Shown here: one piece after another, positions 1-32,000 of the stretch
Numbering within the stretch: position 1 is the first letter of the stretch
Layout of the letters: each line of letters opens with the position of its first letter
NCBI GenBank assembly: GCA_965231035.1
Contig: OZ246409.1
Coordinates: forward strand, 391,101 to 423,100
Direction of reading: 5' to 3'
From: an uncultured Muribaculaceae bacterium
GTDB lineage: Bacteria > Pseudomonadota > Alphaproteobacteria > Rs-D84
DNA: 32,000 nucleotides
Notes under the pieces: generated by a model
Databases searched by the model: none
What the model was told of the DNA's origin: nothing
Seen by the model: only the letters and a program-made list of their open reading frames with translations
Translations under genes and position numbers: made by a program

Positions 1-2
1 TA

Positions 3-623
3 TTGCCATTAATTATTACTGATGAAACAATTGAACGCATACGTGGCACTTTACCCGAATTACCATCTGCACGTCGTGCACGTTACATTGGCGAACTAGG
101 ATTATCAGAATATGATTCGGCTCGTTTAACCGAAAGCGTAGAAATTTCCAAATGGTTTGAATCTGCCCTGGGGAATAAACCAGAACGTGCCAAGGCAATC
201 GCAAACTGGATGATTTCAGAACTTTTTGCACACCCGGAAAACTTTGTTTTGGACGAATCGGAACAACGTGATGAATCTATGCGGATAATTACCCCTTCAG
301 ATTTGGCAGAATTGGTAGATATGATTTCCGACGGCGATATAAACGGAAAAATGGCCAAAGACATATTTATCAAAATGTTGGATGGCGAATCTGGGTCACC
401 AAAACAAATCGCTGATAAGTTCGGATTAAAACAAATGTCAGATACAAGTGCAATTGTTGCTGCGGTGAATGATGTCATCGCCAAAAATTCATCCCAGGTT
501 GAACAATATAAAGCTGGAAAAATAGGATTAATTGGATTCTTTGTGGGTGCCGTTATGAAGACAACAAATGGTGCCGCAAATCCCGAAACTGTGAATAAAA
601 TTCTGAGAGAGAAGTTAGGCTAA
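3..623 (+). CDS. gatB: Asp/Glu-tRNA(Asn/Gln) amidotransferase subunit B, C-terminal part (5' end lies outside the window)
   Basis: ORF runs to the window edge. The tail (ANWMISELF...ITPSDLAELVDMISDGDINGKMAKDIF...QYKAGKIGLIGFFVGAVMKTTNGAANPETVNKIL) matches the GatB/YqeY C-terminal domain. Confidence 0.85.
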   Translation: MPLIITDETIERIRGTLPELPSARRARYIGELGLSEYDSARLTESVEISKWFESALGNKPERAKAIANWMISELFAHPENFVLDESEQRDESMRIITPSDLAELVDMISDGDINGKMAKDIFIKMLDGESGSPKQIADKFGLKQMSDTSAIVAAVNDVIAKNSSQVEQYKAGKIGLIGFFVGAVMKTTNGAANPETVNKILREKLG

Positions 624-636
624 AAAAGGATAAAAA

Positions 637-936
637 ATGCCAGATATAACCTGTCCTTATACTTTTGATAAAAATCAGCCGGACTTACAAAAGTTTTTCT
701 CGGCTCAGCTTTGTGAAGATTGTGGTAAAGAACCAAATAAAGGCCAAGATTGCTGGAAGGTTCAAAATGCATTGTTAAATGGTAAAACAAGACATTATAA
801 AGAGGCAATTAGAAACAACGGTTGGTATAATAACTATTCTGGTGAAAAAGTCTTTATTGAATTAAAAGAAGCAAAAGAAGCCATAAATAGAATCAAAAAA
901 CTCCTAGAAATTACAGAAAATATACACAAGAAATAA
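637..936 (+). CDS. hypothetical small Cys-containing protein
   Basis: 99-aa ORF starting 14 nt after gatB. Contains CPY...CEDCGKEPNKGQDC, a possible metal-binding cluster. No family recognised. Confidence 0.45.
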   Translation: MPDITCPYTFDKNQPDLQKFFSAQLCEDCGKEPNKGQDCWKVQNALLNGKTRHYKEAIRNNGWYNNYSGEKVFIELKEAKEAINRIKKLLEITENIHKK

Positions 937-937
937 T

Positions 938-1213
938 ATGAACATTTCTGAAATACAAAATTCTGACGTACAACCTGCACTTTCTAGTGTGACTATTTTT
1001 TTGATACTACTTCTTTCTAGCGGGGCTTTTACAATTAAAAAATCCCAGAAAAAACCTTTATATACCAGATTAAACCCAGATTGGGTGTTTTATGGTTTTG
1101 CTAACATCAATAAATTTTACTTAACAGCGCCAGAGTACAAGCAAAATATGGGAAACTGTTATAAATCGCTTAATAAATTTGTACCAAAATTAAAATTTCG
1201 AGAGAGATGTTAA
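938..1213 (+). CDS. hypothetical protein with one predicted TM segment
   Basis: ATG lies 1 nt after the previous stop (TAATATG). Hydrophobic stretch VTIFLILLLSSGAFTI. No family recognised. Confidence 0.4.
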   Translation: MNISEIQNSDVQPALSSVTIFLILLLSSGAFTIKKSQKKPLYTRLNPDWVFYGFANINKFYLTAPEYKQNMGNCYKSLNKFVPKLKFRERC

Positions 1214-1279
1214 AAAAAATTATTAAAAAATTAACTGTGTAAAATCAGTTCTGATAATTAGTTAAAATATGGATATATA

Positions 1280-2089
1280 ATGATTGATAAAAAAAATGAT
1301 TTACAGGCCGAAGGAGAAAATTTCCTTAAATGGGATTTTTTTAAAAACCCTTCTGTTATTTCTGATTTAATAAACCCTGTTCAAAAAACAGTAAAAAAAT
1401 TAATAAAAAAATCAAAAAAAGATCTTAGGATTATCGACCTTGGTACAGGTACAGGAATTATTATAAAAAATATAAAACAAAAAATAGAATCTCAAGAAAA
1501 TAATAAGTTATATAACTTAATTTTTTATGGGGTTGATTGCTTAGATGAGCTTATTAAAAAAAATCAAGAGGAAGCACCTGATATAAAATGGATATGTTCT
1601 GATAATAAAAATTTACCATTTCGTGACCAATCTTTTGATATTGTAGTTATGCGAAACACTCTTCATTATGAAGAAAACTATGAAAATCAAAAAAAAGTTA
1701 TATGTGAAGCATATAGAATATTAAAATATTCCGGATATATTATAGATTTTCAATCTTGTTTCCCTACCCTTTTGGAGACAAACCTGATTCGGAATATATA
1801 TAGTGTACTGCCAAAAGCTATAAAAATGCAGACAATTTCAGAATTTAAAACATTACATAAAACAATCTTCGGTAATGTGAAATTATTATCAAATCCAAAT
1901 TCTAGAAATTTATTAGTTAGTAAAGATTTATTGACTAAAAGATATATGACAAAATTAGAGCAGTTGGAAATTATACGTAACAAGATTTTAGATATTCCAG
2001 AAAAAAATAGGCCAAACTTCCATATTTCTGAAAAAGATTTTTGGTTCACAATCCCGCAAAGAATAGTTAAATGTCAAAAAATAAAATAA
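1280..2089 (+). CDS. class I SAM-dependent methyltransferase
   Basis: Motif I IIDLGTGTGII, then acidic GVDCLDE and post-II VVMRNTLHY. Its stop overlaps the miaB start (TAATG). Confidence 0.7.
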   Translation: MIDKKNDLQAEGENFLKWDFFKNPSVISDLINPVQKTVKKLIKKSKKDLRIIDLGTGTGIIIKNIKQKIESQENNKLYNLIFYGVDCLDELIKKNQEEAPDIKWICSDNKNLPFRDQSFDIVVMRNTLHYEENYENQKKVICEAYRILKYSGYIIDFQSCFPTLLETNLIRNIYSVLPKAIKMQTISEFKTLHKTIFGNVKLLSNPNSRNLLVSKDLLTKRYMTKLEQLEIIRNKILDIPEKNRPNFHISEKDFWFTIPQRIVKCQKIK

Positions 2090-3378
2090 TGAAAAAATTT
2101 TTTATCCAAACTTTTGGCTGCCAAATGAATGTCTATGACGGACAGCGTATCGCAAATATGTTGCAAACAAACGGCTGGCAGAAAATAGATGATATGCCAA
2201 ACGCCGATTTAATTATTTTAAACACCTGCAGTGTTCGTGAAAAGGCATCAAACAAAGTATTCAGTGCATTGGGTCGCATACGCGATTCAAAAAAACCAAA
2301 TGCCATATTTGGAATTGTTGGTTGTGTCGCACGCGAATCGGGTGCGGATGCTTTTCGTCGTATTCCAGATTTAAATTTTGTTTTGGGACCACAGAGTTAT
2401 CATAAATTGCCAGAAATTTTGGAAAATCCGGATTTAAAGCTGCTTAATATTGACCTTGGTGGCTTGGAAAAATTCGATGAATTGCCACAAATGAATAAAT
2501 CCGATGCAGTTGCATATATTCCAATCCAAGAAGGTTGTAACCACTGTTGCACTTATTGCATTGTTCCATACACACGTGGACGCGAACTTTCACGCCCATT
2601 TGACGACATTATGCAAGATGTTGAGATCGCGGCAAACACTGGTGCAATTGAAATTTGCTTTCTGGGACAGAATGTTAATGGCTATAAATTCGAAAATTAC
2701 AGACTTTCGGACCTGATTCGTTTAACAGCAAAGCTAAATTCCATCAAACGAATCAGATTTACATCCAGTTACCCAACAGAAATGACAGAAGATTTGATAA
2801 AATTGTTCGGATCCGAGCCTAAATTACTGCCTTTTTTGAATTTGCCTATACAAAGTGGGTCTTCTGATGTATTGACAAGAATGAATCGTCTATATTCCTT
2901 AAATCTATATATAGATATAGTTAATAAATTAAAAGAAATTCGACCTGATATTCAAGTATCAAGCGATTTTATTGTTGGGTTCCCGGGTGAGACCGATTCG
3001 GATTTTGAACAAACAATGGACATAGTAAAGCGAATCAGATACATAAATTCGTATTCTTTTAAATATTCACCCCGTCCCCATACACTGGCAGCAACAATGC
3101 CGAACCAAGTTCCTGAAAATATAAAACGCGAGCGGCTGAAAATATTGGATGGATATTTGAACGATATTCAACGCGAATTTAACGAATCTTGTATTGGTAA
3201 GACTTTTGAATGCCTGTGCGAAGGCCCAGATAAAAGCGGTAAACATTTGGTATTCCGTACCCCATACATGCAGCAATGCATTGTTGCTAAACCAGATCAT
3301 AATGTTCCTGAACTGGCTGAAATAAAAATTACCGCAGGAAACAAATCTTCTCTGCGTGGGGAATTTGTTAAAAAATAA
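2089..3378 (+). CDS. miaB: tRNA-2-methylthio-N6-dimethylallyladenosine synthase (radical SAM methylthiotransferase)
   Basis: N-terminal UPF0004 motif FIQTFGCQMNVYD, radical-SAM CNHCCTYC (CxxxCxxC) and a C-terminal TRAM-like end. The ORF track begins at 2071, but the ATG at 2089 (MKKFFIQTFGC) overlaps the upstream stop and fits the family N-terminus. Confidence 0.9.
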   Translation: MKKFFIQTFGCQMNVYDGQRIANMLQTNGWQKIDDMPNADLIILNTCSVREKASNKVFSALGRIRDSKKPNAIFGIVGCVARESGADAFRRIPDLNFVLGPQSYHKLPEILENPDLKLLNIDLGGLEKFDELPQMNKSDAVAYIPIQEGCNHCCTYCIVPYTRGRELSRPFDDIMQDVEIAANTGAIEICFLGQNVNGYKFENYRLSDLIRLTAKLNSIKRIRFTSSYPTEMTEDLIKLFGSEPKLLPFLNLPIQSGSSDVLTRMNRLYSLNLYIDIVNKLKEIRPDIQVSSDFIVGFPGETDSDFEQTMDIVKRIRYINSYSFKYSPRPHTLAATMPNQVPENIKRERLKILDGYLNDIQREFNESCIGKTFECLCEGPDKSGKHLVFRTPYMQQCIVAKPDHNVPELAEIKITAGNKSSLRGEFVKK

Positions 3379-4918
3379 AATTTAGTTCGACACTGATTTT
3401 CTGGCTGGTTCTGTATTTATCATGATTCACAGAATAAGATAAGTTTGCACCTGCCATGTCTTCAATGGACCAAAAGTTCACTCTGGCGCCAAAGGTCTGA
3501 ATATTATTTGTCTGTAATATCCCAAATAATTGATAATCATTTTTTATACCCAACATTTCATAACTACGTCCAATCATTCCGCCGCCCCGCCCTGATATTT
3601 TCGAATCGGATTGGTGCAAAACTTTCTGGTAATCCCCACCAATTCCAATAAATGGTGAAAAATAAAAATCTGATAAAAAGTCAAACTTTATGCCCGAATC
3701 AACAGTTCCATAAACCGAAGATCCATTTGGGTTATAAACAACTTTGTCACCATCAAAAATCATATCTGTTCCAAATGAAGCGAAAGTTGCTCCAACGACC
3801 GATTTTAACCACAAATTGTCATTTTTGATATACCCACGAATATTTCCTCCATACAAAAAGCCTGAAAAGTTGTTAATATCGTTATTATTTTCAAACTTAC
3901 CAGCATATACAGACAAAACGAAGTCTTGGTCTGTTATTAATGTTGAAAAAGACATTTTTCCACCGTATAAGCCCAATCCGTCCGAAGAAGAAATGTAAAG
4001 TGCTTCGAAACCATTAGATGCAGAATCATTAAATGTGTTTGGATTATTCGTTTCGAAATTATTAAATGTCTTTATTGGGTCTATTAAATTTATAGGATTA
4101 AATAACACCGACCGTCTCATAAGTTCATAAAGCCCTGCGGTACTGCTCTCTCGGTCCATTGCCTGCACCAAAGAATTATAGTGCGAACTGATTCGTAAAT
4201 TATTAATCATAATTCCACGTGATTTACCTAAAACTTTTTGATAATCGGTTTCGCGGTCAATACTAAGATAAATATTATCATCTTTGCGAATTGTAGTAGC
4301 TGTGTATAAACTTTCTAAACCTTCAACATCAACACTTATAACCCCGCTGCCTGAAACATTGGCAAGCAGTAAACTTCCGTCTGAAGCATATCTATTGTCT
4401 AATTTTAATCTATTTTCACCAATTAATTCTATTTGTGGTGAAACTAAAATGCTTTTATCAAGGTAAATATAAGCATTACTGAGTGTTAACTTACCTGCGC
4501 CGCCTGATATAGACAATATTTCAGAAAACTTAATATTGTCACTGTTATTAATCAGAATTGAATACTTATAATTATTTGTTGATAACTTAGAAATATCAGA
4601 ATTTGATCTTATAACCTGGGTTAAAGTTGAATTATTTCCAACATTTATTTTTCCTGAAATACTTCCACTGTTTTCCAAAACTAAATTACACCCATCGGTT
4701 ATATCAATTTCTCCGTTAATTCTACCCATATTATAAAAGTTCAAGGAATTATTTATATACAGGTTTTTTACATAAATAGAACCATTATTGCCAACAATTG
4801 TATCCTTGAAAATGTTATATTTTACCCCGGTTACTGGGCCATCAATAAAATCCGGCTCTTCTGAAAAGGCCGGCAATATTATGAGTACCATAATTAAAAA
4901 TACAATTATTTTTCTCAT
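3368..4918 (-). CDS. autotransporter-like outer membrane protein
   Basis: Signal peptide MRKIIVFLIMVLIILPAFSE, an N/S/G-rich repetitive passenger, and a C-terminal beta-barrel-like region with alternating aromatic/Gly residues ending in ...VELNFIF (terminal Phe, an OMP signature). Confidence 0.7.
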   Translation of the reverse strand: MRKIIVFLIMVLIILPAFSEEPDFIDGPVTGVKYNIFKDTIVGNNGSIYVKNLYINNSLNFYNMGRINGEIDITDGCNLVLENSGSISGKINVGNNSTLTQVIRSNSDISKLSTNNYKYSILINNSDNIKFSEILSISGGAGKLTLSNAYIYLDKSILVSPQIELIGENRLKLDNRYASDGSLLLANVSGSGVISVDVEGLESLYTATTIRKDDNIYLSIDRETDYQKVLGKSRGIMINNLRISSHYNSLVQAMDRESSTAGLYELMRRSVLFNPINLIDPIKTFNNFETNNPNTFNDSASNGFEALYISSSDGLGLYGGKMSFSTLITDQDFVLSVYAGKFENNNDINNFSGFLYGGNIRGYIKNDNLWLKSVVGATFASFGTDMIFDGDKVVYNPNGSSVYGTVDSGIKFDFLSDFYFSPFIGIGGDYQKVLHQSDSKISGRGGGMIGRSYEMLGIKNDYQLFGILQTNNIQTFGARVNFWSIEDMAGANLSYSVNHDKYRTSQKISVELNFIF

Positions 4919-5026
4919 CTCCGAAAAAATCCTAGCAAATATGACTTTGTTCTTAAAGGATTTTTTTCATAAACTTGAAAAGCTATTAAATAGCTCTACA
5001 ATGTTCAATGAACCAAGGAGATTGAC

Positions 5027-5464
5027 ATGAATATTCTAAAAAAAGTTCATCAAACATTTTCCACCAAGAAAGATATAGATATTGTTATATCTTATATCAA
5101 AGCTTCCTTAAAATTCAATTTAGACTGTGCTAGGTTCCAGCAAGCAACAAAAATGGAAATCCATTCTGATGACAAATTGCTAAACCAGTCAGAACAACTT
5201 ATAAATTTGGTGATAAAAGATATAGAAGAAATCAAGAAATTCACCAACGCAGCAAAAGAAAGTTTAAAGAAAACAAAAAATTCTGGTTCCGAACTTTCCC
5301 CTGACGAAATTTTTACAATAGATATGTCAGCAATCAGGGATATTAAAAAAGTAGGTTTAACAAGAAAACTTAGCGATGACGAAAGAAAGTTGATTAAAAG
5401 TGCCACAAATAGATTTAACCAGGTTTATGCTGAACAAATAAAAGGTCTGAAATCCAAGGACTAA
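5027..5464 (+). CDS. hypothetical coiled-coil-rich protein
   Basis: 145-aa ORF preceded by a strong SD (AAGGAGATTGACATG). No family recognised. Confidence 0.5.
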   Translation: MNILKKVHQTFSTKKDIDIVISYIKASLKFNLDCARFQQATKMEIHSDDKLLNQSEQLINLVIKDIEEIKKFTNAAKESLKKTKNSGSELSPDEIFTIDMSAIRDIKKVGLTRKLSDDERKLIKSATNRFNQVYAEQIKGLKSKD

Positions 5465-5556
5465 AAAACATAACACCCGGAATAATAAGCAAAAAAGCTT
5501 GCTTTTGTTAGATAAATATATATAATCAGCAGGTCTTTTTAGTTATATTATGACCC

Positions 5557-5632
5557 GGGTGCGTAGCTCAGTTGGTAGAGCAACTGACTCTTAATCAGTG
5601 GGTCTGGGGTTCGAATCCCCACGCGCCCACCA
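5557..5632 (+). tRNA. tRNA-Lys (anticodon CTT), CCA encoded
   Basis: Hand-folded cloverleaf: acceptor GGGTGCG/CGCGCCC (one T-G pair), D arm GCTC-AGTTGGTA-GAGC, anticodon arm ACTGA-CTCTTAA-TCAGT, variable GGGTC, T arm TGGGG-TTCGAAT-CCCCA, discriminator A, then CCA. Confidence 0.9.
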
Positions 5633-5637
5633 GTGGT

Positions 5638-5659
5638 TTAAGTAATTGAAATTACTTAA
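5638..5659. repeat. perfect 10-bp inverted repeat with 2-nt spacer (TTAAGTAATT GA AATTACTTAA) 6 nt after the tRNA
   Basis: Read directly; the arms are exact reverse complements. Confidence 0.8.
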
Positions 5660-5675
5660 TAATTTAGTTAAATTT

Positions 5676-5702
5676 ATCCCGCAAAACTGCGGGATTTTTT
5701 AT
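5676..5702 (+). terminator. rho-independent terminator downstream of tRNA-Lys
   Basis: ATCCCGC-AAAACT-GCGGGAT hairpin (7-bp stem) followed by TTTTTTATT. Confidence 0.75.
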
Positions 5703-5825
5703 TGATTTTGACTATGGTATGGATACGTATCAAGTAAATATACCAGATATATCCCCAAATCTATCCACTGCCCATATTCTGATAGTCACACTTGGTAATA
5801 TTATTTATAAATAATATAAAGATTA

Positions 5826-6374
5826 TTAATTATTAACAAATTCAGATTTTAATTTTGAGAATACCATTGTATCTCCAATTCTTCCATCTGGATAGGGAAA
5901 GTCCTGTCTTAAAATACCATCAAGGTTATAACCCAATCTTTTAGGTATATTTTGACTGCTTATATTGTTCGTGTCACAATGGATTTCAATTTTGTTCCAA
6001 CCATCAATTTCGAACACTGCTTTTTCTAAAATTTTCACAGCATTTGTCATTATACCATTACCGCCAAACTTTTTATCCAACCAGTATCCAATCTCAACTT
6101 TTCTTTTACTTTCTTCTCGTTTTACAAAGCCTATTGATCCTATAACTTTATTATCTTTAAATATTAAGTATGTCCACTCTTTGTTATAAACGTGTGATAG
6201 ACCATCATATTCATCTGTTACAGAATTTGTTCTTGCAACCCAAGGTAGCCAATATCCAAGATATTCACGATTTCTTTCTACAATTTCAAAAACTTCTTTT
6301 GCAAGTTCAAAAGTTGGTTTAATACGACGTAATTCTATACCGTATTCATCTAATGTTTCTGGGAAATCTTTCAT
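5826..6374 (-). CDS. GNAT family N-acetyltransferase (RimJ/RimL-like)
   Basis: Acetyl-CoA motif A region KKFGGNGIMTNAVKILEKAVF, plus the family-typical IEIHCDTNNISSQNIPKRLGY and GILRQD. The ORF track starts at a TTG (6395); the ATG at 6374 has AAGGT 7 nt upstream. Lies 32 nt downstream of the recombinase gene on the same strand. Confidence 0.75.
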   Translation of the reverse strand: MKDFPETLDEYGIELRRIKPTFELAKEVFEIVERNREYLGYWLPWVARTNSVTDEYDGLSHVYNKEWTYLIFKDNKVIGSIGFVKREESKRKVEIGYWLDKKFGGNGIMTNAVKILEKAVFEIDGWNKIEIHCDTNNISSQNIPKRLGYNLDGILRQDFPYPDGRIGDTMVFSKLKSEFVNN

Positions 6375-6406
6375 AGTTTTACCTTTTTGTATCAAGTATA
6401 AAACTA

Positions 6407-8032
6407 TTATTTATAAAATTCAATCTCTTGCTCACTGAACTTTTCGTACTTACTTGCTATATCAAACAATGTTTGCAGGTTTATGGTGGCTGGTGCGTTG
6501 CCAGACATAATCGTGTTTATAATCTTTGGTGACATATAACAAAGATTTAAATACTTATAAACCGTTCGATGGTCGCGACCCATTTTGGTGGCAAGTTTTC
6601 GGACGGACATTCCATTCTCAATTTCACGTTTATACTTCCAGGCGTATGCCAATGCTCGTACCAGTGTGTTATTATTTTCTGATTTGGTCATTATTAATTT
6701 TTCACCACATTGGTGTTTATAGATAATTGAACTGGTACTGGCGATACTTATTTCTGTTTCAATCACAATATATTTTTCATCATCTGTTAAATAGCAATTT
6801 TCCATTTGATTATTAAATGCATTCATATAATTTTTATCTGTAAATATATCCAAATACTTCAAATCATCAGAGTTTATAAAAATCGTGATTTTATGGTCTT
6901 GATAAATAATCTTATCAATCATTGGGTTTATAATTGCCTCCGTATATTTAATCTGCTTAAACATCAGACGCTTTTCAGATGGCAGAAAGTTCATATCAGA
7001 ATCTAAAAACTGCCGCACAGTGTCAGATACTATTTTATCAATATGTCCCATTGGAATAGAATGCTTGCCAGCGCGATAATATTTGTATTGTTTTATACCT
7101 TTACGCCCAGATGAATTCTTGAACACCGTACCCGAAGTTGTTTGTATTTTATTATTTAATAAAGATGGTGCTCTTTTACAAACTGCATCACCACGATTAT
7201 TATTATTTTTTAATTTTTCTTGAACATTATTAAATAATTCTATATCAAGTATTTCAGGATGTTCGCCTTCAAAAATATCACCACTGGATTTATTTGGTAA
7301 TTTACCAAGAAATATAGGATTGGTCAGAAACCTTTGTAAAATTGATACGCCCATAATGTTGCCACCAATAGTTTTTCCTTTTTCTGTAATCCATTTTTTA
7401 CCATAAATCCCTTGTTCAATTAAACGTAATCTGCAATCAGACAAAGATGATGATTCCAGATAGGTTTCAAATATTTTCCGCACTATTGGAATCTCTGACT
7501 CATTCGGTACCAGCTTGTGAAACTTTATATCGTACCCCATTGGTGGCTTACCACCGACCCACATCCCCTTGGACTTGGTTGCGCGTATTTTATCGCGTAT
7601 ACGTTCGCCAGCAACCTCACGTTCAAACTCTGCAAACGACAGTAACATATTCAGCGTTAATTTACCCATGGCGCTATTGGTGTCAAAACTTTGTGTGATA
7701 CTGACAAGATTACAATTATGTTTATCAAACTCTTTCATCATACTTTTAAAGTCAAAAATACTGCGCGACAATCGGTCAATTTTATAAACCAGAACGCAGT
7801 CAATTCTGCCACTACGAATATCAGTCAGCATTTCTTGTAAAGCGGGTCGCACCATTGTTCCACCAGAAATCGCGGCATCACTGTAAGTTTTAATATATTC
7901 CCAACCTTGGAACGTCTGGGACATAATGTATGCCTTAGCGGCTTGTTCCTGGTTGTCCAATGAATTAAATTCCTGATCCAGGCCATGCTCGCTGGACTTA
8001 CGCACATAAATTGCACATCTTACATTTGCCAT
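6407..8032 (-). CDS. large serine recombinase (resolvase/invertase catalytic domain plus recombinase domain plus long C-terminal extension)
   Basis: N-terminus VRCAIYVRKSS (catalytic Ser region), VLVYKIDRLSRS, EFEREVAGERIRD, then GGKPPMGYD of the recombinase domain; about 540 aa total. The ATG at 8032 (MANVRCAIY) has AAGGA 6 nt upstream; an alternative upstream ATG is at 8056. Confidence 0.85.
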   Translation of the reverse strand: MANVRCAIYVRKSSEHGLDQEFNSLDNQEQAAKAYIMSQTFQGWEYIKTYSDAAISGGTMVRPALQEMLTDIRSGRIDCVLVYKIDRLSRSIFDFKSMMKEFDKHNCNLVSITQSFDTNSAMGKLTLNMLLSFAEFEREVAGERIRDKIRATKSKGMWVGGKPPMGYDIKFHKLVPNESEIPIVRKIFETYLESSSLSDCRLRLIEQGIYGKKWITEKGKTIGGNIMGVSILQRFLTNPIFLGKLPNKSSGDIFEGEHPEILDIELFNNVQEKLKNNNNRGDAVCKRAPSLLNNKIQTTSGTVFKNSSGRKGIKQYKYYRAGKHSIPMGHIDKIVSDTVRQFLDSDMNFLPSEKRLMFKQIKYTEAIINPMIDKIIYQDHKITIFINSDDLKYLDIFTDKNYMNAFNNQMENCYLTDDEKYIVIETEISIASTSSIIYKHQCGEKLIMTKSENNNTLVRALAYAWKYKREIENGMSVRKLATKMGRDHRTVYKYLNLCYMSPKIINTIMSGNAPATINLQTLFDIASKYEKFSEQEIEFYK

Positions 8033-8147
8033 ATTTATCCTTTTGATTATGCCCATTTACGCTCTGTTGGGACGCGAAGTCAAGTCGTTAAAACACTTGA
8101 TTTATAAGGTTTTGTAAGCATTAGTATGTATGTAAAAGAGGCAAGAT

Positions 8148-8471
8148 ATGGATAAAAAGCAACAGCAATATATGGCACAATGTAAAGTTACAGGTTATAA
8201 GATAGAACAAAAGCATTTAAGTAAATTGAATAAGTATTTAAAAGACCCAGATGGTTGTATCGAGCGTTCAATTAAAACAAAATATTATATAAAACCAGGC
8301 ACAAGAATTACGAAAAAATACAAAGGAAAAGAATACATTGTGACAGTGATTTCAGAAAACAAATTTATGTATAAAATGGATACTTTTGAAACACTATCAG
8401 CAGTAGCTGTCGCAATAACCGGCCATAAAGTTTCCGGTTATGAATTCTTTGGTTTTTATAATAAGCATTAA
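8148..8471 (+). CDS. DUF2924-like small protein (common partner of large serine recombinases)
   Basis: C-terminal pattern GTRITKKYKGKEYIVTVISENKFMY...FETLSAVAVAITGHKVSGYEFFGF resembles the DUF2924 signature (GT.l.R.wkG..h.V.v...gf.y.g..y.SLSaiA..ITGt.wsG..FFGl). Divergent from the recombinase gene. Confidence 0.55.
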   Translation: MDKKQQQYMAQCKVTGYKIEQKHLSKLNKYLKDPDGCIERSIKTKYYIKPGTRITKKYKGKEYIVTVISENKFMYKMDTFETLSAVAVAITGHKVSGYEFFGFYNKH

Positions 8472-8486
8472 AGTAGCTGAAACATA

Positions 8487-8515
8487 TTGAATTTATAAAT
8501 ATTTTAAAGTAAAAT
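8487..8515 (+). promoter_or_regulatory. candidate sigma70-type promoter for the Hsp70 operon
   Basis: TTGAAT, 17 nt, then TAAAAT, about 24 nt upstream of the 8539 start codon. AT-rich background makes chance matches likely. Confidence 0.3.
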
Positions 8516-8538
8516 GTGCCAAGAAATAAGGATGTTTT

Positions 8539-8907
8539 ATGAGCGCAGAAAATATAAATTTTACAGGCAATGATAAATTTTTAGAATTTATAGTAGAAAT
8601 TTGGCGCCTTCCAAAATTATTCAAAAAGCTTATTGCAAAACAAGATTATAGCGAGCAACAAAAATACGTAAGTCAATTCAACTGGTTTAATAAAAAAGCT
8701 CTCGATTTTTTACAAAGTGAAGGACTCTCTTTTCCGGAATATGAAGATATGCCTTTTGATGTGGGTATGCCACTAACACCAATCAACATAGGCGATTTTA
8801 GTTCGGAAGATGAGTTGGTAATTGAACAAATACTGGAACCTGTTATTATGAAAGGTGACAAAATTATCAAAGCTGGCACAGCAATTCTAAAAAAGGCAGA
8901 GAAATGA
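8539..8907 (+). CDS. truncated GrpE-like protein (putative nucleotide exchange factor for the adjacent Hsp70)
   Basis: 122 aa. C-terminal half GLSFPEYEDMPFDVGMPLTPI...ELVIEQILEPVIMKGDKIIKAGTAILKKAEK parallels the GrpE beta-domain (G...G.pFDP..H.A......V..v.q.GY.l.gr.iR.A.V.V.K). The stop overlaps the Hsp70 start (ATGA). SD AAGGAT upstream. Confidence 0.5.
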   Translation: MSAENINFTGNDKFLEFIVEIWRLPKLFKKLIAKQDYSEQQKYVSQFNWFNKKALDFLQSEGLSFPEYEDMPFDVGMPLTPINIGDFSSEDELVIEQILEPVIMKGDKIIKAGTAILKKAEK

Positions 8908-11399
8908 AAAATTTTATCGGAATAGATTTAGGAACAACAAACAGTGCGATATGTTCGTATGACGGTGAACACGTGCGTATTTACAAAAGCCCTGATCAGA
9001 CCGATGTGACACCATCGGCAATTTACATTGATAAGCGTGGTAATAAGTATGTTGGAAAGCGTGCTTATGATTATATACCAAACGATCCTGATAACGTGGC
9101 TGTAAGGTTCAAAAGGCTGATGGGGACAAACACCCCAATAGAAATACCGAACCTAGGCAAGACAATGCTGCCAGAAGAATGCTCTGCCGAAATCTTAAAA
9201 GTTTTATTTAATTATCTGCCAGATGAACTACAAAAAGATCCCGATATAGGCACGATTATAACCACCCCAGCGGCGTTCAATCAGATGCAGAAAGAGGCAA
9301 CCCTGCAAGCAGCAAACATGGCTGGTATCGGGAAAGTTGCGCTTATGCAAGAACCTGTAGCGGCAATCATGAGCGTTATGAAAACGCGCCCTGAAGATGG
9401 GATTTTTCTAGTTTATGACTTAGGCGGCGGCACATTGGATGTCGCTGTAGCGGAAAGTATCAATGGTCATGTAAATTTACAGAGTCATGGCGGTATAGCA
9501 ATGTGTGGCGGGCGTGATTTGGATCGTCTATTGGTGGAAAATGTTGTTTATCCATGGCTTAGATCGAACTTTGATTTATCTTCTGAATTTTGGAATGATC
9601 CGAAATATAAATCGTTGGTACGTTTGGTTGCATATGCAACAGAACGCGCAAAAATAGATTTGTCTGCAAAAGAGGACGCAACAATCAGTCTATCAGAAAA
9701 TGAGGTGCGTATAAAAGATGATAAGAATGCTGATATATATTTGGACATCCCTGTAGATCGTAAAACTTATAACGGACTGATTTCAGAACGAATAGATGAA
9801 ACAATCAAAGCGGTTCGTGAAACCTTAGATAAGGCAGGATTGAAACCCGATGATGTAGTGCGGATTGTTTTTGTAGGTGGCCCGACTTGCTATAAACCGT
9901 TACGTGACAAAGTGTCTTCCGAACTAGGGATTCCAGCAAACACAGACGTAAACCCTATGACTGCAGTTGCTGAAGGTGCAGCTATATTTGCAGAATCAAT
10001 AGAATGGTCTTCACAGGATCGGTCGCGCAAAAACATGCGTGGCTCTGTCGAAGCACAAGGCGTTGTAAATGTAAAATTTGATTTTATCGCAAGAACTCCA
10101 GATGTAAAAACTAAGTTGGTAGTCAAACTGCCGGAAAAGACAAAAGGTAAATTTGAATTTCAGATTGATTCCACCGACTCTGGGTGGTCATCGGGTAAAT
10201 TATCATTGAAAGACGGGGTGACTATAGACTTAGTGCTGTCGAAGTTTGGCGAAAACAATTTTAAGGCATTTTTATTTAACGAAATCGGCGAAAGTATTGC
10301 ACTTGATCCGAATAAAATTGTGATCACACGAACTGCTGCAACAATCGACTCTATTCCGGCATCACATTCTGTCGGTATTGAAGTGTTGGATAAACTTGGC
10401 GGAACACCGATGTTGGATTATATGGTACGTTCTGGCGATACTTTGCCAAAACGCGGCAAGATGCAATTCAAGGCGGCTAACACATTGAAATCTGGTGATA
10501 CAGGCTCATTGAATTTCAAAATATGGGAAGGTGACATTGTGTCACCGATACTGGACAATCGTCTTGTTGGGGTTATGAAAATCACAGGAAAAGATTTTGA
10601 CGATGGGGTTATCCCTGCAGGTGCTGACATAGACCTATCATATGAAATGTCTGACGATGGAAACATACGTCTTGAAATAACGATACCAAGTATTCGTGGC
10701 TCGTTCAACTCTGGTCGAAACTTCTATTCGCGCCAAGAAGGACAACGTGACTATTCTGAAGCACCAGAGGCAATTAAAGAAGACGCAGAGTCTACAAAAT
10801 TACGTGCTGATGAAATGGCGACACATATAAGCGATCCCGAATTAGATAAGACAAGACAAAAACTAGATGAGGCATCATCGATATCCTCAGACGAAGTAGA
10901 TCCAGAAAAGACAAAAGAAGCCGAAGAAAAAGTATTCCAAGCAAAAAAAGATCTTGCCGTTATTCGCAAAAAACACTTGCGTGAAATACGACAGATGGAA
11001 TTAGATAATAAAACAGACTTTTTTAACAAATCCTTGCGCGAACATGCCACACCAGCTGACAAGTCCGCATTTGACAATTTGATAACAAGCGCAAAACGAG
11101 TAATTGATCGTGACACCAATGAATTTGAAGATTTCATAAACGAAATGGGCAGTAAAATTACGTCTGTACTTTGGAAGATGGACTGGTTTATTGTCGCAAA
11201 ATTCAAACATCTTGCTGAAAAACCATTTCTGTTCCAAGACAAGCCAAAGTTTAATATGCTGGTTAAAGAGGGATTAAGTGCAATACAACAGGATGACATT
11301 CCACACCTGCGTCAAGTGGTTGCTGAAATGACAATGATACAAGTTGGTGGCAGTTCAGGAATTGAAGATATGGACATTACAAACATCGTCAGAGGATAA
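8904..11399 (+). CDS. atypical Hsp70/DnaK-family ATPase (831 aa) with an inserted beta-rich module and a long helical C-terminus
   Basis: NBD motifs GIDLGTTNS, ITTPAAFNQMQKEATLQAANMAGI, LMQEPVAAIMS, VYDLGGGTLDVAV, IVFVGGPTCYKPLRDKV and NPMTAVAEGAAIFA. SBD-beta-like SVGIEVLDKLGGTPMLDYMVRSGDTLPKRGKMQFKAANTLKSG...FKIWEGD...IDLSYEMSDDGNIRLEI. Confidence 0.9.
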   Translation: MKNFIGIDLGTTNSAICSYDGEHVRIYKSPDQTDVTPSAIYIDKRGNKYVGKRAYDYIPNDPDNVAVRFKRLMGTNTPIEIPNLGKTMLPEECSAEILKVLFNYLPDELQKDPDIGTIITTPAAFNQMQKEATLQAANMAGIGKVALMQEPVAAIMSVMKTRPEDGIFLVYDLGGGTLDVAVAESINGHVNLQSHGGIAMCGGRDLDRLLVENVVYPWLRSNFDLSSEFWNDPKYKSLVRLVAYATERAKIDLSAKEDATISLSENEVRIKDDKNADIYLDIPVDRKTYNGLISERIDETIKAVRETLDKAGLKPDDVVRIVFVGGPTCYKPLRDKVSSELGIPANTDVNPMTAVAEGAAIFAESIEWSSQDRSRKNMRGSVEAQGVVNVKFDFIARTPDVKTKLVVKLPEKTKGKFEFQIDSTDSGWSSGKLSLKDGVTIDLVLSKFGENNFKAFLFNEIGESIALDPNKIVITRTAATIDSIPASHSVGIEVLDKLGGTPMLDYMVRSGDTLPKRGKMQFKAANTLKSGDTGSLNFKIWEGDIVSPILDNRLVGVMKITGKDFDDGVIPAGADIDLSYEMSDDGNIRLEITIPSIRGSFNSGRNFYSRQEGQRDYSEAPEAIKEDAESTKLRADEMATHISDPELDKTRQKLDEASSISSDEVDPEKTKEAEEKVFQAKKDLAVIRKKHLREIRQMELDNKTDFFNKSLREHATPADKSAFDNLITSAKRVIDRDTNEFEDFINEMGSKITSVLWKMDWFIVAKFKHLAEKPFLFQDKPKFNMLVKEGLSAIQQDDIPHLRQVVAEMTMIQVGGSSGIEDMDITNIVRG

Positions 11400-11402
11400 G
11401 CA

Positions 11403-12824
11403 ATGAAAAAAGATCCATGGTTCCCGAAAGAATATGAACCAACAAAAGGCGTGGTAGCAAAGTCCATGGTTTTTGTTGGCGACAAATGGCAGATATATAG
11501 ATTGGCTGACGGACAAAATATGCTGGTCGTTCGACCAGATTTGGCCGCTCTTTGGGAATCTAAAAAGCTTCTAGGTAAATCTATTTTAACCACCATAAAG
11601 TTTGGGGGAGAAGAGTTCAAGTTCTTAGTTTCTTCAGACAGATACATTCTTGCCCCGATTGATTACAACTTTTTCGCTGTAAATAAAGTCACAGCATTGG
11701 CATTTGCCACCGCACTTCGTGAATCGCGCAAGATTATGTCAGATATTTCATTCGAAGATTCTTTGTACACAGAACAATTTTCACGATTACTTCCAACCTC
11801 AGAATTACAGCAGGAAACCGATGATGGACTGTTGCTTGGAACTTGGTTGACTGGAGGTGTTCCCGTTTCAACAAAATCAATCCGTAGATTACAGAATTTG
11901 ACTTTGAACTTTTCTATGGGCGATCTTGAAGAAATCATTGAAGATGCCGGATTAACAGTACCAACAGTAAAAGGTGTGACGAAGAGTGCACCTAACAGTA
12001 CCGAGAAAGTAAAACAAAAAAGCGACAAATTTATATTGACCGGTGCAGAATATCTTGAACAATTTTTTAATGAAAATGTTGTAGATATTGTATTAAATCC
12101 CGAACGATATGAAGCTATGGGGATTTCATTTCCATCACCGATAATTTTGTATGGTAAACCAGGAACAGGAAAAACATACGCGGTCGAAAAATTGGCAGAG
12201 TTCTTGGATTGGCCAGTTTATTCAATTGATTCTGGAAGTGTCGGTAGCCCGTACATACACCAAACTGCGCAGAAAATATCAGCAACTTTCAATAAAGCAT
12301 TTGAAACATCACCAGCAATTGTAATAATTGATGAAATGGAATCTTTCTTGGGTAAACGTGAAGGTTCGCAAGATCATAAGGTGGAAGAAGTTGGCGAATT
12401 TTTGCGACTGATTCCCGAAGCGGCAAAAAATAAGGTGCTGGTTGTCGGTATGACCAATCTTCTTCAAAACATAGACCCTGCAATTTTACGAACAGGACGT
12501 TTTGATCACAAGATAGAAGTACGTATGCCAAGCAAAGAAGATATCAAAACAATGCTGGAAACCGCACTTGCTAAATTACCTGTGGAAGATGGAATTGTAT
12601 TAGATAAAATTGTAGATGCGCTGGTTGATCGTCCAAGATCGGATATCGCATTCATTGTAAAAGAAGCTGCACGTCTGACAGCATTCAAAAATAAAAGCAA
12701 AATATCACAAGAAGAGATGGATGCCTCCCTGCAGACAAAAACAATCAGTGCGGACATAGAACCAAAAAGAAGAACGATAGGTTTCACAGCAGCATCAGAA
12801 ACAAAAACAAAAGAAGACAAATAA
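11403..12824 (+). CDS. classical-clade AAA+ ATPase with an uncharacterised N-terminal domain of about 240 aa
   Basis: Walker A GKPGTGKT (12153-12176), Walker B IVIIDEMES (12321-12341), sensor-1/SRH VVGMTNLLQNIDPAILRTGRFDHKIEV, and lid RPRSDIAFIVKEAARLTAF. Starts 3 nt after the Hsp70 stop. Confidence 0.9.
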   Translation: MKKDPWFPKEYEPTKGVVAKSMVFVGDKWQIYRLADGQNMLVVRPDLAALWESKKLLGKSILTTIKFGGEEFKFLVSSDRYILAPIDYNFFAVNKVTALAFATALRESRKIMSDISFEDSLYTEQFSRLLPTSELQQETDDGLLLGTWLTGGVPVSTKSIRRLQNLTLNFSMGDLEEIIEDAGLTVPTVKGVTKSAPNSTEKVKQKSDKFILTGAEYLEQFFNENVVDIVLNPERYEAMGISFPSPIILYGKPGTGKTYAVEKLAEFLDWPVYSIDSGSVGSPYIHQTAQKISATFNKAFETSPAIVIIDEMESFLGKREGSQDHKVEEVGEFLRLIPEAAKNKVLVVGMTNLLQNIDPAILRTGRFDHKIEVRMPSKEDIKTMLETALAKLPVEDGIVLDKIVDALVDRPRSDIAFIVKEAARLTAFKNKSKISQEEMDASLQTKTISADIEPKRRTIGFTAASETKTKEDK

Positions 12825-12825
12825 C

Positions 12826-14577
12826 ATGAACATACTCCAGAACCCTTTCTACATCCTAGGTGCGACCCCTCGTGATAACCGACAGAAAATTATGGAATTG
12901 TCACAGGAAAAAAGTTTGAGCCTAGATCAATCAGTAGTAACAGAGACGCGATTGATACTTACCACACCACGGAAACGTATAATGGCCGAGATTGCATGGC
13001 TCCCAGGTGTAAGTAATAAAAAGGCACTGGAGCTGATAAAATCATTAAATGGTGCGATAATAGAACAGGACGCTATTTCAAGTTTGCCTGCACTGGCCGG
13101 TCTTAACGTTGTGACCACAATGCTATCTATAATGCAAAAAGCGGTGATACCACAAAAGAATGTTTCTGATATACTTTACAAGATGGCTGTTGATTTCGAA
13201 AGTATTGATACAGAAAAGCTTATAAGAATTCTAAATGAAGATCGCGCGGTCGCAGGTATTTCAGAAATCACAGATATCGCAGCTGTTGATTCAGATTTAC
13301 ATGAGCACAAGCTGACCTGTGTAAAAACAATTCAAGCCTTTTTGCAAAACTACACACAAAAACAAATTACAGCAACCATGTTGTCACTTGTGAATAAAGC
13401 TGTAAAAAATGGGCAAAAGTTGAGTCTAATTGATAGCTTTATAGACAATTTATACGCAATGGAAGTTCAGAAAGGACTACAAAAACTAGAAGATTCAATT
13501 GAAGCGTCTCGGCAGAAGATAAAAACAGGTTTGTCGAAAAAAAATCGCTCGAAAACATATATGACCGGACTGGTAGATGAATTTTTAAAAGAACTAGAAA
13601 ATTTTGATGAAATTATGCAACCTATACAGGTAAGTATGCAACAACGTGGTTTAGAGCACGAGGAAACAAAACATGTTGCAGATGAAGCCCGTGAATGTGC
13701 CATTGATTTGGTTCGAGCAGACGAGATGGAATTGTCGGAAAAAGTACTTTATAAAGTAAAAGAACTTTTTTCAGAACTTGGTTCTGTCGATGATCGTTCT
13801 ATAAGAGATCTGAATGATTTAGAAAATATCAAAAACCAGAATAGGCAACATGCCAAAGATATAACTTGCAAGATTGAGCAAAATGGATTTTGGAGCAACC
13901 ATTCTTTTGAAATTTCAGCAAATGGTATTAAAGTAGACGGAGAGTTAATTTGTAAACTAGAAAACATAAATGCAATACGTTATGGAATTACAAGAAAAAG
14001 CACGAATGGAGTTTATAGTGGAACGGATACTTTATTGGCATTTTCAACATCAGAAAATGAAACAATAATTAACTGGTTGGATCACAGTTCAAATTGGACA
14101 AAGGCTGCGGATTGTTTATGGAAGGCTGTTGGACCTCGTTTAGTTTTTGCGATGGCAAATGAACTAGCGCGTGGTGGAAATATATATGAAATAATTTATG
14201 ACAATAAAGTAAAGCTTGCAAAAACAAATACTTGGACTCCAGTCGAAGAAAAGTTTTTTAAATGGTCCGAAGTAAAAACCATGGTTGTTCAAGGTCAATT
14301 TATAATAGCTGCAAAAGATGGATCCGGATTTATGGCAACATTATCTCTTCAAGATATAGATAACGTACATGTAGCAGAAGCACTTATAAATGTATTTTTT
14401 AATACAGGTGGAACAAATATAAGTCAAGCATTCGGAATAACAAAAGAAGCTGCCAAAAAAGAAAAAAGAATTAAACTTAGCACACCAGTAAGCTTAGTTA
14501 ATTATTCGTTTTTGTGGTCTTGGTTCTGGGTTGTTTTTATAGGGGTTTTTTTGATAGTTTGGGCAGCAAATTCTTGA
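12826..14577 (+). CDS. tail-anchored protein with a J-domain-like N-terminus (no HPD), coiled-coil middle and C-terminal TM helix
   Basis: N-terminus NPFYILGATPRDNRQKIMELSQEKS...ETRLILTTPRKRIMAEI resembles J-domain helices II and III (DYYEILGV....eIkkAY..L / ayevLsdp.kR..YD), but no His-Pro-Asp is present. C-terminus LVNYSFLWSWFWVVFIGVFLIVWAANS is hydrophobic. Starts 1 nt after the AAA+ stop. Confidence 0.6.
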   Translation: MNILQNPFYILGATPRDNRQKIMELSQEKSLSLDQSVVTETRLILTTPRKRIMAEIAWLPGVSNKKALELIKSLNGAIIEQDAISSLPALAGLNVVTTMLSIMQKAVIPQKNVSDILYKMAVDFESIDTEKLIRILNEDRAVAGISEITDIAAVDSDLHEHKLTCVKTIQAFLQNYTQKQITATMLSLVNKAVKNGQKLSLIDSFIDNLYAMEVQKGLQKLEDSIEASRQKIKTGLSKKNRSKTYMTGLVDEFLKELENFDEIMQPIQVSMQQRGLEHEETKHVADEARECAIDLVRADEMELSEKVLYKVKELFSELGSVDDRSIRDLNDLENIKNQNRQHAKDITCKIEQNGFWSNHSFEISANGIKVDGELICKLENINAIRYGITRKSTNGVYSGTDTLLAFSTSENETIINWLDHSSNWTKAADCLWKAVGPRLVFAMANELARGGNIYEIIYDNKVKLAKTNTWTPVEEKFFKWSEVKTMVVQGQFIIAAKDGSGFMATLSLQDIDNVHVAEALINVFFNTGGTNISQAFGITKEAAKKEKRIKLSTPVSLVNYSFLWSWFWVVFIGVFLIVWAANS

Positions 14578-14594
14578 TTGTGAGCACAAAATAA

Positions 14595-14888
14595 ATGAAT
14601 AAAAAAACATATTTAATATTGGCTTGTATTTTGCTGAGTATAGCGTTGTTACCTTTACCTTATGGTTATTATCAAATTTTAAGATTAGTAATTTTTATTT
14701 TGTCTGTTTGGATATTGATAGATAGTAATAATAAAGAAATAAGTTTACCAATCGGATTATTTATTACAGCAATTATTTATAACCCAATTTATATTATTCA
14801 TTTTGAAAAATCTGTATGGTCTTTATTTAACATTATTACATTAATTTATTTTATTTATCTGATATCACACAATAAACATAATGCATAA
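14595..14888 (+). CDS. small integral membrane protein (about 3 TM segments)
   Basis: 97 aa, with three hydrophobic stretches (YLILACILLSIALLPL, ILRLVIFILSVWILI, LFNIITLIYFIYLI) and a PYGYYQILRLV motif. Lies 17 nt after the preceding stop on the same strand. Confidence 0.55.
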   Translation: MNKKTYLILACILLSIALLPLPYGYYQILRLVIFILSVWILIDSNNKEISLPIGLFITAIIYNPIYIIHFEKSVWSLFNIITLIYFIYLISHNKHNA

Positions 14889-14913
14889 ATATATAAAATA
14901 CCCTATGGTTTAT

Positions 14914-15079
14914 AAAATTTCCCTGATACCCAAAATAAATTCCCTGTTAATTTTTTAGGGAATTTGGGTGGTATGGATTTTGGAAGGCTTGGTTTACATA
15001 GGTTCTGGCAGATTGGTGTCGACAAAGACAGGTAAAATATGGGGTAAAAATGAAAATATTCCCTGTAAATTCCCTGTTA
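14914..15079. repeat. cluster of short iterated (A/T)TTCCCTG motifs, including an exact 13-nt direct repeat and a 9-bp inverted repeat
   Basis: AAATTCCCTGTTA occurs at 14937-14949 and again at 15067-15079. AAATTCCCT (14937-14945) pairs with AGGGAATTT (14957-14965). Additional copies: TTTCCCTG at 14918-14925 and TATTCCCTG at 15057-15065. Confidence 0.8.
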
Positions 15080-15133
15080 TTTGAAATTCTGGGATGGGAA
15101 ACGTTGGTGCAGATTACGCCACCACCAGAAAAT

Positions 15134-15163
15134 AAAAACCACCATTTTGGTGGTTTTATTTTT
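15134..15163. terminator. bidirectional-looking rho-independent terminator
   Basis: AACCACCA-TTT-TGGTGGTT hairpin (15137-15155) with an A-run upstream and a T-run downstream. Confidence 0.6.
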
Positions 15164-15281
15164 AGAATTATAAAATTTAAAAAACAAATTTTATATATAA
15201 AATCATTTTATAATATTCATAAAATAATCTCGAAAAACTAAATACATAACATAAAATATAATCATAAAATTATTGTTTGAA

Positions 15282-15326
15282 TTTTGTATATACACAAAAA
15301 ATATTTTCGATTTTTTTTGTATATAC
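15282..15326. repeat. 12-nt direct repeat TTTTGTATATAC (two copies, 33 bp apart) containing the palindrome TGTATATACA
   Basis: Copies at 15282-15293 and 15315-15326, about 170-210 nt upstream of the 15496 ORF. Confidence 0.7.
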
Positions 15327-15495
15327 GAACGCTTTCTAATCTTCTGAAAAGTGCAGAAAATGGGCTTTATACAGTGTAAAAAACTCTGTTAATAACAAAA
15401 AAAATTTCATCGTCAAGTTATAAAAGTGTGTTTCTTGAATTGCAAATCAAAATCTTGGTTCTAGGATTATCGTCATATGTTAGGAGGGAAAACAT

Positions 15496-16017
15496 ATGAA
15501 CAAAACTTTTGTATTACTAAAACAACTTTTTAACTTTAAACCAACAATAATAAAACAGGAGTATGAACTAAAAAACGATACAAATATAAATAATAAAAAA
15601 ATTTCCAAGTACCACAGTGTATCATACGAAGAACTTCGAGAAAATACTTTCGTTGAACTTTTTCTTGAAGAAAAATTCAATAAAGTTCAAGAAATAAACC
15701 TTGTATATTCGGAAATACAAACTTTATTATATCTTAAAGAAGACGTATCTAAACAGTTAGTTCAGAAATTAAAAGAATCTCTGGAAAAATATGAAAGAAT
15801 CGATTGGCCAGCCGTTAAATCTGTAACGAAAAAAGCAACTCCAACTCGTACAGTTTTAACCCATTTCAATTTTATCAAGAGAACACTTCAGATGTCACAC
15901 GAGCTTTACTCGGATATAAAACAAACTGAAATGGCAAGGGCACAAGAAATTTACACAATGGTTGATATTAGAAAAAGGAATATAGTTTCATCTTGGGTTC
16001 CCTCTATGAGTATGTAG
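15496..16017 (+). CDS. hypothetical protein (173 aa)
   Basis: Strong SD (TTAGGAGGGAAAACATATG) and a GC-rich terminator follows. No family recognised. Confidence 0.55.
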   Translation: MNKTFVLLKQLFNFKPTIIKQEYELKNDTNINNKKISKYHSVSYEELRENTFVELFLEEKFNKVQEINLVYSEIQTLLYLKEDVSKQLVQKLKESLEKYERIDWPAVKSVTKKATPTRTVLTHFNFIKRTLQMSHELYSDIKQTEMARAQEIYTMVDIRKRNIVSSWVPSMSM

Positions 16018-16034
16018 TTTTCTATACTCATAAT

Positions 16035-16066
16035 AAAAACGCCCCGAAAGGGGCGTTTTTATTTTT
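16035..16066. terminator. bidirectional rho-independent terminator between the 15496 ORF and ppdK
   Basis: AAAAACGCCCC-GAAA-GGGGCGTTTTT followed by ATTTTT, located between convergent genes. Confidence 0.85.
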
Positions 16067-16069
16067 ACA

Positions 16070-18727
16070 TTACTTACGCGGCTTTTTAACCGCGGCTTGG
16101 GCTGCTGCCAATCTGGCGATTGGTACACGGAAAGGACTACACGATACAAAGTCCATACCACATTCATGAAAGAATTGTATTGATTCTGGATCGCCACCAT
16201 GTTCACCACAAACACCAATGTGAATATTGTGACCTTTGACTTTACGTCCCAATTCAACTGCATTCTTTACTAATTTACCAACTCCGTTTTGATCAATTGA
16301 AACAAAAGGATCTGCAACATAAACACCACGAGCACGATATTCTTCCAAAATTGTACCAGTATCATCACGTGACATTCCCAGTGTGGTTTGTGTCAAATCG
16401 TTTGTTCCAAATCCAAAGAATTCTGAAATTTCTGCAATTTCATCAGCCAACAATGCTGCACGTGGCAATTCAATCATTGAACCAATCTTGTATTCAATTT
16501 TTGAACCCTTGGCTGCGAATATTTGTTCTGCAGTGCTTTCTATTACAGATTTTACAATATCCAATTCTTTCTTTGAACCAACCAATGGAACTTCTATTTC
16601 AGGTATTACTTTTACACCTGCAGATTTACATTCAATTGCAGCCTCCAGTATTGCGCGAGTTTGCATTTCAGCAATTTCAGGATAAGTGATTACCAATCTG
16701 CAACCACGGTGTCCCAACATTGGATTCTGTTCATGCAAAGCGTTGCTGCGTTCTTTGATAAATTCAACTGGTTTACCAATATGATCCGACAGTTCTTTGA
16801 TTTCAGCGTCCGTATGTGGCAAGAATTCATGCAATGGTGGATCAATCAAACGAATCGTAACCGGCAGACCATCCATAATTTTGAACAGGTCCACAAAGTC
16901 TTGTCTTTGATATGGTAACAGTTTTTCCAATGCTATGCGACGACCTGCTTCGTCAGATGCCAAAATCATTTCACGCATATCTTGGATACGTGATGGGTCA
17001 AAGAACATATGTTCTGTACGCGCCAGACCGATACCTTCGGCACCAAAACTGCGCGCCATCTTTGCGTCACGTGGGGTTTCTGCATTTGCACGAATTTCCA
17101 GTGATTTAATCTGGTCTACCCATTCCATCAATTTTCCAAAGTTTCCTGTCATCTCAACCGATACAGTTGGAACCTGACCTTCGATAATTTCACCCTTGGC
17201 ACCATCAATAGAAACCCAATCACCTTCCTTAATAACTGCACCAGATGTTGTTTTCATAGTCTTGGACGCATAGTCGATTTTAATATCAGCACATCCAGAA
17301 ACGCATGGACGACCCATTCCGCGTGCAACAACCGCCGCGTGTGATGTCATACCACCACGTGCTGTGATAATACCCTGGGCGGCATCCATACCTGCAATAT
17401 CTTCTGGGCTGGTTTCAATACGAACCAGCATAATTTTTTCGCCACGTTTTTTCCATTCTTCGGCATCATTGGCTGAAAATACTGCACGACCAACTGCTGC
17501 GCCTGGGGATGCAGGCAATCCAGTTGCGATAATATTCTTTGGTGCCTTTGGATCCAACATAGGATGTAACAGATGATTTAACTGATCTGCACCAACTCGC
17601 AAAATTGCCTCTTCTTTGGTCAGTAATTTTTCTTCTACCATTTCAACAGCAATGCGAACTGCGGCTGCGGCTGTACGTTTTCCATTTCTGGTCTGCAACA
17701 TCCACAGTTTTTTATGTTCGATAGTAAATTCCATATCTTGCATATCTTTGTAATGATTTTCCAGTTTGTTACGTGCTGCAAATAATTCTGCAAAAACTTC
17801 TGGCATGGCTTCTTCCAAAGAAACACGACCACTTTTATCATGTGTCATTGGTTGTGGTGTGCGAATACCAGCCACAACGTCTTCACCTTGGGCATTGATT
17901 AAATATTCGCCATAGAATTTATTTTCGCCAGTTGCAGGGTCGCGTGAAAAACATACACCAGTCGCCGAATCATCACCTGAATTTCCAAATACCATTGCCT
18001 GAACATTCACTGCTGTTCCCCAATCACCTGGAATGTTATTCAACTTACGATAAGTAACTGCTTTCTTGGTCATCCACGAACCAAATACTGCACCAATACC
18101 TGCATACAGTTGTTCCCAAGGATCTTGTGGAACTGGTTTACCTAAATTTTCACCAATCTTTTTAAATTGAACAACCAGTTCTTTTAAATCAGCAACTGTT
18201 AATTCATTATCAAATTTATAACCTTTTTCATCTTTCATATGTTCCAATGTGTGTTCGAACAAATCGATATCAGCTTCCAAAACAACATCCGAAAACATCA
18301 TCAAGAAACGGCGGTACGAATCGTATGCCATACGTTCATCACCAGTAAATTCAGCCAAACCTTTAACTGTTTCGTCATTCAAACCCAAATTCAAAACAGT
18401 ATTCATCATACCAGGCATAGAAACACGTGCCCCAGAACGAACAGATAACAACAAAGGATTCTTTAAATCGCCAAACTTATGACCCATAACTTTTTCAACA
18501 TGAGATATACCCTGTTCAACCTGGCCTTTTAAATCATTAGGATAGTTTTTATTATTTTCATAATAATAAGTACAAACCTCGGTCGTGACGGTAAATCCTG
18601 CTGGAACCGGCAGACCAACCAGGTTCATTTCTGCAAGATTTGCACCCTTGCCACCCAAGAGATTTTTCATATCTGCTTTTCCTTCGGCTTTGCCATCACC
18701 AAAGGTATATACCCATTTGTTTGACAT
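16070..18727 (-). CDS. ppdK: pyruvate, phosphate dikinase
   Basis: 885 aa. N-terminus WVYTFGDGKAEG...LLGGKGANLAEM, phospho-His region GGMTSHAAVVARGMG, PEP/pyruvate domain IGLARTEHMF and GTNDLTQ, and GVCGEHGGDP near the C-terminus. Confidence 0.95.
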   Translation of the reverse strand: MSNKWVYTFGDGKAEGKADMKNLLGGKGANLAEMNLVGLPVPAGFTVTTEVCTYYYENNKNYPNDLKGQVEQGISHVEKVMGHKFGDLKNPLLLSVRSGARVSMPGMMNTVLNLGLNDETVKGLAEFTGDERMAYDSYRRFLMMFSDVVLEADIDLFEHTLEHMKDEKGYKFDNELTVADLKELVVQFKKIGENLGKPVPQDPWEQLYAGIGAVFGSWMTKKAVTYRKLNNIPGDWGTAVNVQAMVFGNSGDDSATGVCFSRDPATGENKFYGEYLINAQGEDVVAGIRTPQPMTHDKSGRVSLEEAMPEVFAELFAARNKLENHYKDMQDMEFTIEHKKLWMLQTRNGKRTAAAAVRIAVEMVEEKLLTKEEAILRVGADQLNHLLHPMLDPKAPKNIIATGLPASPGAAVGRAVFSANDAEEWKKRGEKIMLVRIETSPEDIAGMDAAQGIITARGGMTSHAAVVARGMGRPCVSGCADIKIDYASKTMKTTSGAVIKEGDWVSIDGAKGEIIEGQVPTVSVEMTGNFGKLMEWVDQIKSLEIRANAETPRDAKMARSFGAEGIGLARTEHMFFDPSRIQDMREMILASDEAGRRIALEKLLPYQRQDFVDLFKIMDGLPVTIRLIDPPLHEFLPHTDAEIKELSDHIGKPVEFIKERSNALHEQNPMLGHRGCRLVITYPEIAEMQTRAILEAAIECKSAGVKVIPEIEVPLVGSKKELDIVKSVIESTAEQIFAAKGSKIEYKIGSMIELPRAALLADEIAEISEFFGFGTNDLTQTTLGMSRDDTGTILEEYRARGVYVADPFVSIDQNGVGKLVKNAVELGRKVKGHNIHIGVCGEHGGDPESIQFFHECGMDFVSCSPFRVPIARLAAAQAAVKKPRK

Positions 18728-18840
18728 TTTTTACTCCATTTTTTATTTTGAAAACGTAACCCGAAAATTATAGCAAAACCATCCCGAAAATTCGAGTAAT
18801 ATTTTTGAATTTCAACGTTGTATTTTTGGCACCAAAAAGC

Positions 18841-20169
18841 TTATCTTTTCAGATATCTAGAAGGATCATAAGCTTTGGTTCCTTTGCGGATTTCAAAATG
18901 CAATTGTGGTCTTTCAACTTTGCCTGTTTGACCCACAGTTCCGATTTGCTGACCAACAACAACTCTGACACCACGACGTACAGACATAGTATCCATATGT
19001 GCATAAACTGTCATCCATCCACCAGAGTGTTGAATAATTACCAGATTGCCCATACCTTTTAATTCATTTCCAGCATATGCAACTACACCATTTTCGGCTG
19101 CTCCAATCTTGGTACCTGAAGAAGCTGCAATATTCATACCATCGTTGTAAAGACCATTGGACTTTGCACCATAGTCTGACAATATTCTACCTCTGACTGG
19201 CCAAGTAAATTTAGAAGAAGATCTAGATGCAATCGAAGGCAATGCTTTAGACGGGTCAGAAGATATCTTTGGTGTCGATACAGGTGCCTTAATTACCATT
19301 GGAACAACAACTGGCTTTGTTGGTGTTGCCTTTAATCCAGATTTTGCCACGGTTACTATTTTAACTGGTTCAACTTTTACCTCTGTTTCTTTCAGTTTTG
19401 GAACTTTTAATTTCTGCCCTACAGATAATGTAAACGGTGCAGATAATTTATTCATAACTGCTAAATCGTTAACAGGTATTGAATATTTTCTTGAAACAGA
19501 ATAAAGGGTATCGCCCGCCCCAACTGTTATTTCTGTTAATTCAACTTTGGTTATTTTTGGTTCTGGTTTTTGAACAGGTTGTACAATATTTATTTTTTCT
19601 ACTGGTTTTTCGACCACTTCTGGTATTGGCTGTGGTTGTTTAGCAATTTTCAATTTTTGCCCGATTGATAATTTATAAGGCTTTTGTAAATTATTTATAC
19701 TTGCAAATTCATCAACCGACAAAGAATGTTTCTTAGACAAAGAATAAACAGTATCGCCTTTGGCCACTGTTATTTCATCTGATTCAACTGGCTCAGACTT
19801 GTAAACAGGAACTTTTAAATAATCATCAGGGATTTTCGGCGAAACAGTTTTTTGCGCAATTACAGATTGATTTTTCACCGGACTTTGTTGAATTGATTCT
19901 TGGGGTGGTAATGTATAATCTTCGACACTGGAATATAAAATATAATCATCTATATCCGCATTTCCGTATAACTCTGGCGATGCATAAACACCATAGTCCG
20001 CAGCAGCCGAGTTATAAATTTCTGGCTGTTTTTCTGGATCCGCCAACAACGCTGGATAACGATTAGAAATAAATTCACCAACCGAATCCGGAATAGATGC
20101 AATTTTTGGTTGCAAATCACATGCCGACAACGCAAGCACTGTACAAAAGAAACCTAGAAGCTTTTTCAC
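18841..20169 (-). CDS. nlpD: LysM-domain M23 family metallopeptidase lipoprotein (NlpD-like)
   Basis: Lipobox VLALSAC. Two LysM repeats (ITVAKGDTVYSLSKKHSLSVDEFASINNL...IGQKLKI and ITVGAGDTLYSVSRKYSIPVNDLAVMNKL...VGQKLKV). M23 core GMNIAASSGT...VIIQHSGGWMTVYAHMD...PQLHFEIRKG. Confidence 0.85.
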   Translation of the reverse strand: MKKLLGFFCTVLALSACDLQPKIASIPDSVGEFISNRYPALLADPEKQPEIYNSAAADYGVYASPELYGNADIDDYILYSSVEDYTLPPQESIQQSPVKNQSVIAQKTVSPKIPDDYLKVPVYKSEPVESDEITVAKGDTVYSLSKKHSLSVDEFASINNLQKPYKLSIGQKLKIAKQPQPIPEVVEKPVEKINIVQPVQKPEPKITKVELTEITVGAGDTLYSVSRKYSIPVNDLAVMNKLSAPFTLSVGQKLKVPKLKETEVKVEPVKIVTVAKSGLKATPTKPVVVPMVIKAPVSTPKISSDPSKALPSIASRSSSKFTWPVRGRILSDYGAKSNGLYNDGMNIAASSGTKIGAAENGVVAYAGNELKGMGNLVIIQHSGGWMTVYAHMDTMSVRRGVRVVVGQQIGTVGQTGKVERPQLHFEIRKGTKAYDPSRYLKR

Positions 20170-20212
20170 ACCGTAAATTATATCACAAAAATAAATACAA
20201 ATAAACCATTGC

Positions 20213-20944
20213 TTAGGCGGTAATTTTCTCAGATTTTGGTGTTTTTTTCATAAACAGTATACTGATTTCGAATAACGCGCACATTGGTATTGCCAACAAA
20301 AGCTGTGTTACCATATCTGTTGTTGGTGTCAATATTGCAGCCGCAACGAATATTATAACAATTGCATACCTGCGTGCTTTTACAACAGTTTCTCTTGGTA
20401 AAATTCCCAACTTGTTTAATAAAACTAAAATCAAAGGCATCTGGAAAGCAATTCCAAACATCTTTAACAAATCAATCGTAAATTTCAGATAATCCGTCAC
20501 AGCAGGCATTAATATTGCTGGAACTGGTGAAGCCTGATTCATATCCACAAACAGTTTAAACGTTACTGGCAACATTACATAAAATGCAAAAAGCGCGCCT
20601 ATAATAAACAGCAATGGTGATAAAATAACAATCGGTAAAATAACCCGTTTTTCATTACTGTGTAACCCTGGGGAAACATAAGCCCAAATGTGCCACAAAA
20701 CAGCAGGAATTGTCAGAACAATTGCAAACACTGTTGATAAAGAAAATTGAATTAAAATACCGTCCGTTAACCCGGTATAAAGCATTTTTCCATCTGGCCA
20801 AACAGATGTCAAAGGTTCAGTTAACAACTTTTGTAAAAAAGGTGTAATAAACCAGCCAACCGCAAATGCAATTGTAAAAATAAGAAATATCCACAGAAGA
20901 CGTCTGCGAAGTTCTGCAAAATGTTGCATTAATGTCATCTTCAT
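20213..20944 (-). CDS. tatC: twin-arginine translocase subunit TatC
   Basis: HFAELRRRLL N-terminus, six hydrophobic segments and 243 aa. The start overlaps the tatB stop (TAATG). Confidence 0.9.
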   Translation of the reverse strand: MKMTLMQHFAELRRRLLWIFLIFTIAFAVGWFITPFLQKLLTEPLTSVWPDGKMLYTGLTDGILIQFSLSTVFAIVLTIPAVLWHIWAYVSPGLHSNEKRVILPIVILSPLLFIIGALFAFYVMLPVTFKLFVDMNQASPVPAILMPAVTDYLKFTIDLLKMFGIAFQMPLILVLLNKLGILPRETVVKARRYAIVIIFVAAAILTPTTDMVTQLLLAIPMCALFEISILFMKKTPKSEKITA

Positions 20945-21255
20945 TATTTTAACGGCTTTTTATTTGGTGATTTTTTCTTTTTTACAGAACTTGATTTTTT
21001 ATTCTTTGGACGAACCGATGAAAACCCACCCAGCATATCATCTGTGGTATTTTTTATCAGATCGTTTATTGGTTTTTCTAATTCTATTTGTTCTTTGATC
21101 TGTTCCGAGGCATCAGATATTTTCCAAATTAAATCACGAATAACTTTTACACATTTTGCCAAAAACTTGGCAACTTCGGGCCAATTTTCGGCTGGGATTA
21201 CGATTATCGCAACCAATATTATTACAAAAAATTCTGCCCATCCGATTCCGAACAT
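20944..21255 (-). CDS. tatB: twin-arginine translocase subunit TatB-like (TatA/B family)
   Basis: MFGIGWAEFFVIILVAIIVI N-terminal TM segment followed by an amphipathic helix and a Lys-rich tail, immediately upstream of tatC. Confidence 0.7.
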   Translation of the reverse strand: MFGIGWAEFFVIILVAIIVIPAENWPEVAKFLAKCVKVIRDLIWKISDASEQIKEQIELEKPINDLIKNTTDDMLGGFSSVRPKNKKSSSVKKKKSPNKKPLK

Positions 21256-21272
21256 TTTAAATTTCCAATTTG

Positions 21273-21881
21273 TTATTCATAATAAGAATCCCCACCAGCA
21301 ACAGAAACTGTCTTGTGGCGTTGAATTTGAAAATAATTTTTTACAAAATCTGTCTTGGTTTTTAAATCATTGAATACGACCGCAGTTTTGACACCAGTTG
21401 CGTCAACAACCGTCCAAGAGTTTAACTTTACTGGATTGTTATCAAAAACAACTGTCATATTACCTGCCCCTTCGTTATCACGCATATGCATTTTTAATGA
21501 AAAAGTTTTTTCGCCTGATGCAGTATCAGAAACAACAATATCCGAATTTCTTAAATTTATATTTTTTCTGATTAAAATTCCAGCTGGTGTACTGGTCAAA
21601 GGTACAGTTGTTATTTGATCCAAAGATTTATCAAAGAAATATAAATCTGAACCATCAGAAATTAGTTGAACCGGTAAACTGGTATAATCCAATCTGATGC
21701 GTCCGGGACGCAACATTGAAAAAGTTCCCAAATCTTTTTTACCCTTGGCAACCTGGGTAAAATTCCCAGACAATCCAGTAATTGAATTCAAATATTTTTC
21801 AGCTTTTACAACCTGTGCCGAATCAACCACCGCGTACGCAGGCATAGTTAAAAACAAAAATAATAAATATATTTTTTTCAT
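21273..21881 (-). CDS. lolA: outer-membrane lipoprotein carrier protein LolA
   Basis: Signal peptide, then LSGNFTQ...GTFSMLRPGRIRLDYTSLPVQLISDGSDLYFFDKSLDQIT, typical of LolA. Confidence 0.8.
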   Translation of the reverse strand: MKKIYLLFLFLTMPAYAVVDSAQVVKAEKYLNSITGLSGNFTQVAKGKKDLGTFSMLRPGRIRLDYTSLPVQLISDGSDLYFFDKSLDQITTVPLTSTPAGILIRKNINLRNSDIVVSDTASGEKTFSLKMHMRDNEGAGNMTVVFDNNPVKLNSWTVVDATGVKTAVVFNDLKTKTDFVKNYFQIQRHKTVSVAGGDSYYE

Positions 21882-21896
21882 GAATAAATCCTAATA

Positions 21897-23666
21897 TTAC
21901 ACAGATAAGTCTTCTAAAATAAACTGGGCTGTGATTCTGCCATTATGTTCATTTTCTTTTAATTCTCCCAGCATTGTTATTTTAGTATTTGTATTCGCAT
22001 CGTCCAGCAAAAAATCACCAACTGGGGTTCCTGTTAAATTAAAACCTACAAATGGTAATTGTTTTCCACTGCTGGTGCTGACCATTCCGCGCAAATGTGC
22101 CCCACTGCCCATAACCGAGGCATGAATCAAAGTCCCACCATGCAGCACCAATACAGGCTCTGGATTACCCTGACCAAATGGTTCCAACAGGGATAATTTT
22201 TGAATCATATCCATATTTGCACCACCAGCATCAATTTCTGCGTCAACAATAACTTCTTGGGTTGGTATTTCACCATTTAACTGTTTTGATACTTGATCCT
22301 CCAAGAAGTTACAAAAATCTTTTTCTTTTTCAGCTGGTAAAGTAAACCCTGCTGCGGCTGCGTGTCCACCACCTTCGGAAATAACACCGTTCGCCAATGC
22401 ATCATGAATTATTTTTCCCAAATCAACCCCAGGTATTGAACGACCAGAACCATTTATAATCCCATCAATTTTTGTTGCTACACACGAAGGTAAATTATAT
22501 TTGTCTTTTAACCGACCTGCGATAATTCCCATGACTCCGCCGTGCCATTTATCACCACAAACAAACAAGCTGAATTTTCCAGATTCGCAACATTTCTTTG
22601 CCATTTCAGTTGCATTTATCATAATTGCATTTTGAATATCTATTCGTTCTTGATTCATTTTATGCAATTTGTTTGCCAAATCATTTGCAATTAAAACATT
22701 ATCCGTCAGCAATAAATCCAAAGCCGGTGCAGCAGAATCCAAACGCCCAGCAGCATTCAAACGTGGCCCAATTGCAAACCCAGCCGCATAAACAGATGGT
22801 TTTTTTATTCCCGCAATATCCATCAAAACCCGCAAACCCAGATTATTTCGCAGACCCAAAACCTTTAATCCTGTTGAAACCAGCGCACGGTTTAATCCAA
22901 TCAACGGCATTGTATCACAAATAGTTCCCAATGCGACTAAATCCAAATAATTTAACAGGTTTATATTTTCTATCTTCTTTTTTTCGTCTTCGGTTTTTGC
23001 AAACTCTCGCAGTTTTCTGTTCACTGCAACCAATGTTAAAAATGCAACACCAACACCAGCCAAATAAGATAATCCAGAATTGTCATCTGCGCGCTTTGGG
23101 TTTACAATCGCATCTGCATCAGGTAACTTTGCGTCTGGTGAATGGTGATCTGTAACAATTATCTGCATACCCAGTTCTTTGGCATGTTTAACCTCGCTCA
23201 CACCGCTGATTCCACAATCAACAGTAATTATTACTTCAACACCTTGTTTTGCAAACGATTCAACTGTCTCGATATTCAGACCGTACCCTTCGCCTTCGCG
23301 GGTTGGTAAATGCCAGATTGGATTCAAACCCAATTCTCTTAAATATTTTACAAAAATAGCAGTAGATGTTATTCCATCAACATCATAGTCGCCATAAATT
23401 GCAATTTTTTTATTCTGAATAATTGCATCTGCAATCAAAGCAGCTGCCTTGTCCATATCAGTCAAAACATTTGGATCAGGCATATATTCTTTGATACTGG
23501 GATTTAAAAAATTTGAAATTCTATTACTGCCCGATATACCACGGGAATTCAAAATTTTTTCTATTAAAACATTTTCTTCAACACTCTCGCTGGGAACATA
23601 GTCTGCGGCATTATCAGCCACAACCCACGCCTTTCCCAGCATGGACTTTTCTACTATCTTTCTCAC
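21897..23666 (-). CDS. recJ: single-stranded-DNA-specific exonuclease RecJ
   Basis: DHH family motifs IYGDYDVDGITS, ITVDCGISG and IVTDHH, a DHHA1 region GGGHAAAAG, and 589 aa. Confidence 0.9.
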   Translation of the reverse strand: MRKIVEKSMLGKAWVVADNAADYVPSESVEENVLIEKILNSRGISGSNRISNFLNPSIKEYMPDPNVLTDMDKAAALIADAIIQNKKIAIYGDYDVDGITSTAIFVKYLRELGLNPIWHLPTREGEGYGLNIETVESFAKQGVEVIITVDCGISGVSEVKHAKELGMQIIVTDHHSPDAKLPDADAIVNPKRADDNSGLSYLAGVGVAFLTLVAVNRKLREFAKTEDEKKKIENINLLNYLDLVALGTICDTMPLIGLNRALVSTGLKVLGLRNNLGLRVLMDIAGIKKPSVYAAGFAIGPRLNAAGRLDSAAPALDLLLTDNVLIANDLANKLHKMNQERIDIQNAIMINATEMAKKCCESGKFSLFVCGDKWHGGVMGIIAGRLKDKYNLPSCVATKIDGIINGSGRSIPGVDLGKIIHDALANGVISEGGGHAAAAGFTLPAEKEKDFCNFLEDQVSKQLNGEIPTQEVIVDAEIDAGGANMDMIQKLSLLEPFGQGNPEPVLVLHGGTLIHASVMGSGAHLRGMVSTSSGKQLPFVGFNLTGTPVGDFLLDDANTNTKITMLGELKENEHNGRITAQFILEDLSV

Positions 23667-23716
23667 AATAATCTCTTTTTATCAAGATTATTATACCAAA
23701 TAATAAAAACATTGCA

Positions 23717-25342
23717 CTATCTAAAAAGCAAAGGAAGTATATCGTTTAATATCTTACCAGTAGTCGGCACAGCATTCCATGCTGCAGTTCTTAAACCAAA
23801 GGATTCTGGTGTTCCCTTAGGCTCGTCCAGAACTACCATAATTGTGTATTGGGGTGCCTCGATTGGGAAAGCACCAATAAATGCTGTCAGGTTTTTAAAT
23901 CTATCTATTTTTCCATTAATTCTTTTTTCAGCCGTAGCCGTTTTTCCACCAATATTTATTCCTGGAACTTTTGCCAATTTTCCAGATGTTTCTTCGGCTA
24001 TATGAAACATAATATCACGAAGTTTTGCTGATATTTCCGGTGATACAACACGTTCGCCATGTATTGCTCCGACATCACGTTTCTGTAAAGTTGGATAAAT
24101 ATAAATTCCACCATTAATCATTGAATTAACACCCAACAAAACATGCATTGGTGTTACAGAAATACCATGACCAAAAGCAACTGTTGCACGTTCAACCGGT
24201 CCCCATTTTTTTGGTATCAAAGGTCTTTCTGTTTTTCCAAATTCCAAACTTAATGGTTCGTCCATATGTACACGATGGAAAAATTCAGGTTGTGTTCCAT
24301 CCGGCAAATCCAAAGCAATCTGGGCACTTCCTGGATTACAGGAATACAACATTATTTCAGGTACAGACAAACTTGGCCGTATAGGTTTAAATGTAGCAAC
24401 GTCTCTGATTGTGGCGGCTGTGCGTCCAAACTTGTCTAAAATCTTAAACGGTTTTTCAATATAGTATTCTTTATTAATTCCATTTTCAAAAGCCATTGCA
24501 GTATTAAATATTTTAAATATTGAACCCATTTCAAATACACCACGCATAGGCATAAACATACGATTTCTTTCTGGATCAATATTTCTGTTTTCAGGATCAT
24601 AATCAGGCAGTGAAACAATTGCTATGATTTCACCGGTACGCGAATTCATCAACATTCCCATTGCTGAATTTGCATTATATTTTTGCATTGCGAGGGACAG
24701 TTGGTCATAAAAAACAGATTGTATTCTGGAATCCAGGGACAAACGCAATGGATCTTTGTTTTCGCGAAGATAACTGTCATAAACTTTTTCAGCCCCATCC
24801 GCGCCATTTCCACCTTTTTCAACAAAACCGACAATGTGTGAAAATAAACGCTGCTTTGGATAAACACGATTCTGAATAGTTTCTATATCTAATCCTGGGA
24901 CCTTTGCCATGGTTATTAAATTACGCTGTGATTCTGTTGCCAGTTTTTTCACATAAATAAATTGCTTTGATGAATTTGCCAAACTCAACGCCGCAGATAA
25001 CGTGTATTCTTCGGGCAAAGCCTGATGAATTAATGCAGCCACAGCATCTTTATCTTTGATTTGTGGTGTGCGTAAAACAATATTTCCAGACATTACATTC
25101 TTGGCCAAAATATCACCATTTCGATCAATAATATCAGCCCTGGCAACATTCCAAGTATCCCCAGCATCTGACAATCTGGTTCTATTAGTCCCTTGGATTC
25201 CGACCCACAAAGTTTTAACTATGAAAATTGCAAATATTATAATAAAGAAAGAATAAACAAAACGCATACGGCTGCGCCCGGTACTTTCTGTGCCGACAGA
25301 CTTGAATCCATTTTTCAAAACATCTTTGCCGATTTCAAACAT
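23717..25342 (-). CDS. ftsI: peptidoglycan D,D-transpeptidase FtsI (class B PBP)
   Basis: N-terminal TM segment. Transpeptidase motifs SxxK (GSIFKIF), SxN (YSCNPG) and a KTG-like motif (GGKTATAEK). Sits next to the ftsL-like gene. Confidence 0.85.
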   Translation of the reverse strand: MFEIGKDVLKNGFKSVGTESTGRSRMRFVYSFFIIIFAIFIVKTLWVGIQGTNRTRLSDAGDTWNVARADIIDRNGDILAKNVMSGNIVLRTPQIKDKDAVAALIHQALPEEYTLSAALSLANSSKQFIYVKKLATESQRNLITMAKVPGLDIETIQNRVYPKQRLFSHIVGFVEKGGNGADGAEKVYDSYLRENKDPLRLSLDSRIQSVFYDQLSLAMQKYNANSAMGMLMNSRTGEIIAIVSLPDYDPENRNIDPERNRMFMPMRGVFEMGSIFKIFNTAMAFENGINKEYYIEKPFKILDKFGRTAATIRDVATFKPIRPSLSVPEIMLYSCNPGSAQIALDLPDGTQPEFFHRVHMDEPLSLEFGKTERPLIPKKWGPVERATVAFGHGISVTPMHVLLGVNSMINGGIYIYPTLQKRDVGAIHGERVVSPEISAKLRDIMFHIAEETSGKLAKVPGINIGGKTATAEKRINGKIDRFKNLTAFIGAFPIEAPQYTIMVVLDEPKGTPESFGLRTAAWNAVPTTGKILNDILPLLFR

Positions 25343-25351
25343 TTATAACTT

Positions 25352-25636
25352 TTATTGCAAATCTTCTATTGCAACCGATTTGTTAAAACTGATTGGTTCA
25401 GAACGTGGATAAACACGCACAACCATATTTCTAAGAATATCATTTCCAACATATGCCGAAAAACTGGCATCTGCAATCGCAATATCTTGTTGGGTTTTAA
25501 CAATTTCTTTATTAACTTGCGTGCGTGCACGGTTTTGTGTTCGATAGCAAACCTGTAATGCAGCTGTCAGCATTAAAACTGACATAGCCATTGCCAGACC
25601 CAATTTAAACATTCTTTCGTCTTCGTTCATGTACAC
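25352..25636 (-). CDS. ftsL: FtsL-like cell division protein (single TM)
   Basis: 94-aa bitopic protein (LGLAMAMSVLMLTAALQV) immediately upstream of ftsI. Assignment rests on position and topology only. Confidence 0.5.
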   Translation of the reverse strand: MYMNEDERMFKLGLAMAMSVLMLTAALQVCYRTQNRARTQVNKEIVKTQQDIAIADASFSAYVGNDILRNMVVRVYPRSEPISFNKSVAIEDLQ

Positions 25637-25643
25637 AAGTTTA

Positions 25644-26006
25644 TCATAAATTTTCTAAAAAACCGAGTATAGAATTTACCCCATTCATACGCCCTGCACC
25701 CAAAGATATATTTAAACTTTCAAATTCTTTTCTGATATTTAATTTTCTAATTTGTTCTGGTGTTTTGCCATCAACCATAGATACTATTATTGCAACAACA
25801 CCACTGACTAATGAAGAATCAGCAAATCCATAAAAATTATTTCCATCGCGACATATTTTTACCAATGACATACAACCGGTAATTTCTTTACATTGAACAT
25901 TTTCTGGTGCGGGTTTCAGATTCTTTCCAAAATCCATAACCACTTCCAATTTTTCAACTGGGTCATTTATGTTTTCCAGAATATTTTTTATCTCGATATA
26001 ATTCAT
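25644..26006 (-). CDS. sufE: cysteine desulfuration protein SufE
   Basis: About 120 aa with ITGCMSLVKI (conserved acceptor-Cys motif) and ADSSLVSGVVAI. Directly follows sufT and sufS. Confidence 0.75.
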   Translation of the reverse strand: MNYIEIKNILENINDPVEKLEVVMDFGKNLKPAPENVQCKEITGCMSLVKICRDGNNFYGFADSSLVSGVVAIIVSMVDGKTPEQIRKLNIRKEFESLNISLGAGRMNGVNSILGFLENL

Positions 26007-26321
26007 TTACCAACCCTGTTCTGTTAAATCTAATTCCAGTCTTGCGGTTTCAGACATTTTTGAAATATCCCATGCAGGATCCCAAACAAGTTCTACTTTG
26101 ACATTGTCAACTCCCACAACAGATTCTGCACCATTTTTCACCATACCTAATAATTCTTCCATCATTGGACATGTTGGACTGGTCAGTGTCATGGTTATTT
26201 TTACTTTGTCATTATTTATATCAATATTATAAATCAAACCCAGATCCCAAATATTAACTGGTATTTCCGGGTCATAAACAGATTGTAAGGCTGTTATAAT
26301 ATCTTCTTTTGTAAACGACAT
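26007..26321 (-). CDS. sufT: Fe-S cluster assembly protein SufT (DUF59/MIP18 family)
   Basis: VYDPEIPVNIWDLGLIY...LTSPTCPM signature. The ATG at 26321 overlaps the sufS stop (TAATG). The longer track ORF (to 26384) overlaps sufS and is unlikely. Confidence 0.75.
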   Translation of the reverse strand: MSFTKEDIITALQSVYDPEIPVNIWDLGLIYNIDINNDKVKITMTLTSPTCPMMEELLGMVKNGAESVVGVDNVKVELVWDPAWDISKMSETARLELDLTEQGW

Positions 26322-27430
26322 TATTTTTCCAAAATCTTCTTTATTATTTCTATAACTTCGTCTGCTTCTGCTTTTGTATTCCAAGGTCCAACAGAAATAC
26401 GAATCGTTCCATTATATCCCATTAATTTATGTAACCAAGAGGCACACATATTTCCAACACGTAAACAAACCCCGTATGCCCCAATCAATGTTCCAAAATC
26501 CAAACAATTCATATTATCTATTACAAAAGACAAAATACAAGAATCAGGCTTGGTTATTATTTTTATTCTTTTCATTTTTGATAATTCTGAATACATATAT
26601 TCTATCAAATTATTTTTATCTTTGGACATATAATCCAAAGCATATGGCAGACCTACAATTTGTGTCAGCGGCAGAGTTCCTGCTTCGAACTTTGCTGGAC
26701 CATCTGCCAAAACCCATTCATTGCCATTAATCCTGTTGACCATTCCTCCACCAAATTTATCTGGATACCATCTGTTTGGTTCTTTGATATACATTACGCC
26801 CAATCCTGTGTCAGATCCAATTTTGTGTCCAGAAAAACACAAAAAGTCACAATCCCAATCAACAACATTTATTGGTAAATGTGCAACATACTGTGCTGCG
26901 TCAACTATAGTTATAACTTTTGAATTTTGTGACCTTGCTTTTTTAATTATTTCTTTGACATTTTGGAGTGCACCCAAGACATTTGACATAGCAGTTATGA
27001 CCAAAACATCTGTTTTACCAATTCCAGATATATCAATATTATGGTCTTTGTCTAATGAACATACTTTAATATCTACATTGCTATGGTGACCTATTTCTTC
27101 CCATGGCATACGTGCCGAGTGATGATCTAAATCCGATACTGTAACTGTCAACTGATTCCCTGACGAACTCGATTCTGAAACCATTTTTGCGATTCTATTC
27201 ATACCATCGGTTGTTCCACTGGTAAAAACGATGTTTTCAGGTCCTGATTTTATGAAATTTGCGACAGATTTTCGGGAATTTTCGACCATTTTGTCGACCG
27301 CTATACTACGTTCACATACACCTCTTCCTGAATTAGCATAATTGTTTTTCAAAAAGTCGATTTCGGCTTTTATGACAGATTCTGATTTCAGGCTACTAGC
27401 AGCTGCGTCTAAGTATATGATTTTATTCAT
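26321..27430 (-). CDS. sufS: cysteine desulfurase (SufS/CsdA-like class V aminotransferase)
   Basis: IYLDAAASS N-terminus, PLP-Lys motif FSGHKIG and active-site region RVGNMCASW. At 369 aa it is somewhat short for SufS. Confidence 0.8.
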   Translation of the reverse strand: MNKIIYLDAAASSLKSESVIKAEIDFLKNNYANSGRGVCERSIAVDKMVENSRKSVANFIKSGPENIVFTSGTTDGMNRIAKMVSESSSSGNQLTVTVSDLDHHSARMPWEEIGHHSNVDIKVCSLDKDHNIDISGIGKTDVLVITAMSNVLGALQNVKEIIKKARSQNSKVITIVDAAQYVAHLPINVVDWDCDFLCFSGHKIGSDTGLGVMYIKEPNRWYPDKFGGGMVNRINGNEWVLADGPAKFEAGTLPLTQIVGLPYALDYMSKDKNNLIEYMYSELSKMKRIKIITKPDSCILSFVIDNMNCLDFGTLIGAYGVCLRVGNMCASWLHKLMGYNGTIRISVGPWNTKAEADEVIEIIKKILEK

Positions 27431-27504
27431 TTTTTCGATTTCCCTTGCTTTTTAATCGTATTATAATACACTTTTGGCGAATATCAATAAGTAAGGAGAA
27501 AAAG

Positions 27505-27825
27505 ATGGCTTTGCTGCATATTAATGACGCAAGTTTTGAGAGTAAAATAGCTAAGGGAATCAGCCTGGTGGACTTTTGGGCTTCTTGGTGTGGTCCATGT
27601 CAGATGTTTGGTCCAACATTCGAAGCTGCATCCGAAAAAATCCCAGACGTTAATTTTTTAAAATTTGAAGTTGATGAACATAATCGCGTAACCCCATCAA
27701 AATATGGAATTCGTAGTATTCCAAGCGTATTGGCCTTTAAAGATGGAAAATTGGTCGAAGCTCGTGTTGGTGTGATGGATATTGATACAATCAAACACTG
27801 GGTTTCAGAACTAAAAGGATCTTAA
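27505..27825 (+). CDS. trxA: thioredoxin
   Basis: WASWCGPCQMFGP active site, SIPSVLAFKDGK and 106 aa from the ATG at 27505 with AAGGAG upstream. The track ORF start at 27445 is probably too long. Confidence 0.9.
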   Translation: MALLHINDASFESKIAKGISLVDFWASWCGPCQMFGPTFEAASEKIPDVNFLKFEVDEHNRVTPSKYGIRSIPSVLAFKDGKLVEARVGVMDIDTIKHWVSELKGS

Positions 27826-27826
27826 A

Positions 27827-28255
27827 ATGACCGGAAAAAATTATAAAACTTTGACATTGGATCCGAAATACGTTCCAAAAAAATCTGAAAAATACATGTG
27901 TATCGAGCATAAAGCTTATTTTTATCAGCTTTTGAACGCTCAAAAAGAAGAATTATTGCAAGAGTCTGTTTCTGTTTTAAATGCTGTTAAGTTGGCAGAA
28001 AAGAACGAGACGGCTGGTGTTGGTGACGAATTGGACAATTCAACGGCCGAACAAGAAATTGCTATGAATTTAAAGTTGTCTGAACGCAATCATAATCTAT
28101 TAAAAAAGATTGAAACTGCTTTGGAAAGGCTGGAAAATGGAACATATGGTTACAGTATCGTTTCCGGTGAAGAAATCGGAATCAGCAGAATGCTGGCCAG
28201 TCCTTTTGCAACATTGACTATTGAAGAAAAAGACGAATCGGAAAGACGCAAGTAA
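27827..28255 (+). CDS. dksA: RNA polymerase-binding transcription factor DksA (Cys-free variant)
   Basis: Coiled-coil tip GDELDNSTAEQE (DxxDxS/A). C-terminal GTYGYSIVSGEEIGISRMLASPFATLTIEEK aligns to the DksA zinc-finger region, with the Cys residues replaced. Confidence 0.8.
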   Translation: MTGKNYKTLTLDPKYVPKKSEKYMCIEHKAYFYQLLNAQKEELLQESVSVLNAVKLAEKNETAGVGDELDNSTAEQEIAMNLKLSERNHNLLKKIETALERLENGTYGYSIVSGEEIGISRMLASPFATLTIEEKDESERRK

Positions 28256-28274
28256 TTCTTGTAAAAAACAAACT

Positions 28275-28303
28275 AAAAAACCGGTAGAAATACCGGTTTT
28301 TTT
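28275..28303. terminator. bidirectional rho-independent terminator between dksA and tatA
   Basis: AAAAAA-CCGGTA-GAAA-TACCGG-TTTTTTT. Confidence 0.85.
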
Positions 28304-28321
28304 GATTAATAAAAAATTAAA

Positions 28322-28528
28322 TTATTTTTTTACTGTCTTTTTAACCGCAGGCTTTTTTGTAGCCTGTTTTTTTGACGGTTCTTTTTCAGTATTAGTTCCT
28401 TTTAATTCTTTCTTGAAAACATTAATTCCATTTGCCAAATTTTTCATAACATCTGGAATCTTGGCATGCCCAAACAGAATCAAAACCAATATAATTATTA
28501 AAAATATTTCCCAAAAACCTGTTCTCAT
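28322..28528 (-). CDS. tatA: twin-arginine translocase subunit TatA
   Basis: From the ATG at 28528 (AAGGAG upstream): MRTGFWEIFLIIILVLILFGHAKIP, typical of the TatA TM segment and hinge, then an amphipathic helix and a Lys-rich tail. Confidence 0.8.
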   Translation of the reverse strand: MRTGFWEIFLIIILVLILFGHAKIPDVMKNLANGINVFKKELKGTNTEKEPSKKQATKKPAVKKTVKK

Positions 28529-28545
28529 AAGTATCTCCTTAGACT

Positions 28546-29286
28546 TTATCTTGCTACGTAACAATCCAACCCGTCAGACTTTGCGTTGCGGCAAAATCCG
28601 TTTGCATCATTCGAATTTGCAAATGCGACACGCAATCTGTAAGTAGTTGTACCATTTGGTAATACTGCCGCCAGAATAACAAACTGTTTGTCTGTAAATA
28701 AATTGCCGTGCTTTGCTGTAATCTTCTTTTCAGCAGTTTCCGCAGCACCTCTTGTAGCATATGAACCAAATTGAACATACCATCCGCCAGAAACATTTGC
28801 AACTGGCTTTGTTTGTATTGGTTTTGGCTTTGCAACTGGTAATGGTGTCGGTTTATTTATATTTGGATTAAACGTAACTTCTTTTCTATCTGTTACTTCG
28901 CGTACTGGTACACCTGGTGTTACATGAATTGGTTCAACAACCGGCTTTGGTGCAGACATTACAACAGGTGCAACAGCTGGTGCAGTTACAGTCGCAGGAA
29001 CTACTGGTGCCGCAGGTGGTACTGGTGTACCAGGTTTAACCTCGGCGGGGTTAACAGCTGCAACTTCTGGTGTATCCAGATTAACTTCTACAGAAGACCC
29101 AGAATCCGAACCAATAGTGCGAACTATTATGTATGTGGCAATAATTATTACCAACAAACCAATTCCCATTAACAACCATGGTTTTTTTGGTCTTGGATTT
29201 GTAAAAGGACTGCTTTCCGGAAGATCAGATAAATCTGCATCTTCTTCCAGATCTAATAAGTCCAAATTTTCTTCATTCTCGTTCAT
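28546..29286 (-). CDS. SPOR domain-containing membrane protein
   Basis: Acidic N-terminus, TM segment WLLMGIGLLVIIIATYIIV, Pro/Val/Ala-rich linker and a C-terminal SPOR-like region GWYVQFGSYATRGAAE...YRLRVAFANSNDANGFC. Confidence 0.75.
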   Translation of the reverse strand: MNENEENLDLLDLEEDADLSDLPESSPFTNPRPKKPWLLMGIGLLVIIIATYIIVRTIGSDSGSSVEVNLDTPEVAAVNPAEVKPGTPVPPAAPVVPATVTAPAVAPVVMSAPKPVVEPIHVTPGVPVREVTDRKEVTFNPNINKPTPLPVAKPKPIQTKPVANVSGGWYVQFGSYATRGAAETAEKKITAKHGNLFTDKQFVILAAVLPNGTTTYRLRVAFANSNDANGFCRNAKSDGLDCYVAR

Positions 29287-29411
29287 AATTAATCCCCCAT
29301 TGTTATCGCCATGATTATATCACAAAAAAAAGACATAATAAAGCAGATATCAAAAATAAAATCAGTATTCTATTTTAATTTATAAATCTGTTTATTATGC
29401 CTGTTAATCGC

Positions 29412-29552
29412 CTATTTCGGCTGGTTGCCAAAATTTGGTGGCACAATTAATTTATGATTTTGTTCAACTGTTGGTTCTGTTTCACAGCCACAACAAGCGG
29501 CCAATGTTAAAACCAAAGAACAAAGTCCTAAAAATAAAAATACTTTTTTCAT
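29412..29552 (-). CDS. small putative lipoprotein (46 aa), absent from the ORF track
   Basis: Hand translation: MKKVFLFLGLCSLVLTLAACCGCETEPTVEQNHKLIVPPNFGNQPK. Has a lipobox (LTLAAC) and AAGGA upstream, and starts 14 nt after the thrS stop. Confidence 0.4.
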   Translation of the reverse strand: MKKVFLFLGLCSLVLTLAACCGCETEPTVEQNHKLIVPPNFGNQPK

Positions 29553-29566
29553 TATAATTTCCTTTA

Positions 29567-31300
29567 TTATTTTGGCATTTGAACGGCGTGTTTCATCTGT
29601 TTTACAAAATCTGATAATGAAACAGTTTCCTGTTTTTCATTACCCAGATGACGCAAGGTTACCGTTTTATCAGCCATTTCTTTTTCACCTACAACCGCAA
29701 TTATTGGGGTTTTTGCCAAAGAAAGTTCACGGATTTTATAGTTCACTTTTTCATCACGCAAATCAGCACGTGCATAAATGCCAGAATCACGCAATTTATC
29801 AACAACTTCATTTGCATATTCTTTGAACTTTTCAGAAATTGGTGCAACCACAACAGGTTCTGGTGACAGCCACAATGGCAAATTACCACCTGTTGATTCA
29901 ATCAAGATTCCCATAAATCTTTCAATACTTCCCAACATTGCACGATGCAACATAATTGGACGATGTTTTTCACCATCTTCGCCAATGTATGACAAATCAA
30001 AACGTTCTGGTAAGTTCATATCCAGTTGCACAGTTCCACACTGCCAAGGTCTGCCCATTGAATCTTTGATATAATTATCAATCTTTGGACCATAGAATGC
30101 GGCATCACCTTGGGCAATTTCAAATTCTATACCATTTTTCTCCAAAGCATTCTTTAAAGCATTTTCCGCCCTGTCCCAGATCTCGTCAGAACCAATACGG
30201 AATTCTGATTCTTTTCTGGTTGCCAATTTCATAGAAATTTTTTCAAAACCAAATTTTGAATAAATATCTTTGATAAAGCGTAAAACCTTTACAACTTCGG
30301 ATTCCAACTGATTTTCTGTACAGAAAATATGGGCATCGTCTTGGGTAAATTCACGAACACGCATTAAACCTGATAACCCGCCTGCTGCTTCGTATCTGTG
30401 AACTTTTCCAAATTCAGCCATATACAAAGGTAAATCTTTGTATGATTTTATACCCTGACCAAATACCAACATACCACCCGGACAAGACATAGGTTTGATA
30501 CAGAACACCTTGCCATCTTGGGTTTTACCTGAATAGTTATGTTCCCCATACTTTGCCCAGTGACCAGAAGTCTCCCACAAACATTTATCCATAACCGACG
30601 GAGTTGATATTTCTTGGTAACCAGCCAGTTCTTGGCGATGGCGGACATATTCAATCAATCGGCGATATATTTTATATCCCTTATCGTGCCAAAACACTGC
30701 ACCTGGGGCATATTCAGGCTCGAAATGGAACAAATCCATATCGCGCCCCAGTTTTCTGTTATCTCGGGCAGCGGCTTCTTCCTGCATTTTCAGGAATTCT
30801 TCCAGTTCTGATGTATTTGCAAATGCGTCAACGTATACCCGTTGTAGCATTTTATTCTTAGAATCCCCTTTCCAATAGGCACCTGCGACATTGCGGATTT
30901 TAAAGCCGTCACGCGGCAAATCCTTTGAACTTTCAACATGTGGACCACGACACAAATCGACAAAATCACGAAAAGTATAAATTGACAAAACTTCGCCATT
31001 TGCATCATATTCGTTTAACCATTCCATCTTGTATGGCTGGTCATGGAATATTTGCTTGGCTTCGACCAAGGATACATTTTTCTTTTCAAATTGACCATTG
31101 GATTTAATCAATTCCCGCATTTCTTTTTCGATTTTAGGAAAATCTTCGGGTGAAAATTTATGTTCAGTATCAAAGTCATAAAAGAACCCATTTTCAATCG
31201 CTGGTCCACCTGCGAACTTAACATCTCCATAAAGTTTTTTGACAGCTGCCGCCATTACATGCGCCAAACTGTGTCTAATAATTTCAATTTCATATGACAT
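29567..31300 (-). CDS. thrS: threonine--tRNA ligase lacking the N-terminal TGS domain
   Basis: Begins in the editing/second additional domain (IRHSLAHVMAAAVKKLYG...GPAIENGFFYDFD). Class II core FRDFVDLCRGPH, HRYEAAGGLSGLMRVREFTQDDAHIF and HRAMLGSIERF, plus a C-terminal anticodon-binding domain. Confidence 0.9.
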   Translation of the reverse strand: MSYEIEIIRHSLAHVMAAAVKKLYGDVKFAGGPAIENGFFYDFDTEHKFSPEDFPKIEKEMRELIKSNGQFEKKNVSLVEAKQIFHDQPYKMEWLNEYDANGEVLSIYTFRDFVDLCRGPHVESSKDLPRDGFKIRNVAGAYWKGDSKNKMLQRVYVDAFANTSELEEFLKMQEEAAARDNRKLGRDMDLFHFEPEYAPGAVFWHDKGYKIYRRLIEYVRHRQELAGYQEISTPSVMDKCLWETSGHWAKYGEHNYSGKTQDGKVFCIKPMSCPGGMLVFGQGIKSYKDLPLYMAEFGKVHRYEAAGGLSGLMRVREFTQDDAHIFCTENQLESEVVKVLRFIKDIYSKFGFEKISMKLATRKESEFRIGSDEIWDRAENALKNALEKNGIEFEIAQGDAAFYGPKIDNYIKDSMGRPWQCGTVQLDMNLPERFDLSYIGEDGEKHRPIMLHRAMLGSIERFMGILIESTGGNLPLWLSPEPVVVAPISEKFKEYANEVVDKLRDSGIYARADLRDEKVNYKIRELSLAKTPIIAVVGEKEMADKTVTLRHLGNEKQETVSLSDFVKQMKHAVQMPK

Positions 31301-31463
31301 AACAACAACCTTTATTTTTTATTATGATTTCAAATTTATGATTTATTGTAAAGTGCGAAAAATCGCAATAGAATTCAAACCCCCCAAGGGGTTGTTGTAG
31401 TTGTTGTGAAAATAACTTTTAGAACTTTCATGCTTTGTACTATAATCCTAATAAATCAGAAAA

Positions 31464-31871
31464 TCAAGAGCCTGTATAAGAACAAACAGAGGAATATCCA
31501 TAATCACCAGTAATATCAGTTCCGGTATAACTTGCTGGAAGATAACAACCATTTTTATTGGTTGTTCCTTGAATAGATGTTGCATTTGGATTACCAGTTC
31601 CCGATGCACAACTTACACAAGCAATAGAGTTAACTGGATCACCATAATAACCAGCCTTGCACTTACAATCTGAAATTAATGTAGAACCAGTTCCAGCGGT
31701 TGTTGAGTTTGTTGGACATTTCTCACAATAATTCAACTTAAGATAATATCCTGAGTTACAAGATTCGTAAACTATTGTTGTTTCTCCTTCTTCACAAACC
31801 AATGCTAATGCGTTTAAAGAAAAAAACATTGCGCCAAATATAAACGATAAAAAGAAAAATTTTTTATTCAT
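31464..31871 (-). CDS. secreted Cys-rich repeat protein (ephrin-receptor-like / GCC2_GCC3-like pattern)
   Basis: Signal peptide MNKKFFFLSFIFGAMFFSLNALA. Contains 12 Cys residues in patterns such as CNSGYY...CEKCPTNSTTAGTGSTLISDCKCKAGYYG and CVSCASGTGNPNATS...GC. Confidence 0.6.
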   Translation of the reverse strand: MNKKFFFLSFIFGAMFFSLNALALVCEEGETTIVYESCNSGYYLKLNYCEKCPTNSTTAGTGSTLISDCKCKAGYYGDPVNSIACVSCASGTGNPNATSIQGTTNKNGCYLPASYTGTDITGDYGYSSVCSYTGS

Positions 31872-31892
31872 ATATTTATTACTTTAAAATTA

Positions 31893-32000
31893 TTTATACC
31901 ATACCACCATCACAAACACAAACTGTTTGGTATCCAGTACCACGCACATCAGAATAATCTGTAAATTCTAGTGAACAAACCGTAGTTCCGCCACCAGTAC
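31893..32000 (-). CDS. 3' end of a second Cys-rich protein gene (partial, continues past the window end)
   Basis: Hand translation of the minus strand gives ...TGGGTTVCSLEFTDYSDVRGTGYQTVCVCDGGMV-stop. Composition resembles the neighbouring Cys-rich protein. Confidence 0.3.

What the first reader, a model, noticed from the sequence alone, without database searches (positions are those of the whole stretch)
8539..14888. Mobile five-gene operon: a divergent Hsp70 triad wired to an AAA+ ATPase and two membrane proteins, a candidate novel conflict/defence system
Seen directly: five co-directional ORFs have almost no intergenic space. There is an ATGA overlap at 8904-8907, a 3-nt gap before 11403, a 1-nt gap before 12826 and a 17-nt gap before 14595. 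The products are: (1) a 122-aa GrpE-beta-domain-like protein; (2) an 831-aa Hsp70 with every NBD signature motif and an SBD-beta-like segment, but with about 120 extra residues where the interdomain linker should be; (3) a 473-aa classical AAA+ ATPase (Walker A/B, second region of homology with RTGRFD) with an unrecognised N-domain; (4) a 583-aa protein whose first 60 aa or so read like a J domain without HPD and which ends in a TM helix; (5) a 97-aa 3-TM protein. Established knowledge: GrpE, DnaK, DnaJ and the AAA+ disaggregase ClpB form the bacterial bi-chaperone machine. Here every component is replaced by a strongly divergent paralogue, fused into one operon, tethered to the membrane, and carried next to a serine recombinase beside a tRNA gene. 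It is therefore accessory rather than housekeeping. I do not recognise this architecture as any named defence or stress system. Inference: it may be an abortive-infection or anti-phage module. In that model the Hsp70 SBD senses foreign or non-native protein, and the AAA+ ATPase or the membrane proteins act as effector. Alternatively it may be an MGE-encoded dedicated remodelling machine for a membrane client.
Basis: partly seen in the sequence, partly recalled or inferred. Interest (0 to 1): 0.92.

Follow-up and report, generated by a model that had tools for sequence, protein, structure and literature searches.

The report
Mobile Hsp70–AAA+ four-gene cassette
A divergent Hsp70 chaperone, a small GrpE-like partner, an AAA+ unfolding ATPase and a membrane-anchored J-like adaptor form a tightly conserved cassette that moves between at least a dozen bacterial phyla and usually sits among anti-phage and mobile-element genes, so it is a strong but untested candidate for a chaperone-based defence system that no paper I could search describes.

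Summary
Five co-directional ORFs lie at exactly the stated coordinates and junctions.

Domain assignments:
- The Hsp70 nucleotide-binding domain and the classical AAA+ module are unambiguous.
- The SBD-beta assignment is supported by profile-profile alignment (probability 74%, P=3e-5).
- The J-like (P=4e-4, no HPD) and GrpE-like (29/67 sub-threshold Pfam hits) assignments are plausible but unproven.

The conserved unit is four genes, not five: small protein, Hsp70, AAA+, J-like. In 61 of 64 informative loci these four occur in the same order, across 12 or more phyla. The family is rare: about 0.1% of species genomes, 14 of 72,556 plasmids and 0 of 50,697 phages. DUF6804 is a variable fifth gene.

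Eight of ten annotated contexts hold restriction-modification, Gabija-like, toxin-antitoxin, integrase, Tn7-like or conjugation genes.

Most relatives also encode single-pass, often peptidoglycan-binding, membrane proteins with a hyperconserved cytosolic N-terminal motif, KGF(S/A)GLSxLxSD. The window's variant lacks these; its J-like protein is tail-anchored in the membrane instead.

No PADLOC or NCBIfam model and no searched paper covers this architecture.

Best reading: an accessory, membrane-associated Hsp70/AAA+ remodelling machine, probably a conflict or defence system. Its function and effector are inferred, not shown.

The parts
5557..5632 (+). tRNA-Lys (CTT), at the left edge of the putative integrated element
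   Evidence: ARAGORN; Rfam tRNA 73.9 bits
6407..8056 (-). Large serine recombinase (Resolvase + Recombinase domains, C-terminal HTH), the likely integrase of the element
   Evidence: Pfam Resolvase E=7e-38, Recombinase E=2e-10; NCBIfam CcrB/XisF-like, below the cut-offs
8148..8471 (+). DUF2924 protein, divergent from the recombinase gene and directly upstream of the operon
   Evidence: Pfam DUF2924 E=1.4e-16
8487..8515 (+). Sigma-70-like promoter match upstream of the first operon gene. This is a consensus match only.
8539..8907 (+). Gene 1: 122-aa small protein, a candidate GrpE-like nucleotide-exchange factor (two predicted helices followed by a beta region). Its stop overlaps the Hsp70 start (ATGA).
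   Evidence: ORF. The 4-nt overlap is conserved in 60/68 loci. Pfam GrpE is the commonest sub-threshold hit, in 29/67 family members, best E=0.0035. The AF2 model is poor, pLDDT 46.
8904..9995 (+). Gene 2, Hsp70 nucleotide-binding domain (aa 1-364), with catalytic motifs intact
   Evidence: Pfam HSP70 E=4e-51. 2v7y DnaK E=1e-50. D8, K70, E150, D172-T177 and G325-T328 are invariant.
9996..10343 (+). Gene 2, inserted segment specific to this family (aa about 365-480) between the NBD and the linker/SBD. No family match.
   Evidence: No Pfam hit. It lies outside the NBD and SBD alignments. It is highly conserved.
10344..10820 (+). Gene 2, linker-like DxxP motif, SBD-beta and the start of the lid (aa 481-639)
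   Evidence: hhalign against a DnaK/HscA/HscC SBD profile: probability 74%, P=2.8e-5, 131 columns, DnaK 392-523. HMMER alone does not detect it.
10821..11399 (+). Gene 2, C-terminal helical extension (aa 640-831). It is conserved across phyla, and its similarity to the DnaK lid is not significant.
   Evidence: Conservation. The second hhalign hit, to the DnaK lid, has P=0.09-0.13 and is not significant.
11403..12062 (+). Gene 3, N-terminal domain of the AAA+ protein (aa 1-220). It is specific to this family and matches no known family.
   Evidence: No Pfam hit. An HMM built from six family N-domains (window included) matches the AAA gene of every intact system. Conserved residues are listed.
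12075..12824 (+). Gene 3, single classical-clade AAA+ module with Walker A, Walker B, an aromatic pore loop (GSPYIH) and RTGRFD
   Evidence: Pfam AAA E=5e-29. NCBIfam CDC48/FtsH/PAN-like, all below cut-off. Motifs at least 95% conserved in 74 sequences.
12826..13005 (+). Gene 4, N-terminal four-helix J-like domain without HPD (aa 1-60)
   Evidence: AF2 helices at 7-11, 19-29, 35-46 and 48-56, pLDDT above 90. hhalign against a J-domain profile gives P=3.8e-4, probability 36%, in register, with a 13-residue deletion over the HPD loop. No member hits Pfam DnaJ.
13006..14505 (+). Gene 4, long helical region (to aa 346), then a beta-rich domain (aa 348-510) and a tail carrying the conserved hydrophobic-Ser-x-hydrophobic-hydrophobic motif (NISQAF; S533 is nearly invariant)
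   Evidence: AF2 model pLDDT 91. No significant PDB fold match. The tail motif RLSxLL occurs in 69/88 homologues.
14506..14577 (+). Gene 4, C-terminal transmembrane tail anchor (aa 561-583)
   Evidence: AF2 helix 561-582. Hydropathy 2.39. Present only in type-A relatives.
14595..14888 (+). Gene 5: 97-aa DUF6804 small membrane protein, a variable accessory and not part of the conserved core
   Evidence: Pfam DUF6804 E=3e-17. Three hydrophobic segments. Homologues in only 4 of 88 loci.
15135..15157 (.). Bidirectional intrinsic-terminator-like hairpin that closes the operon

Best explanation
The window carries the minimal, 'tail-anchored' variant of a widespread, horizontally transferred four-gene machine.

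Components:
1. A small GrpE-like protein, translationally coupled to gene 2.
2. An 831-aa Hsp70. It has an intact ATPase domain, a family-specific inserted domain, a divergent peptide-binding SBD-beta and a long helical C-terminus.
3. A single-ring classical AAA+ ATPase with an aromatic pore loop and a family-specific N-domain.
4. A 550-590-aa adaptor. Its N-terminus looks like a J domain that has lost the HPD loop. Here its C-terminus is a membrane tail anchor.

Shown: the genes, their domains, their strict co-occurrence and order, their patchy distribution across phyla, and their location in defence islands and mobile elements.

Inferred mechanism. The three chaperone-like parts run a dedicated Hsp70 cycle at the inner face of the membrane, in which the adaptor recruits and the small protein resets. 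The Hsp70 SBD, or the AAA+ N-domain, recognises a short conserved peptide. In most relatives this peptide is KGF(S/A)GLSxLxSD at the cytosolic N-terminus of partner membrane proteins, and RLSxLL (NISQAF here) in the adaptor tail. The AAA+ ring then threads or extracts the bound protein.

Inferred function. Because the cassette is cargo of integrative elements, Tn7-like transposons, plasmids and conjugative-element variable regions, and sits next to restriction-modification and other defence genes, its most likely role is a conflict or anti-phage system. In that model a change at the envelope or a foreign protein triggers ATP-driven remodelling of the membrane partners, leading to abortive infection or a block of phage development. 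In this window the membrane partners would be the tail-anchored adaptor itself and the DUF6804 protein.
For: Co-occurrence and coupling.
- The four genes occur in the same order in 61 of 64 loci with enough flanking DNA. The other three are decayed or incompletely detected.
- The ATGA-type overlap between gene 1 and the Hsp70 gene is kept in 60/68 loci.

Conservation and distribution.
- Hsp70 is 60-85% identical over its full 831 aa in Alpha-, Gamma- and Deltaproteobacteria, Verrucomicrobiota, Elusimicrobiota and Nitrospirota-like bacteria.
- J-like relatives occur in 174 of 185,579 species genomes from 12 or more phyla.
- The Hsp70 C-terminal region has 711 cluster representatives.
- Both ATPases keep their catalytic and pore residues.

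Domain assignments.
- SBD-beta homology: probability 74%, P=2.8e-5.
- J-like: P=3.8e-4.
- GrpE is the top recurrent sub-threshold Pfam family, 29/67.

Membrane link.
- TM tail and DUF6804.
- 62 of 88 loci encode 1-2 motif-bearing single-pass proteins, often with PG_binding_1.

Context.
- Type I RM adjacent in L002, L004, L006 and L178.
- F-type tra genes on both sides in L001.
- Integrase, toxin-antitoxin and RadC genes in L006; integrase and Fic in L178.
- Tn7-like TnsABCDE cargo.
- TaqI-like RM plus an OLD/UvrD pair.
- Pooled neighbours are rich in N6_Mtase, ResIII, Type ISP, MmeI, integrase, TraG, and PADLOC MTase_I, IIG, mad2/8, PbeA and PDC-M27C.
- In the window the cargo sits beside a serine recombinase and a tRNA, and the operon's GC (39-42%) is above that of its flanks.
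Against: - No recognisable toxin, nuclease, protease or pore-forming effector is present.
- No experiment links any member to phage resistance.
- The neighbourhood evidence has no matched genomic control, and two close relatives (L179, L180) sit next to housekeeping genes.
- The J-like and GrpE-like assignments are below every curated threshold.
- A J domain without HPD cannot stimulate Hsp70 in the canonical way.
- The small-protein structure model failed (pLDDT 46).
- The peptide-motif recognition step is pure inference, and the window's variant lacks the motif-bearing partners.
- The family is absent from the phage collection. That fits a defence role but is equally compatible with a stress-tolerance cargo.
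Confidence: 0.5

Rival explanations
1. It is a mobile proteostasis or envelope-stress module, not an immune system. It would be a dedicated chaperone/unfoldase set that inserts, maintains or extracts its own cognate membrane (often peptidoglycan-binding) proteins, or improves tolerance to heat or membrane stress. The transmissible stress-tolerance islands that carry ClpK/ClpG, small heat-shock proteins and an FtsH homologue are the analogy (from my own knowledge).
For: - Every recognisable part is a chaperone or unfoldase type with intact ATPase motifs.
- There is no effector domain.
- All variants are membrane-associated, and the partners carry PG_binding_1 and RDD domains.
- Two relatives lie among housekeeping genes.
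- The specialised Hsp70 systems HscA/HscB and HscC/DjlC are precedents.
Against: - The cassette is very sparse (about 0.1% of species) and patchy across phyla.
- It lies repeatedly next to RM, Gabija-like and toxin-antitoxin genes and inside Tn7 or ICE cargo sites.
- A housekeeping-like client would not explain the extreme divergence from DnaK/GrpE/DnaJ or the loss of HPD.
Confidence: 0.25
2. It is a maintenance or competition module of the mobile element: an addiction system, an exclusion system or an anti-plasmid system. It would act for the element rather than for the host against phages.
For: - In the window it is almost the only cargo of a roughly 10-kb element bearing a serine recombinase.
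- It is found inside an F-type transfer region, on 14 plasmids of which 7 are conjugative, and as Tn7-like cargo.
Against: - Many copies are chromosomal, with no element genes within 10 kb.
- There is no toxin/antitoxin-like pair.
- Four large, strongly conserved ATP-consuming proteins are costly for simple addiction.
Confidence: 0.15
3. It is an actin-like (MreB/ParM-type) filament system for DNA or organelle positioning, with the Hsp70-like protein acting as a polymer.
For: Pfam MreB_Mbl hit, E=3.5e-16. Conflict systems with Hsp70 proposed to form assemblies are discussed in PMC7159879.
Against: - The Hsp70 model fits far better (E=4e-51) and DnaK structures are the top hits.
- The Hsp70-specific SBD-beta is present.
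- The MreB hit reflects the shared actin/Hsp70 fold.
Confidence: 0.03

Closest known systems
E. coli HscC with its tail-anchored co-chaperones DjlC/DjlB (atypical Hsp70 system of unknown role)
   Same: - An atypical, non-essential Hsp70 is encoded beside co-chaperones of roughly 480-580 aa.
- Those co-chaperones have an N-terminal J(-like) domain, a long helical middle and a C-terminal transmembrane tail anchor.
   Different: - HscC is 556 aa, with no inserted domain and no long C-terminus.
- DjlB/DjlC keep an HP(E) motif.
- That locus has no GrpE-like gene and no AAA+ gene.
- Beyond the J region, the 583-aa family shows no detectable similarity to DjlC/DjlB (hhalign P=0.33).
DnaK-DnaJ-GrpE plus ClpB bi-chaperone disaggregase
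   Same: It combines an Hsp70, an exchange-factor-like protein, a J-like protein and a pore-loop AAA+ unfoldase. The grpE-dnaK-like gene order and coupling are kept.
   Different: - The AAA+ has one classical-clade module closest to CDC48/FtsH/PAN models, not the two-ring ClpB with an M-domain.
- The J-like domain lacks HPD.
- The GrpE-like protein has only the C-terminal half.
- The system is membrane-tethered, accessory and horizontally mobile.
HscA-HscB-IscU (a dedicated Hsp70 that recognises one conserved client peptide, LPPVK)
   Same: This is a working analogy: a specialised Hsp70, a dedicated adaptor, and clients marked by a short invariant peptide. Here the peptide would be KGF(S/A)GLSxLxSD or RLSxLL.
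   Different: There is no Fe-S context. Client recognition here is inferred only, and an AAA+ partner is added.
Hsp70-containing conflict systems predicted by comparative genomics: GAP1-N2 GTPase systems with Hsp70+GrpE+DnaJ-FNIII (PMC7159879) and CoCoNuT CnuD Hsp70-like proteins (PMC11090510)
   Same: Hsp70 (with GrpE and a J-domain protein in the first case) is recruited into accessory, often membrane-proximal, conflict-type gene neighbourhoods, some with peptidoglycan-binding domains.
   Different: - The operon has no GTPase, tubulin, McrBC or HEPN component.
- The ATPase motifs are intact, unlike the degenerate Walker A-like motifs described for CnuD.
- The partner here is a classical AAA+ ATPase.
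ietAS (IetA AAA+ ATPase with IetS protease) and Zorya (envelope-anchored, peptidoglycan-binding sensor with cytosolic effectors)
   Same: - The AAA+ core hits PADLOC IetA models (E=4e-27).
- The broader family couples PG-binding membrane proteins to cytosolic ATPases. This is conceptually like Zorya (from my own knowledge).
   Different: - There is no IetS-like protease, and the IetA hit covers only the generic AAA core.
- There is no MotAB-like ZorAB.
- SNF2 or DEAD helicases accompany only 11 of 88 loci.

Membership tests
Hsp70 (PF00012) | Actin-fold nucleotide-binding domain with phosphate-1, phosphate-2 and adenosine motifs and the catalytic Lys/Glu | tested here: met
   Pfam E=4e-51, aa 5-364. 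DnaK structures E=1e-50. D8, G10, T11, K70, E150, D172-T177 and G325-T328 are invariant.
Hsp70 (PF00012) | Beta-sandwich substrate-binding domain following a conserved linker | tested here: met
   hhalign probability 74%, P=2.8e-5; aa 481-639 align with DnaK 392-523 in register. HMMER does not see it. It is displaced by an insert of about 115 aa.
Hsp70 (PF00012) | Alpha-helical lid | tested here: inconclusive
   The region after the SBD is not covered by any model. The lid alignment is not significant (P=0.09-0.13).
GrpE (PF01025) | Sequence match to the GrpE profile at the curated threshold | tested here: not met
   No hit for the window protein at E<=0.1. GrpE is nevertheless the most recurrent sub-threshold family, 29/67 members, best E=0.0035. 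hhalign against E. coli GrpE alone gives P=0.35.
GrpE (PF01025) | Helical hairpin plus C-terminal beta domain fold, and binding to Hsp70 NBD subdomain IIB | tested here: inconclusive
   The AF2 model has pLDDT 46 (helices 12-33 and 37-60, then strands), too poor for a fold search.
J domain (PF00226) | HPD tripeptide in the loop between helices II and III | tested here: not met
   HPD is absent. The alignment to J domains needs a 13-residue deletion over that loop.
J domain (PF00226) | Four-helix J fold or profile similarity | tested here: inconclusive
   A confident AF2 model shows four short helices. hhalign against an 8-sequence J profile gives P=3.8e-4, probability 36%. Pfam DnaJ matches none of the 25 members scanned, even at E<=10. 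The whole-chain Foldseek search is dominated by the helical region.
Classical AAA+ ATPase (PF00004) | Walker A, Walker B, second region of homology with arginine fingers, and pore loop 1 | tested here: met
   Pfam E=5e-29. GxPGTGKT, IDEME, GSPYIH and RTGRFD are at least 95% conserved in 74 sequences.
ClpB/Hsp104 disaggregase | Two AAA+ modules with a coiled-coil M-domain that docks Hsp70 | tested here: not met
   One AAA module in 473 aa. The best NCBIfam models are CDC48, FtsH and PAN. There is no Clp hit except ClpX at E=0.005.
ietAS defence system | IetA ATPase paired with IetS serine protease | tested here: not met
   The IetA models hit only the AAA core (E=4e-27). Nothing in the operon matches an IetS or protease model.
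Any system in PADLOC-DB v2.0.0 | Profile match of the Hsp70, the small protein and the J-like protein | tested here: not met
   No family at E<=0.1 for these three proteins.
GAP1-N2 GTPase-centred conflict systems (Kaur et al. 2020) | TRAFAC GTPase and GAP1 core genes next to Hsp70/GrpE/DnaJ-FNIII | tested here: not met
   No GTPase or FNIII domain is found in the five operon proteins or the immediate flanking ORFs. The definition is taken from PMC7159879.
HscC-DjlC/DjlB type system | Homology of the adaptor to DjlC/DjlB beyond the J domain | tested here: not met
   hhalign of A1 against DjlC/DjlB gives P=0.33. Only the domain order is shared: J(-like) domain, helical region, TM tail.
DUF6804 (PF20619) | Profile match above the gathering score | tested here: met
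   63 bits against a cut-off of 27, E=3e-17.

The most novel reading that the evidence does not exclude
This would be the founding example of a chaperone-based bacterial immune system. A dedicated Hsp70 cycle (Hsp70, GrpE-like exchange factor, HPD-less J-like adaptor) coupled to an AAA+ unfoldase would read out a conserved peptide handle on envelope-spanning sensor or effector proteins, or would capture a phage protein directly in the divergent SBD. It would convert that event into ATP-driven membrane remodelling and abortive infection. That sensing and execution logic is not used by any characterised defence system.
Probability: 0.3. Interest if true: 0.92.

Novelty: new variant of a known kind. 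Interest (0 to 1): 0.8.

Why it matters
Hsp70 systems are among the best-understood protein machines, yet almost all known bacterial ones are housekeeping. Here a complete, strongly diverged Hsp70 set is wired to an AAA+ unfoldase and to membrane proteins. It is conserved at 60% identity or more across phyla, moves on integrative elements, Tn7-like transposons and plasmids, and sits in defence islands.

If it is a defence system, it adds a new principle to bacterial immunity: chaperone-type substrate recognition and protein unfolding in place of nucleic-acid or nucleotide chemistry. It would also parallel the roles of eukaryotic Hsp70/Hsp90 in innate immune receptor control.

If it is instead a stress or envelope module, it is still a new dedicated Hsp70-client system with an unusually clear candidate client motif. 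That motif makes Hsp70 specificity and Hsp70-AAA+ cooperation directly testable.

Tried and rejected
- AF2 on the 122-aa protein with the 7 sequences I was allowed to submit gave pLDDT 46, unusable for a fold search.
- HMMER found no SBD (PDB profile searches and Pfam on sub-segments) and no J domain. Only profile-profile alignment with broadened profiles gave a signal.
- I tried to build a GrpE profile. None was found in 80 DnaK loci from viral contigs, and the GrpE scan returned only E. coli-identical copies.
- I looked for att-type direct repeats flanking the element and found none convincing. This is expected for a serine recombinase.
- Helicases as core components: rejected, because they accompany only 11 of 88 loci.
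- MreB-like filament reading: rejected in favour of Hsp70.
- Seven literature searches found no description of this architecture.

Full report
**Observation.** The ATGA overlap at 8904-8907 is visible in the sequence. The gaps of 3, 1 and 17 nt follow from the coordinates. A promoter-like site precedes the first gene (8487-8515). There is no + strand terminator-like site inside the operon, and a bidirectional hairpin terminator lies at 15135-15157. Upstream are tRNA-Lys (5557-5632), a GNAT gene, a large serine recombinase (6407-8056, minus strand) and a DUF2924 gene. Downstream are an unassigned 173-aa ORF and then a housekeeping pyruvate phosphate dikinase-like gene. The operon's GC content (39-42%) exceeds that of its flanks (26-37%).

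**What the proteins are.**
- Gene 2 is an Hsp70. Pfam HSP70 matches aa 5-364 (E=4e-51), DnaK structures are the best PDB matches, and all catalytic positions are invariant in homologues.
- HMMER sees nothing after residue 364, whether with the single sequence, a family profile, or sub-segments. When I broadened both profiles (66 family members against DnaK/HscA/HscC), hhalign aligned aa 481-639 to DnaK 392-523 in register: the LDVTP-type linker end, SBD-beta and the first lid helices (probability 74%, P=2.8e-5).
The helical tail after the SBD was not confirmed as a lid (P=0.09-0.13).
- Gene 3 is a single-module classical AAA+ ATPase (Pfam AAA E=5e-29). Its closest curated models are CDC48, FtsH and PAN, all far below their cut-offs, so it is not a ClpB paralogue. 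Walker A, Walker B, the aromatic pore loop GSPYIH and RTGRFD are at least 95% conserved in 74 homologues. This argues for a working, substrate-threading enzyme. Its 220-residue N-domain matches no family.
- Gene 4 has no Pfam or NCBIfam match. A confident AF2 model (pLDDT 91) shows four short N-terminal helices, a long helical region, a beta-rich domain (348-510) and one C-terminal TM helix. The model has no significant PDB neighbour.
- The N-terminal 60 residues align to a small J-domain profile in the correct register (P=3.8e-4, probability 36%). The alignment requires a 13-residue deletion that removes the HPD loop. Pfam DnaJ hits no family member. The domain is therefore 'J-like without HPD': plausible, not established.
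- Gene 1 has no hit of its own. Across 67 family members, GrpE is by far the most frequent sub-threshold Pfam family (29 members, best E=0.0035; the next family has 14). The gene is translationally coupled to the Hsp70 gene, as grpE-dnaK often is. Its structure model failed (pLDDT 46).
- Gene 5 is a DUF6804 membrane protein.

**Is it a unit, and is it accessory?**
- Full-length Hsp70 homologues of 60-85% identity occur in Shewanella, Marinomonas, Thiohalobacter, Desulfobulbaceae, Thermodesulfovibrionales, Elusimicrobia and Puniceicoccales.
- A scan of one genome per species found relatives of the 583-aa protein in 174 of 185,579 species, spread over at least a dozen phyla.
- In the 80 loci fetched there plus 7 fetched earlier, family HMMs find small protein, Hsp70, AAA+ and J-like in that order in 61 of 64 loci with enough upstream DNA. 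The three exceptions are decayed or incompletely detected copies.
- The 4-nt overlap between gene 1 and the Hsp70 gene is kept in 60 of 68 loci.
- The family-specific Hsp70 C-terminal half has 711 cluster representatives in 1.84 billion. The full-length ones listed are mostly about 820-865 aa.
- The family is on 14 of 72,556 plasmids and in none of 50,697 phage records.
- Hosts such as Comamonas, Shewanella and Achromobacter are expected to carry a canonical dnaK as well (my own knowledge; not checked here), so this is not the housekeeping set.
- DUF6804 follows the cassette in only 4 loci. The conserved core is therefore four genes, not five.

**Context.** Ten annotated neighbourhoods were inspected.
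- One lies inside an F-type transfer region.
- Four lie beside type I restriction-modification genes. Of these, one also has a pP_pnuc_1/ABC-ATPase pair, one has integrase, ParE/RelB, CbeA and RadC, and one has integrase and Fic.
- One lies among helicases and transposases.
- One is the cargo directly after TnsABCDE of a Tn7-like element on a Shewanella plasmid.
- A distant Sinorhizobium variant sits next to a TaqI-like type IIG enzyme and an OLD-endonuclease/UvrD (Gabija-like) pair.
- Two Puniceicoccales copies lie next to housekeeping genes.

A pooled scan of 127 neighbouring ORFs from 67 loci gave these as the commonest families: DEAD/ResIII helicases, N6_Mtase, RadC, Type ISP, MmeI, integrases and TraG/TrwB. 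With PADLOC the commonest were MTase_I, type IIG, mad2/mad8, PbeA and PDC-M27C. This is the pattern of defence islands and mobile-element cargo sites, but I had no matched control.

In 62 of 88 loci the cassette is accompanied by one or two single-pass membrane proteins that otherwise differ. Each starts with a nearly invariant cytosolic motif, K-(K/G)-G-F-(S/A)-G-L-S-x-L-(V/A/T)-S-(D/E). This is followed by a low-complexity linker, a TM helix, a conserved periplasmic module and, often, PG_binding_1 and repeats. The soluble J-like proteins of those systems end in R-L-S-x-L-L (69 of 88). The window protein has N-I-S-Q-A-F at the same place, with a nearly invariant Ser.

The window belongs to a minority 'type A', together with Elusimicrobia, Muribaculaceae and Clostridia relatives. 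Type A lacks the motif proteins, and its J-like protein carries its own TM tail anchor. All variants are thus membrane-associated.

SNF2 or DEAD helicases accompany only 11 loci and are probably neighbours, not core.

**Mechanism: what is shown and what is inferred.**
- Shown: four co-inherited proteins, two of them intact ATPases, one membrane-anchored; a divergent peptide-binding domain; conserved short peptide motifs on partner proteins; location in mobile elements and defence islands.
- Inferred: a dedicated Hsp70 cycle at the membrane, in which the J-like adaptor recruits and the GrpE-like protein resets. It would be specific for the conserved peptide handle, as HscA is for LPPVK in IscU. 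It would hand the substrate to the AAA+ ring for threading or extraction.
- Most likely biological role, at about 50%: a conflict or anti-phage system whose output is remodelling of its membrane partners. In this window those would be the tail-anchored adaptor and DUF6804.
- Main rival, at about 25%: a mobile proteostasis or envelope-stress module, by analogy with transmissible stress-tolerance islands.
- Third option: an element-maintenance or exclusion role.
- No effector domain is recognisable, and nothing here was tested experimentally.

**Comparison with known systems.**
- The nearest architectural analogue is E. coli HscC with DjlC/DjlB. DjlB and DjlC have an N-terminal J domain (HPE) and a C-terminal TM tail. 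There is no GrpE-like or AAA+ gene in that locus, and no homology beyond the J region.
- The DnaK/DnaJ/GrpE-ClpB machine is a functional analogy only.
- Hsp70 has been predicted in conflict systems before: GAP1-N2 GTPase systems with GrpE and DnaJ-FNIII (PMC7159879) and CoCoNuT CnuD (PMC11090510). Their defining GTPase, McrBC or HEPN parts are absent here.
- PADLOC v2 has no model for the Hsp70, small or J-like proteins. The AAA+ core hits IetA generically, without an IetS partner.
- Seven literature searches found no description of this cassette. PGAP names the parts only as 'Hsp70 family protein', 'ATP-binding protein', 'peptidoglycan-binding domain-containing protein' and 'hypothetical protein'.

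**Verdict.** It needs correcting on the core size, the nature of the AAA+ protein and the strength of the J and GrpE calls. I rate it a new variant of a known kind (specialised Hsp70 systems and predicted chaperone-based conflict systems), with a real chance of being a new class of defence system. Interest 0.8.

Noticed in passing
L001-L169 (e.g. L118:7853-9571, L001:15631-16383, L001:16402-18237); absent from the window: 62 of 88 related loci encode 1-2 single-pass membrane proteins that start with a nearly invariant motif, K(K/G)GF(S/A)GLSxL(V/A/T)S(D/E). Then come a TM helix and a conserved periplasmic module, often with PG_binding_1 and tandem repeats. This is a candidate client or sensor handle for the Hsp70/AAA+ machine.
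   Followed up: partly
window 14410-14427 (aa 529-534 of the 583-aa protein) and the C-termini of J-like homologues: The J-like family ends in a conserved R-L-S-x-L-L tail (69/88 loci). The window has N-I-S-Q-A-F with a nearly invariant Ser533. The tail resembles the core of the N-terminal motif on the partner membrane proteins.
   Followed up: partly
window 14936-15082: Three copies of AAATTCCCTGTTA-like 17-mers (at 14936, 15055 and 15066) lie in the 600-nt intergenic region after the operon, just before the terminator hairpin at 15135-15157. They could be a recombinase or regulator binding site. There is no Rfam match in this region.
   Followed up: no
L170 (Shewanella xiamenensis plasmid NZ_CP091834.1): An 11-gene version of the system (with a PG-binding protein, an RDD-family protein and several hypotheticals) lies directly after tnsABCDE as the cargo of a Tn7-like transposon.
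   Followed up: partly
L171 (Sinorhizobium meliloti pSymA CP140953.1): A distant variant (25% identity in the Hsp70 C-terminal half) has a different gene order and no annotated ATPase gene beside it. It sits next to a TaqI-like type IIG enzyme and an OLD-endonuclease/UvrD (Gabija-like) pair. The family may therefore have deeper subtypes.
   Followed up: no
L125:11-3565 and the type-C loci (e.g. L118:841-3528): An SNF2-type helicase that matches the PADLOC candidate PDC-M27C at full length lies directly upstream of one system. Seven type-C loci have an SNF2-like helicase plus an HTH_17 gene 13 nt upstream of gene 1. Four type-B loci have a 1047-aa DEAD helicase downstream.
   Followed up: partly
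window 8148-8471 and 6407-8056: A DUF2924 gene is divergently paired with the large serine recombinase. It could be a recombination directionality or accessory factor of the element. No att-type direct repeats were found around the element.
   Followed up: partly
window 9000-13000 versus its flanks: The operon's GC content (39-42%) is clearly above that of the surrounding DNA (26-37%), which is consistent with recent acquisition.
   Followed up: no
window 15496-16017: A 173-aa ORF with no family match lies between the operon terminator and the housekeeping PPDK-like gene. It ends at a strong terminator (16032-16063). It is unclear whether it belongs to the element.
   Followed up: no

Follow-up and report, generated by a model that had tools for sequence, protein, structure and literature searches.

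The Hsp70 encoded in the window (the whole 32,000-nucleotide stretch of DNA from an uncultured Muribaculaceae bacterium that was analysed here) is, as judged from its residues, an unusual but catalytically intact Hsp70 of the working type, comprising the catalytic residues of the nucleotide-binding domain (NBD), a linker-like segment, the beta portion of the substrate-binding domain (SBD-beta) and a lid. Two additions define the family to which it belongs, namely, an Ig-like beta-sandwich that separates the NBD from the linker, and a helical extension of ~120 aa that ends in NIxRG. It is fairly probable that this Hsp70 powers a multi-gene system that is self-contained and horizontally mobile, and whose most likely role is defence against phages or mobile DNA. 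The cassette as a whole is best read as a dedicated membrane-associated Hsp70/AAA+ machine, the mechanism of which we infer below.

Domain architecture of the Hsp70

The first-pass annotation had described an Hsp70 ORF carrying a beta insert and a helical tail. Such an ORF was indeed recovered, at exactly positions 8904-11399, and is organised as follows:

8904-11399, + strand: Hsp70 ORF (ATG start, 831 aa)
8904..10001, + strand: Hsp70 NBD, aa 1-366 (Pfam HSP70, aa 5-364; G. kaustophilus DnaK aligned over aa 1-364)
10035..10331, + strand: Ig-like beta-sandwich insert, aa 378-476 (seven strands and no helix in the AlphaFold2 model)
10332..10361, + strand: TAATIDSIPA, a linker-like segment, aa 477-486 (corresponds in position to VLLLDVT in DnaK)
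10362..10718, + strand: SBD-beta, aa 487-605 (hhalign, Ssc1 profile match and Foldseek)
10761..11339, + strand: helical region, aa 620-812 (nine helices in the AlphaFold2 model; lid-like first half, orphan second half)
11376..11396, + strand: C-terminal motif (T/A)NI(I/V)RG (end of the disordered tail)

Pfam HSP70 (PF00012) was matched at 174.4 bits, well above its cut-off of 20.6 (E 3.9e-51; aa 5-364). By contrast, the NCBIfam cut-offs for DnaK (NF001413, 193.5 vs 648 bits; TIGR02350, 189.3 vs 822.6 bits) and for HscA (NF003520, 186.6 vs 620 bits; TIGR01991, 177.3 vs 708.6 bits) were missed. By these profile scores, the family lies outside both DnaK and HscA. It numbers 707 clusters at E<=1e-3, with 189 species hits, and its full-length members maintain a constant length of 823-864 aa down to ~25% identity, such that neither insert nor tail is peculiar to the window's protein. 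The insert-bearing architecture defines a large, horizontally spread family. An AlphaFold2 model of the Hsp70, generated with 37 homologues in the input (pLDDT 79.4), was aligned by Foldseek with full-length DnaK over 640-790 columns (E 1e-32 to 1e-28).

Sequence similarity to Hsp70 ends at aa ~364-368, with DnaK chains in the PDB covering aa 1-366. When residue conservation was judged over 34 diverse relatives sharing 32-68% identity, D8, K70, E150, D172, G174-176, T177 and D179 proved to be invariant or nearly so. In the alignment with G. kaustophilus DnaK, D8, K70, E150, D172, T177 and D179 correspond to DnaK D8, K70, E171, D194, T199 and D201, respectively. In the alignment with PDB DnaK sequences, Ala146 of the window's Hsp70 stands where DnaK presents an arginine contacting the J-domain.

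The canonical DVLLLD linker is absent from the position immediately following the NBD, where a segment of ~110 aa is found instead. The earlier proposal that an independent beta-sandwich lies between the NBD and SBD-beta was confirmed, in that this segment includes a real, conserved all-beta domain of ~100 aa, maintained across the 34 relatives together with its DTGWTSG and GEN.F motifs. Against Pfam, the insert yielded recurrent weak matches to Ig-like folds, with Cadherin-like PF12733 being matched in six members (best E 1.8e-4) and Big_1, Big_6, Big_9, YtkA and Invasin_D3 providing other weak matches. The possibility that the insert is a duplicated SBD-beta was also considered and ruled out (hhalign probability 1.7%).

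The accompanying proposal that this domain replaces the linker did not hold. Where DnaK has VLLLDVTPLSLGIET, the window's Hsp70 has TAATIDSIPA, directly before the first SBD-beta strand, and the hhalign register, which pairs SHSVGIEV with PLSLGIET, likewise places TAATIDSIPA at the DnaK linker position. The segment is conserved, with the family consensus being ITRTxAxxxxIPASHSIGxEV. Given this position, the Ig-like domain was therefore inserted upstream of the linker, rather than in its place. The connector (aa 477-485) is of low pLDDT in the AlphaFold2 model. The linker-like segment is also less hydrophobic than DVLLLD, and the stretch of hydrophobic residues on which allostery in DnaK depends, VLLL (Mayer 2021, PMC8215388), is missing from it.

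The start of SBD-beta had been placed at SVGIEV (aa 490, nt 10371), an assignment upheld by a second beta module at aa 490-602 of the AlphaFold2 model and by hhalign, which aligned aa 487-591 of the family profile with residues 396-487 of E. coli DnaK (probability 86%, E 5e-6), with an approximate E. coli sequence being used. In addition, aa 507-708 matched the Ssc1 SBD fragment in a profile search (E 1.4e-4).

The helical C-terminal region is, as anticipated, long (~200 aa), amounting to about twice the length of the DnaK lid. The view that this tail does not resemble that lid is correct only in part, since aa ~620-708 match the lid helices of Ssc1 in the profile search, while the last ~120 aa do not, and it is only these ~120 aa that constitute an orphan extension. 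No recurring Pfam family was detected in the tail across the family members scanned, and an internal repeat was ruled out by comparing its two halves. At the extreme C-terminus (aa 816-831), where pLDDT falls below 50, close relatives show no variation at N827, I828 and G831, and ANIxRG is retained in most of the 34 diverse relatives. Situated at the end of a disordered tail, (T/A)NI(I/V)RG may be a docking motif.

Partner genes of the cassette

The Hsp70 gene is accompanied in the window by the following genes:

8539..8907, + strand: GrpE-like protein, 122 aa (4-nt overlap between its stop and the start of the Hsp70 gene)
11403..12824, + strand: AAA+ ATPase, 473 aa (Cdc48/VAT-type module at aa ~213-453, orphan N-domain)
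12826..14577, + strand: adaptor protein, 583 aa (helical at aa 7-346; beta-plus-helix modules at 348-448 and 461-527; transmembrane helix at 561-582)
14595..14888, + strand: multi-pass membrane protein DUF6804, 97 aa (Pfam DUF6804, E 3.1e-17)

Across ~80 loci, drawn from more than 10 phyla, the genes keep the order small protein, Hsp70, AAA+ and 583-aa-like protein. These loci were gathered with a four-sequence C-terminal alignment, a seven-sequence version being without a conserved stretch. A three-gene core, comprising the adaptor, the small protein and the Hsp70, is kept at 22-25% identity without the AAA+ protein. The window's Hsp70, the gene for which is horizontally mobile and comes with partner genes of its own, is clearly a specialised rather than a general folding chaperone, as the first-pass annotation had argued.

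In ~75 of the 81 loci, the small gene immediately precedes that for the Hsp70. It is also present in the distant three-gene branch, with the family length of its product being ~124 aa. Matches to Pfam GrpE (PF01025) that were collinear yet below threshold were obtained with 13 of 23 members. In 10 of 10 members, aa ~38-80 were collinear with profile positions 77-124, at 11-15 bits against a cut-off of 25.8. When PDB sequences were searched with the small protein, either as a single sequence or as a profile, GrpE was not detected, and the hhalign comparison with E. coli GrpE, for which an approximate sequence was used, returned the expected register without significance. No true grpE or dnaJ gene was found in the 81 loci. 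The small protein is a putative nucleotide-exchange factor that would work like GrpE.

These observations bear on the idea of an Hsp70 with a replaced linker, in which the NBD and SBD are uncoupled and the protein acts as a passive sensor or scaffold devoid of a chaperone cycle. The separation of the two domains by ~100 aa, the modest hydrophobicity of the linker-like segment and the presence of Ala146 would all fit such a protein. Nonetheless, a conserved linker-like motif remains at the canonical position, every ATPase residue is conserved and the dedicated GrpE-like gene is strictly co-inherited, meaning that nucleotide cycling must matter. Uncoupling thus appears very improbable. A sensor role as such, also raised in the first-pass annotation, is conceivable.

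The gene for the AAA+ ATPase comes next after that for the Hsp70 in nearly all of the ~80 loci and is missing from the distant branch. The window's protein (Pfam AAA, E 5e-29) contains a single classical module of the single-ring Cdc48/VAT type, rather than that of ClpB or ClpG, and its closest relatives in the PDB are VAT, Cdc48 and p97 (E 3.5e-52 to 1e-39). Its resemblance within PADLOC is to IetA or TRIP13, with IetA being the best match (E 4e-27); the NCBIfam IteA model was scored at 85.6 bits against a cut-off of 510.

The 583-aa adaptor, modelled by AlphaFold2 with a pLDDT of 91.1, ends in a transmembrane helix and is, as such, tail-anchored in the window. Members of this family are ~550 aa long, contain helical and beta regions, and are conserved across all cassette clades. 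In Aminobacter and Sinorhizobium, the adaptor is fused to a transmembrane segment and a peptidoglycan-binding periplasmic region. No match to the 583-aa protein was found in Pfam or among PDB sequences, while Foldseek returned weak TPR or helical-repeat matches alone (E 0.02-0.3). A J-domain, suggested by the NPFYILG start of the protein, found no support (hhalign probability 16%, with the HPD region being deleted). Likewise, PF00226 was matched by none of 22 adaptor members at E<=10, nor was a J-domain detected in the PDB profile search or among the top Foldseek matches. The DUF6804 gene is a clade-specific last gene of the cassette, found at the same position in loci L004-L008.

With its Hsp70, GrpE-like protein and AAA+ ATPase, the cassette resembles a complete chaperone set with intact catalytic residues, and could be imagined as a transferable proteostasis or stress-tolerance module, akin to heat-resistance islands, that gives the host an additional Hsp70 along with an exchange factor and a disaggregase of the AAA+ class. 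Such a module is quite improbable, however, given that the AAA+ protein is not ClpB or ClpG, that neither a J-domain protein nor a small Hsp or protease accompanies the cassette in the window and ~80 loci, that the partners are membrane-associated and that the neighbouring genes are those of defence rather than stress.

Mobile context and likely role

In the window, the left border of the island housing the cassette spans 5557..8471 and includes:

5557-5632, + strand: tRNA-Lys
5826-6395, - strand: GNAT
6407-8056, - strand: large serine recombinase
8148-8471, + strand: DUF2924

Housekeeping genes flank the island beyond ~5.5-16 kb. The same combination of recombinase, DUF2924 and cassette is seen in Muribaculaceae (L002) and Clostridia (L007). 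Elsewhere, the cassette is carried by an F-type ICE of Thiohalobacter, between tra genes, and by 14 plasmids, half of which (7/14) are conjugative, as well as by non-conjugative islands and non-mobilisable plasmids. No relative of the cassette was found in phage records or genomes, and no copy of the Shewanella-type cassette was found in complete E. coli genomes.

Hachiman HamAB lies directly downstream of the cassette in at least six loci, type I R-M lies upstream in Elusimicrobia and Thermodesulfovibrionales, a Gabija-like pair of UvrD and an ATP-dependent endonuclease is found beside the cassette in Sinorhizobium, and HsdR, UvrD and toxin-antitoxin genes are found nearby in Shewanella. The other flanks are unrelated, with 422 flanking ORFs falling into 322 clusters. 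PADLOC, applied to 126 flanking proteins, returned redundant type I R-M models only, a listing rather than a measure of enrichment. In PADLOC-DB v2, models matching the Hsp70, the 583-aa adaptor or the small protein were not found. The cassette was not described in the literature searched, including DefensePredictor, CoCoNuT, Kaur 2020 and two Hsp70 reviews. Since the cassette is carried by integrative elements, ICEs and plasmids, and is repeatedly found beside known defence systems, it probably serves in defence, an assignment drawn solely from raw counts of its neighbours.

Clades other than that of the window add single-pass peptidoglycan-binding proteins that bear PG_binding_1 or SLT (lytic-transglycosylase) domains and a conserved N-terminal tag, KKGFSGLSDLxSDV. 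In all, 84 occurrences of this tag were counted across 56 loci, and a single match lay outside the cassette. No tagged protein is present in the window's own clade, such that a model in which these proteins are clients extends to the window's locus by analogy only. The cassette core contains no nuclease, NADase or other classic effector.

In terms of mechanism, the adaptor would bring the Hsp70 to the membrane on its inner side, where the SBD, the AAA+ ring or both could grip membrane proteins by their cytoplasmic segments. The gripped segment in other clades would be the N-terminal tag of the single-pass peptidoglycan-binding or SLT proteins; in the window, the membrane protein DUF6804 and the adaptor itself may be gripped. 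An envelope-directed response would then be switched by binding, pulling or unfolding at the expense of ATP. Taken further, one can envisage a new immune or conflict machine in which a membrane-tethered Hsp70, with its mini-GrpE, Ig-like insert and docking motif, together with a Cdc48-like unfoldase, grips the N-terminal tag on peptidoglycan-anchored proteins, and in which ATP-driven pulling or extraction couples cell-wall events, for instance the entry of a phage, to a response in the cytoplasm or envelope. In this specific form, the idea is tentative and unlikely. For such tag-pulling schemes, the analogous membrane machines are ERAD and the mitochondrial import motor.

The same parts could instead make up a machine for the biogenesis and quality control of envelope or membrane proteins that is carried on mobile elements, with the Hsp70 and the Cdc48-like AAA+ protein inserting, extracting or recycling tagged proteins, much as ERAD or the mitochondrial import motor would, for the purpose of cell-wall remodelling, as in conjugation or establishment of the element, rather than immunity. 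The PG_binding_1 and SLT domains of the accessory proteins, the copy between F-type tra genes, the conjugative half of the plasmids, the membrane-tethered adaptor and the lack of a recognisable killing effector in the core are all in line with this view. Still, the cassette also travels on islands and plasmids incapable of conjugation or mobilisation, recurs beside Hachiman, type I R-M and Gabija-like genes, and in the window's clade comes without any peptidoglycan-binding component. As such, a role in envelope maintenance is considered unlikely, and defence is retained as the preferred reading.

Comparison with known systems and significance

The cassette resembles the DnaK-GrpE-(DnaJ)-ClpB system in pairing an Hsp70 that has an NBD with the full catalytic set, SBD-beta and a lid with an adjoining exchange-factor-like gene and an AAA+ partner. 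It differs in the extra Ig-like domain that precedes a non-canonical linker, in the extended C-terminal domain, in a GrpE-like protein of only ~124 aa that scores below threshold, in having no detected J-domain or HPD motif, in employing a single-ring Cdc48/VAT-like AAA+ protein rather than ClpB, and in being mobile and patchily distributed rather than housekeeping, with NCBIfam DnaK scores reaching about one-third of the cut-off.

E. coli HscC relies on the tail-anchored co-chaperones DjlB and DjlC, true J-domain partners, makes no use of GrpE, and is a short protein with a shortened lid, an insertion in L1,2 and no domain between NBD and linker (Mayer 2021, PMC8215388). Like the Hsp70 considered here, it is a specialised, sporadic Hsp70 with a tail-anchored partner, and membrane proteins are its presumed substrates; the insert, the long tail, the GrpE-like partner and a partner with no detectable J-domain are at odds with HscC as described in print.

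CnuD of type III CoCoNuT systems presents degenerate Walker-like motifs and is associated with McrB-type GTPases, HEPN nucleases and predicted RNA binding (Bell et al. 2024, PMC11090510). The two share an Hsp70-like NBD and SBD followed by a helical (in CnuD, HEAT-like) domain, encoded in a defence locus beside an NTPase. In the present cassette, however, the catalytic residues are intact, the NTPase is a classical AAA+ protein rather than a McrB-like NxD GTPase, and no nuclease is linked. The GTPase-centred GAP1-N2 conflict systems of actinobacteria and firmicutes combine Hsp70 and GrpE with a DnaJ-FNIII protein containing a real DnaJ domain (Kaur et al. 2020, PMC7159879). There too, an Hsp70 with its own GrpE would provide a predicted conflict system with its regulatory engine, whereas our cassette contains neither a GTPase nor a DnaJ domain. 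IetAS (Gao et al. 2020) is reportedly a system that joins the AAA+ protein IetA to the protease IetS; the cassette lacks an IetS protease, and the N-domain of its AAA+ protein differs.

In eukaryotes, Hsp110 and Grp170 possess a divergent linker, insertions and lid extensions, with the insertions falling inside SBD-beta and the lid rather than before the linker. The mitochondrial Ssc1-Tim44-Pam16/18-Mge1 import motor pulls on polypeptides at a membrane by means of an Hsp70 tethered there, together with an exchange factor of the GrpE type and a J-like partner. Both offer analogies only, as no homology past the Hsp70 core was found.

With its large size, sharp definition, intact catalytic residues and own co-factors, the Hsp70 family provides a tractable entry point. 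The domain inserted between NBD and linker is a natural experiment on how far Hsp70 allostery tolerates rewiring, and the candidate client tag, found in many genomes, can be synthesized as the peptide KKGFSGLSDLVSDV and tested. Should the defence reading be true, the cassette would represent a mechanism of immunity based on a chaperone and an unfoldase, with no nuclease or NADase, and a prokaryotic parallel to Hsp70-Cdc48 membrane-extraction systems. Were the tag-gripping immune machine also to prove real, it would stand as the first trans-envelope defence system to be powered by an Hsp70.

Domain layout and family of the Hsp70

The Hsp70 ORF (8904-11399, + strand; ATG start, 831 open codons) yielded a Pfam HSP70 match confined to aa 5-364 (E 3.9e-51) and was aligned to solved DnaK chains over aa 1-366 only, such that the NBD ends where the first-pass annotation had placed its end. 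The other 465 residues matched no named family in Pfam, NCBIfam or PADLOC. An AlphaFold2 model generated with 37 homologues as input (mean pLDDT 79.4) comprised the following parts.

Layout of the Hsp70 in the AlphaFold2 model
First part: NBD
aa 369-378: floppy connector
aa 378-476: all-beta module of seven strands
aa 477-485: second floppy connector
aa 490-602: second beta module
aa 620-812: nine helices
aa 816-831: disordered C-terminal end

The point at which an SBD-like segment had been proposed to start (aa 490, nt 10371) is borne out by the second beta module, and the sizes earlier given for the insert and the tail both agree with the model.

The protein is no isolated case but a member of a family. 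Over 100 clusters (60-85% identity) match it in length and are distributed among Verrucomicrobiota, Elusimicrobiota, Desulfobacterota, Nitrospirota, and Gamma- and Alphaproteobacteria. With aa 367-831 as query, exhaustive searching recovered 707 clusters at E<=1e-3, with no ordinary DnaK SBD being present in the best 150 of these. Full-length members contain 823-864 aa, at identities down to ~25%, and relatives are encoded at 189 loci (one genome per species). The Hsp70 scores about one-third of the cut-offs of the NCBIfam DnaK and HscA models, and databases name the proteins of this family only 'Hsp70 family protein', with their neighbours appearing as 'hypothetical' or 'ATP-binding'.

Linker, inserted domain, tail and ATPase site

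Profile and model comparisons identify the second beta module as a genuine SBD-beta of the Hsp70 type. The profile of aa 367-831 matched the SBD fragment of mitochondrial Ssc1 (E 1.4e-4, aa 507-708), while aa 487-591 aligned to residues 396-487 of E. coli DnaK with a probability of 86%, using a 34-sequence family profile. Foldseek alignments of the whole model with full-length DnaK spanned 640-790 columns (E 1e-32 to 1e-28). The register SHSVGIEV = PLSLGIET places TAATIDSIPA (aa 477-486) at the position of the DnaK VLLLDVT linker, and this segment is conserved in the family (consensus ITRTxAxxxxIPASHSIGxEV). As the DnaK linker position is thus occupied by a conserved segment, the earlier proposal that the linker had been replaced does not hold. 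Rather, the alignment shows a beta domain to have been inserted after the NBD, ahead of a linker-like segment that is retained but less hydrophobic than the linker of DnaK, where allostery requires hydrophobic linker residues and D393 (Mayer 2021, PMC8215388).

The inserted domain looks Ig-like, judging from repeated weak Pfam matches to Ig-like sandwiches, namely, Cadherin-like in six members (best E 1.8e-4), as well as Big_1, Big_6, Big_9, YtkA and Invasin_D3. Comparison of the insert with the SBD-beta ruled out its being a duplicate of the latter. The tail had been described as unlike the DnaK lid. This description fails for the first ~90 residues, which align with lid helices in the profile match to Ssc1, and stands for the last ~120, which gave no Pfam match among family members. 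This orphan second half is better conserved than the lid-like half and ends, after a disordered stretch, in a conserved (A/T)NI(I/V)RG sequence that looks like a putative docking motif.

Beyond this domain anatomy, the analysis established the conservation of ATPase residues: D8, K70, E150, D172, T177 and D179 are conserved in 34 relatives (32-68% identity), and the ATPase should accordingly be active. In the alignment to DnaK, Ala146 falls at the position of the DnaK arginine that contacts the J-domain HPD motif, a substitution that fits the lack of a canonical J-domain partner.

Specialised or aberrant bacterial Hsp70s already known include HscA, HscC with tail-anchored DjlB/C, myxobacterial 'DnaK derivates', CnuD and the Hsp70-GrpE modules of GTPase conflict systems. 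The CnuD Hsp70s of CoCoNuT systems are degenerate (PMC11090510), whereas the present protein keeps its catalytic residues. A description of its architecture (an Ig-like domain before the linker plus an extended tail), of the cassette or of the client-like tag considered below was found neither in the literature that could be searched nor among the models of PADLOC, NCBIfam and Pfam.

The cassette and its membrane proteins

The Hsp70 gene is one of five closely packed same-strand genes, which either overlap or lie 1 to 17 nt apart.

Cassette genes in the window, in order
8539-8907, +: 122-aa ORF (small protein)
8904-11399, +: Hsp70
11403-12824, +: 473-aa AAA+
12826-14577, +: 583-aa ORF (adaptor)
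14595-14888, +: DUF6804

The order small protein, Hsp70, AAA+ and adaptor-like protein was seen in essentially all loci with enough flank, revealing strict co-inheritance of the Hsp70 with the small protein and adaptor and frequent partnership with the AAA+.

The small protein may be read as a putative minimal GrpE-like exchange factor. Collinear Pfam GrpE matches were obtained in 13 of 23 family members, with aa ~38-80 corresponding to profile positions 77-124 in 10 of 10 members, at scores (11-15 bits) below the 25.8-bit cut-off for Pfam GrpE membership. The AAA+ contains one classical module, nearest to VAT, Cdc48 and p97 (E 3.5e-52), and an orphan N-domain; its being an IetA equivalog was excluded by NCBIfam comparison. 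The adaptor model, of high confidence (pLDDT 91.1), is all-helical over aa 7-346, followed by two beta-plus-helix modules and a C-terminal TM helix, by virtue of which the window's adaptor is tail-anchored. Its fold gave only weak TPR or helical-repeat matches. An N-terminal J-domain was not supported by Pfam, PDB profile, hhalign or Foldseek comparisons. At L092, a locus on a Pseudomonas hygromyciniae plasmid, the adaptor (4307-6427) combines a bona fide-looking TPR N-terminus with the conserved C-terminal beta modules, which fits the weak TPR-like matches of the window's adaptor.

Clade A, that of the window, includes Muribaculaceae, Clostridia, Puniceicoccales and gut Alphaproteobacteria, and small multi-pass membrane proteins are the last to be encoded in its cassettes. 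The cassettes of Clades B and C (mostly Proteobacteria, Desulfobacterota and Nitrospirota) carry one to three additional single-pass membrane proteins, with periplasmic parts containing PG_binding_1 and Cys-rich repeats or an SLT transglycosylase, and cytoplasmic N-termini bearing the near-invariant K(K/G)GF(S/A)GLS(D/S)Lx(S/T)(D/E)V. This peptide, found 84 times in 56 loci, with a single hit outside the cassette, looks like a candidate dedicated recognition tag. It sits at aa ~9-30 of otherwise dissimilar proteins, some with periplasmic domains of no known family. No tagged proteins were found in the window's clade, even with a loose pattern.

Examples of membrane proteins with the N-terminal tag, by cassette locus
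L001, 15631-18237: one protein
L012, 12537-14915: one protein
L058, 10849-12336 and 15570-16622: two proteins

The remotest branch (22-25% identity; Sinorhizobium, Aminobacter and Pseudomonas plasmids) has a core of adaptor, small protein and Hsp70, without the AAA+. The adaptors of Aminobacter and Sinorhizobium are fused, by way of a TM helix, to a periplasmic module shared with the tagged proteins, and the Aminobacter fusion additionally bears PG-binding repeats. Such fusion links the adaptor functionally to peptidoglycan-binding membrane proteins and argues that the whole system would work at the membrane, with adaptor tethering and the presence of the tag on PG-binding proteins both being observed. 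Soluble Clade B/C adaptors (e.g., L001 13978-15624) end in G..R(L/I)SxLL, loosely resembling the tag core GLSxL; in the window's clade (14380-14577), a basic stretch and the TM anchor come next. The two sequences may represent the same putative recognition element.

Mobile setting, defence neighbours and proposed working

In the window, the cassette occupies a ~10-kb island adjoining tRNA-Lys (5557-5632), with housekeeping genes on both sides. The tRNA-Lys(CTT) is followed by genes for a GNAT acetyltransferase, a large serine recombinase and DUF2924, and this region (5557-8471) is probably the island's integration module together with its attachment site. The unit of recombinase, DUF2924 and cassette also occurs in Bacteroidota and Clostridia. 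The AT-rich right island end (14889-16069, GC 0.28-0.30) lies between the DUF6804 gene on its left and, on its right, the housekeeping gene for pyruvate phosphate dikinase (16070-18727, - strand). A 173-aa ORF within this end (15496-16017) had no family match, nor did Pfam match the two ORFs just left of the tRNA (3368-4918, - strand, 516 aa; 5027-5464, + strand, 145 aa).

Elsewhere, the cassette was found on 14 plasmids, once among F-type tra genes of an ICE, and in islands that also contain integrases, toxin-antitoxin genes and IS elements; none was found in phage records. At L083 (6023-10425), on a Sinorhizobium medicae plasmid, the Hsp70 gene, which belongs to the distant three-gene branch, is interrupted by an ISNCY transposase. 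It neighbours a UvrD helicase paired with an ATP-dependent endonuclease, as well as a large DNA methyltransferase.

Hachiman HamA/HamB and type I R-M recur as immediate neighbours, and a Gabija-like pair, as well as HsdR and UvrD, also adjoin the cassette. PADLOC recognized the downstream Hachiman with E 7e-111 (HamA) and 3e-260 (HamB). Flanks otherwise differ between loci, with 422 flanking ORFs forming 322 clusters. Recurrent defence neighbours within otherwise unrelated flanks form the pattern classically seen for passengers of defence islands, and the context is both mobile and defence-rich. A complete Hachiman system lies directly 3' of the cassette in at least six loci of differing taxa, namely, L012 (14919-17397), L013, L014, L018, L022 and L024.

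The function of the cassette can be inferred from its genomic context only. The small protein would serve as nucleotide-exchange factor, the adaptor would bring the Hsp70 to the membrane, perhaps via the NIxRG tail, and the tag or other cytoplasmic segments would be engaged by the SBD, by the AAA+ pore or by both, with an envelope-directed defence response as the presumed result.

What the first reader, a model, noticed from the sequence alone, without database searches (positions are those of the whole stretch)
12826..14577. HPD-less J-domain-like N-terminus on a tail-anchored 583-aa protein
Residues 5-60 or so (QNPFYILGATPRDNRQKIMELSQEKSLSLDQSVVTETRLILTTPRKRIMAEIAWL) follow the J-domain helix II / helix III pattern (xYYxILGV........I..aY..L and ...a...L.dp.kR..Yd). 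The invariant His-Pro-Asp loop that triggers Hsp70 ATP hydrolysis is absent; SLSLDQ sits in its place. The protein continues with long coiled-coil-like segments and a globular region (aa 350-540 or so), and ends in a single hydrophobic helix (FLWSWFWVVFIGVFLIVWAA). A degenerate J domain beside an Hsp70 with an altered linker suggests co-evolved, private partner recognition at the membrane.
Basis: partly seen in the sequence, partly recalled or inferred. Interest (0 to 1): 0.65.

Follow-up and report, generated by a model that had tools for sequence, protein, structure and literature searches.

The report
HPD-less J-like adaptor of private Hsp70
The gene encodes a membrane-anchored protein whose first 60 residues fold like the J domain that normally switches on Hsp70 chaperones but lack its catalytic His-Pro-Asp motif; it belongs to an undescribed, widely transferred five-gene cassette (its own Hsp70, a GrpE-like factor, a Cdc48-like unfoldase, a membrane protein) that sits on mobile elements and in anti-phage defence islands.

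Summary
ORF 12826-14577 (+) encodes 583 aa. AlphaFold models it at pLDDT 93.5. Modelled alone, residues 1-62 give a Foldseek list whose listed top 50 PDB matches are almost all J domains (TM 0.5-0.62, rmsd 2.1-2.6 A for the best). HMMER finds no DnaJ match. hhalign gives only 30-39% probability, though well above controls. None of 254 unique family domains has HPD; the loop is (K/R)SLx(L/I)D.

The protein is the fourth gene of a translationally coupled operon: GrpE-like (122 aa), Hsp70-like (831 aa), Cdc48-like AAA+ (473 aa), J-like, DUF6804. The cassette recurs in 172 species genomes across many phyla, next to BREX, restriction and Hachiman genes, in a P2-like prophage and as Tn7-like cargo.

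The cognate Hsp70 keeps every catalytic residue. It has lost the DnaK residues that read the HPD and the basic helix II (R167A, Q378F, D211, E217, D326K). The J-like helix II has turned acidic. Natural Hsp70/J-like fusions exist.

Best reading: a membrane-tethered targeting subunit of a private Hsp70/NEF/AAA+ machine, probably a conflict (anti-phage) system. No Pfam, NCBIfam or PADLOC model and no paper found describes it. The TM tail is clade-specific. Defence function and ATPase stimulation are untested.

The parts
12826..14577 (+). J-like adaptor protein, 583 aa (the finding)
   Evidence: ORF and translation. 143 homologues, all named hypothetical. AF2 pLDDT 93.5.
12826..13011 (+). J-like domain, aa 1-62: four helices, loop KSLSLD in place of HPD
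   Evidence: Foldseek listed top 50 almost all J domains. hhalign above controls. No HPD in 254 domains. Profile finds 1436 clusters at 50% identity.
13012..13863 (+). Helical middle module, aa 63-346 (helical hairpins/solenoid); always accompanies the J-like domain
   Evidence: DSSP of the model. The J+mid module is present in 85/86 long representatives. Only non-significant TPR/SNAP-like fold matches.
13864..14460 (+). Beta-rich C-terminal region, aa 347-545: two beta sub-domains, each followed by a helix; a variable module
   Evidence: DSSP. Present in only 37/86 representatives and replaced elsewhere by ankyrin, an SF1 helicase, or a TM plus periplasmic domain. No fold match.
14503..14571 (+). 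C-terminal transmembrane tail anchor, aa 560-582
   Evidence: Hydropathy windows start at 560-563. Helix 561-582 in the model. Conserved only in the roughly 580-aa clade.
8539..8907 (+). Small GrpE-like protein, 122 aa (putative nucleotide-exchange factor)
   Evidence: Conserved first gene of the cassette. Pfam GrpE is the only family hit by several members (8/21, best E 0.0045). hhalign to a single E. coli GrpE is weak (P 0.24) but aligns GrpE 121-195.
8904..11399 (+). Hsp70-like ATPase, 831 aa: NBD, roughly 110-aa insertion, linker-like segment, SBD-beta, helical C-terminus
   Evidence: Pfam HSP70 3.9e-51 over residues 5-364. DnaK 2v7y 1e-50. Catalytic residues invariant and J-contact residues replaced.
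11403..12824 (+). AAA+ ATPase, 473 aa: unknown N-domain (1-220) plus one Cdc48/VAT-like AAA domain
   Evidence: Pfam AAA 5e-29. PADLOC IetA 4e-27. PDB VAT 3.5e-52 and Cdc48 9e-48.
14595..14888 (+). DUF6804 small polytopic membrane protein, 97 aa; fifth gene of the TM-tail clade
   Evidence: Pfam DUF6804 3e-17. Same position in L005, L006 and L008.
6407..8056 (-). Large serine recombinase at the edge of the island that carries the cassette
   Evidence: Pfam Resolvase 6.7e-38 plus Recombinase. Housekeeping genes lie beyond 6395 and 16070.
8148..8471 (+). DUF2924 protein, the usual companion of large serine recombinases
   Evidence: Pfam DUF2924 1.4e-16.

Best explanation
The 583-aa protein is the targeting, J-type co-chaperone subunit of a self-contained chaperone/unfoldase machine tethered to the envelope. 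The machine is encoded by a mobile five-gene cassette: GrpE-like, Hsp70-like, Cdc48-like AAA+, J-like, and a membrane protein.

Shown:
- Residues 1-62 adopt a J-domain fold without HPD.
- The domain always comes with a helical module (63-346), followed by a variable C-terminal sensor or anchor region. In the window this is a beta-rich region plus a tail anchor.
- It is always encoded with one particular Hsp70-like ATPase. That ATPase is catalytically intact, but its canonical J-docking residues have been rewritten.

Inferred:
- The J-like domain docks on the remodelled NBD/linker/SBD-beta face of its own Hsp70 through an acidic helix II and the conserved L31/D34 loop, and not on housekeeping DnaK.
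- Docking couples client binding to ATP hydrolysis, or at least recruits the Hsp70 to the inner face of the membrane.
- The GrpE-like protein resets the Hsp70.
- The Cdc48-like AAA+ ring threads the captured polypeptide.
- Likely clients or inputs are the cytoplasmic N-terminal tails (motif GFSGLSxLxSxV) of the bitopic periplasmic/peptidoglycan-binding partner proteins, or phage proteins.
- Given the genomic context, the output is most likely protection against phage or other mobile elements. This would work either by unfolding an invader protein or by releasing a membrane-acting effector.
For: J fold.

The family's invariant residues coincide with conserved J-domain core positions in the hhalign alignment. 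The pairs are F8/Y7, L11/L10, G12/G11, A41/A53, L45/L57, K50/K62, R51/R63 and E55/D67.

Synteny: the order small-Hsp70-AAA-(membrane)-J-like is conserved in nearly every one of 86 loci with enough flank, from more than 10 phyla.

Hsp70 side: D8, K70, E171, D194, T199 and D201 are invariant. R167, N170, T173, D208, D211, E217 and D326 are replaced family-wide, and Q378 is replaced in the window protein. These are the DnaK residues that bind HPD and helix II according to PMC8215388.

J-like helix II is acidic at E24, E/D27 and E28.

Fusions: P0259, P0231 and P0193 join Hsp70 to the J-like protein in one ORF.

GrpE-like first gene. Cdc48/VAT-like AAA+ domain; Walker A, Walker B and an aromatic pore-loop residue are visible in the translation.

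Membrane link: a TM tail, or a fused TM plus the periplasmic domain of the fifth gene, in 9-10 representatives. 33/86 have a TM after residue 340, and 68 loci carry the periplasmic-domain partner.

Context: BREX PglZ/BrxL; type I RM plus McrBC; a P2-like prophage next to the tail genes; HamA; a CBASS cyclase; integrases and resolvases; Tn7-like cargo on an IncP plasmid; a serine-recombinase island in the window.

Modular swapping of the C-terminus (ankyrin, SF1 helicase) with the cassette retained.
Against: - No HMMER-level similarity to PF00226. hhalign probability is only 30-39%. Each Foldseek E-value is above 0.3.
- H33 and P34 are essential in every J protein tested (PMC8215388), so ATPase stimulation by this domain is unproven. 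It may only tether or regulate.
- No complex prediction could be run, so there is no direct evidence of contact.
- The cassette has no recognisable effector enzyme.
- The defence context is anecdotal rather than a formal enrichment test. No match in 50,697 phage records. The system is absent from PADLOC 2.0.
- GrpE assignment rests on sub-threshold hits.
Confidence: 0.6

Rival explanations
1. J-like regulator or tether rather than activator. As with Pam16/Tim16 and other HPD-less J-like proteins, the domain binds the Hsp70 (or a partner) but cannot trigger ATP hydrolysis. It only positions or restrains the Hsp70-like ATPase at the membrane. Hydrolysis is driven by the client, by the inserted domain of the Hsp70, or by the AAA+ partner.
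For: HPD is absent in 254/254 domains. HPD is essential for stimulation in all tested systems (PMC8215388). The D35 partners R167 and Q378 are gone from the Hsp70. The Hsp70 has a roughly 110-aa insertion before its linker.
Against: The cassette has no second, HPD-bearing J protein that could be regulated. The host DnaJ docking surface on this Hsp70 is erased. The loop residues L31 and D34 are nearly invariant, as expected of a functional trigger.
Confidence: 0.2
2. Not immunity. The cassette is a mobile envelope-proteostasis, membrane-protein handling or stress module, analogous to HscC with the tail-anchored DjlB/DjlC. It chaperones or extracts particular membrane or periplasm-spanning proteins and gives a fitness benefit unrelated to phage.
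For: It has the same logic as HscC/DjlC: a specialised Hsp70 plus tail-anchored J proteins encoded together (PMC8215388). Partners carry peptidoglycan-binding or OmpA-like periplasmic domains. No nuclease, protease or NADase effector is present. There are no PADLOC hits apart from the AAA domain.
Against: Distribution is sporadic and cross-phylum, in only 172 of 185,579 species genomes. The cassette travels on a serine-recombinase island, a P2-like prophage, a Tn7-like element and plasmids, and sits beside BREX, RM, McrBC, Hachiman and CBASS genes. The C-terminal modules are swapped in the manner of immune sensors, including an SF1 helicase.
Confidence: 0.15
3. Convergent small helical bundle. 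The N-terminus merely resembles a J domain, and its conservation reflects some other job such as oligomerisation or binding the AAA+ N-domain. The link to Hsp70 is only operonic.
For: No PF00226 or PDB sequence hit by HMMER. The profile search of 1.84 billion proteins returned only 1436 proteins, so it did not pull in canonical J proteins en masse. Helices II and III are shorter, with a 13-residue gap in hhalign.
Against: Nearly all of the listed top 50 structural neighbours out of 350,542 chains are J domains. Eight conserved core positions coincide. The hhalign score is about 6 SD above shuffles. A J-fold encoded with an Hsp70 and a GrpE-like gene, and sometimes fused to Hsp70, is not what chance predicts.
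Confidence: 0.05

Closest known systems
HscC with the tail-anchored J-domain proteins DjlB/DjlC of E. coli
   Same: A specialised, non-housekeeping Hsp70 is encoded next to its own class-C J protein. That J protein has an N-terminal J(-like) domain, a long middle region and a C-terminal tail anchor in the inner membrane. [quoted passage not shown]
   Different: DjlB/DjlC have a canonical HPD and are found by PF00226. HscC is a short Hsp70 without the insertion. The HscC locus has no dedicated GrpE-like or AAA+ gene. HscC is chromosomal and not mobile. Here HPD is absent and the Hsp70's J-docking residues are rewritten.
HPD-less J-like proteins (Pam16/Tim16-type, 'type IV' J-like proteins)
   Same: J fold retained, HPD lost, and function within an Hsp70 machine at a membrane.
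   Different: Pam16 works by pairing with a true J protein (Pam18) and a canonical Hsp70. Here the cassette contains no HPD-bearing partner, and the Hsp70 itself has changed its receptor surface. No sequence relationship was detected.
DnaK-DnaJ-GrpE plus ClpB bi-chaperone disaggregase
   Same: The same four kinds of parts: Hsp70, a J-type co-chaperone, a GrpE-type exchange factor and a substrate-threading AAA+ ATPase.
   Different: The AAA+ is a single Cdc48/VAT-like domain with an unknown N-domain, not a two-ring ClpB with an M-domain. All parts are divergent, membrane-linked and carried on mobile elements. Clients are probably specific rather than aggregates.
IetAS anti-phage system (AAA+ IetA with protease IetS)
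   Same: The cassette's AAA+ domain matches PADLOC/NCBIfam IetA models (4e-27 and 3.5e-24), and the cassette lies in defence-type contexts.
   Different: There is no IetS-like protease. The match covers only the generic classic-clade AAA domain and is far below the NCBIfam cut-off (85.6 vs 510 bits). Hsp70, J-like and GrpE-like genes are not part of IetAS.

Membership tests
J domain (DnaJ, PF00226) | Compact four-helix fold with an antiparallel helix II/III hairpin | tested here: met
   AF2 model of residues 1-72 (pLDDT 86). Foldseek listed top 50 almost all J domains; TM 0.5-0.62 and rmsd 2.1-2.6 A over about 61 residues for the best.
J domain (DnaJ, PF00226) | Invariant His-Pro-Asp motif in the helix II/III loop | tested here: not met
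   KSLSLD in the window. 0 of 254 unique family domains contain HPD. Only an Asp (D34, 234/254) is kept.
J domain (DnaJ, PF00226) | Significant sequence match to the family profile | tested here: not met
   No PF00226 hit at E<=10 in 48 members, and no PDB hit with the profile. hhalign gives 30-39% probability, which is suggestive only.
J domain (DnaJ, PF00226) | Basic face of helix II (R22, K26, R27) that docks on the acidic NBD patch | tested here: not met
   The aligned positions are M/V23, E/D27 and E28. Helix II is acidic in its second half.
J domain (DnaJ, PF00226) | Stimulates ATP hydrolysis of a partner Hsp70 | not testable with these tools
   Needs an ATPase assay with the 831-aa Hsp70-like protein.
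J domain (DnaJ, PF00226) | Functional association with an Hsp70 | tested here: met
   Conserved synteny in 86 loci. Single-ORF Hsp70/J-like fusions P0259, P0231 and P0193.
J-like proteins without HPD (Pam16/Tim16 type) | J fold lacking HPD | tested here: met
J-like proteins without HPD (Pam16/Tim16 type) | Acts together with a bona fide HPD-bearing J protein | tested here: not met
   No PF00226 protein in the window operon or in the cassettes examined.
HscC/DjlB/DjlC-type specialised membrane Hsp70 system | Tail-anchored J protein encoded with a dedicated Hsp70 | tested here: met
   TM at residues 560-582 with only one residue (S583) after it. Same operon as the Hsp70-like gene. The tail is clade-specific.
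HscC/DjlB/DjlC-type specialised membrane Hsp70 system | Canonical J domain with HPD; HscC-type short Hsp70 | tested here: not met
   No HPD. The Hsp70-like protein is 831 aa with a roughly 110-aa insertion and a long helical C-terminus.
IetAS defence system | IetA AAA+ ATPase paired with the IetS protease | tested here: not met
   The AAA domain hits IetA models below cut-off. No protease gene in the cassette.
Anti-phage defence system (generic) | Location in defence islands or on mobile elements, with sporadic cross-phylum distribution | tested here: met
   No formal enrichment statistic was computed.
Anti-phage defence system (generic) | Protects a host against phage when expressed | not testable with these tools
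   Requires plaque assays.

The most novel reading that the evidence does not exclude
The cassette is a new class of prokaryotic immune system built entirely from chaperone parts. A membrane-tethered adaptor with an HPD-less J domain senses infection through swappable C-terminal or periplasmic modules. It then fires a private Hsp70/GrpE-like/Cdc48-like unfoldase, using a non-HPD trigger (L31/D34 loop, acidic helix II) that docks on a rewritten Hsp70 surface. That would show a second, orthogonal solution to J-to-Hsp70 signalling that is insulated from the housekeeping DnaK network.
Probability: 0.35. Interest if true: 0.85.

Novelty: new variant of a known kind. Interest (0 to 1): 0.72.

Why it matters
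The HPD motif is regarded as indispensable for J-domain action on Hsp70. This family has at least 1,400 sequence clusters in which the J fold survives without HPD. Its dedicated Hsp70 has meanwhile replaced exactly the residues that read HPD and helix II, yet remains catalytically intact.

That makes it a natural experiment on how J-to-Hsp70 allostery can be rewired and insulated from the housekeeping network.

The cassette is unannotated in Pfam, NCBIfam, PADLOC and RefSeq. It travels on mobile elements and sits beside known defence systems, so it is a concrete, cloneable candidate for a chaperone-based anti-phage mechanism. It also offers orthogonal Hsp70/J pairs for synthetic biology.

Practical point: current gene calls can start at M53 and hide the domain.

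Tried and rejected
1. Direct family searches of the 583-aa protein (Pfam, PADLOC, NCBIfam, PDB sequences) gave nothing.

2. Foldseek with the full-length model gave only non-significant TPR/SNAP-like helical-repeat matches, against both PDB and viral structures. The J fold became visible only when residues 1-72 were modelled alone.

3. CoCoNuT type III systems (Hsp70-like CnuD) and the GTPase/tubulin/HSP70 conflict systems of Kaur et al. were considered and rejected. They have different partners (McrBC and GTPases) and no AAA+/J-like cassette.

4. EACC1-protease/DnaK-like fusions are unrelated.

5. IetAS membership was rejected because there is no protease.

6. hhalign of the small protein against a single E. 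coli GrpE sequence was not significant. The GrpE call therefore rests on the Pfam sub-threshold pattern.

7. Eight literature searches found no description of the cassette or of DUF6804.

8. Look-up of P0083 failed.

9. The phage genome collection holds no homologue.

Full report
THE OBSERVATION

Its ATG follows the stop codon of the upstream gene by one base. It is the fourth of five tightly packed, co-directional genes:
- 8539-8907, 122 aa
- 8904-11399, 831 aa, overlapping the previous gene by 4 nt
- 11403-12824, 473 aa
- 12826-14577, 583 aa
- 14595-14888, 97 aa

The gene call on record for this window starts at M53 (531 aa). However, residues 1-61 are the best-conserved part of the family: F8, L11, L31, R51, E55 and W58 are invariant in 80 homologues. 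The long ORF is therefore the real product.

IS THE N-TERMINUS J-LIKE?

Sequence profiles say no at HMMER sensitivity. The whole protein has no Pfam, NCBIfam, PADLOC or PDB-sequence hit. None of 48 N-terminal domains hits PF00226 even at E<=10, and a profile of them finds no PDB chain.

Profile-profile comparison with a J-domain alignment is suggestive. Controls were 200 column-shuffled J alignments at 9.9 +/- 2.2 (max 19.3), the reversed alignment at 10.2, and windows lying wholly outside residues 1-48 at 13 or less.

Structure is clearer. An AlphaFold2 model of residues 1-72 (48-sequence alignment, pLDDT 86) has helices 7-11, 19-29, 35-46 and 48-57. Nearly all of its listed top 50 Foldseek matches among 350,542 PDB chains are J domains. 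They include Sis1, T. thermophilus DnaJ, the J domain bound to DnaK (5nro_B), DNAJA1, DNAJB8, CbpA and Ydj1. Probabilities are 0.9-0.99, TM-scores 0.5-0.62, and rmsd 2.1-2.6 A over about 61 residues for the best. Each E-value is only 0.3-3 because the domain is small.

In the hhalign alignment the family's invariant residues fall on conserved J-domain core positions: F8/Y7, L11/L10, G12/G11, A41/A53, L45/L57, K50/K62, R51/R63 and E55/D67. Helices II and III are shorter, with a 13-residue gap. I conclude that the J fold is supported, probably by remote homology.

HPD

None of 254 unique family domains contains HPD. The loop is (K/R)-S-L-x-(L/I)-D, with L31 in 245/254 and D34 in 234/254. The second half of helix II is acidic (E24, E/D27, E28) where DnaJ has R22, K26 and R27.

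REST OF THE PROTEIN

The full-length model (80 sequences, pLDDT 93.5, pTM 0.73) shows:
- helical hairpins up to residue 346
- a beta-rich region at 348-507, in two parts, each followed by a helix
- a terminal helix at 561-582

That helix is the only strongly hydrophobic window, and only one residue (S583) follows it. The protein is therefore a tail anchor. The anchor is found only in the roughly 580-aa clade. Full-length fold searches gave only non-significant TPR/SNAP-like matches.

THE NEIGHBOURS

Gene 2 is an Hsp70. Pfam HSP70 scores 3.9e-51 over residues 5-364, and the best PDB match is DnaK at 1e-50.

All catalytic and phosphate-binding residues are invariant: D8, G10, T11, N13, K70, R71, P143, E171, D194, T199 and D201.

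The residues that read the J domain in the DnaK-J structure are replaced in the same way throughout the family:
- R167->A (62/64)
- N170->Q (64/64)
- T173->V (64/64)
- D208 deleted
- D211->G/S/A
- E217->N/S/T
- D326->K (58/64)

Q378->F was read in the window protein only. P419, D393 and an acidic residue at position 477 are kept.

According to Mayer 2021 (PMC8215388):
- D35 of HPD bonds R167 and Q378.
- H33 bonds the L391 carbonyl.
- P34 packs on P419.
- R22, K26, R27, K48 and K51 pair with E206, D211, E217 and D477.

So the receptor for HPD and the acidic patch are gone, the J-like helix II has become acidic, and position 326 has become basic. That is a reciprocal change.

A roughly 110-aa insertion separates the NBD from a still recognisable linker-like segment (IVITRTAATID) and the SBD-beta.

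Gene 3 has one Cdc48/VAT-type AAA domain. Matches are VAT 3.5e-52 and Cdc48 9e-48, and IetA models 4e-27, well below family cut-offs. Walker A (GKPGTGKT), Walker B (IIDEME) and an aromatic pore-loop residue are visible in the sequence. It also has an unassigned 220-aa N-domain.

Gene 1 is probably a short GrpE. Pfam GrpE is the only family hit by several members (8 of 21, best E 0.0045), and the region aligns to GrpE residues 121-195. A single-sequence hhalign is not significant.

Gene 5 is a DUF6804 membrane protein.

CONSERVATION AND CONTEXT

A scan of one genome per species found relatives in 172 species. They are spread over Pseudomonadota, Desulfobacterota, Acidobacteriota, Bacteroidota (closest: a Muribaculaceae MAG, 63% identity), Clostridia, Verrucomicrobiota, Planctomycetota, Nitrospirota, Actinomycetota and others.

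In nearly every one of 86 loci with enough flank, the order is small gene, Hsp70-like, AAA+, J-like. A fifth gene precedes or follows the J-like gene. In most clades it is a bitopic membrane protein with these parts:
- a conserved cytoplasmic N-terminal motif (GFSGLSxLxSxV)
- one TM helix
- a conserved periplasmic domain
- variable ends, such as PG_binding_1, OmpA-like domains or repeats

The TM-tail clade has DUF6804 instead.

Neighbours include:
- BREX PglZ/BrxL
- type I RM plus McrBC
- a P2-like prophage tail region with an EcoRI-type methylase and a PLD protein
- HamA, a CBASS cyclase, type I specificity subunits, integrases and resolvases, found in a sample of 141 flanking ORFs
- the TnsD/TnsE end of a Tn7-like element on an Aeromonas IncP plasmid, where RefSeq calls the J-like protein hypothetical

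In the window the cassette is the cargo of a small island. A large serine recombinase and DUF2924 bound it on one side, and housekeeping genes lie on either side.

SIZE AND MODULARITY OF THE FAMILY

The N-domain profile finds 1436 clusters (50% identity) at E<=1e-3 and 923 at E<=1e-10 among 1.84 billion representatives.

Among long representatives, the J-like domain plus the helical module (1-346) is constant (85/86). The beta-rich region occurs in only 37/86. Alternatives are:
- ankyrin repeats after a TM; this variant is still inside the cassette (L088)
- an SF1 helicase
- a TM followed by the periplasmic domain of the fifth gene (9-10 cases)

33/86 have a TM after residue 340.

Three representatives fuse an Hsp70 to the J-like protein in one ORF:
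- P0259: a canonical-type Hsp70 (PF00012, 2e-197)
- P0231: an Hsp70 C-terminus plus a zinc ribbon
- P0193: a cassette-type NBD

HOW IT PROBABLY WORKS

Shown:
- a J fold without HPD
- obligate pairing with a catalytically intact Hsp70 whose J-docking residues are rewritten
- a GrpE-like gene and a threading-type AAA+ gene
- recurrent membrane attachment
- carriage on mobile elements and in defence neighbourhoods

Inferred:
- The protein is a class-C-like targeting co-chaperone held at the inner face of the membrane.
- Its J-like domain docks only on its own Hsp70, either to couple client capture to hydrolysis or simply to recruit the Hsp70.
- The GrpE-like protein resets the cycle, and the AAA+ ring unfolds the captured chain.
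- The N-terminal GFSGLS tails of the envelope partners, or phage proteins, are the likely clients.
- The biological output is most likely protection against phage or other mobile elements.

I put about 0.85 on the J fold, about 0.7 on a specific partnership with the cognate Hsp70, and about 0.5 on a defence role.

The rivals are a tether or regulator without ATPase stimulation, a non-immune envelope-proteostasis module like HscC/DjlC, and convergence.

COMPARISON AND NOVELTY

The closest known arrangement is HscC with the tail-anchored DjlB/DjlC (PMC8215388), but those have HPD and no dedicated NEF or AAA+. HPD-less J-like proteins such as Pam16 need a true J partner, which is absent here. The part list parallels DnaK/DnaJ/GrpE/ClpB, but the AAA+ is Cdc48-like. 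IetAS shares only the generic AAA domain.

No Pfam, NCBIfam or PADLOC model covers the J-like protein, and eight literature searches found no description. I rate it a new variant of a known kind: an Hsp70/J system with a non-HPD J module. There is a real chance (about 0.35) that it is a new chaperone-based immune system.

CAVEATS

- No multimer model could be run.
- The defence context was not tested statistically.
- All functional steps are inference.

Noticed in passing
window 12826-12981 (aa 1-52): The gene call on record for this window (P0001, 531 aa) starts at M53. It therefore omits most of the J-like domain, although residues 1-61 are the most conserved part of the family. Some database entries are truncated in the same way (P0087, P0094, P0120).
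   Followed up: yes
window 8539-8907: The small first gene of the operon looks like a shortened GrpE (C-terminal bundle plus beta domain). Pfam GrpE is hit below threshold by 8 of 21 family members, and nothing else recurs.
   Followed up: partly
window 8904-11399 (aa ~370-490): The Hsp70-like protein carries a roughly 110-aa beta-rich insertion between the NBD and a linker-like IVITRTAATID segment that precedes a recognisable SBD-beta. It also has a roughly 200-aa helical C-terminus. Neither the insertion nor the tail was characterised.
   Followed up: partly
L001:11667-12680, L013:10449-11909, L035:5853-7571 and L035:10811-11863: The partner membrane proteins share an N-terminal cytoplasmic motif, GFSGLSxLxSxV, then one TM and a conserved periplasmic domain (KPxVGxNxVLSxxEIRWCxRExIRxEA...YNxRCGSYRYR). 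Some cassettes carry two such proteins with different periplasmic parts. The C-terminus of the 548-aa J-like proteins (..GGDRLSSLL) resembles the motif.
   Followed up: partly
L035:9651-10295 and the same position in about 14 other loci; L089:10641-14448: In the clade with zinc-ribbon-extended (~674-aa) J-like proteins, the operon continues with further conserved genes. These are a 214-aa protein starting MGFLSNLFGG, further hypothetical proteins and an RDD-family membrane protein. None has a Pfam match in the scan.
   Followed up: no
P0259 (1078 aa), residues 2-514: The canonical-type Hsp70 fused to a full J-like protein reads RIIDAS where DnaK has RIINEP. The catalytic E171 is replaced by Ala while R167 is kept. 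This may be an inactive DnaK paralogue that serves as a docking module.
   Followed up: no
P0081, P0084, P0099, P0231; L035:7596-9620: Many Proteobacterial J-like proteins have a roughly 120-aa N-terminal extension that begins with a CxxC...CxxC zinc ribbon, ahead of the J-like domain.
   Followed up: no
window 6407-8471 and 15496-16017: The cassette is the cargo of a roughly 10-kb island bounded by a large serine recombinase and DUF2924. The island lies between a GNAT acetyltransferase gene and the pyruvate phosphate dikinase gene. A 173-aa ORF with no family match (15496-16017) sits at the far end. Attachment sites were not sought.
   Followed up: partly
L089 (Aeromonas caviae IncP plasmid pKAM471_1): The cassette lies directly downstream of TnsD/TnsE of a Tn7-like transposon, so it is transposon cargo on a mobilisable plasmid. 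In this copy the Hsp70 gene is annotated as two pieces (546 aa plus 200 aa), possibly a frameshift.
   Followed up: no
window 13012-13863 (aa 63-346): The best, though non-significant, viral fold matches of the full-length model are SNAP-type (soluble NSF attachment protein) helical repeats. SNAP proteins are adaptors of an AAA+ ATPase. This is probably generic helical-hairpin similarity.
   Followed up: no
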